Assembly (NCBI GenBank): GCA_964537995.1
Contig: CAZICW010000001.1
Span: 1-55,712 of the forward strand
Length of the DNA stretch: 55,712 nt
Direction: 5' to 3'
Source of the DNA: an uncultured Oscillospiraceae bacterium
GTDB taxonomy: Bacteria; Bacillota; Clostridia; UMGS1883
The notes below the pieces were generated by a model. The model was not told where the DNA came from, made no database searches, and was given only the letters and a program-made list of their open reading frames with translations. Positions 1-55,712 of the stretch are shown one piece after another (positions within the stretch are counted from its first letter, which is position 1; every line of letters starts with the position of its first letter). A program made the translations under genes and the position numbers.

Positions 1-67
1 AGAAGAATTAAATTTTTAAGACTTAAAAATAAACATCAATAATAAATTTTTAAATATTCCTTCCGGC

Positions 68-1129
68 TTACGCGCGGCGAACTCCCGTCATACCCGAAAC
101 GTCGGAGCTTAGCGCCGCAAGGTCGTCCCTGGATAGCCCGCCGACGGAGCTTCTCCCCGTAAAAGCGCAAATTTCCGCCAAATCCGAGCCGACGGAACGC
201 AGCCATTTTACCAGCCTGTTTTCGGTTTCGGCGGCGGATAGGGTCATTTCTCCGTCAACAGCCGATACCGCGTCAAGCACGGCCGACGCCGACGCCACGG
301 CTGTCGCTCCGAGAGCGATTGCCTTTGCGAAGTCCGCCGAGGTACGCATACCTCCGGCAGCGACTATATCCAGCTCCGCGCCGTTGCTTTCAAGCCAGTC
401 CCTTGCCCGCGCGACGGCGCAGAGTGTCGGCAGACAGCAGCCTCCGAGCGGCGAAGAATGAAAGGAAGAGCGTCCGTCGATTGTAACGAAGTCCGCTCCG
501 GCTTCAAGCGCGAACGCGAGATCGTCCTCAATATGTCCGGCGGCAAGCTTTACCCCGACGGGAACTCCGCCGCTCCCGTCGCGCAGCCCGTCTATTGTTA
601 TGCGCAAATCGGCGGCGGAGTTTATTTCCGCGAACCTCCCCGCCGAAGTGAAAAGCGTGTCGGGAGCAATCCCGCGAAGCCTGTATACCTCGGAAGGAAG
701 TCCGTCCGGCAAGGCCTCGCCCAAGCCTCCGCGCGATGAACGTCCTATCTTTATTTCGACCGCGCTGCACCGCCGCAAAAGCTCCGGCGAAAGCCCGTAA
801 AGCTCCGGAGTGTATTCGTAGATATATGCCGAGGAAAATTCCGCTTCGTCGGCAATAACCCCGCCTTCTCCGCTTCCGTTGGCAATCCCCGCCTCCGACG
901 CCGCTCTTGCAAGCGAGCATTTGAGCTCGGCAGACAGCTCCCCGACGCTCATATGGGAAATAATTAACGGAATATCCAGTCTAAGCGGCACAAGGGCGCT
1001 TTTCCCTATAACCGTACTTAAATCAGCTTCCGCAGCGCTGAACAGAGGGAAACGCGAAAGCTGAGCCGGAAGGAAAACCAGCTCATCCCACAGCGGGTCG
1101 CGCATATTGTGTTGATTTGCGTATTTCAT
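68..1129 (-). CDS. Glutamate-synthase (GltB) FMN-domain-like TIM-barrel protein, divergent paralogue
   Basis: 353-aa ORF. ATG at 1129 is preceded by a GAAGGA RBS. 'IVAAGGMRTSADFAKAIALGATAV' resembles the FMN phosphate-binding segment of GltB central-domain proteins. The family 'DG..GGTGA.P' signature reads 'DGRSSFHSSP' here. Confidence 0.6.
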   Translation of the reverse strand: MKYANQHNMRDPLWDELVFLPAQLSRFPLFSAAEADLSTVIGKSALVPLRLDIPLIISHMSVGELSAELKCSLARAASEAGIANGSGEGGVIADEAEFSSAYIYEYTPELYGLSPELLRRCSAVEIKIGRSSRGGLGEALPDGLPSEVYRLRGIAPDTLFTSAGRFAEINSAADLRITIDGLRDGSGGVPVGVKLAAGHIEDDLAFALEAGADFVTIDGRSSFHSSPLGGCCLPTLCAVARARDWLESNGAELDIVAAGGMRTSADFAKAIALGATAVASASAVLDAVSAVDGEMTLSAAETENRLVKWLRSVGSDLAEICAFTGRSSVGGLSRDDLAALSSDVSGMTGVRRA

Positions 1130-1141
1130 GACTTCAGTCCT

Positions 1142-1690
1142 TCAGCAATCGAAAAGTATTGGTTCATGCCCCGTCGAGGGTATGAATTTTTCAAAAATAT
1201 CCCGTGTCGCCAGCTTCAGCGACGAGGTATTCACGCACGGATGACAGCCGAAAAATTCCTGCTTGAGAACATCGCGGTCAACAATAAGCCTAACTCTTGC
1301 CGCCGTATCGTTCACAAGCGAAAGTATGCTGACGCTTCCCGGCAAAACGCCGAGCATTTCCTCCATTACGTCGGCATGACCGAACGAAAGCCGCGGCAGC
1401 CCGAGCTGAGCCGAGAGATTTTTTGTCGCAAAGCGTTTGTCGCCGCGTATGACAACAAGAAAATAGCGCGTTTTCTGCTTGTTGCACAGAAACAAATTCT
1501 TGCACGCCCTCATATCCATCAGCCTGTCGATTTCTTTACAGACCTCCATTGTATCGGTCGGGTCATGATCCATGCGTTCGTACCCTATTCCGAGAGCGTC
1601 CAGAGCGTCATAAGCGCGCTCCTCTCTCAAAGAGCGCTTTTCCGACGGTCGTCCGCGGTATATCACGGGGTCAATATACAATGCCGTCAC
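1142..1690 (-). CDS. YbaK/ProX-type aminoacyl-tRNA deacylase (prolyl-tRNA editing domain protein)
   Basis: 182-aa ORF lying 12 nt upstream of the GltB-like gene on the same strand. 'KNLFLCNKQKTRYFLVVIRGDKR...LGLPRLSF' and 'PGSVSILSL' resemble the YbaK/ProRS-associated editing fold. The start is GTG 1690 or TTG 1681. Confidence 0.55.
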   Translation of the reverse strand: MTALYIDPVIYRGRPSEKRSLREERAYDALDALGIGYERMDHDPTDTMEVCKEIDRLMDMRACKNLFLCNKQKTRYFLVVIRGDKRFATKNLSAQLGLPRLSFGHADVMEEMLGVLPGSVSILSLVNDTAARVRLIVDRDVLKQEFFGCHPCVNTSSLKLATRDIFEKFIPSTGHEPILFDC

Positions 1691-1753
1691 CTTCCTTATA
1701 CCATTTTACTATGCTTTACGTCAAATTTCAAGACAAATTATTCAAAAAATATG

Positions 1754-1782
1754 TTGACGGGAAAATTTTAACGTGATATACT
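1754..1782 (+). promoter_or_regulatory. Sigma-A-type promoter upstream of pgi
   Basis: TTGACG (1754-1759), 17-nt spacer, TATACT (1777-1782). A TG extended -10 sits at 1774-1775. The element is 46 nt upstream of the pgi ATG. Confidence 0.5.
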
Positions 1783-1827
1783 GATATTGTGTATCAATGG
1801 AAAAGAAATCTATAGGAGGATCTCATA

Positions 1828-3180
1828 ATGACAAAAATCAAATTCAATCGTTCAACGGCGTCAGCCTTTATCTCCGAGAATGAAATCGCCGGTATAGCTC
1901 CCGCGATCGAAGCGGCGCACACCACTCTCCACAGCGGCAGCGGCGCGGGGAACGACTTTCTCGGCTGGGTCAAGCTCCCGCGCAACTATGACAAAGATGA
2001 GTTTGCGAGAATAAAAAAGGCGGCTGAAAAAATAAAAAACAACAGCGACGCTTTGATTGTAATCGGTATAGGCGGCAGCTATCTCGGCGCGAGAATGGTT
2101 ATTGAGCTTCTCAGTCATAATTTTTACAATGTCAGCAAGGAAGCCAGAGGCGGCAATCCGCAGATTTTTTTTGCCGGCAACAGCATAAGCTCCACATATC
2201 TCAGCGACCTTATCGAAACCGTTAAGGATAAGGATTTTTCGGTCAATATAATTTCCAAGAGCGGAACCACAACCGAACCCGCCATAGCTTTCCGTGTGTT
2301 CCGTGATTTGCTTGAAAAGAAGTACGGCAAGGAAGGCGCGAAGGAAAGAATTTTCGCAACTACCGACAAGGCGAAGGGCGCTCTTAAAAATCTCGCCGAC
2401 GAGGAAGGCTATGAAACCTTTGTCGTTCCCGATGACGTAGGCGGACGCTACAGCGTTCTTACAGCCGTCGGGCTGCTTCCCATCGCCGCCGCCGGACTCG
2501 ATATTGACGCGCTTATGAAGGGCGCGGAGGACGCTATGGTTGAGTATGCCAATCCGAATATTAATGAAAACGCCTGCTATCAATACGTTGCCGCGCGCAA
2601 TATCCTCTACCGCAAGGGAAGGACAACCGAAATGCTCATTGATTATGAGCCTCAGGCACACTATTTTGCCGAATGGTGGAAGCAGCTCTTCGGTGAAAGC
2701 GAAGGTAAGGACGGAAAGGGAATTTTCCCTGCGGCGGCGGACTTTTCCAGCGATCTCCACTCGATGGGGCAGTATATTCAGGAAGGACTTCGCATAATGT
2801 TTGAAACGGTTGTGTTCTTCGACAATCCGCGCAAGGACATTGAAATCGGAACCGACGCCGCGAATGTTGACGGTCTTAACTTCCTTGCCGGAAAAAACGT
2901 CAGCTACGTAAACGAACAGGCGTTTAACGGAACTCTTCTCGCCCACAGCGACGGCAACGTTCCCAATCTTGTAATCCGCGCGGAAAGAATGGACGAATAC
3001 TGTCTCGGAAACCTTATCTATTTCTTCGAGAAGGCGTGCGGCGTAAGCGGCTATGTTCTGGGCGTAAATCCGTTCAACCAGCCCGGCGTCGAAGCCTATA
3101 AGAAAAATATGTTCGCTCTCCTCGGAAAGCCCGGATACGAAGACGCCCGCGCCGCGCTCACGGCAAGACTTAACAAATAG
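1828..3180 (+). CDS. pgi: Glucose-6-phosphate isomerase
   Basis: 450 aa with a GGAGGA RBS. The Firmicute-type Pgi N-terminus '[15 protein letters not shown]...[13 protein letters not shown]' is present, along with the SIS-domain '[13 protein letters not shown]' and '[16 protein letters not shown]' segments. Confidence 0.95.
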
Positions 3181-3217
3181 ACCGCAAAATATTTTCGGAT
3201 AATTTTAATAAAAGCGC

Positions 3218-3246
3218 TTGCATTTGGAGCTTGCTTATAGTATAAT
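3218..3246 (+). promoter_or_regulatory. Sigma-A-type promoter for the small P-loop gene
   Basis: TTGCAT (3218-3223), 17-nt spacer, TATAAT (3241-3246). It lies 53 nt upstream of ATG 3299. Confidence 0.5.
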
Positions 3247-3298
3247 AAATACAAACGGAGACTATCTCATAATTAAATTTTATAAGGAGGCTATAAAA

Positions 3299-3706
3299 AT
3301 GGTCAAGGTCATTATCGGTGAAAAGGGTACCGGCAAAACGGCAAAGCTGATTGACGCGGTTAACGCGGCTGAGGCGGCTTCCAACGGAAATATAGTTTTC
3401 ATAAATAAGGGCGACAGGCATATTTTCGATCTTACGCACAGAGTAAGAATTGTTGATACCGACGAATACAGCATTGTCGGCTACGACGAATTTTACGGCT
3501 TTATCTGCGGTATTCTTTCTCAAAATTACGATATTTCCAATATTTTTATCGACAGCATAACAAAGATTGTGAATAAGGATTTGACGGCGCTTTCCGCTTG
3601 CTTGGACAGACTGAACGCAATATCCGAAAAAACAAATACGGAAATTATGGTTATCGTAAGCATGAAGGAATCCGAAGCGTCGGAAGGCATTAAAAAGTAC
3701 ATCTAA
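3299..3706 (+). CDS. Small (135-aa) stand-alone P-loop NTPase, function unknown
   Basis: ATG 3299 follows an AAGGAGG RBS. The ORF-track start at 3218 would lie inside the gene's own promoter. Walker A is 'GEKGTGKT' and a Walker-B-like 'NIFIDSIT' is present. I recognise no other domain. Confidence 0.6.
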   Translation: MVKVIIGEKGTGKTAKLIDAVNAAEAASNGNIVFINKGDRHIFDLTHRVRIVDTDEYSIVGYDEFYGFICGILSQNYDISNIFIDSITKIVNKDLTALSACLDRLNAISEKTNTEIMVIVSMKESEASEGIKKYI

Positions 3707-3728
3707 TCAACACAGACAAATGAACAGA

Positions 3729-3751
3729 GGAGCCGCCCGTCGGCTCCTTTT
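3729..3751 (+). terminator. Intrinsic terminator after the P-loop gene
   Basis: GGAGCCG-CCCGT-CGGCTCC hairpin (7-bp stem) followed by TTTT. Confidence 0.6.
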
Positions 3752-3769
3752 GCTTTGTCGGCGCTTTTA

Positions 3770-5113
3770 TCATACCTCGAAATTCATTTCCGCGATATAT
3801 CTTTCGTTAAACCCCGAATCGGCGGCAATGTTCACGGCTTTGGCGTCCGCAGCTATGCGGCGCGCGCGTTCGCGATTATGTTCGTTCAGCAAAAGCGCGC
3901 CGCCCATGAGCGCGCCGTTTCCCACGGCGGTAAATTTATCCGCGGCGACATTTGGCAAAAGTCCTGTAGCAGCAGCATTTTTTACGTTTATGCTCCCGCC
4001 GAGAGCCCCCGAAAGAAAAATTCGGTCAATATTGTCAATCGAAAGCCTGTTCATATCCAATAAGATTTTCATTGCGGCGGAAATTGCCGCCTTGCATAGC
4101 TGGTAGGCGCGCACATCCTGTTGAGTTATAAAAATATCGCTGTTCGGTATTCTGAAATCATGTTCGATTGTACCGAATCTGTCCATAAATCCGCTCTCAA
4201 GCATAACGCTCATCGCGTCAACAAGACCGCTTCCGCAGATTCCGCACGGTTCGCCGCCGCCTATTGTTTCAAAGCCGCTGTCGCATACGCGGAATATTGC
4301 GCCATCGACAGCCGCGGTGCCGCGGCTTATGTTTCCGCCTTCAAGCGCCGGACCTGCCGCCGCAGACGTAAAGAAAATTTCCCCGCCGCTGACAAGAGCA
4401 ATCTCGCTGTTTGTGCCTAAGTCCGCGACAATAAAACTGCCGTTTGCTTCATCCGCTCCGCTCCACATCAACGAGCAGAGCGCATCCGCCCCGACAAAAG
4501 CGCTCAGGCACGGCGGAAGATATGCGCCGTCAAGCTCGCAGTCGAAACGCGAAGGCATTGGAAATGGAGCGGCGCCCATTTGCGAAACATCCATTCCCGC
4601 GTAAAGCGCAAGCATGACGGTGTTACCGGTTATAACGGTTTTCCTGTCGGTTCCAAGATTTTCCCGAAGCTCTCTCACGGCGGAGCGGATTGCCTCCGTC
4701 AGAGGTGCGCCCTCCGCGCTTATACGGCTTATCACGTCCGCGCCGTAAGCGCATTGCGGATTGCGTCGCCCGACAGTCTTTACGGGACGTCCGTTTTCAA
4801 ACAAAGCCGCCGCCAGCGTTGTTGTGCCAATGTCTATAACAACCCCGTCCGCGTCGGGAACAACGGCCTGTTCCGCCGTAAGCACGGCGCTTTCCGCCGA
4901 CGGCAGCAAAATTTCGCTGTCGGTAAACAGCAGAGTCCCGCAAGCCGGCGCAGACCTTCCGTTGATTTTGCATACGCACTTGCCGCAGCGGCCCTTTCCG
5001 CCGCAAGGCATCGGAAAATCGAAGCCAAGCGCCGCAATGGCGTCCGACGCGGGAATCCCCGCCGAAAATTCGTATTCGCCTGTTTTTTTGCCGTCGCTGA
5101 CCTTGATTCTCAT
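3770..5113 (-). CDS. ASKHA-fold protein with N-terminal 2Fe-2S ferredoxin domain (RACo / DUF4445-like corrinoid-activation family)
   Basis: 447 aa with an AAAGGAGAG RBS. The N-terminal Cys cluster is 'CGGKGRCGKCVCKINGRSAPACG'. Sugar-kinase/actin-like phosphate loops 'VVIDIGTTT' and 'FIVADLGTNSEIAL' are present. Confidence 0.7.
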   Translation of the reverse strand: MRIKVSDGKKTGEYEFSAGIPASDAIAALGFDFPMPCGGKGRCGKCVCKINGRSAPACGTLLFTDSEILLPSAESAVLTAEQAVVPDADGVVIDIGTTTLAAALFENGRPVKTVGRRNPQCAYGADVISRISAEGAPLTEAIRSAVRELRENLGTDRKTVITGNTVMLALYAGMDVSQMGAAPFPMPSRFDCELDGAYLPPCLSAFVGADALCSLMWSGADEANGSFIVADLGTNSEIALVSGGEIFFTSAAAGPALEGGNISRGTAAVDGAIFRVCDSGFETIGGGEPCGICGSGLVDAMSVMLESGFMDRFGTIEHDFRIPNSDIFITQQDVRAYQLCKAAISAAMKILLDMNRLSIDNIDRIFLSGALGGSINVKNAAATGLLPNVAADKFTAVGNGALMGGALLLNEHNRERARRIAADAKAVNIAADSGFNERYIAEMNFEV

Positions 5114-5198
5114 GCCGCTCTCCTTTCCGCGGGATAAATTTCCCTCGCGCTTAAAATTAATTGACGTCGGACAATGCCGGTTAGGCCTCCGTATTTCT

Positions 5199-5227
5199 AT
5201 TATAAATTAATAAATCGGCTGTGTCAA
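5199..5227 (-). promoter_or_regulatory. Consensus sigma-A promoter for the ASKHA gene
   Basis: On the minus strand: TTGACA (5227-5222), 17-nt spacer, TATAAT (5204-5199). This gives a 5' UTR of about 80 nt. Confidence 0.6.
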
Positions 5228-5386
5228 GCATAGTCGGCAATAATTCGGAAGAATGCTTAATCCGAGCGAAATATTTACGCGCTTTTAAATTTTTAATTTG
5301 CCTCGTGAGAAAACGGAAGCAAACACGAGTAATTTCGAGAAAAAACGCGAACATTCAATTTAAATTAAATTTTTCAAAAAAACCTC

Positions 5387-5415
5387 TTGACAACAGGGAA
5401 ATTTTGTATTATAAT
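5387..5415 (+). promoter_or_regulatory. Consensus sigma-A promoter for rplM-rpsI
   Basis: TTGACA (5387-5392), 17-nt spacer, TATAAT (5410-5415). Confidence 0.65.
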
Positions 5416-5460
5416 AATTCACGCTGATAATGAAAAATAATTAACAGGAGGTAATATTCC

Positions 5461-5898
5461 ATGAAGAGTACAATGGAAAATGCCGGTCAGGTTCAGAGAA
5501 AATGGTATATCATAGACGCCGCCGGCAAGAGCGTCGGTCGTGTTGCCGCCGCTGCCGCAAGCATTCTGCGCGGCAAGAATAAGCCCAGCTACACGCCCCA
5601 CGTTGACTGCGGCGACCATGTTATAATTCTCAACTGCGACAAGGCAGTTTTTACGGGCAACAAGCTCAACCGTAAGCTTTATCGCCGCCACAGCGGCTGG
5701 GTCGGAGGTCTTAAGGAGGTTTCCGCCAAGGAACTGATGGAAAAAAGAAGCGATCTTGTTATGTATAAGGCGGTTAAGGGGATGCTTCCCGACACCACAA
5801 TCGGTCGTGCGGCGCTCACCCGTCTGAGAGCCTACAAGGGCGCGGAGCATAAGCAGGAAGCACAGAAGCCTGAGGCTTGGACTCAGGAAATTAAATAA
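5461..5898 (+). CDS. rplM: 50S ribosomal protein L13
   Basis: 145 aa with an AGGAGG RBS. 'RKWYIIDAAGKSVGRVAA..A..LRGKNKPSYTPHVDCGDHVIILN' is canonical L13. Confidence 0.95.
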   Translation: MKSTMENAGQVQRKWYIIDAAGKSVGRVAAAAASILRGKNKPSYTPHVDCGDHVIILNCDKAVFTGNKLNRKLYRRHSGWVGGLKEVSAKELMEKRSDLVMYKAVKGMLPDTTIGRAALTRLRAYKGAEHKQEAQKPEAWTQEIK

Positions 5899-5913
5899 GG
5901 GAGGTTGAGCTAA

Positions 5914-6309
5914 ATGGCAGTAACACAGTATTACGGTACCGGAAGAAGAAAGAAGTCGGTTGCAAGGGTTCGCCTTATTCCCGGTAACGGTGAAATTAAA
6001 ATAAATAACAGAGATATTGACGACTATTTTGGTCTTGAAACCCTTAAGGTTATTCTCCGTCAGCCCCTTGTGGCAACAAAGACCGAAGGAAGCTTTGACG
6101 TGCTTTGCAATGTTAAGGGCGGCGGCTTTACAGGTCAGGCGGGCGCAATCCGTCACGGTATAGCCCGTGCGCTTCTTAAGGTTGACGAGGAGGCTTACCG
6201 CCCTGTTCTTAAGCAGGCGGGTTATCTTACTCGCGACCCCAGAATGAAGGAAAGAAAGAAGTACGGTCTCAAGGCAGCCCGTCGCGCACCGCAGTTCTCA
6301 AAGAGATAG
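5914..6309 (+). CDS. rpsI: 30S ribosomal protein S9
   Basis: 131 aa. '[16 protein letters not shown]' and the C-terminal '[25 protein letters not shown]' are canonical S9. Confidence 0.95.
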
Positions 6310-6323
6310 TTTTTCATATACAA

Positions 6324-6355
6324 ACCCCGAAAGCAAGCGGCTTTCGGGGTTTTTC
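6324..6355. terminator. Intrinsic terminator between the convergent rpsI and dnaE genes
   Basis: CCCCGAAAG...CTTTCGGGG hairpin followed by TTTTT on the plus strand. Confidence 0.8.
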
Positions 6356-6403
6356 AATATCCAAAATTCTTTGGCAGGCTGACTCTTTATTATACATCAG
6401 CCG

Positions 6404-9400
6404 TCATTTTACGGCTGCGCATTCCCGTCCGACGGCGGAATTTATAGCCGAAATAAGCTCGCCCGACGGGCTGCAATTACATTTCGGAGAAACGGGAATC
6501 CCTCCGTAGCGGCAATTCACAACTATCGGAGTGTCGCCCTTATACTTGAAAATTATACCGCGCAGCCTGTCGAGCAAGGGCAGTTCTTCATCGTTCAGCG
6601 TAATTTCAAGCGTTCCTTTGTTTTTAACCGGTTTTGCGGAAAACGGAACGGCGGTTTCCATAATCAGCTTCGGCGCTTCCTCGTCCTTAACGTCAACACG
6701 TCCGGTAAGCCTTACAATATTGTTCTCGCGGATTATTTCTCCGAACGACGAATAAAGCTTCGGGAAAACTATAACCTCAATACCCGCCGTGAAATCCTCA
6801 AGCTCCATGAACGCCATGACTGTGTTGTTTTTCGTTATTTTTTCCTTTAGGCTCGATACAAGTCCCACTACCGTTACCGTATCTCCGTCGGAAATTTCGC
6901 TGTAATCCTCGCTGCCTGCCGCCAAAACGCGTGAAATTTCGGGAAGTCCGAGAGAGTTTATCGCTTCGCGGTACTCGTCAAGCGGGTGTCCCGAGATGTA
7001 AATTCCCGTCGCCTCGCGTTCCATATCCAAAAGCGCACGGTTGCTCTTTTCCGGAATTTCGGGGAAATCGTCGGCAAGATTCTCTTCCTCATTCATCGAA
7101 AAGAACGAAAGCTGACCGGCAATATTGTCCTTCGCGTTTCTTGAAGCAGAAGATAGAGTTTGCTCGTATATCGCCAGCTTCTGCCATCTTGTCCCCGGAA
7201 GGCAGTCGAAGGCTCCGCTTTTTATAAGCCCCTCCACTCCCCTTTTATTCAGCTCGCCGCCGGCCATTCGCGCCGCAAAATCGCGCAGGCTGACAAATTC
7301 GCCGTTTTTGCGGCGTTCTTCAACACAGGCGTTCACAAAATTTTCGCCGACGTTTTTTATCGTCGTCAAACCGAAGCGAATGGCCTTTCCTTCGATTGTA
7401 AAGCCGCTGTCGCTTTTGTTTATGTCGGGCGGAAGAATTTTTATTCCCTTCTGGGTACAATTGTTGATATATGCGGCAACCTTATCGTTTTCGCCCATGA
7501 CGCTTGTAATCAGCGCCGCCATGAACGCTTCCGGATAAAGGCATTTGAGATACGCCGTCTGATAGGCTACAACGGCATAGCAAACGGAATGGCTTTTATT
7601 AAAGGCATATTTTGCGAAGGCGTCCATATCGTCATAGATGCTTATCGCGGTTTTTTCGTCAATTCCGTTACGAATACAGCCCGGCACACGGACGCTCCCG
7701 TCGTCGTTAAGCTCGCCGTAGATGAAAATATTGCGGGCTTTTTCCATTTCCTTTGCCTTTTTTTTGCTCATGGCGCGGCGCACCTCGTCGGCTCCGCCCA
7801 TTGAAAATCCCGCAAGCTTTTGTACAATCTGCATAACCTGCTCCTGATAGACTATGCAGCCATAGGTCATATTGAGTATGGGTTCAAGGCTCGGATGCTT
7901 ATACTTGATTTTTTTCGGATCGGCCTTAGCTTCGATATACGTCGGAATGAAATCCATCGGTCCGGGTCGGTAAAGCGCTATTCCCGCAATTATATCCTCC
8001 AAATTACGAGGCTCCAGCCGCCGCATGAATGAACGCATACCCGTGCTTTCAAGCTGGAAAACACCGTCGCAGTCCCCCTCGGAAATCATTTCGTAAACCT
8101 CGGGGACGTCATAGTCAATTTCATCAAGCTTTATATCCGTTCCCTGGGAACGCAAAATTTTCAGGCAGTCGTCAATTATTGTCAGGTTCCTCAGTCCGAG
8201 GAAGTCGATTTTCAGCAGTCCCAGCTCCTCAACAGTATCCTTCGTGTACTGAGTGGAAATTATATTATCGCTGCGCTGAAGCGGAACATAGGTTGAAACC
8301 GGCTGCCCCGCAATTACAACGCCGGCGGCATGAGTTCCGATATTTCTCGGCAAGCCCTCGATTGAGATTGCTGTGTCTATTATGGTTTTTACCGTCGGAT
8401 TTTCATCGTAAGCGGCCTTCAGCTTGGGATTTTCCCGCATGGCAAGCTCAAGCGTCATTGCGGGCTTCATCGGAACCATTTTTGAAATTATGTCAACCTC
8501 ACTGTAAGGTACTCCGAGGACGCGGCCGCAATCGCGTATGGCTCCGCGCGCCTTCATTGTGCCGAAGGTGCCAATCTGGCTGACGTTTTCGGGCTTATAT
8601 TTTTTTATGACATAGTCTATGACCTCGCCTCGGCGCTGCGGGCAGAAGTCAACGTCAAAGTCGGGCATACTGACGCGTTCGGGATTGAGAAAGCGCTCAA
8701 AAATAAGATTATACTTCATCGGCTCGACGTCGGTTATGCGCAAAATGTAGGCGACAATGCTGCCCGCGCCGCTGCCGCGTCCGGGCCCGACGGGTATGCC
8801 GTGCCGCTTTGCGTAGTTTATAAAATCCCAGACAATCAGATAGTAGTCAACGAAACCCATAGATTCTATAACGCCAAGCTCATATTCCATTCTTTCCCGA
8901 TACTGTTCGGCTTTTTCGCCGTAACGCTCCTTAAGCCCTTTTTCGGCAAGCATACGAAGATACTCCTTCGCGGTATACCCGTCGGGAACATCGTATTCGG
9001 GAAGGTGGCGTTCGCCGAACTTAAACTCAAAATTACATTTATCCGCGATTTTTGAGGTGTTTTCAAACGCTTCGGGCAGATTCGGGAAGACGGCGCGCAT
9101 CTCATCCTCGCTTTTAAGGTAAAATTCCTCGGTGGCGAAGCGCATACGTCCAGGCTCGTCCAACCGTTTGCCCGTTTGTATGCACAAAAGCACGTCCTGA
9201 TTCTTCGCGTCTGTTTTTTCAATATAATGAGAATCATTGGTGACGACAATCGGCGTATCGGTATCCTTCGCCAGCTTCAGCAAAAGCGGATTCAGCCGCT
9301 TCTGGTCGTCAATTCCGTGATCCTGAAGCTCAATGTAAAATTCGTCAAAGGTTTCCTTAAAATACTTTACGGTTTCTCTCGCGGCGTCTTCGTTTCCGCT

Positions 9401-9838
9401 GAGCAGCGCGCGCGGAATTTCTCCCGCAAGACAGGCGGAAAGCGCAATAAGTCCGCCCTTGTATTTGCTCAGTATGCTGCGGTCAACGCGAGGCTTATAG
9501 TAAAAGCCGTCGATCCAGCCGGCGGAAACTATCTGTATAAGATTATTATAGCCCTCCTCATTTTTACACAGCAGCACAAGGTGATTTATTCCGTTGCCCT
9601 CGCGGCCGCGTTTATCGTACATATCGCGCGCCGTATAAATTTCGCAGCCGATTATCGGCTTTATTCCCTCCGCCTTGCACGCCTTGTAAAAATCCACCGC
9701 GCCGTACATGACGCCGTGGTCGGTAAGCGCTATGGCGGTCTGTCCCATCTCCTTCGCCTTTTTCGCCAGCTCGCTTATGCGGCACATACCGTCAAGCAAA
9801 CTGTATTCGCTGTGGACGTGCAGATGTGTAAAAGCCAT
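6404..9838 (-). CDS. dnaE: DNA polymerase III alpha subunit (DnaE type)
   Basis: 1144 aa counted from ATG 9838, which has an AAAGGAG RBS 8 nt upstream. The ORF-track GTG at 9847 abuts the RBS. The PHP domain 'FTHLHVHSEYSLLDG' and polymerase core motifs such as 'MPDFDVDF' are present. Confidence 0.95.
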   Translation of the reverse strand: MAFTHLHVHSEYSLLDGMCRISELAKKAKEMGQTAIALTDHGVMYGAVDFYKACKAEGIKPIIGCEIYTARDMYDKRGREGNGINHLVLLCKNEEGYNNLIQIVSAGWIDGFYYKPRVDRSILSKYKGGLIALSACLAGEIPRALLSGNEDAARETVKYFKETFDEFYIELQDHGIDDQKRLNPLLLKLAKDTDTPIVVTNDSHYIEKTDAKNQDVLLCIQTGKRLDEPGRMRFATEEFYLKSEDEMRAVFPNLPEAFENTSKIADKCNFEFKFGERHLPEYDVPDGYTAKEYLRMLAEKGLKERYGEKAEQYRERMEYELGVIESMGFVDYYLIVWDFINYAKRHGIPVGPGRGSGAGSIVAYILRITDVEPMKYNLIFERFLNPERVSMPDFDVDFCPQRRGEVIDYVIKKYKPENVSQIGTFGTMKARGAIRDCGRVLGVPYSEVDIISKMVPMKPAMTLELAMRENPKLKAAYDENPTVKTIIDTAISIEGLPRNIGTHAAGVVIAGQPVSTYVPLQRSDNIISTQYTKDTVEELGLLKIDFLGLRNLTIIDDCLKILRSQGTDIKLDEIDYDVPEVYEMISEGDCDGVFQLESTGMRSFMRRLEPRNLEDIIAGIALYRPGPMDFIPTYIEAKADPKKIKYKHPSLEPILNMTYGCIVYQEQVMQIVQKLAGFSMGGADEVRRAMSKKKAKEMEKARNIFIYGELNDDGSVRVPGCIRNGIDEKTAISIYDDMDAFAKYAFNKSHSVCYAVVAYQTAYLKCLYPEAFMAALITSVMGENDKVAAYINNCTQKGIKILPPDINKSDSGFTIEGKAIRFGLTTIKNVGENFVNACVEERRKNGEFVSLRDFAARMAGGELNKRGVEGLIKSGAFDCLPGTRWQKLAIYEQTLSSASRNAKDNIAGQLSFFSMNEEENLADDFPEIPEKSNRALLDMEREATGIYISGHPLDEYREAINSLGLPEISRVLAAGSEDYSEISDGDTVTVVGLVSSLKEKITKNNTVMAFMELEDFTAGIEVIVFPKLYSSFGEIIRENNIVRLTGRVDVKDEEAPKLIMETAVPFSAKPVKNKGTLEITLNDEELPLLDRLRGIIFKYKGDTPIVVNCRYGGIPVSPKCNCSPSGELISAINSAVGRECAAVK

Positions 9839-9887
9839 TAAATTCACTCCTTTGACTTATAAAATTATATCCCGCTGTTATATCATA

Positions 9888-9916
9888 ACTGTAGCACGGC
9901 AGAATACATTTGTCAA
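9888..9916 (-). promoter_or_regulatory. Candidate sigma-A promoter for dnaE
   Basis: On the minus strand: TTGACA (9916-9911), 17-nt spacer, TACAGT (9893-9888). Confidence 0.35.
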
Positions 9917-10350
9917 CATTTTTTAATTTTGTCGAAAGACATATTTTCAATACAATTGGCGTACAATGCTTAGAAGCGAAAATTTAAGTCAATTCCAAAT
10001 TTTTTGCAAATTATGTACAAGGTTTCCGACAGGTACGGCATACCATTGACGATGGCAGGTTTTCGGACGCCGGATAACGTAATCTGTCTCACGCGGCAGC
10101 AACAGAGGATATTTCGGAGCCGGCGCAATATAACATTGACAAAGTACGGGAAATCGCGGAAAAGATTATCGACTTGCGCAAGGAGCCGCTTTGCTTTGAG
10201 ACAATACTGCAGCGGCTGCGCTTTTTGGTCAAGCGTCCGAAGCCGCAATACGGTCGATGCGCTCCGTAAAGCTCGCTTGAAGCGGTATTATGCCCGCAGC
10301 GCGAAGTCTCGGCAAGCCGGACGAATGACCGAGTGTTTTTTCATTTTTCG

Positions 10351-10380
10351 GAATATTTTTCTCCGCCTTAAAATATAATT
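10351..10380 (+). promoter_or_regulatory. Candidate mother-cell (sigma-E-like) promoter for spoIVA
   Basis: GAATATT (10351-10357) and AATATAAT (10372-10379) loosely fit the ATA...CATACA-T sigma-E pattern. No TTGACA-type -35 is present. This is a weak call. Confidence 0.25.
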
Positions 10381-10411
10381 AAACTGTATCAAGCTACGAG
10401 GAGGAAATTCA

Positions 10412-11884
10412 ATGAACAGCATATACGGCGATATTGCCAAGCGAACCAAGGGCGACATATATATAGGCGTTGTGGGACCTGTGCGCACCGGGAAGTCCAC
10501 CTTCATAAAAAAATTCATGGACACGATTGTGCTTCCGAACATAAGCGACGAATACCGGCGCGCAAGGGCGCAGGATGAGCTTCCGCAAAGCGCCGCCGGA
10601 CGCACAATCATGACTACCGAGCCGAAGTTTATTCCCAACGAAGCGGTCAGCATAAGCTTTGACGGAAATACCTCCTTCCGTGTCCGCCTTATCGACTGCG
10701 TCGGATACATTGTCAGCTCCGCCATGGGTCACACCGAGGACGACCGTCCGCGCATGGTAAGTACGCCGTGGTTCGAGGATGACATTGAATTTGACAAGGC
10801 AGCCGAAATCGGAACACGCAAGGTCATTTGCGAGCACAGCACCATAGGCATTGTCATGACGACAGACGGCAGCATCTGCGACATTCCCCGCGGCGACTAC
10901 ACAGCCGCTGAGGAAAGAGTTGTCTCCGAGCTGAAGGAAATCGACAAGCCCTTCATTATAGTTCTTAATTCCGCGCATCCGTCCGACCCGCAAACGGAAA
11001 AGCTCCGCGCCGAGCTGGAGGAAAAATACGAAACGCCGGTCGCGGCGGTATCCTGCGTTGAGCTTACATCTCGCGACATTGAGGAAATCATAAAGGCGGT
11101 GCTTTACGAATTTCCGCTCAACGAAATAAGCATAAATCTTCCGAAGTGGATCGACGCTCTGCCGATGGAGCATTATCTTAAGGCGTCGCTTTTTGCGTCG
11201 GTCAGGGACGGTCTTTTGCCGCTCGGCAAAATAAGTCAACTGAAAGACGCCGCAGCCGCGCTTTGCGGCAACGAATATATAAAATCCGCCGTCATTGAAA
11301 AAATTTCTCCCGACTGCGGAAACGCCGTCATAGCCATAAGCGCAAACGATGACCTGTTCTATAGGGTTATAAGCGAAACCACGGGGGTAAAGCTGAATGA
11401 CGACGAGGATTTAATTGACTTTATAACCGAAACGGCAAAAATTCAGAAAAGGTACGGTAAGCTGGAGTATGCCCTGCATGAGGTCGAACAGACAGGTTAC
11501 GGCATAGTTTTTCCGTCGGTTGAGGAGCTTACGCTGAAGGAACCGGAAATCATGAAGCAAGGCGGTCGCTTCGGCGTGCGCCTTAAAGCGAGCGCTCCGA
11601 GCATACATCTTATCAAGGCTCAAATCGAGACGGAAATAAATCCCATCGTAGGCAGCGAAAAGCAAAGCGAGGAGCTTGTGAGCTACCTGCTTTCAGAATT
11701 TGAGAACGATCCCGTGAAAATTTGGGAAAGCAACATTTTCGGAAAATCTCTCCACGACCTTGTCAACGAAGGACTGAACGCGAAGCTGAACAAAATGCCG
11801 AATGACGCAAGATACAAGCTTCGGGAAACCCTTGAAAAGATTATTAACGACGGAAGCGGCGGCTTAATCTGCATAATTCTGTAA
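10412..11884 (+). CDS. spoIVA: Stage IV sporulation protein A (spore-coat basement-layer ATPase)
   Basis: 490 aa with a GAGGAGG RBS. 'IYIGVVGPVRTGKSTFIKKFM' contains the Walker A motif, and the protein is colinear with SpoIVA through to the C-terminal 'GGLICIIL'. Confidence 0.93.
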   Translation: MNSIYGDIAKRTKGDIYIGVVGPVRTGKSTFIKKFMDTIVLPNISDEYRRARAQDELPQSAAGRTIMTTEPKFIPNEAVSISFDGNTSFRVRLIDCVGYIVSSAMGHTEDDRPRMVSTPWFEDDIEFDKAAEIGTRKVICEHSTIGIVMTTDGSICDIPRGDYTAAEERVVSELKEIDKPFIIVLNSAHPSDPQTEKLRAELEEKYETPVAAVSCVELTSRDIEEIIKAVLYEFPLNEISINLPKWIDALPMEHYLKASLFASVRDGLLPLGKISQLKDAAAALCGNEYIKSAVIEKISPDCGNAVIAISANDDLFYRVISETTGVKLNDDEDLIDFITETAKIQKRYGKLEYALHEVEQTGYGIVFPSVEELTLKEPEIMKQGGRFGVRLKASAPSIHLIKAQIETEINPIVGSEKQSEELVSYLLSEFENDPVKIWESNIFGKSLHDLVNEGLNAKLNKMPNDARYKLRETLEKIINDGSGGLICIIL

Positions 11885-11911
11885 CGGACGCCGCGAAAAG
11901 CTATTCGGCGG

Positions 11912-12550
11912 CTATTTTATTTCCTCCATATCGGCATCATAGATTGCGAGGCGTTCATATTCGCAGTCGCCGCTGTCATAGCCGCCGATATATTTATTCA
12001 TAGCCCTGACGACAACGTCCGGCTTGAGATTTTTTTCGCTGCCGGCGCTGAGAACCATATCCATACACTCCCCGACAGGACGAATTTCCGCAATATCCTC
12101 GCGAATGTCGGTATCCTTAATTCCGCTCTTCGTCTTTTTGTCAATCACAATTTCCTTCATTTCCATAAATTTCACGACGGACGGAGGCATATGCTCCGGC
12201 GTTACGCGATAGAGTGCGTAGCGCAGTTTTTTCATGCGGCTTTTTCCCGTATGCACGCTGAGGATTTTTATTCCGAGCGGAAGCGCGGCATTGAGCCGCT
12301 GTTTTATTTCATCGGCGGGAAGCTCCTCCGTCAAGCGAAATTCCAAAAGCTCACAGCGGCTTGTGCAGCCGACGGGAAGCGGCAGCGCAAAGCTCAACAG
12401 AGGATGCGGATTAAAGCCCTCCGAAAAGGCGACCGGCAGCTTCGCGCGGCGCATGGCACGGTTATAGGCGCGCACAAAATCAAGGTGTGAGATATATTTT
12501 GCGTTGTCGGTTTTTTCATAAACAAGATAGTAATCGTAACAGTCGTTCAT
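11912..12550 (-). CDS. TIGR03936-family radical-SAM-associated protein (DUF2344)
   Basis: 212 aa. 'KYISHLDFVRAYNRAMRRAKLPVAFSEGFNPHP' is the characteristic N-terminus. Its ATG directly abuts the stop of the upstream radical-SAM gene (TAGATG). Confidence 0.8.
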   Translation of the reverse strand: MNDCYDYYLVYEKTDNAKYISHLDFVRAYNRAMRRAKLPVAFSEGFNPHPLLSFALPLPVGCTSRCELLEFRLTEELPADEIKQRLNAALPLGIKILSVHTGKSRMKKLRYALYRVTPEHMPPSVVKFMEMKEIVIDKKTKSGIKDTDIREDIAEIRPVGECMDMVLSAGSEKNLKPDVVVRAMNKYIGGYDSGDCEYERLAIYDADMEEIK

Positions 12551-14440
12551 CTATTCCCCGCGACTCCTTTTCATAAACTCAAGGCTGTTTTTTTCCTTAT
12601 AGACGCTGCATTTGCCGTCCGCGCAGAGCCTGTTTGCGCCGCAGCCGCTGCATTTCAGGCGGCAGTGCGGAGTTGTGACGGCCTGCTTTGCCTTTTCGTT
12701 TTCACGCATAAGGAAATCCTTTGTTACGCCCACGTCAACAAAATCCCACGGGAAAAGCTCGTCAAGGCTGCGCTCACGAGTGTAAAAGTCCATGCTAATA
12801 CCGCAGTCGTCAAAGGCGCGCCGCCACTTATTCATATCAAAACATTCATTCCAGCTGTCAAGCTTACAGCCCAGCTCAAAGGCGCGGATAAGCACTTCGT
12901 TAAGCCTTCTGTCACCGCGGGCAAACACTCCCTCAAGAACGCTTACATCGCTTTGATGGTAGCTGTATTTGATGTGTCTGTTATGGATTTCGTCCTTAAG
13001 GAAAAGCTGTTTACGCCGCAGCGTCGGTATGCTGTTTTGCTCCGCCCACTGAAACGGAGTAAACGGCTTCGGCACAAAGCCCGCGACGCTTATATTCACC
13101 GACGGGGCGCGCTTTTTATTGGTTTTTGGGGAAGAATAATAACATTCGACAACCTTTTCCGAAAGCCGCGCTATTCCCGCAATGTCCTCATCGGTTTCAT
13201 AAGGCAGCCCTATCATGAAATACAGCTTTACGGTTATCCAGCCGCCGTCAAAGGCAAGGCTTACGCTGCGCATCAAATCCTCTTCGCGCACATTTTTATT
13301 TATGACGTCGCGCATACGCTGACTTCCCGCTTCGGGAGCAAAGGTCAATCCGCTCTTGCGCACCTTGCCGGCGCGTTCCATAAGTCCGAGGCTGAAATTA
13401 TCCACTCTCAGCGATGGCAAAGAAAGTCCTACCTTTTCTTTTTCGGTAAGCTCCAAAAGCCTGTCCGCAAGCTCCTCAAAGCAGGTGTAATCGCTTGTGG
13501 AAAGGCTGGAAAGGCTCATTTCCTCATAGCCCGTGGAGGCAAGCAGCCTTTTTGCGTCGTCCACAAGACGGTCGGGCGATTTTTCGCGCACGGGGCGGTA
13601 TATCATGCCTGCCTGACAGAAACGGCAGCCGCGTATGCATCCGCGGAAAACCTCAAGACTTACACGGTCATGGATAATATCCATAAACGGAACAATGAAT
13701 TTTTCCGGAAAAACGACGCTGTCCAGATCCTCTATTATGCGTTTACGCACTCTCGGCTTCGCTTCGGGGCAGTTCGGCGTCATGGATTTAAGTGTTCCGT
13801 CGTCGTTATATTCCACATCGTAAAGGCAGGGAACGTAAATCCCCTCGATTTTTGCGATTTTTTTCAGATAATCAATACGCTTCCCGCCCTCCGCTTTCCA
13901 TTCGTTATAGGCGTCCATAAGCTCATTTATGACTTCCTCTCCCTCGCCCATGGTAAAAAAATCAAATATTTCCGCAAGCGGCTCGGGATTGTAGGCGCAA
14001 GGGCCTCCGGCGTTGACAAAGGGGTCGTCCTCTCCCCTTTCGCGGGATCGCAAAGGTATGCCCGCCATATCAAGCATATTCAAAATGTTTGTATAGCTCA
14101 TTTCATATTGAAGAGTCACGCCGACAAAATCAAATTCTCCGACGGGCGTTCTTGTTTCAATTGAAAACAGCGGCACATTTTCCCGCCGCATTTCCTCCTC
14201 CATATCAATCCACGGAGCAAAAACTCTTTCGCAATACACATCGGGACGAAGATTGAGACAGTGGTAAAGTATCTTTATGCCGAGGTGGCTCATGCCGACC
14301 TCGTAGGTGTCGGGAAAAGCAAAGGCATATCGAATTTTTACGCTGTCGGGATTTTTTATCACGGAATTAAGCTCGCCGCCGCTGTAGCGCGTGGGCTTCT
14401 GAACCCGTTTCAAAATGCGGTCTATGTTTACCGTACTCAT
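12551..14440 (-). CDS. TIGR03960-family B12-binding-domain radical SAM protein
   Basis: 629 aa counted from ATG 14440, which has an AAAGGA RBS. The ORF-track start at 14527 adds an Arg-rich extension with no RBS. The N-terminus 'RILKRVQKPTRYSGGELN' and the CxxxCxxC cluster motif 'CIRGCRFC' are present. Confidence 0.85.
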   Translation of the reverse strand: MSTVNIDRILKRVQKPTRYSGGELNSVIKNPDSVKIRYAFAFPDTYEVGMSHLGIKILYHCLNLRPDVYCERVFAPWIDMEEEMRRENVPLFSIETRTPVGEFDFVGVTLQYEMSYTNILNMLDMAGIPLRSRERGEDDPFVNAGGPCAYNPEPLAEIFDFFTMGEGEEVINELMDAYNEWKAEGGKRIDYLKKIAKIEGIYVPCLYDVEYNDDGTLKSMTPNCPEAKPRVRKRIIEDLDSVVFPEKFIVPFMDIIHDRVSLEVFRGCIRGCRFCQAGMIYRPVREKSPDRLVDDAKRLLASTGYEEMSLSSLSTSDYTCFEELADRLLELTEKEKVGLSLPSLRVDNFSLGLMERAGKVRKSGLTFAPEAGSQRMRDVINKNVREEDLMRSVSLAFDGGWITVKLYFMIGLPYETDEDIAGIARLSEKVVECYYSSPKTNKKRAPSVNISVAGFVPKPFTPFQWAEQNSIPTLRRKQLFLKDEIHNRHIKYSYHQSDVSVLEGVFARGDRRLNEVLIRAFELGCKLDSWNECFDMNKWRRAFDDCGISMDFYTRERSLDELFPWDFVDVGVTKDFLMRENEKAKQAVTTPHCRLKCSGCGANRLCADGKCSVYKEKNSLEFMKRSRGE

Positions 14441-14585
14441 GTCATAAATCCTTTCTTTTTTCGCGGAACAAACGTTGCGACGCCGTCGTCCGCTCAAGCG
14501 CCTCCGCAGAAGATTATACTCCCGCAAAAACGGCGAACGGCGCCCGCCGCCTTAGAAGGGGACGTCTGCGCTTAGGTTATATATT

Positions 14586-14614
14586 ATTATAATACAAAGG
14601 AAATTTTTCGTCAA
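14586..14614 (-). promoter_or_regulatory. Consensus sigma-A promoter for the radical-SAM pair
   Basis: On the minus strand: TTGACG (14614-14609), 17-nt spacer, TATAAT (14591-14586). This leaves a leader of about 140 nt. Confidence 0.55.
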
Positions 14615-14640
14615 GCTTTATCGGTGTGTTTTTTGCAAAA

Positions 14641-15186
14641 TCAATACAGGTTCTGCAAAAAATCCGCCGCTCGTTTTATTTTTCTGTACTGCGCCGAGGC
14701 GGCGTAGCGGCCGTGAAGGAGCATAATTATTACCGCTCCGACGGGGACAATGCCGTTTATGAAGCAAAGCATCACCGTATACAGCAAAGCGTAGCCTCCG
14801 ATTTCGAGGGCGACGCGCTCTCCGACGAGCGCGGAAAGAATTCTTCCTCCGTCAAGCGGCAGCACCGGAATCAGGTTGAACAGCAAAATCCACAGCGTCT
14901 GCGGCGAAAGCACCGGTATAAGCAGCAAGCTGACAAAGGGTCCCGCCGCGTAAACGAAAATTTTCGCCGCGCGTCCGCTTATTTCTCCTACATACAGCGA
15001 CCAACCGAACGGCGTCAGCGAAAAAACCGGATTTCTTTTCCCGATAATAAATGCCGCAAGCCCGTGTCCAAGCTCATGCAGCAGAGCTGACAGCAGGAGC
15101 TTGACAAAATTTTTGTTCCAAATAAAAAAGGCGATCGGAATAATCGCCGCCGGACTCAGCTTTAATTTCAAACGGGCAGCACACAC
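14641..15186 (-). CDS. Minimal site-2 protease (peptidase M50) family intramembrane metalloprotease
   Basis: 181 aa and polytopic. The zinc motif 'HELGH' and the second S2P motif 'NLIPVLPLDGGR' are present. No PDZ or CBS domain is visible. The start is GTG 15186 or TTG 15171. Confidence 0.8.
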   Translation of the reverse strand: MCAARLKLKLSPAAIIPIAFFIWNKNFVKLLLSALLHELGHGLAAFIIGKRNPVFSLTPFGWSLYVGEISGRAAKIFVYAAGPFVSLLLIPVLSPQTLWILLFNLIPVLPLDGGRILSALVGERVALEIGGYALLYTVMLCFINGIVPVGAVIIMLLHGRYAASAQYRKIKRAADFLQNLY

Positions 15187-15368
15187 CTTCCGAGAGCCTT
15201 AAGCTCCTTCAGCAGCAAACCGAGATCCACGCTGTAGAACATTTTTTCCTTGATTGCGTCAAAGCCGTCGGGAGTTAAACGGTGAATTACTAAAAACAGC
15301 AAAAGCAAAAAAAGGCAGATTGCCGTTCTGAAAAGAAAATTCATAAATCTGCCCCGCAGGTCGGACAT
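15168..15368 (-). CDS. Small (66-aa) single-pass membrane protein upstream of the M50 protease
   Basis: ATG 15368 follows a strong AAAGGGGG RBS at 8-nt spacing. There is one hydrophobic helix, 'AICLFLLLLFLVI'. The 3' end overlaps the M50 start. Confidence 0.45.
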   Translation of the reverse strand: MSDLRGRFMNFLFRTAICLFLLLLFLVIHRLTPDGFDAIKEKMFYSVDLGLLLKELKALGRCVLPV

Positions 15369-15437
15369 AATGCAAGCCCCCTTTTTAATCGGAAATCCAT
15401 GACTTCCCTCTTCTCTCCAATATATGAATTTTAGGGC

Positions 15438-15466
15438 TTGAAAATTCCGTCGAAGTATAGTAAAAT
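15438..15466 (+). promoter_or_regulatory. Sigma-A-type promoter for the MATE/THUMP genes
   Basis: TTGAAA (15438-15443), 17-nt spacer, TAAAAT (15461-15466). Confidence 0.5.
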
Positions 15467-15487
15467 ATTGTTTCGGAGGATGAGGCT

Positions 15488-16855
15488 ATGTCATTATTCG
15501 GCAAAGAAATTTTCAACAAAAAAACATTTAAAATATATCTTACGATGGTAATTCCGCTGACGCTGCAAAATCTTGTCACAAGCAGCATAAATCTGCTGGA
15601 CAACCTTATGATAGGCGCTTTGGGCGAAACCGAGCTGGCGGGAGTTTCCATGGCTAACAAGGTTTTTTTCGTATACAACCTCATGGTGTTCGGCGTGTGC
15701 AGCGGAGCAATTGTGTTTTTTTCACAATTCTGGGGTAAGCGCGACGAGCGGGGGCTGAAAAATGTTATGAGCGTCGGGCTTACGCTGTGCGTTACGCTTG
15801 CCGTTGTATTTACCGCGGCAGGGCTGCTGTTTCCGCGGCGGCTTATGGCGCTGCTTGCCGGAGCGAATACGGAAATTATAAGCGACGGCGCAAAATATCT
15901 GCGCATATCGGCGCTGAGCTATATGTTTTTCGGTCTGAGCTTCATAATGGGCGCGGGACTGAAATCCGTAGAAAGACCCACTCCTCCGCTTGTCGGAAGC
16001 ATTGTTTCTCTCACGGTGAACGGCTGCCTGAATTATATTCTCATTTTCGGAAAGCTCGGGCTTCCCGCCCTCGGAATCGGAGGAGCGGCAATTGCCACGG
16101 TCACGGCGCGTATTTGCGAATTGATTACGGTGCTTATAGGCGGACGGAGGCATTGGCGGCTGTTCTTCGGAAAGCCGAAAACGGCGTTCGGCTTCCCGAA
16201 GGGCTTCATCAAAGCCTATGCTTCGGCAAGTTTGCCCGTGTTTTTCAACGAATCGCTCTGGGGAATCGGCATAACCGTCTACGGTGCGGTAATGGCGAGA
16301 ATGGGCAGCGGTCCTGCCGCCGCCTACAGCATAGTAAGCACAGTGGAAAATATGCTTTTTTCAATGGTATTCGGGACGGCGACCGCCGCCGGAGTTATAA
16401 CGGGGCGTGAAATCGGCGCCAAAAGACCGGATTCCGCCGTAATGAAAAGCCGGTTTTTCCACACCGTATCGCTGGGGCAGGGGATTGTAATCGCCGCCGT
16501 ATTATTTGCCGCGGCGCCAAAAATTGCGCTTATGTTTGAGCTTACTCCCGAAACGAGGCTGCTCTGTATCCGTATGCTTCGGGTGTGCGCCTGCTTTACG
16601 CTGACAAAATCCTATCAGGTGGTCGCAATAGTGGGAACAATGAGAAGCGCGGGCGACACGGTATTCTGTATGATTTGCGACACCGGCAGCGTATGGCTTA
16701 TCGGTGTTCCCTTGGTCTGCCTTGCGGGGCTTGTGCTGGAGCTGCCGGCTCCCGCCGTACTGGCGGCAAGCTATATTGAAGAGGTCGTTAAATGCGTCGC
16801 CGTAAAGCTTCGGCTTAAAAGCGGAAAATGGATACATGATTTGGTAAACGAATAA
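15488..16855 (+). CDS. MATE-family efflux transporter
   Basis: 455 aa with about 12 hydrophobic segments. The N-terminus 'IFKIYLTMVIPLTLQNLVTSSINLLDNLMIGALGETELAGVSMAN' is typical of MATE/NorM transporters. Confidence 0.9.
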   Translation: MSLFGKEIFNKKTFKIYLTMVIPLTLQNLVTSSINLLDNLMIGALGETELAGVSMANKVFFVYNLMVFGVCSGAIVFFSQFWGKRDERGLKNVMSVGLTLCVTLAVVFTAAGLLFPRRLMALLAGANTEIISDGAKYLRISALSYMFFGLSFIMGAGLKSVERPTPPLVGSIVSLTVNGCLNYILIFGKLGLPALGIGGAAIATVTARICELITVLIGGRRHWRLFFGKPKTAFGFPKGFIKAYASASLPVFFNESLWGIGITVYGAVMARMGSGPAAAYSIVSTVENMLFSMVFGTATAAGVITGREIGAKRPDSAVMKSRFFHTVSLGQGIVIAAVLFAAAPKIALMFELTPETRLLCIRMLRVCACFTLTKSYQVVAIVGTMRSAGDTVFCMICDTGSVWLIGVPLVCLAGLVLELPAPAVLAASYIEEVVKCVAVKLRLKSGKWIHDLVNE

Positions 16856-16877
16856 AGAGGAAAGGGCTGAACGGTTA

Positions 16878-17999
16878 ATGGCTTCCAGATTTCAAATAAC
16901 GATACCTACGCTTTTCGGCACGGAGACCTCCGTCGCATACGAGGCGCGCTCGCTCGGCTACGAAACCGCGGAGGTGGCGGACGGTCGGATTACGCTGTAC
17001 GGTGACTGGGAGGCCGTGGCGCTGTTAAATATAAATCTGCGCTGCGGCGAAAGAGTGCTGATAAAGCTTGCGGAATGTGAAACCGTAACCTTTGAAGAAC
17101 TGTTTCAAGAGTGCGTCAATATTCCGTGGGAGGAATTTATCGGCGAAAATGACGAATTTCCCGTTACGGGCAGCAGCCTTAAATCCGCGCTCCACAGCAT
17201 ACCCGCCTGTCAAAGCATAATAAAAAAAGCCGTCGTGAAACGGCTGTCGATGCGCTACGGACGCGAACATTTTGAGGAAAGCGGCGCGCGGCACATGATA
17301 CGCTTTACAATTATGAAAAATCTGTGCGCAATTTACCTTGACACAAGCGGAAATCCGCTGTATAAACGCGGCTATCGCACGGAGGGCGTTGTCGCGCCCA
17401 TGCGCGAAACACTGGCTTTTTCCATGATTGACGTCAGCCGCTGGCGCGGCGACCGTCCCTTCCTCGATCCTTTTTGCGGCAGCGGAACCATACCTATTGA
17501 GGCGGCGCTCTATGCGCTGAATATTGCTCCGGGAATAAACCGCCGATTTGCCGCCGAGCACTGGGAATGTATGGACAAGAGGTTCTGGGACGACGCTCGC
17601 GAGGAAGCGCGGGAAAACGAAAACCGTTCAGCAGAAACTCATATTTTTGCCTCGGACATCGATCCCGATGCCGTCAGGATCGCCAGGGGCAATGCTCTCA
17701 GAGCGGGAGTGGCGGACAGAATTACATTTTCGGTGTGCGACATGACAAAAGCGCGCGAATTTTCCGAAAAGGGGATTGTCATGTGCAATCCGCCCTACGG
17801 CGAAAGGCTAATGGACAAAAAGAGCTGCGAGGCGCTTTACCGCGCAATGGGGAAAAAATTTGCGCGCTATGCTCAAGCGGCAAAGCTGATTCTTACCTCT
17901 CACGAAGAATTTGAAAAATTTTACGGACGCCGGGCGGATAAGCGGCGAAAGCTGTATAACGGAATGTTGAAATGCTGTCTGTATGAATATTTTAAATAG
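16878..17999 (+). CDS. THUMP-domain class I SAM-dependent RNA methyltransferase (RlmL/YpsC-like)
   Basis: 373 aa. The SAM-binding 'LDPFCGSGTIPIEAA' segment and the catalytic 'NPPYGERL' motif are present, preceded by a THUMP-like N-terminal region. Confidence 0.85.
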   Translation: MASRFQITIPTLFGTETSVAYEARSLGYETAEVADGRITLYGDWEAVALLNINLRCGERVLIKLAECETVTFEELFQECVNIPWEEFIGENDEFPVTGSSLKSALHSIPACQSIIKKAVVKRLSMRYGREHFEESGARHMIRFTIMKNLCAIYLDTSGNPLYKRGYRTEGVVAPMRETLAFSMIDVSRWRGDRPFLDPFCGSGTIPIEAALYALNIAPGINRRFAAEHWECMDKRFWDDAREEARENENRSAETHIFASDIDPDAVRIARGNALRAGVADRITFSVCDMTKAREFSEKGIVMCNPPYGERLMDKKSCEALYRAMGKKFARYAQAAKLILTSHEEFEKFYGRRADKRRKLYNGMLKCCLYEYFK

Positions 18000-18026
18000 A
18001 AGGCCTCTATCCGTCATATTTTCCGT

Positions 18027-18062
18027 AAAAAAGCAGCCGGCATAAATGCCGGCTGTTTTTTA
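18027..18062. terminator. Bidirectional intrinsic terminator (ends the THUMP gene and the nine-gene operon)
   Basis: CAGCCGGC-ATAAAT-GCCGGCTG hairpin flanked by an A-run upstream and a T-run downstream. Confidence 0.8.
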
Positions 18063-18084
18063 TTCGTTTCGTATAAATTCCGTA

Positions 18085-19128
18085 TCAGCCTACCAGACCG
18101 GACTGCTCCATGTTCTCGACAAGTCGTTTTTGTACACAGAAGTACACAATGAGAAGCGGAACAAGGAATATCAGAATTGCGGCCTGTTTAACCGCGTCGA
18201 AAGCGAACGAGGATGCCGCCGGAGCGTCGAACCAAGTTTGCACCGCAGTCACTATGGTATCGGACTGGGTTGACGCGAAGCGCTGCGACAGCTTAACCGC
18301 TACGAACGGTCCGTCCGGATAGAAATATCCGGTATAGTAAGTGTCGCCGTAGTTCCATACAAACGAGAGAATGGAAACCGTCATAATTGTGGGAACGGCG
18401 TTGGGCAAAGCAATCTTGAAATATGTTTTGTAAAAGCCGCAGCCGTCGATGAGAGCTGCTTCTTCCAGTTCCTTGGGAAGGGTCAGGAAGAATTGGCGGA
18501 ACATGAATACGAACATACTCTGCTTCAGTCCAAAGCCGAGAAGCGCCAACAGATACAGCGTTATCGGTTTGTTTATCAAATCCACGGTGCTTCCCGTAAA
18601 CAGGGAGAACAGTCCGAGAATATCAAAATTCTTGAAACGCAGGTACTGAGAAATCAGGAGAGCCTGATCGGGTACGCAGAAGGTTACGATTACAAGCACA
18701 AAGATAAGTGTGCCGCCGGGGATTTTTATTCTGCCCAGAACATAACCTGCCATGGCGCTGACAAACACCTGTATCAAGGCTATGCTTGCCGCATACAGCA
18801 GCGAAAGCAGCATTACCGAGAAATTTCCGTAAACAAGCTTTATCGCCGCCTTAAAGCTGACAATCGAGAAGGTTTTCGGAACCCATACAACGTCGGGATT
18901 ACCCAGTTCCTCAACATCGTTGAAAACATTCGGGAACAGCTTAATTATCGGATAAAGAATCGTGAAGCACATACCGATAATCAAAGACGCCGCAAAAATT
19001 TTGAAAATTAGATTCTGGAAATATCTTGTTCTGTGAAGGGGATCGGTAATGGAATTGTCGTTCCATTTTTCCTTAAACCACGCGCCTATGCCATTACCTT
19101 TCGCCTTTTTCGCATTACTTTGTGCCAT
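18085..19128 (-). CDS. Carbohydrate ABC transporter permease (MalG-like TMD), second pair
   Basis: 347 aa with a GAAGGTGGTGA RBS. The EAA loop is 'EAALIDGCGFYKTYFKIALPNAVP'. It has an unusually long extracytoplasmic loop and C-terminal extension. Its start overlaps the upstream gene by 14 nt. Confidence 0.9.
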   Translation of the reverse strand: MAQSNAKKAKGNGIGAWFKEKWNDNSITDPLHRTRYFQNLIFKIFAASLIIGMCFTILYPIIKLFPNVFNDVEELGNPDVVWVPKTFSIVSFKAAIKLVYGNFSVMLLSLLYAASIALIQVFVSAMAGYVLGRIKIPGGTLIFVLVIVTFCVPDQALLISQYLRFKNFDILGLFSLFTGSTVDLINKPITLYLLALLGFGLKQSMFVFMFRQFFLTLPKELEEAALIDGCGFYKTYFKIALPNAVPTIMTVSILSFVWNYGDTYYTGYFYPDGPFVAVKLSQRFASTQSDTIVTAVQTWFDAPAASSFAFDAVKQAAILIFLVPLLIVYFCVQKRLVENMEQSGLVG

Positions 19129-20056
19129 AATCCAATTTCACCACCTTCGTAAGAATAAAGAGCAGCAGCAGCAGCGCAATAATAACATTGAGCAGGAAGC
19201 ATACCGACAGCGCGCTGCCTATGCCTATCTTATTGCTTGTAAACGCGAACGAGTAGATTTCCTGCGATATGGTTGACGCAAGGAACAGGTCGACCAGCGT
19301 ATACACAAACACGAATATTGTTATGTTTCCAACCATAGGGAAGGTTATCTTCCAGAAGGTTTCGTATGTTGTGCAGCCTTCAATCTTGGCAACCTCGTAA
19401 AGCGAGGGATTGATCGACTGGAGAGCCGCAAGATAGAGCAGCGTCTGCACACCCGCTTTGGAAACTATAGTGAAGATATCACTGATTATGCCAACTATGA
19501 AAGATATAACATTTTGAGGCAGGAAGCTGTTTGTTGTGAACAGGTTCATCAGGAAGCTTGATTCCTCCGTTGCCGTGGTTGTTACGGCTGTAAGGTCACC
19601 GCCTGTGGAAACGGCCGTCATGTCGGTTACAATCGACAGACCGAGAACTATGGGGAGGAAGAAAATTACTCTGACAACTCCGCGCCCCTTATATTTTGCG
19701 TTTACAAGCAACGCGCAGAAGAGGCTGAATACGACAATCAACGGAGTGTTGACAAGAACGCTCGAGTTTTCGTCGGAAAATACGCGGATAAACTGCTGTG
19801 ACTTTGTCGAAACCTCTGTGTTGAAGAGGTCAAAATAGTTGTCCATTCCGACAAATTCCATCTCCATACCGCCGTCATCGCCTACGCTTACTTCATTAAA
19901 GGAGTATATGACGGTGTTTACAAGCGGAATCATGAAGAACAGAAGGAAGCCGATTATCCACGGAATAAGGAAAACATAGCCGTTTATTTTTTGGGTGGTG
20001 GCATATGCAAGAGGCTTCCTTGCCTTCTTAGTCTTGGTTTGGGTTTCTGCTTTCAT
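19115..20056 (-). CDS. Sugar ABC transporter permease (MalF-like TMD), second pair
   Basis: 313 aa. The EAA loop is 'EVAKIEGCTTYETFWKITFPMV'. The ATG overlaps the upstream stop (TGATG). Confidence 0.9.
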   Translation of the reverse strand: MKAETQTKTKKARKPLAYATTQKINGYVFLIPWIIGFLLFFMIPLVNTVIYSFNEVSVGDDGGMEMEFVGMDNYFDLFNTEVSTKSQQFIRVFSDENSSVLVNTPLIVVFSLFCALLVNAKYKGRGVVRVIFFLPIVLGLSIVTDMTAVSTGGDLTAVTTTATEESSFLMNLFTTNSFLPQNVISFIVGIISDIFTIVSKAGVQTLLYLAALQSINPSLYEVAKIEGCTTYETFWKITFPMVGNITIFVFVYTLVDLFLASTISQEIYSFAFTSNKIGIGSALSVCFLLNVIIALLLLLFILTKVVKLDYGTK

Positions 20057-22893
20057 CAGTTATCCCCTCCTTCTATCACAAGATAGTCCTCCGCGGCAAT
20101 TACGCCGTATTCGGTTTCTACCGGTGTGGTGTTATAGTTTGTGATTACTTTTACGCCCGTATCATAGGTCGTTTCATATACCTTATTGTCCAGAACGCTG
20201 TGGGACTTAATCTTCGTTGTGCCGATCTTCTCAAATTCTGCCTTTATTGTTGCGTACTGCTCTTTGATTTGGTCGGCGAAGATGCTGTATTCGGTTGCGA
20301 AAAGCTCGTTATAGTTCGCTTCCTTGAGTCTGTCAACGCTCTTATAGGTTATGGTATATTTGGGGAAGGAGGCAAGCTCCAATGCTTGAAGCGTGAAGTA
20401 AGCATTATCCGACGAAGAGGTGTTCACGCTGAGAGTTGTATAATCCGTAAGACCGTTAAGCACGAGCTGACGGAAGGGAACATTTTCGCGGATAAGACCG
20501 TAGTCGCTGCTTTCGCGAGAAATGTCGGCGCTTACCGCGGCATACTTAACTCTGTTCGCATTGGGATTGTAAAGGACAAGGCTTCTGCCGTCGGCAAGAG
20601 TTTCCAGAGCTGACTGAATCATAATCTCGCTCTCGTAGGGATTCCATTCATCACTGTCGCTGAGGTTCTCATAGACAAGATTTCCGAGATCTCCTATTGC
20701 CAGATTCTTATAGGTCTTGGCGCTCTCGCTGAATTTGTTAACAACATTCAGCAAATATTTGGGCGCCACCGTGTAAAAGCCCTTGCCGGTTTCATCAAAT
20801 TCGCCTGTGGGAATATTGTATTTATAGGTTTCAAGCGGGTCGCCGTTAAAGGTTATAAGCGCGTGCTTTTTCGGAGCAAAAGCGGCGGTGTCCTTATAAA
20901 CCTCGCTGGGATTAACCGAAAGGTAGAGCGAATCCCACTTGTCGCTGAGAAGCTTATCAAGAGCGGATTTGCTGCCGTTCTTGCCGACAAGCTTGGCGGA
21001 GGTGTTTATTTTATTGTAAATTCCTCCGTTAAACACGCCGCTGTAGCTTACAACCGTATCGACGTCCTTGAGATCGTCATATATTTCCGCAAGCTCGTCA
21101 TAGGTTGTCATGGAAACGGTTTTATCGTAGGGGATACCCATTACGCGGGCGTCAATCGTAAGCGCGCCTATTACATCAAGGAACATCTTCGGAGTTTCCT
21201 CAAAGGATTCCGTGAGATTGTATTCGGAGATGAGGTAATCTCTGTAGGACTGGCTCATTGTGTAATAATTCGCGTTGTCCACATAGAGTTTATAGCGCAC
21301 GCGGCAATCAAAGTCGTAGGGATTGGTTGTGGCGGTGAACTTCGCGTCACTGTCGCTGTAGGGGCCGAATACCTTAACATTGCTCACCTGCATAATATCG
21401 AAGGATGGATAAACCTTGTTGTAGGGAGCGTCGGCGTCGCTGTTTTCATCGGCGGCAAGTCTTACATTGATTGTCGCCGTCGTGTCGCCGCTTTCAATTA
21501 TGCCCATGAATCCGTTGTAAGCCGGCGTTTCCTCCGCTTCTTCCTCCGCAGTTTCGCCTTCATCGATAATTTCGGCGGCTTCTTCCTCTTCGGATTCTTC
21601 CGCTTGCGCAGTTTCATCCGAAGCTTCTTCGGCTTCCTCCGCTTCCGCGGCTTCTTCCTCCGCTTCTTCGGCTGTTTCTTCGCCTTCTTCAGCGGCTTCC
21701 GCTTCTTCCTCTTCTTCCTCTTCGGCAGACTTGAAGCTGCGGTCAGCCATACTGCCCATACCGAATACGGGCATTGTTATATTTTCGCGGAACTCGCTCT
21801 GATTATAAACCGTGTCGTAATAGGTGTTGTCGTATACGGCTCGGGAATACTCGGTGTAGCCGCTGTCATAGCTGTTGATGTCGAACAGCGCGCCGCTGCC
21901 GTCGGGAACGAATATGAAACCGTCGTCGGTTTCTTCCGCAAGCACCATTCCGAAATTCGGAAGCACTTCGATAGCCTTAATTGTAAAGTCCGCGTTTCCG
22001 GTCACGATTTCCGAAGTCGGTACGTTCACAACCAGATCGCCGTTATCAAGCGTAAAATCGGCGAAAACCGTGAAATCGGCGTCTTCGGTCACCGTAAAGG
22101 TAAAGCCGTATTCGGCACTGTCCTCACGAATAAGGTCTACATTGTATCCCACATTTTTGCTGAGGGAAATAAGTATGTTCGTCGCCGATACGGGCGGTGT
22201 GCCGGAATATTTGTTGTAATAATACTCGCCGTCGTCGGAGATTGCGTAAATCATGCCGAGAGCCTTGTCATACTGCTCCTTGGTTTCTTCGTCAATCTTT
22301 CCCGATTTAAGCAGCTCGTCAACCTTATCGACAAAGTATTCGTTATACTTTTCGGCGCTGACCTGCTTGGGCATATATTCCTCAAGGTTTGTGGAGGCTT
22401 CGCTTGTAAAGTGCATTTCCGCGCGGAAGCCGTTTTCGATTCTGGCAAGGCTGTAGCCGCGCGCCTCATCCTCTTCTTCATCTTCATCGCCGCTGTCGGC
22501 AACGCAGTAATCGTAGCCGCTCCATGTTGTCTCGGCTCCGGCGCTGTCGATGTAAGTTATTGACAAGGGGCCGGAAGCGGTGGAATCGGATTCTCCGGTG
22601 CTGCTCTGCGACTTCCAGTAGGTTTGAGTCGCCGTATCAACCACGGTTATATCCAAAGTCGAAGGATTTACATAAAGCTCCTTCCCGCCGTTTTCGGCAA
22701 CAAGCAAATCTTTGTCCGAAGTGACGTCAATTGCGCTTTTTTCGGCCGCCAATGCGCTCACTTCAACGACGGGACGGTCGGACGCCTTCATTCCAAGCTG
22801 AGGCAGCCATGATATGAAAGCAACGACCAAGCATACAACCACAATAACACACAGGATTTTCATCAGGCTAAGCTTGCTTAAAAAATTTTTCAT
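20056..22893 (-). CDS. Large N-terminally membrane-anchored exoprotein of unknown function (possibly the family annotated as DUF5696) with an internal poly-Glu/Ala tract
   Basis: 945 aa counted from ATG 22893, which has an AAAAGGTGG RBS. The ORF-track GTG is at 22905. The N-terminal anchor is 'ILCVIVVVCLVVAFISW'. I can see no catalytic motif. The DUF5696 guess rests only on size, topology and the Yip1/ABC neighbourhood. Confidence 0.75.
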   Translation of the reverse strand: MKNFLSKLSLMKILCVIVVVCLVVAFISWLPQLGMKASDRPVVEVSALAAEKSAIDVTSDKDLLVAENGGKELYVNPSTLDITVVDTATQTYWKSQSSTGESDSTASGPLSITYIDSAGAETTWSGYDYCVADSGDEDEEEDEARGYSLARIENGFRAEMHFTSEASTNLEEYMPKQVSAEKYNEYFVDKVDELLKSGKIDEETKEQYDKALGMIYAISDDGEYYYNKYSGTPPVSATNILISLSKNVGYNVDLIREDSAEYGFTFTVTEDADFTVFADFTLDNGDLVVNVPTSEIVTGNADFTIKAIEVLPNFGMVLAEETDDGFIFVPDGSGALFDINSYDSGYTEYSRAVYDNTYYDTVYNQSEFRENITMPVFGMGSMADRSFKSAEEEEEEEAEAAEEGEETAEEAEEEAAEAEEAEEASDETAQAEESEEEEAAEIIDEGETAEEEAEETPAYNGFMGIIESGDTTATINVRLAADENSDADAPYNKVYPSFDIMQVSNVKVFGPYSDSDAKFTATTNPYDFDCRVRYKLYVDNANYYTMSQSYRDYLISEYNLTESFEETPKMFLDVIGALTIDARVMGIPYDKTVSMTTYDELAEIYDDLKDVDTVVSYSGVFNGGIYNKINTSAKLVGKNGSKSALDKLLSDKWDSLYLSVNPSEVYKDTAAFAPKKHALITFNGDPLETYKYNIPTGEFDETGKGFYTVAPKYLLNVVNKFSESAKTYKNLAIGDLGNLVYENLSDSDEWNPYESEIMIQSALETLADGRSLVLYNPNANRVKYAAVSADISRESSDYGLIRENVPFRQLVLNGLTDYTTLSVNTSSSDNAYFTLQALELASFPKYTITYKSVDRLKEANYNELFATEYSIFADQIKEQYATIKAEFEKIGTTKIKSHSVLDNKVYETTYDTGVKVITNYNTTPVETEYGVIAAEDYLVIEGGDN
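21526..21729 (-). repeat. Low-complexity acidic (Glu/Ala-rich) coding tract inside the exoprotein
   Basis: About 68 codons read 'AEEEEEEEAEAAEEGEETAEEAEEEAAEAEEAEEASDETAQAEESEEEEAAEIIDEGETAEEEAEET'. The plus strand shows reiterated CTTCTTCCTC/GGCTTC units. Confidence 0.85.
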
Positions 22894-22898
22894 ATCAA

Positions 22899-23528
22899 TC
22901 ACCACCTTTTCATAAATTCGGTTCCGAAGGTATAAATGAAGGAAATAACCTTCTGGATAAGCGTAATATAGAGAATCGCAAGGAATATGATTATAATCGC
23001 CGCAATAAAGGTTGCTATAATCATAACTACGTTTGTGGCGGCTGTGTATTCATGCGCCACGCACAGACCGCAGAATACGAGGAAGGCAAAGTATACCATT
23101 CCGATGCCCGACACTGCCGTAAGGATTATTGATTCGTCAAGCGTAACAACATTGCTGAAAATAACAACGATTAAATCCAGCACCAGCTTCGGGAAAAGCG
23201 AGTATGTAACAACAACGAAAATGTCCTTGAATTTGCCGCTGCCTTCAAAAATTGCCGTTACGCTCCAGTTGCTGATGCAAAACAGAAGGAAGGGGAAAAT
23301 TCCGAAAATGAAGGTTGTCAGGCTGTTCATCGCGAACTGCGGGTTGTTGTTCATAATAAAGCCGGTATACTGATACTTGACAATTGCCAAAAGTCCGTAA
23401 AGAATAAGAATTATCGCTCCGAGAGTTACATTTTCTTTACCTCTGAATCGCACCTCATAGAAGCCATCAAACGGGTGGGTAATGACGTGCATCAGATATT
23501 TAAAATCTTCCAATAACTTTTTCATCAT
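22899..23528 (-). CDS. Yip1-family polytopic membrane protein
   Basis: About 209 aa starting at ATG 23528 or 23525 after a GAGGTGA RBS. There are five hydrophobic helices. The N-terminus 'YLMHVITHPFDGFYEVRF' resembles bacterial Yip1-domain proteins. Confidence 0.75.
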   Translation of the reverse strand: MMKKLLEDFKYLMHVITHPFDGFYEVRFRGKENVTLGAIILILYGLLAIVKYQYTGFIMNNNPQFAMNSLTTFIFGIFPFLLFCISNWSVTAIFEGSGKFKDIFVVVTYSLFPKLVLDLIVVIFSNVVTLDESIILTAVSGIGMVYFAFLVFCGLCVAHEYTAATNVVMIIATFIAAIIIIFLAILYITLIQKVISFIYTFGTEFMKRW

Positions 23529-23538
23529 TCTCACCTCA

Positions 23539-24999
23539 TTATAATTCTTCTAATTTCTTCTGCTGCCTTGAATACTTGACCTCTGTCCAGATTACCCATA
23601 CGACAAAGGCAAGGAATACAATTCCGAATATGGCGAAATACTTTTGAATTATAAGGTTGCGATATCCGGCAAACGCCTTGGAGTAATAGGTTTTATCATT
23701 GCCGAGCTTGAAGTAGTACATCGCCTTTTCATATTCGTCCTGCATATAATAGTTCTTGCCGATTGAAACATAGGCGTGGTCATAGTTGGCATTCATCTGA
23801 ACAACCTTTTCATTCAATTCGGCAGCGGCATTGAAGTCACCGTTGAAGTATTTTTCCTCAGCCGTAAGCACGAGTGTGCCAAAGTCGGTCGGAGTAAATA
23901 CAAACGCGCTCGCAAGCTTGCTGTCGCCGATGATAAGATCGTTGCCGTTCCAGCAGATTGACGTAGGAGTGTTGAAGGTTCCCTTGATGTCGCCCTCTCC
24001 GCCGAACACCGTCAGAAGGTTTCCGTCAAAATTATACAGGAAAACTCTGTTGCTCGAGGTATCGAGAAGGGCATATACGCCGTAATCGGAAACCGCTATG
24101 TCGGTAAAGGTACTCTTTGAGGTGTCACCCGTTGCCATCGGCAAATCACCGAGCTGTTCGCTGTAGCCGTATTTACGAAGAACATTTTCGCCCTTGGCGT
24201 TGAAACGGAAAGCCATTTCCTCAGAGGCCGTATCGGTTGTTACGGCATATACGAAGCCGTCGGAGTCGGTCTGTACGTTTACAAACGCGGGAGCGTAGGT
24301 TTTGCTCATTTTTGCCTTTTGCTCATCGGAGGCTATTGATTTCCAAAAATAATCAATGAAGCTTACCGTGGGCGAGTTTACGCCGAAGTAACGCGAGAAG
24401 CTACCGTCCTTGTTAAGCTCGATTATACCCTCGGTGCTGCTCTTTACGACAACGAAGATACGTCCGGCATTGTCCACCGCCAGCTTTGACGGAACAAAAT
24501 CGGTTGAGCCGACCATGTTGTCAGGCTTGTCGATCTGCATTTCCATAGCGAATGTTTCGGGATTGAGCAAGAAAATTCTCTTGTTTCCCGTGTCGGCTAT
24601 ATAAAGGTAATCGTCGTTGGCGTAAACTCCCTCGGGAGCGTTGAGAATTGCCTGCTTGTTGTCGCTGTCAACGACAATTTTGCCGTCGGCGTCACGAATG
24701 ATTTTGATTTCGCGAACAAGATTGTAATCCTTGTCAAGAACAAATACCTCGTTTGCAACGGAGTCCGCAATGTAAATGCGGTCGCCGTAAACATAAACAT
24801 CGTCAACGCTTTTTATAACCGCGCCGTCAACGCTGTCGGTTGAAAGAACCGTGGAAAGCTCGAAAGCGTTAAGACTCTCGTTGGCGCTTCCCCAATAATC
24901 GTAAATATAGCTGCTGTCGTCCGTATGCTCGGCATAAGCGGTTACAAATGTGAAGCATAAAAGGACAAGCACGCAAAGGCTCAATATTCTTTTTGTCAT
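23539..24999 (-). CDS. Secreted NHL-repeat beta-propeller protein with C-terminal TPR-like segment and C-terminal TM anchor
   Basis: 486 aa counted from ATG 24999, which has an AAGGGGGG RBS. The signal peptide is 'ILSLCVLVLLCFTFVTAYA'. NHL-like blades include 'IYIADSVANEVFVLD', 'LYIADTGNKRIFLLN', 'VDNAGRIFVV' and 'LDTSSNRVFLYNFDG'. A TPR-like 'YEKAMYYFKLGND' segment is present. The TM helix is encoded at 23587-23640. Confidence 0.8.
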   Translation of the reverse strand: MTKRILSLCVLVLLCFTFVTAYAEHTDDSSYIYDYWGSANESLNAFELSTVLSTDSVDGAVIKSVDDVYVYGDRIYIADSVANEVFVLDKDYNLVREIKIIRDADGKIVVDSDNKQAILNAPEGVYANDDYLYIADTGNKRIFLLNPETFAMEMQIDKPDNMVGSTDFVPSKLAVDNAGRIFVVVKSSTEGIIELNKDGSFSRYFGVNSPTVSFIDYFWKSIASDEQKAKMSKTYAPAFVNVQTDSDGFVYAVTTDTASEEMAFRFNAKGENVLRKYGYSEQLGDLPMATGDTSKSTFTDIAVSDYGVYALLDTSSNRVFLYNFDGNLLTVFGGEGDIKGTFNTPTSICWNGNDLIIGDSKLASAFVFTPTDFGTLVLTAEEKYFNGDFNAAAELNEKVVQMNANYDHAYVSIGKNYYMQDEYEKAMYYFKLGNDKTYYSKAFAGYRNLIIQKYFAIFGIVFLAFVVWVIWTEVKYSRQQKKLEEL

Positions 25000-25012
25000 C
25001 ACTTGCACCCCC

Positions 25013-25903
25013 TTATTCCTTCATGCCCGAGCTTGCCATCGTTTCGATAACGTTGCTCTGTGAGAACACGAATACCGCGATGGGTACAACGAGCATAATC
25101 AAGTTTACCGCCGACGATACGCCGGTTCTTACGATACCGGAGCTTACAATCTGGCTGAGCGCGTATGTTACGGGCTTTAGCTTTTCGGTATAAATGAAGT
25201 TTCCGCCCGAAGCTCCCCAAAGGGACTGGAATGACATGATTATCGCGGTTATCCATGCCGGCTTGCTCAGCGGCATTACAACCTTCCAGTAAATCCCAAA
25301 TTCGCTCGCGCCGTCAATTCTTGCGGATTCAAGAAGCGACATCGGTATGTGTACCATGTTGTTTTTCATGAGGTAAAGGCACAGCGTCGAGCCTATCGCC
25401 GGAAGAACAACCGCCCAGTAGGTATCGACAAGACCGATCTTGCTCATGATGATATAGTTGGGAATAGCCGTTACGGTACTGTTGAACATCAGGGAGTATG
25501 TAATGAGACTGCTCATCGCCCTGCTGCCCGGGAAGGTGTATTTGGCAAGCGGATACGCCGCCATACTGCCGAGGACAACCGTTCCCGCCGTACCGAGGAA
25601 TGTTATGAAGAATGTGTTAAAAATGTAGCGGCTGAAGGGAACCCAGCTGTTGCCGACAATCTGGAACAAATCACGGAAGTTGTCGAGCGTCGGGTTTACA
25701 ACATAAAACTTCGGTGGGAAAAGGAAAACCTCATTCAAGGGCTTAAAGGCGTTCACAATAATCAACCAAAGGGGAAGAATTGAGAACAGACCGAAAGCAC
25801 CAAGGAAAACCGTAAGCGCGATGTCCACACCGAGAGAACGGTTGCGGCGAGTAATTTTGCGGTGGTCAAGATAGCCTTTAAACTTTTTAATGGGATTAAA
25901 CAT
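25013..25903 (-). CDS. Carbohydrate ABC transporter permease (MalG-like TMD), first pair
   Basis: 296 aa. The EAA loop is 'ESARIDGASEFGIYWKVVMPLSKP'. There is a 3-nt gap to the upstream gene. Confidence 0.9.
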   Translation of the reverse strand: MFNPIKKFKGYLDHRKITRRNRSLGVDIALTVFLGAFGLFSILPLWLIIVNAFKPLNEVFLFPPKFYVVNPTLDNFRDLFQIVGNSWVPFSRYIFNTFFITFLGTAGTVVLGSMAAYPLAKYTFPGSRAMSSLITYSLMFNSTVTAIPNYIIMSKIGLVDTYWAVVLPAIGSTLCLYLMKNNMVHIPMSLLESARIDGASEFGIYWKVVMPLSKPAWITAIIMSFQSLWGASGGNFIYTEKLKPVTYALSQIVSSGIVRTGVSSAVNLIMLVVPIAVFVFSQSNVIETMASSGMKE

Positions 25904-25906
25904 AAA

Positions 25907-26845
25907 TTACTCACCAACCCTTCTCAGAATCTTCTGAACCAAGATATTGGCAAACAGCATTATGAAGAACAATACCATGGCTATCGCCGAAGCATAGCCC
26001 ATTTCATAACGGGTGTTGCCGTAATCGTTCAGGTGGGTTATAATGGTATGACCGGCATAGTCAACCGACGGGAAGCCCGCAAGCTCCGTAGAGATTGAGC
26101 CGACGGACAGGGAGCTGGTTATCTGCATAACCGCACCGAACATCAGCTGAGGCTTCATTGACGGAAGGGTTATGTACCAAAGCTCCTGCCAACGGTTTTT
26201 TATTCCGTCGATTGCGCCCGCCTCATACATGGTCTTGTCAACCGACTGAAGACCCGCAATGAAGGACAGGAACGATACGCCGAGGCTCAGCCATAGCTGA
26301 ACTATAATCAGTATCGGCATAATGTATTCCGATGTTTCAAACCACAGAATCGGACTGTCTATTATGCCCCAGTTGAGCAGCCAAGCGTTTATGTAACCGT
26401 ACATATCCGAGCTGAAGAGCAGCTTCCAGATTGTGTATGCGTTACCTGAAATCGAGGGTGCGTAGAACACCAGCGTCAGGAGTGCGCGCGGAATCGGAGG
26501 AAGCTCGTTGATGAGCCATGCGAAAACGAAGCACATCAGGTAGCTCACAGGACCGGTTACGATTGCGAAGAACATTGTGTTCTTCAGGGCTATAAGGAAT
26601 ACGTCATCGAAAACGATAAGGTTTACATAGTTGCTGAGTCCCACAAAATCAGGCATTTGCAGCATATTGAAGTTTGTGAAGCTCATGACCATCGAAACCA
26701 GAACGGGAATAGCCGTGAAGCAGATGAATATGAGCGCAAAAGGAAGAATCATAAGATATTTTGCCCTGTGAAGCTTCCAAGCGTTCGACCATTTCATTGA
26801 TTCAAGCTTTCTTTTCGGCTTTTTTACAGCTGCTTCCTTACTCAA
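25907..26845 (-). CDS. Sugar ABC transporter permease (MalF-like TMD), first pair
   Basis: 312 aa. The EAA loop is 'EAGAIDGIKNRWQELWYITLPSMKP'. The TTG start, with an AAGGGAG RBS 9 nt upstream, overlaps the upstream TGA (TTGA). Confidence 0.9.
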   Translation of the reverse strand: MSKEAAVKKPKRKLESMKWSNAWKLHRAKYLMILPFALIFICFTAIPVLVSMVMSFTNFNMLQMPDFVGLSNYVNLIVFDDVFLIALKNTMFFAIVTGPVSYLMCFVFAWLINELPPIPRALLTLVFYAPSISGNAYTIWKLLFSSDMYGYINAWLLNWGIIDSPILWFETSEYIMPILIIVQLWLSLGVSFLSFIAGLQSVDKTMYEAGAIDGIKNRWQELWYITLPSMKPQLMFGAVMQITSSLSVGSISTELAGFPSVDYAGHTIITHLNDYGNTRYEMGYASAIAMVLFFIMLFANILVQKILRRVGE

Positions 26846-29826
26846 TTTTCGTCACTCCCTTCTTCGTGATATTCTTCGTCCTCTATGTATGAAAGGTCGA
26901 ATTCTTTTCTCTTTGTCGTAAGCTCTTCATTGATTTCCTTGACGTTTACATAAAGAGCCTCACGCGGATTCTGACCGTCGGTAACAACGTTGTCGTAAGC
27001 GTAGGTTATCATACGGCTTGTCATGTAATAACCGGGAACGTCGGGAACGCCCTTGGTATTCTCAAACTGTTCAAGCAGCATATCGACCTGAGACGCCGAC
27101 CACGGAAGCTGACGAAGAACATTCTTGTTCGCCGTCGCGTAACGTGCGCCGCTGCCGAGAGCAGCCTCGATTGTCTGGGCATACTCAACCTGCGTGTCGT
27201 CGGAAAGCCACCACTTCAGGAAGCTCCAGCCTTCGTCCTTGCGCTTGCTGCTGTTGAGGATTACGGTGTGAACAGAGGTCGCAACCGCGGTATTGTCGAT
27301 GCTGCCGTCCTCGCTTTCGTATCCGGGAAGGGGAGCAAAGCTCCAAAGACCTTTAATTTCGGGAGCAAATACCTCAAGGGTATTATAGGTTGTGTAGTCC
27401 GCGATACCTACAGGAATTTCGCCTGTTCTGAAGCGGTTGGAGAAGTCAACCGATACGGGCAGCTTATAAGCCGTGAAGAATTCGCAAAGCTTCTTAAACG
27501 CCTGCATGGCCTCTTCCTCGCGCAAGCCGGACTCTATGCCGTAGTCGATGTCAACCTCATCTTCGCCGAGTGACGGAAGTCCGTATGTGTCCTTAATGTC
27601 ATCGCGGCCGAGATACATATCTCCGCCGTACTGGTAAACCAGCGTGCTGAGCATTGCGGTCGAGGGCATATAGAAATCATAGTTGTTTATATGGAGAACG
27701 GAAATCATTTCTCCGACTTCCTCCCACGTTGTGGGAATTTCAAGACCAAGCTCGTCAAGAATATCTTCGCGGTAGAAGAGTACGCTGAAATTCTCGGTTT
27801 CGGGAAGTCCGTAAATTCCGCCGTGGTAGGTGACCGCCTCAAGGGCGCTCGGATAGAAGCGATCGGCCTGCTCTCTGAAATCGTCGAACTGAGAAAGATC
27901 CGTAATGGCACCACGGGAAGCAAAGTCAATTACCGTGGATTGAGCCATGTTCAAAACAACGTCGGGTCCGTTGCCCGCAAGTGTCGCGGGAAGAATAACG
28001 CTTGACGGAATGAGCTGAAGGTTTACCTTCGTGTCATTCAGCGGAGCATAGCTGTTATCAATCTGGTTCTTGATGATGTTCGCCTGATCACGACCCGTCT
28101 GAACCCATACCTTCAGAGCGTCCTTGCTTTCGCCCTCATCGTCGGAAATTTTAGTTTCATCAACGAAGAATGTCGCGAAGAAACGAATGGCCTCATGGTA
28201 TGCGCCGACAAGGAAGTTCGGCTCCGCATTCTTGAGCTTTGCGTCGGGAGCGCTGAGCGTAAGGCTGTCAAGCTCAAGGGGCATTTCCGCGATGGAAAGC
28301 ATCCATGTGGAAAGAGCGGAAACGTTGCTCTTGAAATCGGAAATTTCATTTACAACTCTGTCAGGATCTTCGGCAAAGCGCTCAAGCTGATTGGCGACTT
28401 TTTCGATATTGGTTGTGTTAGAACCCTTTTCGCCCGTTATTTCAACCATCATGTCAACGATGTCGTTGAGAACGGCCGCCTGCTGAGTTACGGTTTTCTT
28501 AAAGCCGGTTATCTTATCGGCAATTTCATAGTCTATGTACTTATCGGGAACCGTACCCGTAATCTGAACTACCCTGAGATAGAGATTGTTCAGAGACTGA
28601 ACGCTGGAATTGATTGCCGTATACGCTTCGGCGAAGTCGCCGAGGCAAACGTCAAGTGCTATTGTGTTTTCGCCTTTGTCGAGATAGAGCAGCAAAGGCT
28701 CGTTTTCATTATCCACAAGCACATAATTTTGGAAGGAACCGGAGAAATCAAACCCGATTTTCTTCGCTTCCTCAAACGGAAGCTCGCCGTTTATCATAAG
28801 GCGGCGGTAGCTCTTTACACCGCGGTTCGTAGCCTGACGTCCGCGGAAGGAAAGCTGATACAGCCCCGCCTCGGGAACATTGACCGTCCATTCAACCTTG
28901 TCGCCGGGAGTCTGCCAGCTTGTGCCGCCGAGAGTGTTCAGCAGCACGTGCCAATGGTGGTAAGGCACCGTATTGGAGCTTGAATAGTCGCTCGACATAC
29001 CGATTGAGGACGATGATTTGAGGATCTTCGTCACAACCTCGTCCGTTCTTTCCGCCTGACCGGTAAGATTTTCGCCGGAATATACGGAAGCTCCGCTGTG
29101 TTCGGCGAGATACTCCTCATAGCTTACCGCCTCATCAGCCTTGCACAGCTCAATTCCGCTGATTTTAACGGCTTCTTTGGATTCGATGAGCGATATTGTA
29201 TGCTCGCCCTCATCAAAATAAAACGCGTACGGATCAAGCATACGATAATTTTCGTCGGAATAGAAGAACTCATGCTCAATCGGCTTTCCGCTGTCGTCGG
29301 TGAAAACCTCCTTGGCCGTGGGACGAATTTCGCTTCCGTTCTTCTCTTCGATTTCTCCCTCGTTGTTAAGCCATGTCCTGGCGAACGAAATCTGCTTCAT
29401 TCCGTCGAACAGCGTTTTGTCGTCAATTTTCATGCTGCGCTCCGGTGTGGCGTTCGTGCCGTCTACGGAATAGTACTTAAATTTTAAATTATAGAAGCCC
29501 GCTTCGGCGACATTGAATGTCCACGTTATGTCGCCTCTTTCCGAAAGCGTCACTCCGTCGCTGTCGGTTAAAACGTCCATATCCTCGGTGGTATAATTTG
29601 TCAGATCAACCTCAACAGTTGATTTCGCGAAATTGCTCCCGCCGTCAACCCAGCCGTTGTCATCGAGGTAATCTTGGTAGTCTTCATCAACATATTCGTC
29701 GGAAACTCCAAGATTCGCCACGGTGTCCTTCGATCCGGGAAGAACAAACGCAAGAACAATCAGCAATAATATGACCGCAATTATAACGCCGACCACAATC
29801 AGGCGTTTTTTAGTCTTTGCCTCCAT
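26842..29826 (-). CDS. Giant TM-anchored extracellular solute-binding protein: two CBM-like modules followed by a family-1 SBP domain
   Basis: 994 aa counted from ATG 29826, which has a GGAGGGA RBS. The anchor is 'LIVVGVIIAVILLLIVLAFVL' with no lipobox Cys. The duplicated motifs are 'GDITWTFNVAEAGFYNLKFKY' and 'GDKVEWTVNVPEAGLYQLSFRG'. The C-terminal half has SBP hallmarks 'GPDVVLNMAQSTVIDFASRGAITDL' and 'YGLPETENFSVLFYREDILDELGLEIPTTWEE'. Confidence 0.85.
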   Translation of the reverse strand: MEAKTKKRLIVVGVIIAVILLLIVLAFVLPGSKDTVANLGVSDEYVDEDYQDYLDDNGWVDGGSNFAKSTVEVDLTNYTTEDMDVLTDSDGVTLSERGDITWTFNVAEAGFYNLKFKYYSVDGTNATPERSMKIDDKTLFDGMKQISFARTWLNNEGEIEEKNGSEIRPTAKEVFTDDSGKPIEHEFFYSDENYRMLDPYAFYFDEGEHTISLIESKEAVKISGIELCKADEAVSYEEYLAEHSGASVYSGENLTGQAERTDEVVTKILKSSSSIGMSSDYSSSNTVPYHHWHVLLNTLGGTSWQTPGDKVEWTVNVPEAGLYQLSFRGRQATNRGVKSYRRLMINGELPFEEAKKIGFDFSGSFQNYVLVDNENEPLLLYLDKGENTIALDVCLGDFAEAYTAINSSVQSLNNLYLRVVQITGTVPDKYIDYEIADKITGFKKTVTQQAAVLNDIVDMMVEITGEKGSNTTNIEKVANQLERFAEDPDRVVNEISDFKSNVSALSTWMLSIAEMPLELDSLTLSAPDAKLKNAEPNFLVGAYHEAIRFFATFFVDETKISDDEGESKDALKVWVQTGRDQANIIKNQIDNSYAPLNDTKVNLQLIPSSVILPATLAGNGPDVVLNMAQSTVIDFASRGAITDLSQFDDFREQADRFYPSALEAVTYHGGIYGLPETENFSVLFYREDILDELGLEIPTTWEEVGEMISVLHINNYDFYMPSTAMLSTLVYQYGGDMYLGRDDIKDTYGLPSLGEDEVDIDYGIESGLREEEAMQAFKKLCEFFTAYKLPVSVDFSNRFRTGEIPVGIADYTTYNTLEVFAPEIKGLWSFAPLPGYESEDGSIDNTAVATSVHTVILNSSKRKDEGWSFLKWWLSDDTQVEYAQTIEAALGSGARYATANKNVLRQLPWSASQVDMLLEQFENTKGVPDVPGYYMTSRMITYAYDNVVTDGQNPREALYVNVKEINEELTTKRKEFDLSYIEDEEYHEEGSDEN

Positions 29827-29847
29827 TTGCTTATTCCCTCCGTTCAA

Positions 29848-31950
29848 TTATTTTATTTCAACTTCAATTGTTGCACTTGTCTTGTTTCCGGCGAAATCCT
29901 TAACATAGATTTCAACGGGATAGGTGCCGGCTTCCGTAACGTCAAGCTCGGAAACATCGGCGGAAACATTGCTCGACAAATCTATGCCGTTCGCGTCCTG
30001 AGCCGATTCGACAAATTTGCCCGCCCAATCTACGGTTGACGTGTCAACGTTAAGGCTCAGGCTGTCGTACTCTTCCTTCAGCGTAAGTGTCGGCGGAACC
30101 GTATTTTCCTTGTCGTATACATAGACCTCAAACGTGGAGGTTTTGCTGTTTCCGGCATAATCCTTTATGGTTATCGAAATTCCGTCGGCATATTTTCCGG
30201 CGGCTTCAAAATCAACGCCGGAGCAATCAACGCTTATCATGTCGTCAAGCCATTCATATTCTTCTTCGCCTTCCTCGGCGGTATCCTCGTTAAGCTGCTT
30301 TCTGAGCTGAAGCTTTCCGTCCTCCATGCGAAGCTCGTACTCGCCGTCAACGTTATCGTCGGCGTATATAAGCTCATCCCACTTGATTTTGGAGGAGTCG
30401 GTTCCGAGGGCAAACACGAACGAATTGGTTTCGGCCTTGCTCACGGACGGGCTTACGTCATCGACAACCTCATCCTTGTTGAGAGCCTTGGACATCGTGT
30501 CAAGCTTATCGTATATCGAGCTCTTGTTTGCTTCAATGGCTATTGAATACTTGGGCATTCCGCTGACGCCGTAGATAGACGATCCCGCGATTCCCGCCCA
30601 TGTCCAGAAGCAGCCGATGGCCTCGGAATAATCGTTTACGGGAGTATTGCCCATCTCCTGGAATATGGCAAGATTCGCGTCGCCGATTTCGGAATGGAAG
30701 ATGTCAACGCCGAACGCGAGAGCTTCCGCCGCAGCCTGATTCTGCCTGTATTCCTCAATGCTGTCAACATGAGCGTACGCCTTGTAAAATTCGCTCTTAT
30801 AGGTCGAGTAAGCCTCAAGCGCGCGAAGACTTCTTTCGGAGTCGATGCCCTTCATCAGACCGACGCTGTCAGCCGCGGCGCTGAGAATCCAGTATTGGTC
30901 GGAATCCGCCGGAAGACTGTCGGGACGCGGGAAGGGGATTATGCCCATGCTTTCTCCTCTTTCGGCGAGGGATGCGCCCGCGTTATCCATTTGCCAGCGC
31001 GCCACGTTGCTGAACACGGTTTCGCCGTTGCAAAACGCCGTTGTCGCGGTCAGCCAGCCGGAATTGTTCGACGTGCTGCTTGCCGTCGAGCAGGAGATAA
31101 GTCCCGAATTTATCATTGTATCCAGATATTCTATGGCTTTCTTGGCGGCGTCGGTATCGAAGGTCATGTTCGAGCCGTCATATACCGAAGCGCCGTTCGA
31201 GGCGATCGCCATAAGAGCCGTATAGGAATAGTTTGTGTTAAAGGGAACTATGTTGTTCGAGGAATTGACAGGCCCTTTCTTGCCGTTATAATACGCCTGC
31301 AGCTTTGTAAGATAATCCTCAAACTTGTTCCACGTCCACTCTCCGTTAAGGTACAGATCGGAGGGATAGACGGTTTTGCCGTTTTCCTTCAGGGAAGGAA
31401 CCGCTTCTATGTAATCAATGTTGTAGCAAATGGGCCACGTATTTACAAAGAGCAAGTCTCTGTTCATAAGGTAGTAGCTCCCGAAGGTTTTGCCTATCGG
31501 AATCCATGACTTATCCGCGTCGTCCTCTCCGAAGAACACCTCATCTACATACGGATCGAGCTTTTGGAGAATGTTCTGCGACAGGATATTGCCCTGAACA
31601 CCGTTCCAGAGAACCGCCAGATCGCAATAAGGATCTCCGGCAAGCACCGTCTGGAGCAAAAGCTGCTGAAGGTCGCTGGAATACTGAAGCCATGTAATCT
31701 TCGTGCCGAGCTTTTCCTCAACAGTGGCAAGCGCAGTTTCGGCGGCGCGAATTTTATCCGGATCCATTGAAGCCTCGCCGGTAATCTCATCAACCCACGT
31801 CGGATCGTCCTCCTGCTGAGCGTGAGTTCCGATTACTATCGTCATAAGCTCATCTTCTGTCGCGTTACTGGCCGGGCAGCCGGTCAACGCAAGGACGGCG
31901 AGCAAAAGACCGGCTGACGCGGCGACAACAGTTTTGATTTTTAACCGCAT
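29848..31950 (-). CDS. Lipoprotein extracellular solute-binding protein with C-terminal tandem Ig-like (DUF5011-type) domains
   Basis: 700 aa counted from ATG 31950, which has an AAAGGAAG RBS. The lipobox is 'LALTGC'. A family-1 SBP core is present. The C-terminal ~200 aa carry repeated 'AG.Y...I.[IV]KD.AGN..[TS]..[FI]EV' Ig-like signatures. Confidence 0.85.
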   Translation of the reverse strand: MRLKIKTVVAASAGLLLAVLALTGCPASNATEDELMTIVIGTHAQQEDDPTWVDEITGEASMDPDKIRAAETALATVEEKLGTKITWLQYSSDLQQLLLQTVLAGDPYCDLAVLWNGVQGNILSQNILQKLDPYVDEVFFGEDDADKSWIPIGKTFGSYYLMNRDLLFVNTWPICYNIDYIEAVPSLKENGKTVYPSDLYLNGEWTWNKFEDYLTKLQAYYNGKKGPVNSSNNIVPFNTNYSYTALMAIASNGASVYDGSNMTFDTDAAKKAIEYLDTMINSGLISCSTASSTSNNSGWLTATTAFCNGETVFSNVARWQMDNAGASLAERGESMGIIPFPRPDSLPADSDQYWILSAAADSVGLMKGIDSERSLRALEAYSTYKSEFYKAYAHVDSIEEYRQNQAAAEALAFGVDIFHSEIGDANLAIFQEMGNTPVNDYSEAIGCFWTWAGIAGSSIYGVSGMPKYSIAIEANKSSIYDKLDTMSKALNKDEVVDDVSPSVSKAETNSFVFALGTDSSKIKWDELIYADDNVDGEYELRMEDGKLQLRKQLNEDTAEEGEEEYEWLDDMISVDCSGVDFEAAGKYADGISITIKDYAGNSKTSTFEVYVYDKENTVPPTLTLKEEYDSLSLNVDTSTVDWAGKFVESAQDANGIDLSSNVSADVSELDVTEAGTYPVEIYVKDFAGNKTSATIEVEIK

Positions 31951-32005
31951 TTTCACACTTCCTTTTTTTCATATTAGTGATTTTGCACATTTGCCGTATA
32001 TAGCC

Positions 32006-32034
32006 ATTATACACAAAAACTATAAAAATATCAA
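32006..32034 (-). promoter_or_regulatory. Sigma-A-type promoter of the nine-gene operon
   Basis: On the minus strand: TTGATA (32034-32029), 17-nt spacer, TATAAT (32011-32006). It sits about 55 nt upstream of ATG 31950 and downstream of the pheT terminator. Confidence 0.5.
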
Positions 32035-32085
32035 GCCCTTTTTATAGATTTTTTATAAAAATTTTTAATTTTTTGTGTCCAAATC

Positions 32086-32125
32086 AAAAACAGAGCAAAA
32101 ACTTCCCGTTTTATGCTCTGTTTTT
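32086..32125. terminator. Bidirectional intrinsic terminator after pheT
   Basis: CAGAGCAAAAAC...GTTTTATGCTCTG hairpin flanked by AAAAA (32086-32090) and TTTTT (32121-32125). Confidence 0.7.
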
Positions 32126-32186
32126 ATTGTGAATTTTTCACAAAAGTTGTTTTCGCGAAAATTTACCGTTCAAAATTTTCGCGAGC

Positions 32187-34565
32187 TTATCTCAATATTG
32201 CCCCCAGATTGTGTTCAAGGCTTCTGACGGTTTTGTTGAAGATTTTGTTTATCTCTTCATCTTTAAGCGTTCTGTCGGCACGGTACACCGCGCTGTAAGC
32301 GACGCTCTTCTTTCCTTCGGGGATCTGACTGCCCTTGTATATATCGAACAGATTCAGCTCCTCAAGCAGATTCCCGCCGGCACGCCGGATTATGCTTTCG
32401 ATATCCGCCGCTTTAACGTCGTCGTCCACCAGCATGGCAATGTCGCGCGTAACCGCGGGGAAACGGCAAATCTGTTTGTATTTTATGCCGCCGCCGGAGC
32501 CGTTCAGAACGGAATCAAGGTCAATTTCGCCGAGATACGTTTCTCCCAGCCCGTAATTTTCGGATACCTCAGGGTGAACCTCGCCTATCGTGCCGACTTT
32601 CTTCCTATTTATATAAACGTCCGCGCTTTTTCCCGGGTGATAAATCGGGTTGAGCTCCGCGGTGTCGAAGCTGACGTCCTTTACTCCCATTACATCCAGA
32701 ACCTCTTCGACCGCTCCCTTAAATTCGTAAAAATCAATACTTCCGTATGCTCCCATCGTTATTATCTTTTTTTCGGTAGGAAGCTTCTCAAGCGGCAACT
32801 TGTCGGCAAGATAAACCGTCGCAAGTTCAAACAAACGTACATCCTTATTTTTATGGTTATAATTTCGCGCAAGCACTTCAAGCATACTCGTCGCGGATGT
32901 GGTACGCATAACGCTTGTATCCTCGCCGAGAGGATTCATTATCTCAATATTTTTGCGCAGCTCTTCGCCCGCGTTTATCATATCCAGCGATTTCGGGCTT
33001 GTAAACGAATAGGTGAGAATTTCATAGAAGCCCTGTCCTACAAGAGCCGCCTTGAGCTTATTGGTGAGCGTCTGGTTTCTGTTAAGTCCTCCCATTGTGG
33101 TTTCGCCGCCGATAAGAGTGGAGGGAATTTTGTCATAGCCGTAAATTCTGGCAACTTCTTCGGCAACATCGGCTTCGCACTCTATGTCCATGCGGTAGGA
33201 CGGAGGAAGAATCTCCGCTTTTTCCGTGTCAACTTTTATGTCGAGGCGGGAAAGCGCGTCTATCATGAAGCCGTCGCTTATTTCCGCTCCGAGGAAAGCG
33301 CGGATCCTGTCGGGGCGGAAGGGAATAACGGTCTGCTCGTTATTGCTGTTGTCAACGTCAATCATTCCGTGAACGACCTTGCCCGCGCCAAGCTGTTCGA
33401 CGAGCCGGCAGGCGCGGTTAAGCGCGATCTCAACCATTTTGGGATCAAGTCCCTTTTCGTAACGAGAGGACGCCTCGGTTCTCATGCCGAGCTTCTTTGC
33501 CGTCACACGGACGCTTCCGCGCAGGAAGTTTGCTCCCTCAAACAGCACGGCCCTTGTGTCGTCCTTTATTTCGGAATTTTCGCCGCCCATAACGCCCGCC
33601 ACGGCTACAGGCTTTTTTGCGTCGCATATCACAAGCATACTGTCGTCGAGAATATGAGACTGCTCGTCAAGCGTCACAATTTTTTCTCCGTTTTTCGCGC
33701 GGCGGACGATAATCTCTCCGCCTTCAAGATAATTGAGGTCAAAGGCGTGCATGGGCTGACCGTATTCAAGCATAACATAGTTCGTTATATCCACAATATT
33801 GCTTATCGGACGTACTCCCGCGGCACGGAGGCGCTTCTGCATCCATTCGGGCGACGGGCCTATTTTTATATCCTTAACAAGACGGCAGGCATAGCGCGGG
33901 CAAAGGTCGGGGGCTTCAACCGTAACCTTAAATTCGTCGGAAATATTGCCTCCCGCTTCCTCTTTAACCTCAATCGGAGGAATGCTAAACGGCACATTGA
34001 AGGTCGCCGCCGTCTCTCTCGCAAGCCCTACCACGCTCAAGCAGTCGGGACGGTTTGAGGTTATCTCAAACTCGACAACTGTTTCCTTCTCGCCGAGAGC
34101 CTCCATAACGTCGGCTCCGAGAGGATATTCCTTTTGGAAGATAAGGATTCCGTTCGGGTCGCTTCCCGGGATTACTCCCATTTCAAAGCCCAGCTCCTCA
34201 TGCGAGCAAAGCATTCCGTTGCTGGCTACGCCGCGCAGCTTTCCGTTTTTAATTGTAATTCCGCCGGGGAGCTTGGCTCCGTTCACGGCAACGGGTACGA
34301 TTTGCCCCACTTCAATATTTTGAGCGCCCGTCACAATTTGCAGGACTTCGGTTCCGACGTCCACCGTCGTTATCCACATATGGTCGGAATTTGTATGGCG
34401 CTCCTTTGTGAGAATCCTGCCGAACACAACTCCCTCAACCTCACTGCCCTCGACGCTTGCGCCTTCGACCTTGCTTCCGGAGAGTGTGAGCGCGTCGCAA
34501 TATTCCTTAACGCTTACATTTTCAAGCTTTAAATAATCATTCAGCCAACTGAGCGGTAATTTCAT
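32187..34565 (-). CDS. pheT: Phenylalanine--tRNA ligase beta subunit
   Basis: 792 aa. The N-terminus 'MKLPLSWLNDYL', the tRNA-binding domain, the B3/4 and B5 domains and the C-terminal FDX-ACB domain are in the canonical order. Confidence 0.95.
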   Translation of the reverse strand: MKLPLSWLNDYLKLENVSVKEYCDALTLSGSKVEGASVEGSEVEGVVFGRILTKERHTNSDHMWITTVDVGTEVLQIVTGAQNIEVGQIVPVAVNGAKLPGGITIKNGKLRGVASNGMLCSHEELGFEMGVIPGSDPNGILIFQKEYPLGADVMEALGEKETVVEFEITSNRPDCLSVVGLARETAATFNVPFSIPPIEVKEEAGGNISDEFKVTVEAPDLCPRYACRLVKDIKIGPSPEWMQKRLRAAGVRPISNIVDITNYVMLEYGQPMHAFDLNYLEGGEIIVRRAKNGEKIVTLDEQSHILDDSMLVICDAKKPVAVAGVMGGENSEIKDDTRAVLFEGANFLRGSVRVTAKKLGMRTEASSRYEKGLDPKMVEIALNRACRLVEQLGAGKVVHGMIDVDNSNNEQTVIPFRPDRIRAFLGAEISDGFMIDALSRLDIKVDTEKAEILPPSYRMDIECEADVAEEVARIYGYDKIPSTLIGGETTMGGLNRNQTLTNKLKAALVGQGFYEILTYSFTSPKSLDMINAGEELRKNIEIMNPLGEDTSVMRTTSATSMLEVLARNYNHKNKDVRLFELATVYLADKLPLEKLPTEKKIITMGAYGSIDFYEFKGAVEEVLDVMGVKDVSFDTAELNPIYHPGKSADVYINRKKVGTIGEVHPEVSENYGLGETYLGEIDLDSVLNGSGGGIKYKQICRFPAVTRDIAMLVDDDVKAADIESIIRRAGGNLLEELNLFDIYKGSQIPEGKKSVAYSAVYRADRTLKDEEINKIFNKTVRSLEHNLGAILR

Positions 34566-34596
34566 TATATATCATTCCTTTCTGCCGATTTTCGGA

Positions 34597-35616
34597 TTAA
34601 AACTGCTTCAGAAAACGCATATCGTTCTCAAAGAACAGCCGCAGGTCGTCGATGTTGTATCTTCTCATAACAATGCGTTCAAGCCCCAAGCCGAAAGCAA
34701 AGCCGCTGTAAATTTCGGGGTCGATTCCGCAGTTTGCCAAAACCTTGGGATGAACCATGCCGGAGCCGAGAATTTCAATCCAGCCCTCGCCCTTGCAAAC
34801 GCCGCAGCCCTTGCCGCCGCACACAAAGCAGGAAACGTCAACCTCCGCCGACGGCTCCGTAAACGGGAAATGGTGCGGGCGCAGACGGATTTTTGCGTCA
34901 TTGCCGTATAAAGCCTTAACGAACGCCTCAAGCGTACCCTTTAAATCCGCCATTGTTATGCCCTTATCGACAACAAGCCCCTCAATTTGGTGGAAAACCG
35001 GAGAATGCGTCGCGTCAACGGCATCGCTTCTGAAAACTCTTCCGGGGGAAATTATCCTTATCGGCGGCTTTGTACGCTCCATAACGCGTACCTGTACGGG
35101 GGAGGTTTGAGTGCGGAGCAGAATCTCATCGTTAATATAGAATGTATCCTGAGTGTCCCGCGCGGGGTGGTCGGCGGGAATATTCAGCGCCTCAAAATTG
35201 TAGTAATCCAGCTCCACATCGGGGCCTTCGGCGACCGTAAAACCCATGCCCGTGAAAATTGCCGTAACCTCGTCCAGCACCTGAGTGAGCGGGTGAAGTC
35301 TGCCCTCACGGCGGCGGCGGCCGGGAATTGTTACGTCAATAACCTCGTTTTTCAGCTTTTTCGCCTTTTCCTCGGCGGCAAGCTCCGCCTTTTTCTTTTC
35401 CGTTCCGTTCTCGATAAAGGTACGGATTTCGTTTGCGAGCTGACCGATTATCGGTCTTTCCTCCGAGCTGAGGGAGCCCATTGAGTGCAGCACTGCCGTA
35501 AGTTCGCCCTTCCTGCCGAGGAATCTGACCCTCGCCGCTTCAATCGCTTCGCCGCTGTCCGCCGCCGCAAGAGCTTCCTCGGCCGCGCGGCGGATTTTTT
35601 CAAGCTGTTCCTTCAT
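34597..35616 (-). CDS. pheS: Phenylalanine--tRNA ligase alpha subunit
   Basis: 339 aa. The class II motifs '[11 protein letters not shown]', '[18 protein letters not shown]' and '[11 protein letters not shown]' are present. Confidence 0.95.
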
Positions 35617-35655
35617 TTAATATCTTTCCTTTCCTTATTTATACGATATTTATTA

Positions 35656-35899
35656 AATAAAAAGCCCCCGACGCCGTAGCATCAGGGGCGGATTACTCCG
35701 CGGTACCACCCTAATTTATCACTCAATCGAAGCCTTTCGCGCTCCTTGGGGAAGCCCCTCGTCCTCCCCTACTCCGTTCAGGGAGGCCGCTCTGCGGTGA
35801 ACTTCGACAAAGCCCTGCGCACGGTGCTTCCAGCCGCCGGCACCGATTCTCTGGCGCGCTCATCCTTGTCTACTCTCCGCTTCACTGCGTTTCTATTTT
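35656..35899 (-). promoter_or_regulatory. T-box riboswitch leader (Phe specifier UUC) controlling pheST
   Basis: On the minus strand the T-box sequence AAATTAGGGTGGTACCGCG lies at 35717-35699. Stem I carries AGAGA and GNUGGA-like elements. A UUC codon followed by A sits in the specifier context GAAGUUCACC (35801-35799). The terminator GCCCCTGATGC...GCGTCGGGGGC plus TTTTT lies at 35690-35659. Confidence 0.85.
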
Positions 35900-35905
35900 T
35901 TATAT

Positions 35906-35934
35906 ATTTTACCACAAGCATTTTCTTTTTGCAA
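35906..35934 (-). promoter_or_regulatory. Sigma-A promoter of the pheST T-box leader
   Basis: On the minus strand: TTGCAA (35934-35929), 17-nt spacer, TAAAAT (35911-35906). Confidence 0.55.
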
Positions 35935-36028
35935 GAGTTTTTTTAAATTTTGCGAATTATTCTCTGTATTAACCGTCCGCATATACTAATTTACCAAAAT
36001 TTTGCCTAAAAATTTTATTCCGCGGCTA

Positions 36029-36057
36029 TTGACTAAGCAAACGGATAATTATATAAT
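36029..36057 (+). promoter_or_regulatory. Sigma-A promoter of the AraC-family gene
   Basis: TTGACT (36029-36034), 17-nt spacer, TATAAT (36052-36057). Confidence 0.6.
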
Positions 36058-36102
36058 TAAAATATACAATAAATGCAGTAAGATACAAAAAGGAGTGTGT
36101 TT

Positions 36103-36885
36103 ATGCAATACCCTGAGCTACCCGAGAATTCTCAGCCTCACGTAACATACATTGCTTATCATAAGCCTCGGGACAACAGCTGGGCCTTGGATCGCTGGCT
36201 TGACCACTGGGCTATAATACTTGTCCATGAAGGCTCGATAAGCTGCGAAATCGACAATGCTGTTTCCGTTATAAATTCGGGAGAAATTTTTCTTATGGCT
36301 CCCGGAATATGGCGTAAGGCTTGGGTCAATTCCGACAAATTCGTAATTTCCGCGCTCGACTTCCGTGCGGCGCATTCTCCGTCGCAGACGAAAACGGCCG
36401 TGTTTAAGCCCGCCAATCTCGACGACCTGACGGATATGCTGAAAAGAATGAACTATGTCTACGTTTCCCGTCCCGCCGGCTTCCAAATGGAACTGGACGG
36501 AATGCTGCTGCTGTTTTTGCATCGTCTTTTCTACCGCAGCGAAGTTAAATCCTCGCATCCCGCCGTGGAAAAAATGAAGAAGTACATCATCGAATACTAT
36601 ATGCACCCCATCACGGCAAAGGAGCTTTCGTCGCTCGTCAATCTTGATCCCGCCTACTGCGGCAAGCTGTTCAAGGCGGAGCAGAACTGTACAATTCCTC
36701 AGTACATAAACAAGGTTCGCGTTCAGGTTGCCTGCGAGCTGCTTGACCAGAGCGGCTACGCATTGGACGAAATTGCGTCCATGTGCGGCTTTTGCGACAA
36801 ATTTCACCTCGGCAAAAATTTCAAGGCTCTTATGGGAGTTTCCCCGAAGGTATACGCAAAAATGCGGGCAAGCGAAAAAAAGTAA
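36103..36885 (+). CDS. AraC-family transcriptional regulator (cupin-like sensor domain plus HTH_18)
   Basis: 260 aa counted from ATG 36103, with an AGGAG RBS 7 nt upstream. The C-terminal double HTH is 'ITAKELSSLVNLDPAYCGKLFK...ALDEIASMCGFCDKFHLGKNFKALMGVSPKVY'. Confidence 0.85.
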   Translation: MQYPELPENSQPHVTYIAYHKPRDNSWALDRWLDHWAIILVHEGSISCEIDNAVSVINSGEIFLMAPGIWRKAWVNSDKFVISALDFRAAHSPSQTKTAVFKPANLDDLTDMLKRMNYVYVSRPAGFQMELDGMLLLFLHRLFYRSEVKSSHPAVEKMKKYIIEYYMHPITAKELSSLVNLDPAYCGKLFKAEQNCTIPQYINKVRVQVACELLDQSGYALDEIASMCGFCDKFHLGKNFKALMGVSPKVYAKMRASEKK

Positions 36886-36902
36886 TTACACGGATAATGA
36901 TA

Positions 36903-36931
36903 AATTCCCCGCCGCAAAAGCAGCGGGGAAT
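36903..36931. terminator. Candidate hairpin terminator between the convergent AraC-family and purA genes
   Basis: ATTCCCCGC...GCGGGGAAT 9-bp stem. The U-tracts are poor on both strands. Confidence 0.4.
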
Positions 36932-36957
36932 ATTCATGCTTCCGAAATCGTTTGATT

Positions 36958-38311
<1,354 letters not shown>

Positions 38312-38331
38312 CAATTATTTTAAAAAAGGAC

Positions 38332-38360
38332 TTGCAATTTTATGCGCGGGGCTGTATAAT
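38332..38360 (+). promoter_or_regulatory. Sigma-A promoter for argCB
   Basis: TTGCAA (38332-38337), 17-nt spacer, TATAAT (38355-38360). Confidence 0.55.
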
Positions 38361-38409
38361 TATAAATCATCTGTAAATCATACGAACTTTATGAAAGGAG
38401 TGAAGCCGC

Positions 38410-39456
38410 ATGGCTTCTGTAAGAGTCGGCATTTTCGGTGCCACGGGCTACGCCGGAATCGAAGCTGTACGTCTGCTTTCCCGTCATGAGGGCTGCGAGC
38501 TGACAATGCTTGTTTCCCAAACCTTCAAGGGTCAGAAAATCAGCGACGTTTATCAAAGCCTGAGAGGAATTTGCGATTTGGTATGCGAGGAGCTTAACGT
38601 CGAAGAAGCTGCGCGCCGCTGCGACGTCGTGTTCACGGCTCTGCCGCACGGAGCCTCGAAGGAGGTTATTCCGTCGCTTTACGACGCCGGTCTCAGAATC
38701 ATAGACCTGAGCGGAGATTTCCGATACAATGACGCCAAGGTATACGAGGAATGGTACGGTCAGCCGCACAGCGCGCCGGAGCTTTTGAAGCAGTCGGTTT
38801 ACGGTCTGTGCGAGCTGCACAGAGAGGAAATTAAAAAAACAAGGCTTGTCGGCAATCCGGGCTGCTATACGACCTGTTCCATACTGGGGCTTGCGCCGCT
38901 CGTCAAGAACGGGCTTATAGACAATTCCTCGATTATAATCGACGCAAAAAGCGGCGTAAGCGGAGCCGGACGCGGTTTGGCGCTCGATTACCACTTCTGC
39001 GAATGTACGGAAAATATGAAAGCCTATAAGCTCGGCACCCATCGGCACACAAGCGAAATCGAGCAGGAGCTCGGACTGCTTGCCGGCGAGGAAATCAGGC
39101 TCTCGTTCAGTCCTCATCTTGTTCCCATGAAGCGCGGCATTTTCGCCACCTGCTACGCAAACCTCGAAAGCGGCGCTTCTCAGGATGAGCTTGTCGAACT
39201 GTACAGGGATTTTTACCGGGACGAATATTTTGTCCGCGTATACGACAGCGGCAAGCTGCCCGAAAGCAACCATGTCGCGGGGAGCAACTTCGTTGACATC
39301 GGTCTTGTCGTTGACAAAAGGCTTAACAGGGTTATTGTTGTCAGCGCAATCGACAATCTTGTCAAGGGCGCGGCGGGGCAGGCGGTTCAGAACATGAATC
39401 TTATGTTCGGTCTGGACGAAAGATGCGGTCTGCTTCAGGCGGGACTTTATCTGTAA
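38410..39456 (+). CDS. argC: N-acetyl-gamma-glutamyl-phosphate reductase
   Basis: 348 aa. 'VGIFGATGYAGIEAVRLL' is the NAD-binding segment and 'NPGCYTT' contains the active-site Cys. Confidence 0.95.
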   Translation: MASVRVGIFGATGYAGIEAVRLLSRHEGCELTMLVSQTFKGQKISDVYQSLRGICDLVCEELNVEEAARRCDVVFTALPHGASKEVIPSLYDAGLRIIDLSGDFRYNDAKVYEEWYGQPHSAPELLKQSVYGLCELHREEIKKTRLVGNPGCYTTCSILGLAPLVKNGLIDNSSIIIDAKSGVSGAGRGLALDYHFCECTENMKAYKLGTHRHTSEIEQELGLLAGEEIRLSFSPHLVPMKRGIFATCYANLESGASQDELVELYRDFYRDEYFVRVYDSGKLPESNHVAGSNFVDIGLVVDKRLNRVIVVSAIDNLVKGAAGQAVQNMNLMFGLDERCGLLQAGLYL

Positions 39457-39468
39457 AGGAGGATCTGC

Positions 39469-40332
39469 ATGGAAGAACTGATAAAAAAAGCGGGCATATT
39501 GATTGAAGCCCTTCCCTACATACAGCAGCTCAGCGGCAAAACCATAGTCATAAAATACGGCGGCAACGCCATGGTAAGCGACGAGCTTCGCCGTTCGGTC
39601 ATGGAGGACGTGACGCTGCTGAAATTTGTCGGCGCAAATCCGATTATCGTTCACGGCGGCGGGCCCGACATTACCGACGCACTGAAGGTATATAACATTG
39701 AAAGCCGTTTCATTAACGGGCTTCGCTATACCGACGAAGCCGCAATGCAGGTCGCGCAGATGGCGCTTGTCGGCAAAACAAACAAGGCCGTGGTTTCCAC
39801 GATAAACGCCATGGGCGGCAAAGCAATCGGGCTTTGCGGAATTGACGGCTCCATTATAAAATGCAAAAAGAAAACAGTCCTTGTAGACGGAGTTGAGCAG
39901 GACTTAGGCTATGTCGGCGAAGTGACGGACGTTGACACGCACGTTATCGAGCTTATAGGCGACGACCGTTACATTCCCGTAATTGCGCCGATAGGCACTG
40001 ACGACAACGCCGTGAGCTACAATATAAACGCCGACACCGCCGCTTCCGCGGTTGCGGCGGCTCTCGGAGCGGAAAAGCTTATTTTCCTCACCGATACGGA
40101 GGGAGTAAAGGACGAGCATGGCGATATAATTTACGAAATGACAAGGAAAAAGGCGCTTTCGCTGATTGACGGCGGCACTATAAGCGGAGGAATGATTCCC
40201 AAGGTTCTCGGCTGCCTTGACGCGATAAAGGCGGGAGTAAACCGCGTGCATATTATCGACGGGCGTATACCGCACTGTCTCTTGCTTGAAATATTTACCA
40301 ACACCGGTATAGGCACGATGATTACAAAGTGA
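39469..40332 (+). CDS. argB: Acetylglutamate kinase
   Basis: 287 aa. '[10 protein letters not shown]' and '[11 protein letters not shown]' are typical amino-acid-kinase-fold ArgB motifs. Confidence 0.95.
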
Positions 40333-40347
40333 CGGGAGGCGAAGCTT

Positions 40348-40683
40348 ATGCTGTTCGGCAAAAAAAGAAAGGAGCTTCAGGCGGAGCAAGAGGCGCAAAA
40401 AGCAATCCTTGAACGCATACGGAACCGAAAGGTGCTTTATGTCGCAAGCCGCGACGAGGGCGGCGAAACCATACTTTGCCGCGAAGCCGTGATAAACATT
40501 ATCGACGAAAAGGAAATCGCAATCTATTCCGAAAACCGCGAGGTGCTGCGTATGGAGCTTTCAAAGGCAAAGCTCGGCGAGCTTATGAGTCTCGGCGGAG
40601 CAATAATAAGCGGCGAGGACGTGAACGGGCGGCAAATCAGTGTCGTCGCGTATTATACAAGCGACATACAGAGGGAAAGATAG
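40348..40683 (+). CDS. Hypothetical 111-aa protein
   Basis: A GGGAGG RBS precedes ATG 40348, 15 nt after the argB stop. I recognise no motif. The N-terminus is charged and the rest looks beta-rich. Confidence 0.5.
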   Translation: MLFGKKRKELQAEQEAQKAILERIRNRKVLYVASRDEGGETILCREAVINIIDEKEIAIYSENREVLRMELSKAKLGELMSLGGAIISGEDVNGRQISVVAYYTSDIQRER

Positions 40684-40714
40684 ACCTCCCTCCCCCCAAA
40701 AATCAATAAAAGTA

Positions 40715-40741
40715 ACATTTTCCCTCCCCAAAGCATAATAT
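40715..40741 (+). promoter_or_regulatory. Candidate mother-cell sigma (E/K-type) promoter for sigK
   Basis: AC (40715-40716), 17 nt, CATAATAT (40734-40741). This fits the AC-N16/17-CATAnnnT(A) pattern. No sigma-A hexamers are present. Confidence 0.3.
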
Positions 40742-40765
40742 GCTTCCATAGGGAGGTTTTTTATC

Positions 40766-41434
40766 ATGCTTTTGTCCGTACTGCTGGAGTGTCTCGGCTC
40801 ACTGTTCGTAACGGGACAGCTCCGCGATGCCTGCTTTCCGCAGCCGCTGAGCCGCGAGGAGGAAGAAAGGTACATCGCCCTTATGAGCGAGGGTGACCGC
40901 GCCGCGCGCAATATCCTTATTGAACACAATCTGAGACTTGTGGCGCATATAGTCAAAAAATACGCCGATTCGTCCAATGGCGACGACCTGATTTCCATAG
41001 GCACAATAGGGCTGATAAAAGGCGTAAATTCCTTTGACAGAGAAAAAAGTCCCAAGCTTTCGACCTATGTTTCAAGGTGTATTGAAAATGAAATTCTTAT
41101 GAGCTTGCGCAAGGAAAAGAAGTATCAATGCCAGGTATCTCTTCAGGAGCCTATAGGCTTTGACGCCGACGGCAACGAGGTCAGTCTCATTGACGTTTTG
41201 CAGGCTGAAAACGAGGAAATATGCGAGGAAATAGACAAGCGTAATATGATTAAACGAATAATGGGCAAGCTGAAAGCCCTTCTTTCCGACCGCGAGCGGG
41301 AGATTATCGCTCTGCGCTACGGTCTCGGCGGCGGCGACCCTCTTACACAGCGCGAGGTTGCGGGGAAGCTCGGCATAAGCCGTTCGTATGTGTCGCGCAT
41401 TGAGAAAAAGGCGCTTTGCCGGCTGCGGGAGTGA
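40766..41434 (+). CDS. sigK: RNA polymerase sporulation sigma factor SigK (pro-sigma-K, uninterrupted)
   Basis: 222 aa. 'FPQPLSREEEERYIALMSEGDRAARNILIEHNLRLVAHIVKKY' is nearly identical in pattern to B. subtilis SigK region 1.2/2. It is preceded by a hydrophobic ~20-aa pro-sequence. Region 4 reads 'GISRSYVSRIEKKAL'. Confidence 0.9.
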   Translation: MLLSVLLECLGSLFVTGQLRDACFPQPLSREEEERYIALMSEGDRAARNILIEHNLRLVAHIVKKYADSSNGDDLISIGTIGLIKGVNSFDREKSPKLSTYVSRCIENEILMSLRKEKKYQCQVSLQEPIGFDADGNEVSLIDVLQAENEEICEEIDKRNMIKRIMGKLKALLSDREREIIALRYGLGGGDPLTQREVAGKLGISRSYVSRIEKKALCRLRE

Positions 41435-41474
41435 AAAAGCGGGAAACGCCGGCAGCCTTCCGTATAAAATAAAG

Positions 41475-41522
41475 ACCGTCTAAGACGTACATTACGGGAA
41501 TGTCGTCTTGGGCGGTTTTTTT
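41475..41522 (+). terminator. Intrinsic terminator after sigK
   Basis: ACCGTCTAAGACG...CGTCTTGGGCGGT 13-bp stem with two G-U pairs, followed by TTTTTTT. Confidence 0.65.
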
Positions 41523-41562
41523 AAAAATCCTTCCGTTTTATGCCCGAACTTCAAATTTTTCC

Positions 41563-41591
41563 TTTACTTTTAGGATTTGATGTGCTATAAT
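41563..41591 (+). promoter_or_regulatory. Sigma-A promoter (extended -10) for the aminotransferase-trpS-tagO-wecB genes
   Basis: TTTACT (41563-41568), 17-nt spacer ending in TGC, TATAAT (41586-41591). Confidence 0.45.
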
Positions 41592-41627
41592 GAGGTTAAT
41601 ATTATTATAGTTGAGGACTGATTGACT

Positions 41628-42821
41628 ATGGAAAATACAATTTTTGCCGACCGCGCGGCAAAGCTGTCGGGCAGCGCGATACGGGCAACCTTTAAGCTTC
41701 TTGCCGACCCTTCGATAATTTCCTTTGCCGGAGGAGCGCCGTCGCCCGATATTTTCCCTTGCCGTGAGCTTGAGGAAATATCGGCGAGGATTTTCCGCGA
41801 CAACGGAAGCACGGCGTTGCAGTACGGAATAACCGAGGGATACGCGCCGCTGATTGACTTTGTGAAGGCGCGTCTTGTAAAGCAGGGCGTAATTACCGAA
41901 AACGACAGCGTCATAATAACCACGGGCGGACAGCAGGTAATCGACTTGGCTTCGCGCGCTCTTGTGAACGAAGGGGATTTGGTTGCGGTTGAACGTCCGA
42001 GCTTCGTCGGAGGACTGAACTGCTTCCGCAGCTACAACGCGCGTATGGCGGAAATTCCCGTTGAGGATGACGGCGTCAGCACCGACGCCCTTGAGGAGCT
42101 GCTTAATACCGAAAGGATTAAGCTGCTATACACAATCCCGACCTTCCAAAATCCCAGCGGCATAACAATGAGTCTCGCAAAGCGGAAACGGCTTTTGGAG
42201 CTTGCCGACAAATACGATTTCTATATTTTGGAGGATAATCCCTACGGCGAGCTGCGATACGCCGGCAGCGACGTTCCCACGATAAAAAGTATGGACGAAA
42301 GCGGCAGGGTTATTTACGCGGGCAGCTTCAGCAAAATTCTCTCGCCCGGACTCCGTATCGGTTTTTCAAGCGCAAGAGCCGATATTCTTGAAAAAATGGT
42401 TGTAATAAAGCAAATCACGGACGTTCACACTCCCGTTCTGACACAGATGATTGCGCATGAATTCGTATCGCGCTTCGACCTTGAGGCGCACATTCTTAAA
42501 AGCCGTGAGCTTTACGGGCATAAATGCGGCGTAATGCTTGCCGAAATGGACAAATGCTTCCCCGATTACTGCTCCTATACGCGTCCGCAGGGCGGAATCT
42601 TCCTTTGGTGCACTCTTCCCGACCGTTTCGATTCCAAGGAGCTGTTTAACATGGGCGTTGAAAACAAGGTTGCCTTTGTCCCCGGCGACAGCTGCATGGC
42701 AGATATGAACAAGAAATACTCCTCGTTCCGTCTGAATTTCTCAAATACGGCGGACGATAAAATTATAAGCGGAATCCGAACCCTTGCAAGGGTTATCGAA
42801 GAAGCGGATAAGTCATTTTAA
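41628..42821 (+). CDS. PLP-dependent aminotransferase (class I/II, 2-aminoadipate/aromatic aminotransferase-like)
   Basis: 397 aa counted from ATG 41628; the ORF-track start is TTG 41622. The PLP-lysine motif 'GSFSKILSPGLRIG' and 'PTFQNPSG' are present. Confidence 0.85.
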   Translation: MENTIFADRAAKLSGSAIRATFKLLADPSIISFAGGAPSPDIFPCRELEEISARIFRDNGSTALQYGITEGYAPLIDFVKARLVKQGVITENDSVIITTGGQQVIDLASRALVNEGDLVAVERPSFVGGLNCFRSYNARMAEIPVEDDGVSTDALEELLNTERIKLLYTIPTFQNPSGITMSLAKRKRLLELADKYDFYILEDNPYGELRYAGSDVPTIKSMDESGRVIYAGSFSKILSPGLRIGFSSARADILEKMVVIKQITDVHTPVLTQMIAHEFVSRFDLEAHILKSRELYGHKCGVMLAEMDKCFPDYCSYTRPQGGIFLWCTLPDRFDSKELFNMGVENKVAFVPGDSCMADMNKKYSSFRLNFSNTADDKIISGIRTLARVIEEADKSF

Positions 42822-42857
42822 TCCGCGAAGCACAGCAACAATAAAGGACTGATATAA

Positions 42858-43865
42858 ATGATAGGCGACAAAAAAGTTATATTTTCGGGCATACAGCCCT
42901 CAGGTGACAGCATAACCCTCGGAAATTACCTCGGCGCGCTGCGCAACTGGGTCAAGCTTCAGGATGAATACAACTGCGTTTACAGCATTGTGGATATGCA
43001 CGCCATAACCGTGCGGCAGGAGCCGGCAAAGCTGCGGGCAAACACGGTTTCACTGCTGGCGCAGTACATCGCGGCCGGGCTGGATCCCGAAAAAAGCATA
43101 ATGTTCATTCAAAGTCACGTTCCCGCTCACGCGGAGCTGACATGGATTCTCAACTGTTTTACCCAGATGGGCGAACTCAGCCGTATGACGCAGTTCAAGG
43201 ACAAAAGCCGCAAGCACGCCGACAACGTAAACGCCGGTCTGTTCGACTATCCCGTTTTAATGGCGTGCGACATTTTGCTTTATCAGGCGGACATGGTTCC
43301 CGTCGGTACGGATCAAAAGCAGCACATAGAGCTTTCGCGCGACATAGCGCAACGCTTTAACGGGCTTTACGGAAATGTTTTCACGATTCCCGAGCCGTAC
43401 ATCGCTCCTCAGAGTGACGGCTCAAAAATCAAGAGTCTTCAGGATCCGAAGGTCAAAATGAGCAAAAGCGACCCGAATCCCAACGGCTGCATTATGCTGC
43501 TCGACCCGCCGGAGGTTATAATAAAAAAGATTAAGCGCGCCGTAACCGATTCCGACGCCGAGGTTGTCTACCGCGAGGGCAAGGACGGAGTGAACAATCT
43601 GCTGACAATTTATTCCGCCGTAACCGGAAGCTCCATCGCCGAAGCGGAAAAGGAATTTTCGGGCTGCGGCTACGGGGCTTTCAAGGCTGCCGTCGGCGAA
43701 GCGGCCGCCGAGTATTTGCGTCCGATACAGGAGCGCTATAAGGAGCTTATGGACAACAAAGACTATCTTGAAGCCGTATACAAAAACGGAGCCGAACGCG
43801 CAAGCCGCATAGCGGAAAGGACGCTTGCGAAAGTCATGAAAAAAGTGGGCTTTGTGCCAAGATAA
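42858..43865 (+). CDS. trpS: Tryptophan--tRNA ligase
   Basis: 335 aa. A HIGH-region equivalent 'FSGIQPSGDSITLGNYLG' and 'KMSKSD' are present. Confidence 0.95.
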   Translation: MIGDKKVIFSGIQPSGDSITLGNYLGALRNWVKLQDEYNCVYSIVDMHAITVRQEPAKLRANTVSLLAQYIAAGLDPEKSIMFIQSHVPAHAELTWILNCFTQMGELSRMTQFKDKSRKHADNVNAGLFDYPVLMACDILLYQADMVPVGTDQKQHIELSRDIAQRFNGLYGNVFTIPEPYIAPQSDGSKIKSLQDPKVKMSKSDPNPNGCIMLLDPPEVIIKKIKRAVTDSDAEVVYREGKDGVNNLLTIYSAVTGSSIAEAEKEFSGCGYGAFKAAVGEAAAEYLRPIQERYKELMDNKDYLEAVYKNGAERASRIAERTLAKVMKKVGFVPR

Positions 43866-43877
43866 AGGAAGTGCGTC

Positions 43878-44978
43878 ATGAGAAACACAAGCATACTTTT
43901 CACCTTCATAATAGCCTTCGTCGTAACCTTCCTGCTGACGCCGTGGGTTAAAAAGCTGGCGTTCAAGGTCGGCGCGGTTGACGTTCCGAAGGACGAGCGG
44001 AGAATGCACAAAAAGCCGACGGCTCTACTCGGCGGTTTGGCGATATTCGCGGGCTTTGTCGCGGCGGCGCTTGTCTATGTGCCGATGACCAGGAGCTTTC
44101 TGGGCATTTTGGCGGGCGCGGTCATAATTGTCGTGCTTGGTTTTTTCGATGACATATACGCTCTCGGCCCGAAGCTGAAGCTGCTTGTTCAGATAATCGC
44201 GGCGCTCATTCCCGTACTCTGCGGCGTGAGAATCGACATAATAAAGGTTCCCGAATTTATAGACGCCTACGGCTACCTCGATTTGGGATATTTTTCAATT
44301 CCGCTGACCATACTTTGGATTGCGGGAGTTACAAACGCGATGAACCTGCTTGACGGTCTTGACGGACTGGCGTGCGGCGTTTCATCAATATCATCGCTGA
44401 CAATTCTCTGCATAGCTCTGCTTGTGGGCGAACCGAGCATTGCCTTTGCGACGGCGGCTCTTGCGGGGGCGTGTTTCGGCTTTTTGCCTTACAATTTCAA
44501 TCCCGCAAAGCTGTTTATGGGCGATACGGGCGCGCTTTTCCTCGGATATATGCTTGCGACGCTCTCGGTTACGGGGCTGTTCAAGGGCTATGCCGTAATA
44601 AGCATCGCCGTGCCGTTCCTCATTCTCGGACTTCCGATATTCGACACGGTTTCCGCAATGCTGCGCCGCGCCAAAAATCACCGCCCGATAATGAGTCCCG
44701 ACCGCGCGCATCTTCATCACAGACTTGTAGACGCGGGATTGAGTCAAAAGCAGGCGGTTATCGTGATTTATGCAATGTGCGCGCTGCTCTGCCTGACGGC
44801 GGTGCTGCTGATATGGACGGGAGCGGTAAGTCCGTTTGCGCTTTTGATTGTGCTTGCGGCGTTTGTGCTGTTCCTAACCTTTGTTCCGAGCTTTTCCCGT
44901 CTGTTTCAGGGCGATGACGCTGACGCGGACGAAGACGAAAAAGAGCAAAAAAAATCGAAAGGAGGCGGCGCAAGGTAA
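43878..44978 (+). CDS. tagO: Undecaprenyl-phosphate GlcNAc-1-phosphate transferase (TagO/WecA, MraY family)
   Basis: 366 aa and polytopic. 'NAMNLLDGLDGLA' and 'MGDTGALFLGYML' are MraY/WecA signature motifs. Confidence 0.85.
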   Translation: MRNTSILFTFIIAFVVTFLLTPWVKKLAFKVGAVDVPKDERRMHKKPTALLGGLAIFAGFVAAALVYVPMTRSFLGILAGAVIIVVLGFFDDIYALGPKLKLLVQIIAALIPVLCGVRIDIIKVPEFIDAYGYLDLGYFSIPLTILWIAGVTNAMNLLDGLDGLACGVSSISSLTILCIALLVGEPSIAFATAALAGACFGFLPYNFNPAKLFMGDTGALFLGYMLATLSVTGLFKGYAVISIAVPFLILGLPIFDTVSAMLRRAKNHRPIMSPDRAHLHHRLVDAGLSQKQAVIVIYAMCALLCLTAVLLIWTGAVSPFALLIVLAAFVLFLTFVPSFSRLFQGDDADADEDEKEQKKSKGGGAR

Positions 44979-44996
44979 GCTTTGCGCATCAAGTCC

Positions 44997-46136
44997 ATGA
45001 TAAAAATATTCACCGTATTCGGCACACGTCCCGAAGCCATAAAAATGGCTCCGCTTGTACATGAGCTGAGAAAACGTCCCGAGGTAAAATGTATGGTCTG
45101 CGTAACGGCGCAGCACCGTCAGATGCTGGACATGGTGCTTAACCTGTTCAAAATCACCCCGGATTTCGACCTTGACATAATGAAGGAACGCCAGACCCTT
45201 GCCGGAATAACTACCCGCGCTCTTTCGGGGCTTGAAGAAGTTTTCCGCGAGGAAAGACCCGATCTTGTTCTGGTTCACGGCGACACAACAACGACATTTT
45301 CCGGCGCGCTGGCCGCTTACTATAATCAGATAAAGGTCGGCCACGTTGAAGCGGGGCTTCGTACGGGCGACAAATATTTTCCTTTTCCCGAGGAAATGAA
45401 CAGAAAAATGACCGCCGCAATCGCCGACCTGCACTTTGCGCCGACGGTCAGCAATCGGCGTAATCTTCTGAACGAGGGCGTTCCCGCCGACAGAATCTTT
45501 GTCACGGGCAACACCGTCATCGACGCCTTTGCGACCACAATAAAGAAAGATTTTTCCTTTGCGGGAACTCCGCTTGAAAATATAGACTGGAGCAGGCGCG
45601 TTATACTTATGACAGCCCATCGCCGCGAAAATTTGGGCGAGCCGCTGCGTAACATCTGCCGCGCCGCCGCCGGTATAGTACGCTCCTTCCCCGACGTGGA
45701 GCTTGTTTATCCCGTGCATCTCAATCCTGCCGTTCAGGACGTGGCGAATGAAATTCTCGGCGGAATGCCGAGGGTTCATCTTGTTGAGCCTTTGGATGTG
45801 GACGTACTCCACAACGCCATGAGCCGTTGCTTCCTTGTAATGACCGACAGCGGCGGACTTCAGGAGGAAGCTCCGGCTCTCGGAAAGCCCGTGCTTGTGC
45901 TGCGAGGCGAAACGGAGCGTCCCGAAGCCGCCGAAGCCGGAACCGTAAAGATTGCCGGTGTCAGCGAGGAGGTCATATATTCCCTTGCGTACCAGCTTCT
46001 GACCGACGACGAGGAATATTCCCGCATGAGCCGCGCGGTAAATCCTTACGGCGACGGAAACGCCAGCCGCCGCATTGCCGACGCCATACTTTATCATTTC
46101 GGCATACGCGAGGAGCCTCCCGCCCAATGGCTGTAA
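44997..46136 (+). CDS. wecB: UDP-N-acetylglucosamine 2-epimerase (non-hydrolysing)
   Basis: About 379 aa. 'FGTRPEAIKMAPL', 'HVEAGLRT' and 'TDSGGLQEEAPALGKPVLVLR' are present. The start is ATG 44997 or TTG 44982. Confidence 0.9.
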   Translation: MIKIFTVFGTRPEAIKMAPLVHELRKRPEVKCMVCVTAQHRQMLDMVLNLFKITPDFDLDIMKERQTLAGITTRALSGLEEVFREERPDLVLVHGDTTTTFSGALAAYYNQIKVGHVEAGLRTGDKYFPFPEEMNRKMTAAIADLHFAPTVSNRRNLLNEGVPADRIFVTGNTVIDAFATTIKKDFSFAGTPLENIDWSRRVILMTAHRRENLGEPLRNICRAAAGIVRSFPDVELVYPVHLNPAVQDVANEILGGMPRVHLVEPLDVDVLHNAMSRCFLVMTDSGGLQEEAPALGKPVLVLRGETERPEAAEAGTVKIAGVSEEVIYSLAYQLLTDDEEYSRMSRAVNPYGDGNASRRIADAILYHFGIREEPPAQWL

Positions 46137-46179
46137 ATTATAGGAACCGATTTTTATGACAAATTGGCAAAATTGACTA

Positions 46180-46208
46180 TTGTAAAAGCTTTTTTGTTGC
46201 TGTATAAT
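46180..46208 (+). promoter_or_regulatory. Sigma-A promoter of the atp operon
   Basis: TTGTAA (46180-46185), 17-nt spacer, TATAAT (46203-46208). Confidence 0.5.
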
Positions 46209-46230
46209 ATCAAACAAAGGTTGGAGAATA

Positions 46231-46467
46231 ATGAAAAAATCTAATCTTGCCGGCGCGTTTTCTATGATTGTTCAGTTCGGAATATCGGTAATAACGCCGA
46301 TGCTGCTTTGCATATTCGCCGCGGTTTGGCTGAAGAACCGTTTCGGTCTCGGCGACCGGATCGTGCTTGTCGGGTTGCTGCTCGGCGTCGGAAGCGGAAT
46401 CGTCGGTATGTTCAAGGCGATAAAGCAAATGGCAAAGCTTGCCGAAAAGGAGGACGACGATGCTTAA
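46231..46467 (+). CDS. AtpZ/AtpI-family small membrane protein
   Basis: 78 aa with two TM helices. It is the first gene of the atp operon, and 'FSMIVQFGISVITPMLLCIF' is typical of AtpZ. Confidence 0.7.
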   Translation: MKKSNLAGAFSMIVQFGISVITPMLLCIFAAVWLKNRFGLGDRIVLVGLLLGVGSGIVGMFKAIKQMAKLAEKEDDDA

Positions 46468-46867
46468 TCCTCAGTTAAAAAAACAGGTCGGGGAAATTCT
46501 TGCGGCAGTCGCCGTTATGGGATTTTTACAGCTTGCGGTGTTCTTTGTTGTAGGCCGCTTCGTATCCGTCGGTTTTCTCTCCGCTTTTTTGGGAACGCTT
46601 GTCGGCTGCCTGCTGGCGTCGCTGAATATTATACTTTTGGCAAGAAATATTGAAAAATCCGTTGATAAAAATGAAAAGGGCGCACAGTATTCCATGAGCC
46701 TCGGCTATATGCTGCGGCTTGCTCTGACTGCCGTTGTGATTTTCGCGGCGATAAAGCTGCCTCAGCTTGTGAATTTATGGGCTGTGATTATTCCTCTCAT
46801 TTTTCCGCGAATAGCCATAATGGTTATAAACCTTAAATTCAAAAAGCAAGGAGACGGTAATTCATGA
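46460..46867 (+). CDS. atpI: ATP synthase subunit I
   Basis: 135 aa counted from ATG 46460, which has an AAAAGGAGG RBS. It has four hydrophobic helices and overlaps atpZ by 8 nt and atpB by 4 nt. Confidence 0.7.
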   Translation: MLNPQLKKQVGEILAAVAVMGFLQLAVFFVVGRFVSVGFLSAFLGTLVGCLLASLNIILLARNIEKSVDKNEKGAQYSMSLGYMLRLALTAVVIFAAIKLPQLVNLWAVIIPLIFPRIAIMVINLKFKKQGDGNS

Positions 46868-47598
46868 ATGTTGAGGTAAACGGTCCGAAGATACTGTTTG
46901 AAATTCCGCTGTTCGGCGGCATAGGCGTTTCGGAAACCATCGTAAATTCATGGATTGTGATGGCTGTAATAGCTCTTGTCTGCTTTTTCCTCGGACGCAA
47001 CCTTTCGGTGCGCAATCCGAGCAAGCGTCAGCTTGTGGCGGAGAAAGCGGTTACTATGATAACCGATCTCGTCAAGAGCGTTATGGGCGAAAGGAACGCG
47101 GGCTATGCGCCGTATATAGGCACGCTGCTGCTGTTCTCCGCCGTATCGTCGCTCAGCTCCCTGACGGGGCTGCGTCCGCCGACGGCGGATTTGGCGACAA
47201 CGCTCGGGTGGGCGCTTGTAACCTTTGTTATGGTGCAGGCTGTAAACATAAAGCACCACGGCGTGGGCGGCTGGCTTAAAAGCTTTACGAAGCCGATTTT
47301 CGTTATGACCCCGCTGAATATCATCAGCGAAATCGCGAACCCGATTTCAATGGCGTTTCGTCATTTCGGGAACATCGCTTCGGGGCTTGTAATAACCTCG
47401 CTTATCTATTCGGCGCTTGCCGCGCTCAGCGGTCTTATTCTCGGCTTGGTGCCAAGCGAATTTATAGCGAGCATCCCGATTTTCCAAGTCGGCTTGCCGG
47501 CGTTTCTTTCGATATATTTCGACCTGTTCACAAGCGTTTTGCAGGCATATATTTTCTCTATGCTGACAATGGTATTTGTCAGCGGAGCGCAGGACTGA
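46864..47598 (+). CDS. atpB: F0F1 ATP synthase subunit a
   Basis: 244 aa. 'ISMAFRHFGNIASG' contains the conserved stator Arg. Confidence 0.93.
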   Translation: MNVEVNGPKILFEIPLFGGIGVSETIVNSWIVMAVIALVCFFLGRNLSVRNPSKRQLVAEKAVTMITDLVKSVMGERNAGYAPYIGTLLLFSAVSSLSSLTGLRPPTADLATTLGWALVTFVMVQAVNIKHHGVGGWLKSFTKPIFVMTPLNIISEIANPISMAFRHFGNIASGLVITSLIYSALAALSGLILGLVPSEFIASIPIFQVGLPAFLSIYFDLFTSVLQAYIFSMLTMVFVSGAQD

Positions 47599-47677
47599 AC
47601 GATGATAATTTGACTGCGCAAAAGTCCGGCTTTTGCACGGTCTGTTTATAAACAATCTATATTTTAATCGGAGGTAA

Positions 47678-47938
<261 letters not shown>

Positions 47939-47977
47939 GCTTTCCTTCTTATTTAAAAATAAGTTAGGAGGATATTC

Positions 47978-48490
47978 ATGAGCAAATATTTGGATTTTGT
48001 AACAATTCCGCCGGATGTCTGGTCGCTTATTTTTACTTGGTGCAATCTTCTGATACTGTTCCTTTTGGTGCGTCATTTTTTGTTCAAGCCCGTACAGAAA
48101 ATTCTTAAGCAGCGCGACGACGAGGTACGAGAAATGTACCAAAAGGCAGAGGTTGCCGAAACGAACGCGAAGGCTATGGAAACCGAATATACGCAAAAGC
48201 TCCGTGACGCGAAGAACGAAGCCGGCCGCATAATGCAGGAGGCGACAAAGTCCGCCCGTGAGCACGGCGACGAAATCCTGAACGAAGCCCGCACCAAGGC
48301 TGCCGGAATGATAAACAAGGCGGAAGCTCAAATCGAACAGGAGCGGGAAACCGCCGTCAGCGAGCTTCGGACGCAGGTCGCCGACATGGCTGTCGCCATC
48401 GCGGAAAAGGTTATCGAGAAGGAAATCGACCCGCAAATCCATGCCCGTCTTGTTGATGATTTTATTAACAGTGAGGTTGAGTGCCGATGA
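47978..48490 (+). CDS. atpF: F0F1 ATP synthase subunit b
   Basis: 170 aa with an N-terminal TM helix followed by a long charged coiled coil. Confidence 0.9.
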   Translation: MSKYLDFVTIPPDVWSLIFTWCNLLILFLLVRHFLFKPVQKILKQRDDEVREMYQKAEVAETNAKAMETEYTQKLRDAKNEAGRIMQEATKSAREHGDEILNEARTKAAGMINKAEAQIEQERETAVSELRTQVADMAVAIAEKVIEKEIDPQIHARLVDDFINSEVECR

Positions 48491-49014
48491 GGGAAACTGG
48501 AACGGTTTACGGGAACTCTCTTTACGCGCTTGCGGCGGAGGAAGGTATTGCCGAGGAAATAAAGGCTCAGCTTGATGTGCTGTCGGAAATTTATTCCGAA
48601 TCGGGCGATTTTTTCTCAATGCTGGACGCGCCTCAGCTTCAAAAAGAAGAAAAACTCAAGGTGGCCGACGCGGTTTTTGACGGCTGCCATCCCTACATTA
48701 TAAACACGATTAAGCTTTTGATTGAAAACCGTAATATTTCCGCCTTCGGCTATCTTGTAAAAGCCTACGAAAAGGCATATAACAAGGCGAACGGAATCGA
48801 AAAGGCCACAGCGGTGACCGCCGTTCCTCTTGACGAAGGGGCGAAAGAGGCTCTCCGTCAAAAGCTCGAAAAGCTTACGGGCAAGAAAATTATCCTCAAC
48901 AGCAAGGTTGATCCGTCCATACTCGGCGGCGTCGTTATCCGCGCCGACGGAATGCAGATTGACGGCGGCGTAAAGGGTCGGCTGGAAGAAATCAAGAAAG
49001 AAATTGTTAGGTAG
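48487..49014 (+). CDS. atpH: F0F1 ATP synthase subunit delta
   Basis: 175 aa counted from ATG 48487. It has an OSCP-like fold, operon position 4 and the C-terminal 'DPSILGGVVIRADGMQIDGGVKGRL'. Confidence 0.9.
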   Translation: MRETGTVYGNSLYALAAEEGIAEEIKAQLDVLSEIYSESGDFFSMLDAPQLQKEEKLKVADAVFDGCHPYIINTIKLLIENRNISAFGYLVKAYEKAYNKANGIEKATAVTAVPLDEGAKEALRQKLEKLTGKKIILNSKVDPSILGGVVIRADGMQIDGGVKGRLEEIKKEIVR

Positions 49015-49023
49015 GTGGACAAA

Positions 49024-50538
49024 TTGCAGCTTAAACCTGATGAAATAAGCAAGGTCATAAAGGATAGAATAAAAAATTATTCCAATAAGGTGGAGCAAAA
49101 AGAAACAGGCTATGTGATTGAGGTCGGCGACGGCATCGCAAAGGTTCACGGTCTTGAAAACTGTATGGCGAATGAGCTTGTCGAATTTGAAAACGGCGAG
49201 TATGCCATGGCGCTCAACCTTGAAGAAACGGTTGTAAGCTTGGTAATTCTGGGCAGCGACGAAGGCATCCATGAGGGCAGCGTTGTAAAACGGACAGGCA
49301 GAGTTGTGAGCGTCCCTGTCGGCGAAGCAATGATCGGAAGGGTTGTGAACGCGCTCGGTCAGCCCGTAGACGGCAAGGGTCCGATTAACACCAATGAGAC
49401 TCGCCCGATTGAAAGTCCGGCCCCGGGAATAATCGAAAGAGAAAGCGTAAGCGTTCCGCTCCAGACGGGTATAAAGGCAATCGACGCGATGATTCCCATA
49501 GGACGCGGTCAGCGTGAGCTTATAATCGGCGACCGTCAAACCGGTAAAACAACCATAGGCATCGACACCATTATAAATCAGAAGGGTCAGAACGTAATCT
49601 GTGTCTATGTCGCCATAGGTCAAAAAAATTCAACCGTTGCCCAGCTTGTCGATACGCTGACAAAGAGCGGCGCAATGGATTATACGATTGTTGTTTCCTC
49701 AACGGCAAGCGAGCTCAGTCCGCTTCAGTATATCGCTCCTTACGCCGGCTGCGCTATGGGCGAGTATTTTATGTACAAGGGCAAGGATGTTTTGGTCGTG
49801 TATGACGACCTCAGCAAGCACGCCGTCGCTTACCGCGCGCTTTCCCTGCTCATACGCCGTCCTCCGGGACGTGAGGCATATCCCGGCGACGTATTCTATC
49901 TCCATTCCCGCCTTCTGGAGCGTGCGGCACGGCTTGCTCCCGAGTACGGCGGCGGCAGCCTTACGGCTTTGCCTATAATCGAAACTCAGGCCGGCGATGT
50001 CTCCGCCTATATCCCGACGAATGTAATTTCAATCACCGACGGTCAGATTTTCCTTGAGACAGAGCTTTTTCACAGCGGCATTATGCCTGCCGTGAACCCC
50101 GGCATCAGCGTCAGCCGCGTCGGCGGCAACGCACAGCTCAAAGCAATGAAAAAGGTTGCCGGCACGCTTAAGCTTGCCTATGCCCAATACCGTGAGCTTC
50201 AGTCGTTTGCCCAGTTCGGCTCCGACCTCGACGCCGACACAAAGTCCCGTCTCGACCAAGGCGCACGCATAGTTGAGGTGCTTAAGCAGGATAGAAACTC
50301 TCCCGTTTCGGTTGAAAACCAAATTTTGATAATTTACGCGGTTGTAAACGGTTATCTCGCGCCGATAAAGGTCGAGGACATACGCGATTTCGAAGCGGCT
50401 CTGTTCAGCTATGCCGAATCAACCTATCCCGACATTTATAAAAATATTGCCGAAACAGGCGCGCTCAGTCCCGAAACCGAGGAAATGGTAAAGTCGGCGA
50501 TAACCGAGTGTCGCAGCAGCTTCCTTGAAACGAGGTAA
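49024..50538 (+). CDS. atpA: F0F1 ATP synthase subunit alpha
   Basis: Walker A 'GDRQTGKT' is present. The TTG 49024 start gives the canonical '[13 protein letters not shown]' N-terminus after an AGGTGG RBS. The ORF-track start is GTG 49015. Confidence 0.95.
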
Positions 50539-50544
50539 ACGGCT

Positions 50545-51378
50545 ATGGCAGAATCAATGAAGGCTATAAAAAGCCGGATAAGAAGCATTGAAAGCACACG
50601 CCAAATAACAAAGGCAATGGAACTGGTAGCGACGGGAAAGCTGCGCCACGCGAAGGAAAGAATCGAACACAGCCGCCCCTTCTTCAAAATTTTACAGGAC
50701 ACGCTTTCCGACATTCAGCGCGGCAACAAGGACTTTTCCTCGCCCTTCACCCGCCCCTCCGAGGGCAAACGCACCTGCCGCATAATAATCGCCGGCGATC
50801 GCGGACTTGCGGGCGGCTATAACAGCAATCTGTTCAAGGCGGCGGCAGCCGAGGAGGGCGATTTGATACTTCCTATAGGGCGCAAAGCGGTGGAGCTTTA
50901 CCGCCGCAAGGGATTTGCTATCATCAACGACGACTATGCCGTCGCCGATGACGTATCCCTCGGAAACTGCGGAGCTATGGGCGAAGAAATCGGCAAGGCT
51001 TTCCTTCGCGGTGATTTTGACCGCTTGACCGTAAGCTATACCTCGTTTGTGAACGTACTCACTCAGGTTCCCGCGTCAATTGAAATTCTTCCCATACGCA
51101 GAGACGGCGGCGAAAGCGGGAAATCCGGTCTTATAATTTACGAGCCGTCGGCGGAAGCCGTTTTTAACAGCATAGTTCCGCAGTATATCAGCGGCATAAT
51201 TTACGGCGCTCTCTGCGAATCAATAGCGTCGGAGCTGAGCGCCCGAAGGAGCGCAATGGAGGCGGCCAATAAAAACGCCGACGAAATGATTTCCTCTCTG
51301 AGTCTCAAATACAACCGCGCGCGTCAGGCGTCGATAACTCAGGAAATCACGGAAATTGTCGCCGGCAGCGAGGTTTAA
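50545..51378 (+). CDS. atpG: F0F1 ATP synthase subunit gamma
   Basis: 277 aa. 'IKSRIRSIESTRQITKAMELVA' and the C-terminal 'NRARQASITQEITEIVAG' are present. Confidence 0.95.
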   Translation: MAESMKAIKSRIRSIESTRQITKAMELVATGKLRHAKERIEHSRPFFKILQDTLSDIQRGNKDFSSPFTRPSEGKRTCRIIIAGDRGLAGGYNSNLFKAAAAEEGDLILPIGRKAVELYRRKGFAIINDDYAVADDVSLGNCGAMGEEIGKAFLRGDFDRLTVSYTSFVNVLTQVPASIEILPIRRDGGESGKSGLIIYEPSAEAVFNSIVPQYISGIIYGALCESIASELSARRSAMEAANKNADEMISSLSLKYNRARQASITQEITEIVAGSEV

Positions 51379-52794
<1,416 letters not shown>

Positions 52795-52811
52795 GAAAGG
52801 CTGTGAAGTTT

Positions 52812-53213
52812 ATGGAATTTCAGCTTCAGATAGCAACTCCCGACGGGCTTCTCTATGACGGCCCCGCCAAAAAGGTCATAACCCGTACAACCGAAGGCGA
52901 CGTGGGAATCCTTGCGCGCCACAGCGACTATGTCGCTCCGCTCGACGTCGGTAAAACAAAGGTCATGTTTCCCGACGGCGCCGTCCGTATCGGCTCCTCG
53001 AACCGCGGAATGATAAGCGTCAGCGGCGGAGTCGTGCGAATTGTGGCAATAACCTTTGAATGGGCGGACGAAATTGACCTTGAGCGCGCCGAACGCGCCG
53101 CGGAGAAAGCGCGGGAGCGTATGCGGAAAAAGCAGGGCGACAACGAGCTGCGCTTGGCGGAATATAAGCTCAAGCGCGCGCTCAACAGAATAAACGTATA
53201 TAACGGGAAGTAA
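52812..53213 (+). CDS. atpC: F0F1 ATP synthase subunit epsilon
   Basis: 133 aa counted from ATG 52812. It has a beta-sandwich followed by a C-terminal helical hairpin ('RAERAAEKARERM') and is the last gene of the operon. Confidence 0.9.
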   Translation: MEFQLQIATPDGLLYDGPAKKVITRTTEGDVGILARHSDYVAPLDVGKTKVMFPDGAVRIGSSNRGMISVSGGVVRIVAITFEWADEIDLERAERAAEKARERMRKKQGDNELRLAEYKLKRALNRINVYNGK

Positions 53214-53222
53214 AACAGTAAT

Positions 53223-53260
53223 AAAGCAGGCGCGAATCCGTGGATTCGCGCCTGCTTTTA
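53223..53260. terminator. Bidirectional intrinsic terminator after atpC and the convergent surface-protein gene
   Basis: AAAGCAGGCGCGAATCC-GT-GGATTCGCGCCTGCTTT 17-bp perfect stem followed by a T-rich tail. Confidence 0.85.
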
Positions 53261-53315
53261 TGCTTTTATATGCCGGCAAGGGTCGGCCAAGCCGCGAGAT
53301 ACGAGCCTCTTTCAG

Positions 53316-55712
53316 CTAAAACGCTCGTATCGAGTTTGTGCAGACGGGCTGAATACTGCCGTCGTCAAGGAATACGAATGCCTTGACTATGACCGTTCCT
53401 TCCGCCAGTACGGCTATATCATCGAAGGTAACGCTTTCCGCAAGCGCGGCGCTTCGAACAGCAAGCAGTTCGTTGTTTCTGTAAAGCGCTACGTATGCCC
53501 TTCCGTTCACATCTTCAAGACCGGAAATGCCGAGCTTTATACTGCCTTCAATTCCGTTTGCGCCTACGCGGGTAAGGTTCGAGATGTCAATGTCGATTGC
53601 ATAGCTCTCTCCCTCGACGCCGTAATAAAAGTCGGCGATTTCGCTGAGCGCGTACTTGTATCCCGCCGCAGCGGCACGGATAAGAGTTCCGCTCGTTATT
53701 TCAATCGGTTCGGTATAAACGTCGCTCTCAAGCGTCGGAGCGGTGCCGTCGAGCGTATAGAACACCTCAAATGTCCGCTCCGCGCCTTCGCTGTCGGTAT
53801 AGTTTCCTCCGATAAGCTCGACCGCGGTTCCCGCCTTAACCACACTGTTCGACGCGACGGATGCCGTCGGAGCGTCGGCGGCTCCGTTGGTAACATTATA
53901 CTTCATAACGGTCGGAGCTAAGCCGCTCTTAACCGTTTTGACCCATACGACGCTCCTTTCATACGGAGCAAAGACCATGTTTCCGTTCTCGCCGCCGCAG
54001 GGAGTTGTAATTTCCGAAGCGGTTACCCCTGTTGATTCCGTTCCCTCGACAATCAGGAAGAAGAAGGACGCACCCTCGGTGGAGCTGGCAAAGTATATGT
54101 TCGTTCCGCCGACAGCCGCTTCGGTGGAAAGCACTGTCGCTCCGCCGACGCCCGTTATTTCGGGAATCGTTACGGTGTAATTGTTCACGGAGCTGTTGGC
54201 GTAGCCTTCCGCCGCGGCCATTATTCGGAGCATACCGTCCTCATAGAAGTAGATATAGCTTCCCGTGAACAGCTTTGTGGAGTCACTGCCGACAACTGGA
54301 ACCGAGCCGTCTGTTGTATAGTAAATCTTTGCGGGTTCGCTTTCATTGCCGAGATACAAATTGTATATCATCGAACCGTCAACATTGAGCATTGATGATG
54401 AGCTTTTTGCGTACGGCGTAGTCAAGGCGGTTAGGGTTACGGTGTATTCATAGATTTCGCTGTCGTAGTAGCCGCTGCGCACGGCAATCGCGCGAACGGT
54501 ATAGGTTCCGGCGGAGGTGAAGCTGAGCCTGTTCTCGTAAACATTGCTGTCAACCGTCGGATCGGTGCCGTCAAGCGTATAGTAAACTGTTGTGCGGGGA
54601 GTTAAATCGGTGAGCATAAGCTCCTTTCCGCCGATAACATTCGATTCTGTAAAGAGAACCTCGCCGCATTGGGAAATATCTCCTTCGCTCAAAATCTTTG
54701 TCACAACATTGCTGGCTTCATAGCCGTTGGCAACGGCAATAAACTTCAGCGTCACTCCCGAGTCCACAACCGCAAGCCCGCTCGTCGCCTGCGCGGAGCT
54801 TGTTGTGGGGGTTGTGCAGTCGGTTGTATAGTAATATTCCGCGCCGTCGGTTTCGCAGGCAAAGCGGAGAATATAGCTGCTGCCGCTCGGAACTGCCTCA
54901 ACCGTGGGTTCGGCTGTTTTGGACACATTAAGAGACTGTGTTTTATACGCGTATTCATAGCCCGGCTTCGCCGCGACAACATGGACATAGCCGCCCGTCG
55001 AAACCTCAAAGGCTCCGGTGTATTTCGTGTCCCCCGTTGTGGCCGCGGTATCCGCGTTTTTATCGATCGTATAGAACAAATCCGCATCGCTGTCGGCGCA
55101 GGAAAGCGTAACCCTGACTCCCGACGCGGTGTTTGTTTCCTTAACGGTTATTTCTCCCACCTTATCAAGCGTAATCGGCCCGCCCGTAACGGAAACCGTC
55201 GCGGCGTAGACGCTGCTGACGCTCTGTTCGCCGTTAACGGTCTTGACTGCCACGGCGGCGATATAGCCGCTGCTGCTGTATGTTATCGGATAGGTGTAAA
55301 GATTTTCGCTGCTGATTGCAATATCCGAAGCGTTCTTGATTTTTTCGGTAACATAGTATATGTCGCAGCCCTCTTCGGCGGTAAGAGTGATATATACGGC
55401 GCCGTTTTCAAGAGTTGTCTTCGCCGCCGTAACGGTTTCTGTTACCGCGACTTCAATCTTCCCTTGTTTAATATCGCTGTATTTTCCTTCCGCGTAAGCG
55501 CGAAAGACTATATAGTACGTTCCTGTTTTGTCAAAAACTATGGGCTGAGTATAAAGCGTTCCCGTGCTTACGGTCAGGTCGTAGGACGAGGGTATGGATT
55601 CAAACATCATATAATATATGTCCGCGCCGTCGGAGGATTTAAGCGTCAGGGTTTTCGCGCCGTTCGCGGCTGTTTCGGTGCTTGAGGTCGGAACGCTCAG
55701 CGTGACCGTACT
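53316..55712 (-). CDS. Large repetitive surface protein with tandem chitobiase/beta-hexosaminidase-C-terminal-like (Fn3-associated) modules; 5' end lies outside the window
   Basis: The frame stays open from 55610 to the window edge (34 further sense codons). At least 8 modules have the signature '[IVF][YF]YT.DG..P......Y...[IF]......[IV].A.A...GY..S'. Confidence 0.8.
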   Translation of the reverse strand, partial: STVTLSVPTSSTETAANGAKTLTLKSSDGADIYYMMFESIPSSYDLTVSTGTLYTQPIVFDKTGTYYIVFRAYAEGKYSDIKQGKIEVAVTETVTAAKTTLENGAVYITLTAEEGCDIYYVTEKIKNASDIAISSENLYTYPITYSSSGYIAAVAVKTVNGEQSVSSVYAATVSVTGGPITLDKVGEITVKETNTASGVRVTLSCADSDADLFYTIDKNADTAATTGDTKYTGAFEVSTGGYVHVVAAKPGYEYAYKTQSLNVSKTAEPTVEAVPSGSSYILRFACETDGAEYYYTTDCTTPTTSSAQATSGLAVVDSGVTLKFIAVANGYEASNVVTKILSEGDISQCGEVLFTESNVIGGKELMLTDLTPRTTVYYTLDGTDPTVDSNVYENRLSFTSAGTYTVRAIAVRSGYYDSEIYEYTVTLTALTTPYAKSSSSMLNVDGSMIYNLYLGNESEPAKIYYTTDGSVPVVGSDSTKLFTGSYIYFYEDGMLRIMAAAEGYANSSVNNYTVTIPEITGVGGATVLSTEAAVGGTNIYFASSTEGASFFFLIVEGTESTGVTASEITTPCGGENGNMVFAPYERSVVWVKTVKSGLAPTVMKYNVTNGAADAPTASVASNSVVKAGTAVELIGGNYTDSEGAERTFEVFYTLDGTAPTLESDVYTEPIEITSGTLIRAAAAGYKYALSEIADFYYGVEGESYAIDIDISNLTRVGANGIEGSIKLGISGLEDVNGRAYVALYRNNELLAVRSAALAESVTFDDIAVLAEGTVIVKAFVFLDDGSIQPVCTNSIRAF
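53622..55712 (-). repeat. Tandem array of ~75-90-aa Ig-like protein modules (diverged at DNA level)
   Basis: Module starts include 'ADIYYMM', 'CDIYYVT', 'ADLFYTID', 'AEYYYTTD', 'TVYYTLDG', 'AKIYYTTDG' and 'FEVFYTLDG', each followed by an 'A.A...GY' strand. Confidence 0.7.

Follow-up and report, generated by a model that had tools for sequence, protein, structure and literature searches.

This locus raises the question of whether nine adjacent genes, which encode two ABC permease pairs, two solute-binding proteins (SBPs) and a trio of envelope proteins, work together as a single cell-surface system, and of what the trio contributes to it. Within the window (the whole stretch of DNA that was analysed; 55,712 nucleotides), the nine ORFs are densely spaced and co-directional on the minus strand (18085-31950), and all lie at the coordinates given in the original prediction; we refer to them in order of transcription as L, S, f, g, N, Y, D, F and G (Table 1). 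The three start/stop overlaps that had been described are present: S and f share the bases TTGA at 26842-26845, the F start codon lies on the D stop codon with an overlap of one base (TGATG, 20054-20058), and F and G overlap by 14 nt (19115-19128). The remaining junctions are gaps of 0-21 nt that vary with the choice of start codon. Downstream of the pheT terminator hairpin (32085-32126; −19.4 kcal/mol, z −5.9) there is a candidate promoter, and inside the operon neither promoter-like matches (22, compared with 17.6 ± 4.5 in shuffles) nor terminator-like matches (17, compared with 18.3 ± 4.4) are in excess. With this promoter candidate, a strong closing terminator, tight junctions and internal signals at shuffle level, the cluster shows the hallmarks of one operon, and the view of it as one transcription unit is supported. 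A composition anomaly of the kind left by horizontal transfer was considered and rejected, as the cluster, at 0.46-0.51, does not depart from the window in GC content.

The predicted protein classes were also recovered. Domain scans agree on a lipobox lipoprotein with an Ig-like tail (L), a transmembrane (TM)-anchored SBP_bac_1 protein (S) and four BPD_transp_1-type membrane domains (TMDs), two MalF-like and two MalG-like; the NHL and TPR protein with a C-terminal anchor (N) and the multi-pass Yip1 membrane protein (Y) were confirmed as well.

Table 1. Positions of the nine genes, of three sites within D and of the candidate transcription signals in the window.
Feature	Position	Strand	Basis or remark
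Sigma-A-like promoter candidate	32006..32034	-	TTGATA-17-TATAAT; 11/12 matches, near-consensus
L, lipoprotein solute-binding protein, 700 aa from ATG 31950, with Bact_surface_Ig-like C terminus	29848..31950	-	Lipobox LTGC; PF16403
S, N-terminally TM-anchored giant solute-binding protein, 994-1001 aa	26842..29847	-	SBP_bac_1, E 2e-22
f, MalF/UgpA-like TMD, first pair	25907..26845	-	BPD_transp_1; UgpA/PotB-type NCBIfam
g, MalG/UgpE-like TMD, first pair	25013..25903	-	BPD_transp_1, E 5e-11; UgpE and GlcU matches; EAA motif conserved
N, secreted NHL beta-propeller and TPR protein with C-terminal TM anchor	23539..25008	-	Pfam NHL
Y, Yip1-family multi-pass membrane protein	22899..23534	-	PF04893
D, N-terminally TM-anchored DUF5696 ectoprotein, 945 aa	20056..22893	-	PF18952, E 1e-124
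PDGSG motif in N-terminal beta-sandwich of D	21892..21906	-	Near-invariant; D331 is Asp in 134/136
Glu/Ala-rich disordered insert, D residues 391-455	21529..21723	-	pLDDT <50; lineage-specific
D735 codon (AIGDLG, end of predicted barrel strand beta-4)	20689..20691	-	Candidate equivalent of GH129 nucleophile
F, divergent MalF/UgpA-like TMD, second pair	19115..20056	-	UgpA NCBIfam, E 2e-12
G, MalG/UgpE-like TMD, second pair	18085..19128	-	BPD_transp_1, E 3e-13; EAA motif conserved
Bidirectional intrinsic terminator, operon end	18028..18061	.	15-bp stem; T-runs on both strands

Comparison with the neighbourhoods of 83 related loci (denominators of 79, 69 or 51, depending on the feature) shows that the arrangement is very strongly conserved. 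The orders N-Y-D and D-F-G are each found in 78 of 79 loci and S-f-g in 65 of 69, and an L-type SBP adjoins the module in 46 of 51. Gene order is kept at 21-25% identity and among unrelated flanks. N and Y form one fused protein in 23 loci; the window Y aligns with residues 506-711 of one such protein of 712 aa (locus L004; E 2e-35). The trio and permeases occur together across Paenibacillaceae, Lachnospiraceae, Oscillospiraceae, other Bacillota and one Treponema MAG, and some genomes hold two paralogous copies of the module. Neighbourhoods of Yip1, DUF5696 and permease genes recur, as the original prediction had stated. The DUF5696 family, to which D belongs, comprises at least 3,820 clusters at 50% identity (E ≤ 1e-30) and at least 560 loci among species-representative genomes. 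We found no publications on DUF5696 in the literature searched, in keeping with the claim that no characterisation was known, and searches for Yip1 with NHL and permease, for Yip1 with Paenibacillus SBPs and for GHL families returned nothing relevant. The window operon belongs to a widespread type of Gram-positive sugar-uptake module that has apparently gone unstudied.

Five loci carry a minimal variant, made up of D, F, G and a fused N-Y protein. At three of these loci an ordinary SBP gene lies close by; the giant SBP and the first permease pair are absent upstream in the four minimal loci with a fully covered upstream region. Because this variant dispenses with the giant SBP and the first pair, the trio belongs with the second permease pair, and the earlier idea that it is coupled alike to both pairs does not hold. 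The fact that S-f-g can be absent means that the importers are separable, as they would be if two independent, ordinary sugar importers and three unrelated surface proteins merely lay side by side with no joint function. Such a chance association is nonetheless extremely unlikely and is already contradicted by the neighbourhood data, namely an order fixed in all but one of 79 loci down to 21% identity, the recurrent N-Y fusion, the start-stop overlap of D and F, and the minimal variant itself.

The EAA coupling motif is conserved in each of the four TMD families. The EAA-G-P form is kept in 78 orthologues of f, and in F, the BPD_transp_1 score of which is under the Pfam cut-off, the E, G and P of the EAA-type motif are each conserved in 100% of 80 orthologues. 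On these sequence signatures, both permease pairs are membrane domains of type I ABC importers. ABC_tran had no match in the nine operon proteins or in 20 scanned flanking ORFs. The operon was correctly described as having no nucleotide-binding subunit, but this is not the peculiarity that it was taken for: Firmicute CUT1 importers without a nucleotide-binding domain of their own rely on a common orphan MsmX/MsmK ATPase (PMC7658222), and because such ATPases are shared among importers, an operon that lacks one is not anomalous.

Both binding proteins are sugar-type SBPs by homology. Behind a single TM segment at residues 17-35, S carries a pair of CBM35-like beta-sandwich domains, a helical linker and an SBP domain of family 1 (SBP_bac_1 at residues 605-886). 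Its CBM_35 and Golvesin_C matches are weak and recur in 9/34 and 19/34 orthologues, respectively. The nearest PDB profile match of the SBP part is Lin1841 (5ysb; E 1e-29), and the CBM part matches a module of CITase (5x7g; E 2e-7). S would pair with f/g. The sole Pfam match of L is PF16403 (residues 652-700), with no direct Pfam SBP match; its family aligns with SBP_bac_8/SBP_bac_1 lipoproteins of approximately 460 aa (hhalign probability 99.9%, E 4e-32), and these fill the operon position of L in Paenibacillaceae. L is the probable partner of F/G. The possibility that L and S are recent duplicates was rejected, as hhalign found no similarity between them (probability 5%).

Two of the trio proteins have recognisable domains. 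In N, the NHL match scores 31.8 bits (Pfam cut-off of 20), PDB sequence matches include the NHL domain of TRIM71 (E 7e-11) and TPR proteins (E 5e-10), and a signal peptide is combined with a TM segment at residues 457-475. Y matches its Pfam family with 58 bits (E 1.4e-15; cut-off of 28.6), and its multi-pass hydropathy profile is consistent with five TM helices. A sequence search of the PDB found no relative of Y, and its score against the YknW family NF052650 (16.7 bits) is below the curated cut-off of 110. YknW, which is also of the Yip1 family, is reported to influence how the YknXYZ transporter assembles (PMC4887032).

The third trio protein, D, had been described as an exoprotein of no recognisable family. 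It is a DUF5696 protein (417.5 bits; gathering cut-off of 25.6), and its AlphaFold2 model (pLDDT 84.3, pTM 0.82) is predicted to consist of a beta-sandwich, a (beta/alpha)8 barrel and a C-terminal beta domain, as in GH129 and GH101 enzymes. Foldseek matched the model to 5opq (E 3.8e-25; target-normalised TM-score of 0.67) and 5wzn (E 1.7e-18; 0.71), followed by GH101, GH36 and GH31 structures; the GH129/GH101 matches range from E 4e-25 to 1e-11. When the DUF5696 family profile was compared with the PDB, GH129 chains alone were significant (E 4e-4). Direct alignment of DUF5696 with GH129 using hhalign gave a probability of 88% (E 3e-6), with the GH129 side made up of gene fragments that together cover the catalytic half (184-aa NagBb fragment query); a homologue search for full-length GH129 with a 68-aa ZgGH129 fragment had no matches. 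The Pfam DUF5696 model is itself listed on GH129 fragments. A Pfam scan of 50 DUF5696 members at E up to 1 returned PF18952 alone, with no PF11308, PF12905 or glycoside hydrolase family. Long DUF5696 variants (1,400-2,267 aa) have no additional Pfam domain; the extra part of one of them (P0148) is an Ala/Asp/Glu-rich insertion of approximately 900 aa. The shorter, Glu/Ala-rich insert of the window protein explains both the AT skew of −0.20 and the long antisense ORF at 20863-22563.

By predicted fold and by profile, D is a very distant relative of GH129 and GH101, and the statement that the operon has no glycoside hydrolase is probably wrong. The original prediction would have failed had a trio protein proved to be a defined glycoside hydrolase; the GH129-like fold of D comes close to this without reaching it, as no Pfam glycoside hydrolase model matches and the catalytic residues are not clearly conserved. 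The candidate nucleophile D735 would correspond to Asp435 of NagBb and Asp486 of DagB, in a register of AIGDLG on AYLDVF that was set by hand and from which hhalign differs by two residues, in a low-confidence stretch. This position is Asp in 106 of 136 family members (78%), including the window protein, and T, S, R, N or Q in subclades that retain the whole operon. The acid/base residue of NagBb, Glu478, aligns to a gap or to Y775/N776 of D and has no conserved counterpart in the family; position 775 may be Y, D, T, N, E or K and varies even at 73-75% identity, and the D790 position is D in 52% and N in 34% of members. The sugar- and metal-site motifs of NagBb, HLDGW and THDQ, are not conserved in DUF5696. 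Family-conserved residues gather at the predicted C-terminal ends of the barrel strands (T596, Y617/G619/N622/G624, G640, S796, P806/F807 and N824).

D could accordingly be a catalytically dead, glycosidase-like ectodomain, with the trio serving as a structural or assembly module of F/G, in the way that the SLC3 heavy chains 4F2hc and rBAT serve SLC7 transporters, or as a lectin-like tether that keeps polymer at the pore, and cleavage being left to other secreted enzymes. The lack of an invariant carboxylate pair at the barrel strand ends, the polar rather than acidic nature of the conserved pocket residues, the loss of the NagBb motifs and the retention of the full operon in subclades without D735 all point this way. 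However, the window protein and most other family members still have D735, and the Asp of the PDGSG motif in the N-terminal domain is essentially invariant; in the best structural match, DagB, catalysis also involves an N-domain Asp (Asp202) that the partner monomer of the dimer provides (PMC5698469). DagB is active although the acid/base residue of NagBb is not conserved in it (PMC5698469), which indicates that acid/base positions move within the superfamily. We consider it rather unlikely that D is dead in this sense. Replacement of D735 in operon-keeping subclades nevertheless implies that at least part of the DUF5696 family may be non-catalytic.

The surroundings of the module differ between lineages. 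In the window, the flanks consist of housekeeping genes (pheST and an rlmL-like gene) and one surface-repeat protein, and the 20 flanking ORFs scanned include no ABC ATPase, Pfam glycoside hydrolase or regulator. Two further loci (L001 and L088) also have housekeeping flanks without a regulator or glycoside hydrolase, those of L088 being spoIIP and the S10 ribosomal operon. Such flanks are unusual for an inducible glycan-utilisation locus. In Paenibacillaceae, YesM/YesN-type and AraC regulators adjoin the module, and GH35, GH10, GH30, GH27, GH43, GH36 and GH31 genes are neighbours. Among flanking glycoside hydrolases, GH35 was counted at 14 loci, GH10 at 13 and GH30 at 12; GH27, GH43, GH36, GH31, GH42 and beta-helix proteins occur elsewhere. 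The reported lack of a regulator or glycoside hydrolase is thus accurate for the window ORFs scanned, as far as regulators and Pfam-recognised hydrolases are concerned, but regulators and glycoside hydrolases adjoin the module at many Paenibacillaceae loci. Derivation of a substrate from flanking genes was rejected as unjustified: the glycoside hydrolase families vary between loci, and the genes beside the window operon are housekeeping ones.

These flanks bear on two further explanations. The module might serve turnover, recycling or assembly of the envelope glycans of the cell itself (wall polysaccharide, S-layer or spore), with D acting on self glycan, which would suit the housekeeping settings without a regulator in the window, L001 and L088, the near-consensus promoter and the extreme conservation of the core across lifestyles. 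We judge this improbable, given that transport by type I importer TMDs with SBPs is inward and not outward, that some genomes have paralogous copies, that YesMN/AraC regulators and plant-glycan hydrolases adjoin the module in Paenibacillaceae, and that the flanks show no recurrent gene for a glycosyltransferase or for wall synthesis. A surface sensor that reports glycan to regulators, rather than a bulk transporter, is more improbable still. Although NHL propellers are sensor domains in some bacterial kinases and two-component regulators adjoin the Paenibacillaceae copies, none of the nine proteins has an output or signalling domain, ATPase-coupling motifs are conserved in all four TMDs, and there is no regulator among the scanned window ORFs or at several other loci.

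On balance, we favour by a modest degree the interpretation that this nine-gene operon encodes a system with which the cell captures glycans at its surface, processes them and imports them. The general idea of surface capture and import, as first proposed, fits the evidence; what changes is that the trio is placed with the second pair and that D is glycosidase-like. In this spore-forming gut Clostridia bacterium, the core of the system would comprise L, the divergent pair F/G, membrane-anchored D and the propeller N held on Y, and the giant CBM-bearing S with f/g would be an add-on that looks like a second, more conventional importer. D would bind, and in the window lineage probably cleave, an alpha-linked and possibly galacto-configured surface glycan; Y would dock the propeller/TPR unit to the permease, by analogy with YknW; and the oligosaccharide, once captured and trimmed, would be handed to L and S for import, powered by an MsmX/MsmK-type ATPase that is presumably encoded elsewhere and common to both pairs. 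Gene content, conservation, the N-Y fusion, the predicted fold and homology of D and the conserved coupling motifs are observations; catalysis by D, the substrate, the pairing of L with F/G and of S with f/g, and the formation of a complex by these components are what we infer.

More tentatively, and with a little less than even confidence, we propose that DUF5696, NHL/TPR-Yip1 and F/G are obligate subunits of an undescribed class of ABC importer supercomplex, in which the GH129-like ectodomain would process polymer above the pore and Yip1 would act as a docking platform. Bacteroidetes Sus-like systems couple enzyme, binder and transporter; if real, the supercomplex would be a Gram-positive counterpart of this coupling, built from different parts. 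DUF5696 gains a GH129/GH101-like predicted fold, fixed partners (the NHL/TPR propeller anchored by Yip1 and an ABC permease pair of its own) and a testable role in glycan uptake by Bacillota of the gut and of plant biomass. [quoted passage not shown]

Several known systems share features with this one. Gram-positive polysaccharide utilisation loci (gpPULs) unite a transporter, a polysaccharide-degrading CAZyme and a regulator in one locus. Here too a transporter is co-localised with a putative glycan-active protein, and Paenibacillaceae copies add regulators and glycoside hydrolases, but the window copy has no regulator (among scanned ORFs) or classified CAZyme, only the glycosidase-like DUF5696 protein, and the conserved unit is transporter plus trio rather than any particular enzyme set. 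As an analogy only, the SLC3 heavy chains 4F2hc and rBAT, which are GH13-like and partner SLC7 transporters, also pair a single-pass, N-anchored, glycosidase-like (beta/alpha)8 ectodomain with a multi-pass transporter; those proteins are eukaryotic, of the GH13 lineage, and their amino-acid transporters belong to another superfamily. D has the predicted overall fold of GH129 enzymes (the alpha-N-acetylgalactosaminidase NagBb, 5wzn, and the 3,6-anhydro-D-galactosidase DagB/ZGAL_3152, 5opq) and of GH101 endo-alpha-GalNAc-ases, and shares motifs with GH129 (MPVFG~MPWFG, VPF~VPL and a C-terminal His). It differs from both families in its approximately 11% identity, lack of a Pfam GH101/GH129 match and non-conserved sugar and metal ligands; in addition, it is anchored by an N-terminal TM segment, contains large insertions and is tied to ABC permeases by an obligate operon link. 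In Bacillus YknWXYZ, a Yip1-family membrane protein is likewise encoded with an ABC transporter that needs it (PMC4887032), but YknYZ is a MacB-type exporter, whereas the window permeases are of the type I importer kind and the window Yip1 is coupled, or in other loci fused, to an extracellular NHL/TPR propeller. The permeases themselves resemble those of CUT1 importers (TC 3.A.1.1; B. subtilis AraNPQ, GanSPQ and MdxEFG; PMC7658222, PMC5730181), which have MalF/MalG-like pairs with EAA loops, family-1 sugar SBPs and, where they share MsmX/MsmK, operons without an ATPase gene. Compared with these, the window operon brings together two TMD pairs and two SBPs, one of which (S) is approximately 1000 aa long, TM-anchored and equipped with CBM35-like modules, and it places between the pairs the membrane-anchored NHL/TPR, Yip1 and DUF5696 proteins that are conserved with the second pair.

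The nine genes of the operon run in one direction on the minus strand of the window, from 31956/31950 to 18085, and the open reading frames (ORFs), overlaps, promoter-like site and terminator of the original prediction were all recovered (see table). The remaining junctions leave gaps of 0–21 nt, the exact value varying with the start codon chosen. Promoter-like and terminator-like matches inside the operon are no more common than in shuffled sequences. A perfect 12/12 sigma-70 consensus lies antisense within the gene of L and could be an antisense promoter or a chance match. The region opposite the gene of D contains an antisense ORF of 566 aa and shows an AT skew of −0.20 (20001–22000). Both arise from a Glu/Ala-rich (GAA/GCA) insert in D and its purine-rich coding strand, and the ORF was rejected as a gene.

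The proteins were identified using Pfam, NCBIfam and PDB sequence searches and a hydropathy scan. They comprise two binding proteins (L and S), a first permease pair (f and g), the trio N, Y and D, and a second permease pair (F and G). L has no direct match to a solute-binding protein (SBP) in these searches; its family aligns with ~460-aa SBP_bac_8/SBP_bac_1 lipoproteins (probability 99.9%, E = 4e-32) that occupy its operon position in Paenibacillaceae. The binding domain of S is nearest to Lin1841, a Listeria sugar SBP (E = 1e-29), and its repeated N-terminal module matches a module of CITase 5x7g, with weak but recurrent CBM_35 and Golvesin_C matches. The EAA-G-P coupling loop is kept in all four permease families (~80 orthologues each), so an ATPase would be expected to dock on each of f, g, F and G. 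Among the window ORFs scanned, no gene for an ABC ATPase was found. This missing subunit had been regarded as an oddity, but it is ordinary: Firmicute sugar importers are energized by orphan MsmX/MsmK ATPases (PMC7658222), and an operon without its own ATPase gene is their normal state.

Features of the operon, its surroundings and related loci
Feature	Position	Strand	Description
pheST	32187-35616		pheT end at 32187, upstream of operon
Strong hairpin + U-run	32085-32126		after pheT; -19.4 kcal/mol, z -5.9
Promoter-like site	32034..32006	minus	TTGATA-17-TATAAT, 11/12 matches; after pheT hairpin
L		minus	700 aa; lipobox lipoprotein, Ig-like tail
S		minus	~1000 aa; one N-terminal TM, two CBM35-like modules, SBP_bac_1 domain
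f		minus	312 aa; MalF-like
g		minus	296 aa; MalG-like
N		minus	486-489 aa; signal peptide, NHL propeller, TPR, C-terminal TM
Y		minus	209-211 aa; Yip1, hydropathy fits five TM helices
D		minus	945 aa; one N-terminal TM, DUF5696 (E 1e-124)
F		minus	313 aa; second MalF-like, more divergent than f/g pair
G		minus	347 aa; second MalG-like, more divergent than f/g pair
S/f junction	26842-26845	minus	TTGA common to both genes
D/F junction	20054-20058	minus	TGATG, stop and start with one base in common
F/G junction		minus	14-nt overlap
Terminator	18028-18061	both	15-pair stem, downstream of operon end
Sigma-70 consensus	31265-31292	plus	TTGACA-16-TATAAT, within L gene
Antisense ORF	20863-22563	plus	opposite D gene
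SpoIVA	10412-11884	plus	E 2e-117
CHB_HEX_C_1 / Fn3_assoc protein	53316-55610	minus	764 aa, four repeats (E 1e-47)
Module in locus L088	262-21087		between spoIIP and S10 ribosomal operon
Laminin_G_3 protein	L056 1602-2912; L078 5485-6789		~435 aa, before N-Y fusion
Right-handed beta-helix protein	L056 10068-11978; L078 13807-15729; L081 13757-15721		~640 aa, after G

The same gene order surrounds DUF5696 homologues of 50%, 40% and 24% identity, with unrelated flanks. At least 560 loci emerged from a scan of species-representative genomes; they belong to Paenibacillus, Cohnella, Lachnospiraceae, Oscillospiraceae, Gracilibacillus, Lederbergia and one Treponema metagenome-assembled genome (MAG), and several genomes carry two copies. 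We searched the window's nine proteins against the ORFs of 83 non-redundant loci. Where there is room for them, F and G follow D in 78 of 79 loci, the sole exception having frameshifted F and G; N and Y come before D in 78 of 79. Of 69 loci, 65 carry S-f-g on the upstream side, and 46 of 51 have a neighbouring gene for an L-type SBP. N and Y form a single polypeptide in 23 loci; in one such 712-aa fusion (L004), N covers residues 9–463 (E = 1e-53) and Y residues 506–711 (E = 2e-35). The farthest homologues examined (21–25% identity) likewise retain the order. These neighbourhoods contradict the idea that the genes are merely adjacent.

Each permease finds its best match in other loci in its positional counterpart, and the two pairs are therefore old paralogues, maintained separately (21–24% identity). 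A minimal form, consisting of the N-Y fusion, D, F and G, occurs in five loci; an ordinary SBP gene is nearby in three, and S-f-g is absent from a complete upstream region in four. The order counts and minimal loci thus define an invariant core, N(Y)-D-F-G, usually with an SBP nearby, to which S-f-g is a frequent addition. The trio, previously linked to both permease pairs, belongs with the second. Some minimal loci also carry a Laminin_G_3 protein and a beta-helix or GH31 protein; the Laminin_G_3 and beta-helix proteins may be lineage-specific substitutes for the giant SBP, or additional glycan-active parts. The Treponema sp. MAG (Cf509_bin30; locus L020) has the full module L-S-f-g-N-Y-D-F-G, with D at 36% identity, pointing to horizontal transfer from Bacillota or to misbinned sequence.

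D had been described as an exoprotein of no recognisable family; it belongs to DUF5696 (PF18952) and has a glycoside hydrolase (GH)-like fold. With 50 homologues as input, AlphaFold2 gave a confident model (pLDDT 84.3, pTM 0.82), apart from the Glu/Ala-rich insert (residues 391–455). Foldseek against the PDB ranked GH129 enzymes first (DagB 5opq, E = 3.8e-25; NagBb 5wzn, E = 1.7e-18; target-normalised TM-scores to GH129 structures of 0.67–0.72), followed by GH101, GH36, GH31 and GH13. GH129 chains were the only significant PDB matches of the family profile (E = 4e-4 and 1.6e-3), and hhalign aligned 136 DUF5696 sequences with the C-terminal half of GH129 over 273 columns (probability 88%, E = 3e-6), including common VPF/VPL motifs and a C-terminal His. 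The NagBb-like matches in the protein collection (P0059–P0092) are all gene fragments of 105–317 aa, many with precomputed annotations of both PF12905 (GH101) and PF18952. The Pfam model of DUF5696 thus also matches GH129; DUF5696 itself is matched by no Pfam GH model. From the agreement of these model- and profile-based comparisons, we infer that DUF5696 belongs, as a very distant member, to the GH101/GH129 superfamily. The family has at least 3,820 clusters at 50% identity (E ≤ 1e-30). Some members reach 1,400–2,267 aa (including P0148, P0175 and P0207), with no further Pfam domain in the five scanned; the extra sequence of P0148 is a ~900-aa Ala/Asp/Glu-rich insertion directly before the C-terminal beta-sandwich.

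Whether D is an enzyme was considered by locating the NagBb catalytic residues on the NagBb fragments (Asp435 in AYLDVF; Glu478, the first E of SSEE). In a manual alignment, D735 (in AIGDLG, where predicted strand beta-4 ends) takes the nucleophile position of Asp435; hhalign places it two residues off, in a low-confidence stretch. Of 136 sequences, 106 have Asp at position 735; some subclades carry T, S, R, N or Q instead yet retain the whole operon. The acid/base Glu478 falls opposite a gap or Y775/N776, position 775 varies even between relatives of 73–75% identity, and the HLDGW and THDQ motifs of NagBb are not conserved in DUF5696. Such losses would fit an inert, SLC3-like D. However, a quick verdict of inactivity is unsafe, because DagB is active although only the Asp435 equivalent is conserved among these residues, and it relies on further carboxylates, one of them an N-domain Asp from the second monomer of its dimer (PMC5698469). 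In DUF5696, too, the N-domain holds an Asp, the near-invariant D331 (PDGSG). Further conserved residues (T596, Y617/G619/N622/G624, G640, S796, P806/F807 and N824) lie at the C-terminal ends of predicted barrel strands, the usual ligand face. Alignment and model together indicate that D likely has a conserved glycan-binding pocket, and catalysis by D is plausible.

The window flanks are housekeeping genes (pheST, RlmL-like methyltransferase, MatE, DnaE, SpoIVA and F-ATPase), and in other gut Clostridia MAGs, such as that with L088, the module also adjoins core housekeeping operons. The nearest D-bearing loci are from Oscillospiraceae and Clostridia gut MAGs. SpoIVA marks the source organism as an endospore former, and the 764-aa repeat protein is probably a surface protein unrelated to the operon. 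The absence of a regulator and GH from the cluster holds for the window ORFs scanned, and no regulator is near the module in these gut loci, but both recur beside it in Paenibacillaceae: YesN-like/YesM-like two-component, AraC and GntR/LacI-type regulators, and GH35, GH10, GH30, GH27, GH43 and GH36 genes. This context points to carbohydrates without naming a particular one. As less likely alternatives, the module would turn over the cell's own envelope glycans or act as a sensor.

The proposed capture and import of a polymer is partly supported, with changes to the family and fold of D, the ATPase, the pairing of the trio, and the regulators and GHs found elsewhere. In the importer reading, two type I ABC sugar importers, one made up of L and F/G and the other of S and f/g, would be driven by the same orphan ATPase. 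The F/G importer would have D and the N-Y unit as membrane-tethered accessories: D would bind, and probably trim, an alpha-linked glycan, the propeller/TPR would provide an additional binding or scaffolding surface, and Yip1 would serve for docking within the membrane. In the literature searched, we found no paper mentioning DUF5696, PF18952 or IPR043751, or combining Yip1, NHL and permease proteins in bacteria. A precedent for the docking role is YknW, also a Yip1 protein, which reportedly modulates how the ABC transporter YknXYZ assembles (PMC4887032). The parts are of known kinds (a CUT1 importer, a GH superfamily fold, Yip1 and NHL/TPR), and there is a fair chance that together they constitute a distinct class of importer supercomplex.

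Follow-up and report, generated by a model that had tools for sequence, protein, structure and literature searches.

A membrane-anchored DUF5696 protein with a predicted GH129-like glycosidase fold, encoded in a conserved sugar ABC importer operon

Gene organization of the operon

The window analysed here (the whole stretch of DNA, 55,712 nt) contains an operon of nine genes encoding two SBPs, four permeases, an NHL/TPR protein, a Yip1-domain protein and a DUF5696 protein of 945 aa (Table 1). The open reading frame of the latter extends from ATG 22893 to TGA 20058-20056. It begins further upstream, at GTG 22905, in a mechanical ORF list; since this GTG falls within a Shine-Dalgarno-like sequence (AAAGGTGGTGA), ATG 22893 is the likely start. 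The stop codon of the Yip1 gene (TGA 22901-22899) is separated from this ATG by 5 nt, while the DUF5696 stop overlaps the ATG of the next permease gene in a TGATG at 20056, preceded by GAAGGAGGGG. The approximately 945-aa reading frame and the translational coupling on both sides, as given in an earlier note on this DNA, were thus recovered, on the minus strand. Judged by its Pfam match (E 1.2e-124) and by 70 homologues with 19-79% identity, the reading frame is a real gene and not a chance ORF.

Table 1. Features of the operon and of the DUF5696 gene, in the order of transcription.
Feature	Position	Strand	Basis
Promoter-like site TTGATA-17-TATAAT (11/12), upstream of first gene	32006..32034	-	consensus match only
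702-aa lipoprotein: divergent MBP-fold SBP with C-terminal Ig-like domains	29848..31956	-	LTGC lipobox, AF2, Foldseek
1001-aa TM-anchored CUT1-type sugar SBP protein	26842..29847	-	Pfam SBP_bac_1, E 2e-22
ABC importer permease pair 1 (312 aa, 296 aa)	25013..26845	-	Pfam BPD_transp_1; EAA loops
NHL beta-propeller and TPR protein, 489 aa, signal peptide, C-terminal TM	23539..25008	-	Pfam NHL; PDB NHL and TPR matches
Yip1-domain polytopic membrane protein, 211 aa, directly upstream of DUF5696	22899..23534	-	Pfam Yip1, E 1.4e-15
DUF5696 gene, 945 aa	20056..22893	-	ORF and translation, Pfam PF18952, AF2
N-terminal signal-anchor/TM helix, residues 9-29, SLMKILCVIVVVCLVVAFISW	22807..22869	-	Kyte-Doolittle peak 2.99
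Enlarged N-terminal beta-sandwich, ~residues 50-540; helical insert ~180-262	21274..22746	-	DSSP of AF2 model
PDGSG hairpin loop, residues 330-334	21892..21906	-	conservation in DUF5696 family
Poly-Glu/Ala disordered insert in N-terminal beta-sandwich, 74 residues (385-458)	21520..21741	-	sequence and AF2 model
(beta/alpha)8 barrel, ~residues 565-865	20299..21201	-	alternating strand/helix in AF2 model, Foldseek, hhalign
D735, candidate nucleophile, 2 residues past predicted beta4 (LAIGD)	20689..20691	-	hhalign, AF2 model
D790 right after beta6 and SRESSDYG loop (792-799), candidate acid/base and substrate-contact loop	20497..20526	-	conservation
N824, invariant Asn directly past beta7	20422..20424	-	214/214 sequences
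C-terminal beta-sandwich, ~residues 893-945	20059..20217	-	DSSP of AF2 model
ABC importer permease pair 2 (313 aa, 347 aa), coupled to DUF5696 by TGATG	18085..20056	-	Pfam BPD_transp_1; EAA or EAA-like loops
Intrinsic-terminator-like hairpin, bidirectional, past last permease	18028..18061	.	sequence

The SBP_bac_1-type SBP and the BPD_transp_1 permeases with EAA or EAA-like loops are those of CUT1-type importers. The best PDB match of the 1001-aa SBP protein is Lin1841 (5ysb, E 6.6e-17); it carries a TM segment at residues 17-35, and its N-terminal part of approximately 550 aa gives weak CBM35/Golvesin_C-like matches. The 702-aa lipoprotein (AF2 pLDDT 89.9) matched MBP and sugar SBPs in Foldseek, and an SBP_bac_1 match was present in 4 of 30 homologues. 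Its start lies 2 codons further on in the database version. As an MBP-fold binding protein it belongs to the non-enzyme genes of the operon, so that, in agreement with the earlier note, DUF5696 is the only GH-like product beside eight genes for SBPs, permeases, NHL/TPR and Yip1 proteins. The window contains no ATPase gene, and no regulator or further glycoside hydrolase that would point to a substrate was found near the operon. The NHL/TPR protein has TM segments at residues 8-26 and 457-475.

Thirteen loci share the core gene order NHL-Yip1-DUF5696-permease-permease without change, with identities as low as 22%, and in the seven 22-kb loci the large SBP and the first permease pair are also located upstream. 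Fusion proteins of Yip1 with DUF5696 (P0079) and of NHL with Yip1 (L047) were found. Genes neighbouring other DUF5696 loci include GH30, GH35, GH127, GH3 and AraC/LacI regulators. Gram-positive glycan loci with CUT1 ABC importers likewise encode SBPs and MalF/MalG-type permeases with no local ATPase, and a Yip1-type ABC accessory subunit is represented by YknW of B. subtilis (YknWXYZ), to whose NCBIfam family (YknW_fam) the Yip1 protein of the operon shows a weak match (E 0.004). In contrast to these known systems, the cassette combines a tethered GH-like protein with NHL/TPR, Yip1, two pairs of permeases and oversized anchored SBPs, of which there are one or two, in a fixed order. No description of such an NHL-Yip1-DUF5696-transporter cassette was found in a literature search, nor a paper mentioning DUF5696 or PF18952.

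Family assignment, membrane anchor and domain layout

The earlier note had found no catalytic signature in the protein and had named DUF5696 (PF18952) as the model to be searched; the Pfam search returned this family with 417.5 bits, far above the gathering threshold of 25.6 bits. The match spans approximately positions 1-612 of the model in two stretches, between which an acidic insert is located. Conservation was counted in a set of 214 family sequences, including 69 of class I and 134 of class II, and in a smaller set of 51. The 945-aa protein fits class I of the membrane-anchored DUF5696 clade, since it has the TM anchor, carries the PDGSG hairpin and shows the signature residues. The class-I signature (D735, R793-E794-S795-S796, N813, N824 and K845), of which each residue occurs in 60/69 to 69/69 sequences, is complete in this protein.

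A single hydrophobic segment (residues 9-27, Kyte-Doolittle) precedes the extracytoplasmic body, and neither a lipobox nor an LPXTG motif is present in the sequence. This is the anchor that the earlier note had described, quoting ILCVIVVVCLVVAFISW (residues 13-29). An N-terminal hydrophobic segment is found in 206 of 214 family members. The Lys-rich N-terminal tail suggests a type-II orientation, N-in/C-out. A pI of 4.1 was computed for the ectodomain.

According to the AF2 model (pLDDT 84.6, pTM 0.82), a TM anchor is followed by an enlarged beta-sandwich at the N-terminus and a (beta/alpha)8 barrel, and a second beta-sandwich closes the protein at the C-terminus. The glycosidase-like barrel, which had been an impression gained from the strings IFVPDGSGALFD (residues 327-338) and ENVPFRQLVLNGLTDYT (residues 803-819), is therefore present in the model, but the former string forms a hairpin of the N-terminal beta-sandwich. 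Half of the poly-Glu/Ala insert in this sandwich is Glu (37/74 residues), and its pLDDT is below 50 at residues 413-454; the insert site is variable in the family and often acidic. Neither the insert nor the strand of the gene had been mentioned in the earlier note. H898, Y910 and N919 are conserved in the C-terminal beta-sandwich.

Relation to characterised glycosidases

The closest characterised relative is DagB (ZGAL_3152, ZgGH129; PDB 5opq, 8rzk) of Zobellia galactanivorans, for which exo-alpha-1,3-(3,6-anhydro)-D-galactosidase activity is proven and whose active site includes residues of the N-domain (PMC5698469). DagB was the best Foldseek match of the AF2 model (5opq, E 6.9e-25, TM 0.67 on target), followed by NagBb (5wzn, E 2e-18, TM 0.70 on target) and then by GH101, GH36, GH31, GH97 and GH13 enzymes. 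From sequence alone, the family profile found DagB (E 1e-5) and NagBb (E 9e-4) in the PDB, with matches co-linear across the N-terminal, middle and C-terminal parts. In hhalign, the comparison with a DagB alignment gave a probability of 99.6% (E 1e-23), rising to 99.9% (E 6e-35) with 214 sequences, and a DagB ortholog scored 40.2 bits on the DUF5696 Pfam model, also above the threshold. The absence of a recognisable GH relation, as stated in the earlier note, does not hold: profiles and predicted structure indicate that DUF5696 belongs, as a divergent branch, to the GH129/GH101-like glycosidase superfold and is a remote but confident homologue of DagB and NagBb.

DagB and the DUF5696 protein, with approximately 16% identity over aligned columns, have in common the N-terminal beta-sandwich (aligned to DagB residues 35-299), the TIM barrel and the C-terminal beta-sandwich (profile aligned to DagB 600-675, H630 included), as well as the motifs MP..G (M374/P375/G378), P806, H898 and N919. 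The DUF5696 N-domain is approximately 250 residues larger than that of DagB and contains the poly-Glu loop. Furthermore, DagB is a soluble periplasmic dimer encoded in a PUL of Bacteroidetes, whereas the DUF5696 protein is TM-anchored and encoded in an ABC operon of Clostridia.

NagBb, the GH129 alpha-N-acetylgalactosaminidase of Bifidobacterium bifidum, is built of three domains, the central one being a (beta/alpha)8 barrel, and this fold matches that of the DUF5696 model. Membership in CAZy GH129 by sequence was rejected: Pfam Glyco_hydro_129 (PF11308) did not match the 945-aa protein even at E <= 10, and only the family profile reaches NagBb. The GH101 endo-alpha-GalNAc-ases (EngBF, SpGH101) match in fold only (E 1e-13 to 1e-11, TM 0.24-0.29 on target), and membership in GH101 was likewise rejected, as no Pfam Glyco_hydro_101 match was obtained. 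The GH101 enzymes, which use a D764/E796-type catalytic dyad, are larger and multi-domain, and neither they nor NagBb have a DUF5696-style tie to ABC operons. An N-terminal beta-sandwich and a (beta/alpha)8 barrel are also found in clan GH-D (GH36 TmGalA, GH31 alpha-glucosidases) and GH97, where the structural scores were weaker (E 1e-11 to 1e-5, TM 0.34-0.60) and no sequence similarity to the DUF5696 protein was detectable. In these enzymes the nucleophile is located past beta4 and the acid/base past beta6. The spacing of 55-59 residues between D735 and D790/E794 resembles, as we assume, the beta4-beta6 dyad of GH36.

Candidate active-site residues

Mapping of the acidic residues over the homologues, as proposed in the earlier note, revealed one near-invariant acid in the family, D331 of the PDGSG hairpin in the N-domain (51/51 and 213/214 sequences, with both glycines, G332 and G334, invariant in 214/214), and acids specific for either class. 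Position 735 is Asp in 65 of 69 class-I sequences (92/214 overall) and Thr or Ser in 98 of 134 class-II sequences, where D743 (127/134) and D357 (132/134) are conserved instead. E794 and D790 are found in 60 and 49 of the 69 class-I sequences, respectively, and position 794 is Asp or Glu in 155/214 overall. S795, followed by S796 in the SRESSDYG loop, is conserved in 51/51 and 198/214 sequences, and E370 in 149/214. In the AF2 model, D/E573, N622, D735, N776, D790, S795/S796 and N824 are each located after a predicted barrel strand.

The nucleophile of NagBb, D435, corresponds to D486 of DagB, an Asp after beta4. In one hhalign run (alignments A1 and A2), D486 was aligned with D735, likewise just past beta4, while in the 214-sequence profile it falls near S745 with a confidence of 1-2 out of 9. 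D735 is thus a candidate for the catalytic nucleophile at the usual post-beta4 position, with an ambiguous alignment. E517 (acid/base), E531 and the N-domain D202, contributed by the partner monomer, are essential in DagB, the mutants being inactive; N-domain residues 198-218 contact ligand mimics, and the ligand contacts comprise C198, K208, N218, H347, W455, L536 and Q566 (PMC5698469). In hhalign, E517 and E531 are replaced by Y775 and A789. H556 of DagB is aligned with N813 and is not conserved, and the contacts from C198 to L536 are substituted by Y, Q, F, I, F and R, respectively, the last being R793 in a low-confidence alignment; Q566 has no aligned residue, while the adjoining N570 is aligned with N824. 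D202 is aligned with low confidence to D360, which is not conserved, and E370 is aligned 2 residues from N218. The PDGSG hairpin corresponds to IPQKQG in DagB, with D331 aligned to Q179 at high confidence. As the DagB acid/base Glu is not conserved and the nucleophile alignment is ambiguous, catalytic competence of DUF5696 is putative.

Proposed function and alternatives

The best explanation, which we hold to be somewhat better than an even chance, is that the DUF5696 protein is a membrane-tethered, alpha-glycosidase-like surface enzyme coupled to ABC import. Because of its GH129-like kinship and its fixed place in a sugar-uptake cassette, it probably prepares carbohydrate for import. Beyond the fold, the homology, the signals of topology and the conserved gene order with its fusions, all of which were observed, this explanation would add catalysis, roles of individual residues, alpha-specificity, a substrate and complex formation. 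A glycan or oligosaccharide would be caught at the cell surface, e.g. by the extended 1001-aa SBP, and the tethered ectodomain would then use the C-terminal face of the barrel to cut an (alpha-)glycosidic linkage, with D735 past beta4 as putative nucleophile and D790 or E794 past beta6 as putative acid/base. As in DagB, the site may be lined by N-domain residues, here the loops with PDGSG (D331) and with E370. The products would be imported via the two adjacent ABC importers, for which an ATPase from another locus would supply the energy. A single membrane complex is probably formed by NHL, Yip1 and DUF5696. The explanation is weakened by the replaced catalytic residues of DagB, the ambiguous nucleophile alignment, the Thr or Ser at position 735 in class II, the Gln of DagB in place of D331, the absence of a Pfam GH129 match, and the lack of a neighbouring glycoside hydrolase, regulator or ATPase. 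The term depolymerase, suggested in the earlier note for a novel enzyme, is overstated and is not the default expectation, because the nearest characterised relatives are exo-acting alpha-glycosidases. Two outcomes had been set against that suggestion: kinship to a characterised enzyme family, which is found in part with DagB and NagBb, and a structure of Ig-like domains only, in place of which the fold search shows an enzyme architecture.

A non-catalytic role of the glycosidase fold, as a tethered glycan receptor or 'lid' passing substrate to SBPs and permeases, or as a structural part of an NHL-Yip1-transporter complex, is possible but rather unlikely. It would be consistent with the substitution of the DagB acid/base and of most ligand contacts, with the variability of positions 735 and 794, no barrel carboxylate being universal, with the invariant residues being mainly Gly, Pro, Ser and Asn, and with the constant location of DUF5696 among transporter subunits, at times fused to Yip1. 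However, the acids of each class (D735 and E794 in class I, D743 and D357 in class II) are strongly kept, which looks like migration of an active site rather than decay, and the conserved polar residues are grouped past the strands of the barrel, on the face where catalysis canonically takes place. Moreover, DagB and NagBb are both active even though they have only the nucleophile in common.

An active carbohydrate enzyme with a different chemistry or centre, e.g. a transglycosylase, or a hydrolase using D331 (with E370) as key catalytic acid at the interface of N-domain and barrel, appears improbable. The conservation of D331, its two glycines and E370, the essential D202 and ligand-contacting stretch in the DagB N-domain, and the alignment of E370 close to N218 point in this direction, but an N-domain nucleophile or acid/base is not known from any characterised GH of such a fold, and D331 corresponds to a Gln in the active DagB. 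A role unrelated to transport, as an adhesin on the surface or as a structural protein associated with the cell wall, would fit a large, acidic, membrane-anchored exoprotein like this one, and long DUF5696 homologues carry approximately 1000 additional residues without Pfam match. The beta-sandwich/TIM/beta-sandwich enzyme architecture, neither repeat-like nor Ig-only, the strictly kept gene order and the translational coupling to ABC permease genes, and the lack of a sortase motif and of a cell-wall-binding module make such a role very improbable. By fold and profile comparison, DUF5696, a family of "unknown function", is now tied, as a distant relative, to characterised sugar-cleaving enzymes.

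Operon structure and neighbouring genes

The DUF5696 protein is the product of the seventh of nine tightly packed, co-directional genes extending from position 31956 to 18085. The operon is headed by the gene for a 702-aa lipoprotein, followed by those for a 1001-aa SBP, permease pair 1, an NHL propeller protein, a Yip1 protein, the DUF5696 protein and permease pair 2. Housekeeping genes border it: pheST at one end, and at the other the genes for a THUMP/RlmL-type methyltransferase and a MATE protein. EAA-type loops are found in all four permeases. An ABC ATPase, a regulator or another glycoside hydrolase is not encoded within the window. SpoIVA, which the window does encode, and the naming of DUF5696 homologues from Clostridia MAGs point to a spore-forming, Clostridia-like bacterium.

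Features of the window and domain layout of the DUF5696 protein (window positions unless residues are given)
Feature	Position	Strand	Remarks
Promoter-like site	32034-32006	-	Upstream of operon
702-aa lipoprotein (LTGC lipobox)	29848-31956	-	MBP-fold SBP, then Ig-like domains
1001-aa TM-anchored protein	26842-29847	-	CUT1-type SBP domain
NHL propeller protein	Upstream of Yip1		TPR and C-terminal TM
Yip1 stop codon (TGA)	22901-22899		
DUF5696 ORF, 945 aa	ATG 22893 to TGA 20058-20056	-	ORF and translation
TM helix	N-terminal		AF2 model
N-domain	Residues about 50-540		AF2 model; large, beta-rich, with helical insert and disordered acidic loop
Poly-Glu/Ala insert	21520-21741 (residues 385-458)	-	Disordered in AF2 model
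Linker helix	Residues 543-558		AF2 model
Alternating beta/alpha barrel	Residues about 565-865		AF2 model
C-terminal beta-sandwich	Residues about 893-945		AF2 model
566-aa ORF	20863-22563	+	Antisense to DUF5696 gene
Predicted bidirectional terminator	18028-18061		
421-aa ORF	38389-39654	-	No Pfam match
447-aa ORF	44874-46217	-	No Pfam match
764-aa protein	53316-55610	-	Three to four CHB_HEX_C_1/Fn3_assoc repeats

The 945-aa ORF described in the earlier note is real and lies on the minus strand, and the coupling proposed there for both of its ends was borne out. The Yip1 stop codon is located 5 nt ahead of the DUF5696 start codon, with a Shine-Dalgarno-like site upstream of the latter within AAAGGTGGTGA, and at the other end GAAGGAGGGG precedes a TGATG in which the DUF5696 stop overlaps the start of the next gene. 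A scan of the protein sequence confirmed a single hydrophobic segment and the absence of a lipobox and of LPXTG, as had been claimed, and the three peptides quoted in the note were located at residues 13-29, 327-338 and 803-819. The Lys-rich N-tail fits a signal anchor with predicted N-in/C-out orientation, and 206 of 214 DUF5696 relatives likewise begin with a hydrophobic N-terminal segment. An exact-sequence look-up of the 945-aa protein returned no record. The long ORF antisense to the gene was rejected as a shadow ORF (strong AT skew, -0.20).

The lipoprotein encoded by the first gene of the operon is itself not matched by any Pfam SBP model, and a profile search against PDB sequences was uninformative. 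Its AF2 model (pLDDT 89.9) led by Foldseek to MBP and other sugar SBPs, so that two permease pairs are accompanied by two binding proteins in this operon; with an MBP fold followed by Ig-like domains, this lipoprotein was ruled out as a hidden enzyme. In the 1001-aa SBP, the binding domain is preceded by an N-terminal extension of about 550 aa (residues about 36-570) with weak CBM35/Golvesin_C-like matches (E 3e-4 to 1e-3). Elsewhere in the window, the 764-aa repeat protein, which is not related to the operon, is suggested by its sequence to be a surface protein. The ORFs of 421 and 447 aa each overlap a plus-strand ORF, the latter also the end of a GT4 gene, and may be either shadow ORFs or unannotated genes.

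Family assignment and predicted fold

The earlier note had matched the protein to no GH, PL or CE signature by eye and had guessed at DUF5696 as a model to be checked by HMM search. The guess was correct (Pfam PF18952, E 1.2e-124), and a search of NCBIfam gave no match. The AF2 model, built on an alignment of the protein with 70 homologues (19-79% identity), reached a pLDDT of 84.6 and a pTM of 0.82. Its top Foldseek matches in the PDB were to DagB/ZgGH129 (ZGAL_3152) of Zobellia galactanivorans (5opq and 8rzk; E 7e-25 to 1e-23, target TM 0.65-0.67), followed by NagBb, a GH129 enzyme of Bifidobacterium bifidum (5wzn; E 2e-18, TM 0.70), with GH101, GH36 TmGalA, GH31, GH97 and GH13 further down.

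A single-sequence search against the PDB gave no match, and the GH129 entries were reached by the family profile only (DagB, E 1e-5; NagBb, E 9e-4), with N-terminal, middle and C-terminal segments in co-linear order. A DagB alignment was made with orthologues taken from genome contigs; the published numbering of D202, D486, E517 and E531 is retained in the orthologue of Zobellia uliginosa. Comparison of the two alignments with hhalign gave a probability of 99.6% (E 1.2e-23, 609 columns), and a larger profile of 214 DUF5696 sequences gave 99.9% (E 6e-35). With the Foldseek and profile matches taken together, the protein is not a fold orphan, and homology to GH129-like enzymes is highly probable. 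It has the superfold of NagBb and DagB and most likely works like these exo-alpha-glycosidases. For the 'novel depolymerase' of the earlier note no support was obtained, and a reading as an adhesin or a chain of Ig repeats was rejected on the predicted fold.

The DagB orthologue of Z. uliginosa (locus L006, 1649-3730) scored 40.2 bits on Pfam DUF5696 (threshold 25.6) and 21.2 bits on Glyco_hydro_129, which is under the threshold of 25.6. DUF5696 thus already includes a solved, biochemically characterised glycosidase and, judged by these scores, its 'unknown function' label is in part annotation lag. By the sequence models used here, the protein of the window is a clear DUF5696 member, belonging to the first of two sequence classes (class I, see below), and is placed outside NagBb-type GH129. 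It is also not a DagB orthologue, because the residues that define DagB are not found in it. The family is large, with 6,252 clusters at 50% identity matching the DUF5696 profile at E <= 1e-3. Long homologues (1200-2267 aa) were considered as permease or CBM fusions and turned out to be devoid of additional Pfam domains or TM clusters.

Compared to GH129-like enzymes, the protein of the window has a TM tether, an enlarged N-domain with an invariant PDGSG hairpin, a recurrent disordered acidic insert and an obligatory place in a fixed cassette. The insert, which went unmentioned in the earlier note, comprises 74 residues, of which 37 are Glu, and directly follows the conserved MPVFG strand. Throughout the family this site is variable and frequently poly-acidic (7 to 271 residues) in both sequence classes.

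Candidate catalytic residues and sequence classes

DagB is an exo-alpha-1,3-(3,6-anhydro)-D-galactosidase with three domains: a beta-sandwich at the N-terminus (residues 35-299), a TIM barrel in the middle (300-620) and an Ig-like domain at the C-terminus. Mutation of any of its acids D486, E517 and E531, or of D202 in the N-domain of the partner monomer, renders it inactive, and D486 is the sole one of these acids common to NagBb (D435) (PMC5698469). In the first hhalign comparison, D735 of the DUF5696 protein (within LAIGD) pairs with DagB D486. It is located two residues past predicted beta4 (730-733), and, counted from the conserved PK[FY] motif (P711, P460 in DagB), the nucleophile position agrees to within two residues between the two proteins. 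In the 214-sequence alignment, DagB D483/D486 are put near N743/S745, at a posterior confidence of 1-2/9. D735 is a likely candidate for the nucleophile. DagB E517, E531 and H556 are aligned with Y775, A789 and N813, respectively, and no conservation of the DagB ligand contacts was seen in the alignment. The most plausible catalytic dyad, judged from sequence and model, consists of D735 (after beta4) and either D790 (directly after beta6) or E794 (beta6 loop).

Among the 214 DUF5696 sequences, D331 of the P-D-G-S-G motif is conserved in 213, and G332 and G334 are invariant. High conservation was also found for N824 and P806 (214 each), G814 (213), N919 (209), E839 (207), H898 (205) and S795 and S796 (198 each), and an acid is present at position 573 in 194 and at position 794 in 155 sequences. 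D331, on the N-domain hairpin, pairs with DagB Gln179 with high confidence. At low to medium confidence, E370 lies two alignment positions from the ligand contact N218 of DagB, R793-E794-S795 match the L536 region, and N824 is aligned with N570, a neighbour of Q566. From these alignments, the conserved DUF5696 motifs appear to sit on the segments that form the active-site crevasse of DagB.

Two sequence classes with mutually exclusive signatures can be distinguished, neither of which keeps the full DagB catalytic set. Class I (n=69, including the protein of the window) is characterised by D735 (65/69), R793 (66), E794 (60) and N813 and K845 (66), class II (n=134) by T/S735 (98/134), D743 (127), D357 (132), D/E775 (86), H813 and Y845. 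Asp is missing from both 735 and 743 in only 7 of the 214 sequences. This pattern looks more like acidic groups having moved about a single pocket than like decay, and it echoes DagB and NagBb, which have only the nucleophile in common.

Conservation of the cassette in other genomes

The order NHL, Yip1, DUF5696, permease, permease was the same in all 13 other loci examined, which include Lachnospiraceae and Ruminococcus MAGs, with DUF5696 identities down to 22-30% and unrelated flanking contexts. In the seven 22-kb loci, the large SBP, its N-terminal extension conserved in length (7/7), and the first permease pair are also encoded upstream; the six Lachnospiraceae loci display the shorter order only, because their flanks cover just 2.5 kb. 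The permeases are better conserved than DUF5696 (e.g. 44-55% for pair 1 where DUF5696 has 22-30%), and the faster divergence of the latter would be consistent with a surface component that sets specificity. Genes flanking the cassette elsewhere encode GH30_2, GH35 and GH127 (L002), GH35, ROK and LacI (L046), GH3 and AraC (L045) or a GH78-like protein (L047), which point to carbohydrate use but not to one particular substrate.

In L047 (7805-9937), the NHL propeller and Yip1 are fused into a 710-aa protein, and a second fusion protein, P0079 (1032 aa as called), combines DUF5696 with a Yip1 part 49.5% identical to that of the window. The predicted topologies agree (NHL outside, TM, Yip1 in to out, DUF5696 ectodomain). 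The two fusions suggest a common membrane complex of NHL, Yip1 and DUF5696. A local ATPase is absent at all loci and in the window, with the exception of the Ruminococcus locus L004, where the cassette is immediately preceded by genes for two ABC ATPases of 225 and 314 aa (1099-2713), which may serve either the cassette or a nearby FtsX/YknX-type system. A literature search found neither a published description of the NHL-Yip1-DUF5696 two-transporter cassette nor a paper that mentions DUF5696 or PF18952, nor any function reported for the membrane-anchored clade.

Possible function of the DUF5696 protein

Sequence and model lean, with modest confidence, towards an active glycosidase. As a membrane-tethered, extracytoplasmic GH129-like enzyme, the protein would act on a captured glycan or oligosaccharide beside the two ABC importers, breaking an (alpha-)glycosidic bond in it, probably within an NHL-Yip1-DUF5696 membrane complex, and an ATPase encoded elsewhere would energise uptake by these importers. 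The presumed alpha-specificity is derived from the fold neighbours, all of which act on alpha-linkages. A role as glycan receptor or structural subunit without catalytic function is favoured by the loss of the DagB acid/base and by the fact that no barrel carboxylate is universal in DUF5696; the acids at the catalytic face are, however, strongly conserved class by class, and such a role is considered rather unlikely. Another active centre or chemistry, operating through D331/E370, is improbable, and the fold as well as the genomic context speak so clearly against an adhesin that this function is hardly credible.

Beyond the favoured glycosidase function, the cassette might constitute a single, hitherto undescribed Gram-positive surface 'glycan-processing importer' supercomplex, in which Yip1 would scaffold a GH129-like enzyme and a beta-propeller onto two ABC translocators and the two classes would represent migrated active-site acids (D735/E794 versus D743/D357/D775). 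This proposal is speculative and, as a whole, doubtful. Such an assembly would be analogous in function to the Sus/utilisome of Bacteroidetes, with unrelated parts.

The GH129-like link provides a testable annotation for thousands of genes labelled 'unknown' in Lachnospiraceae and in Clostridia MAGs (horse faeces and red deer are the named source of some), and it marks the likely enzyme of a highly conserved two-transporter cassette. If the protein is non-catalytic, a glycosidase fold would have been taken over as a transporter accessory. If NHL, Yip1, DUF5696 and the permeases form one machine, this would be a new Gram-positive coupling of glycan cleavage to uptake.
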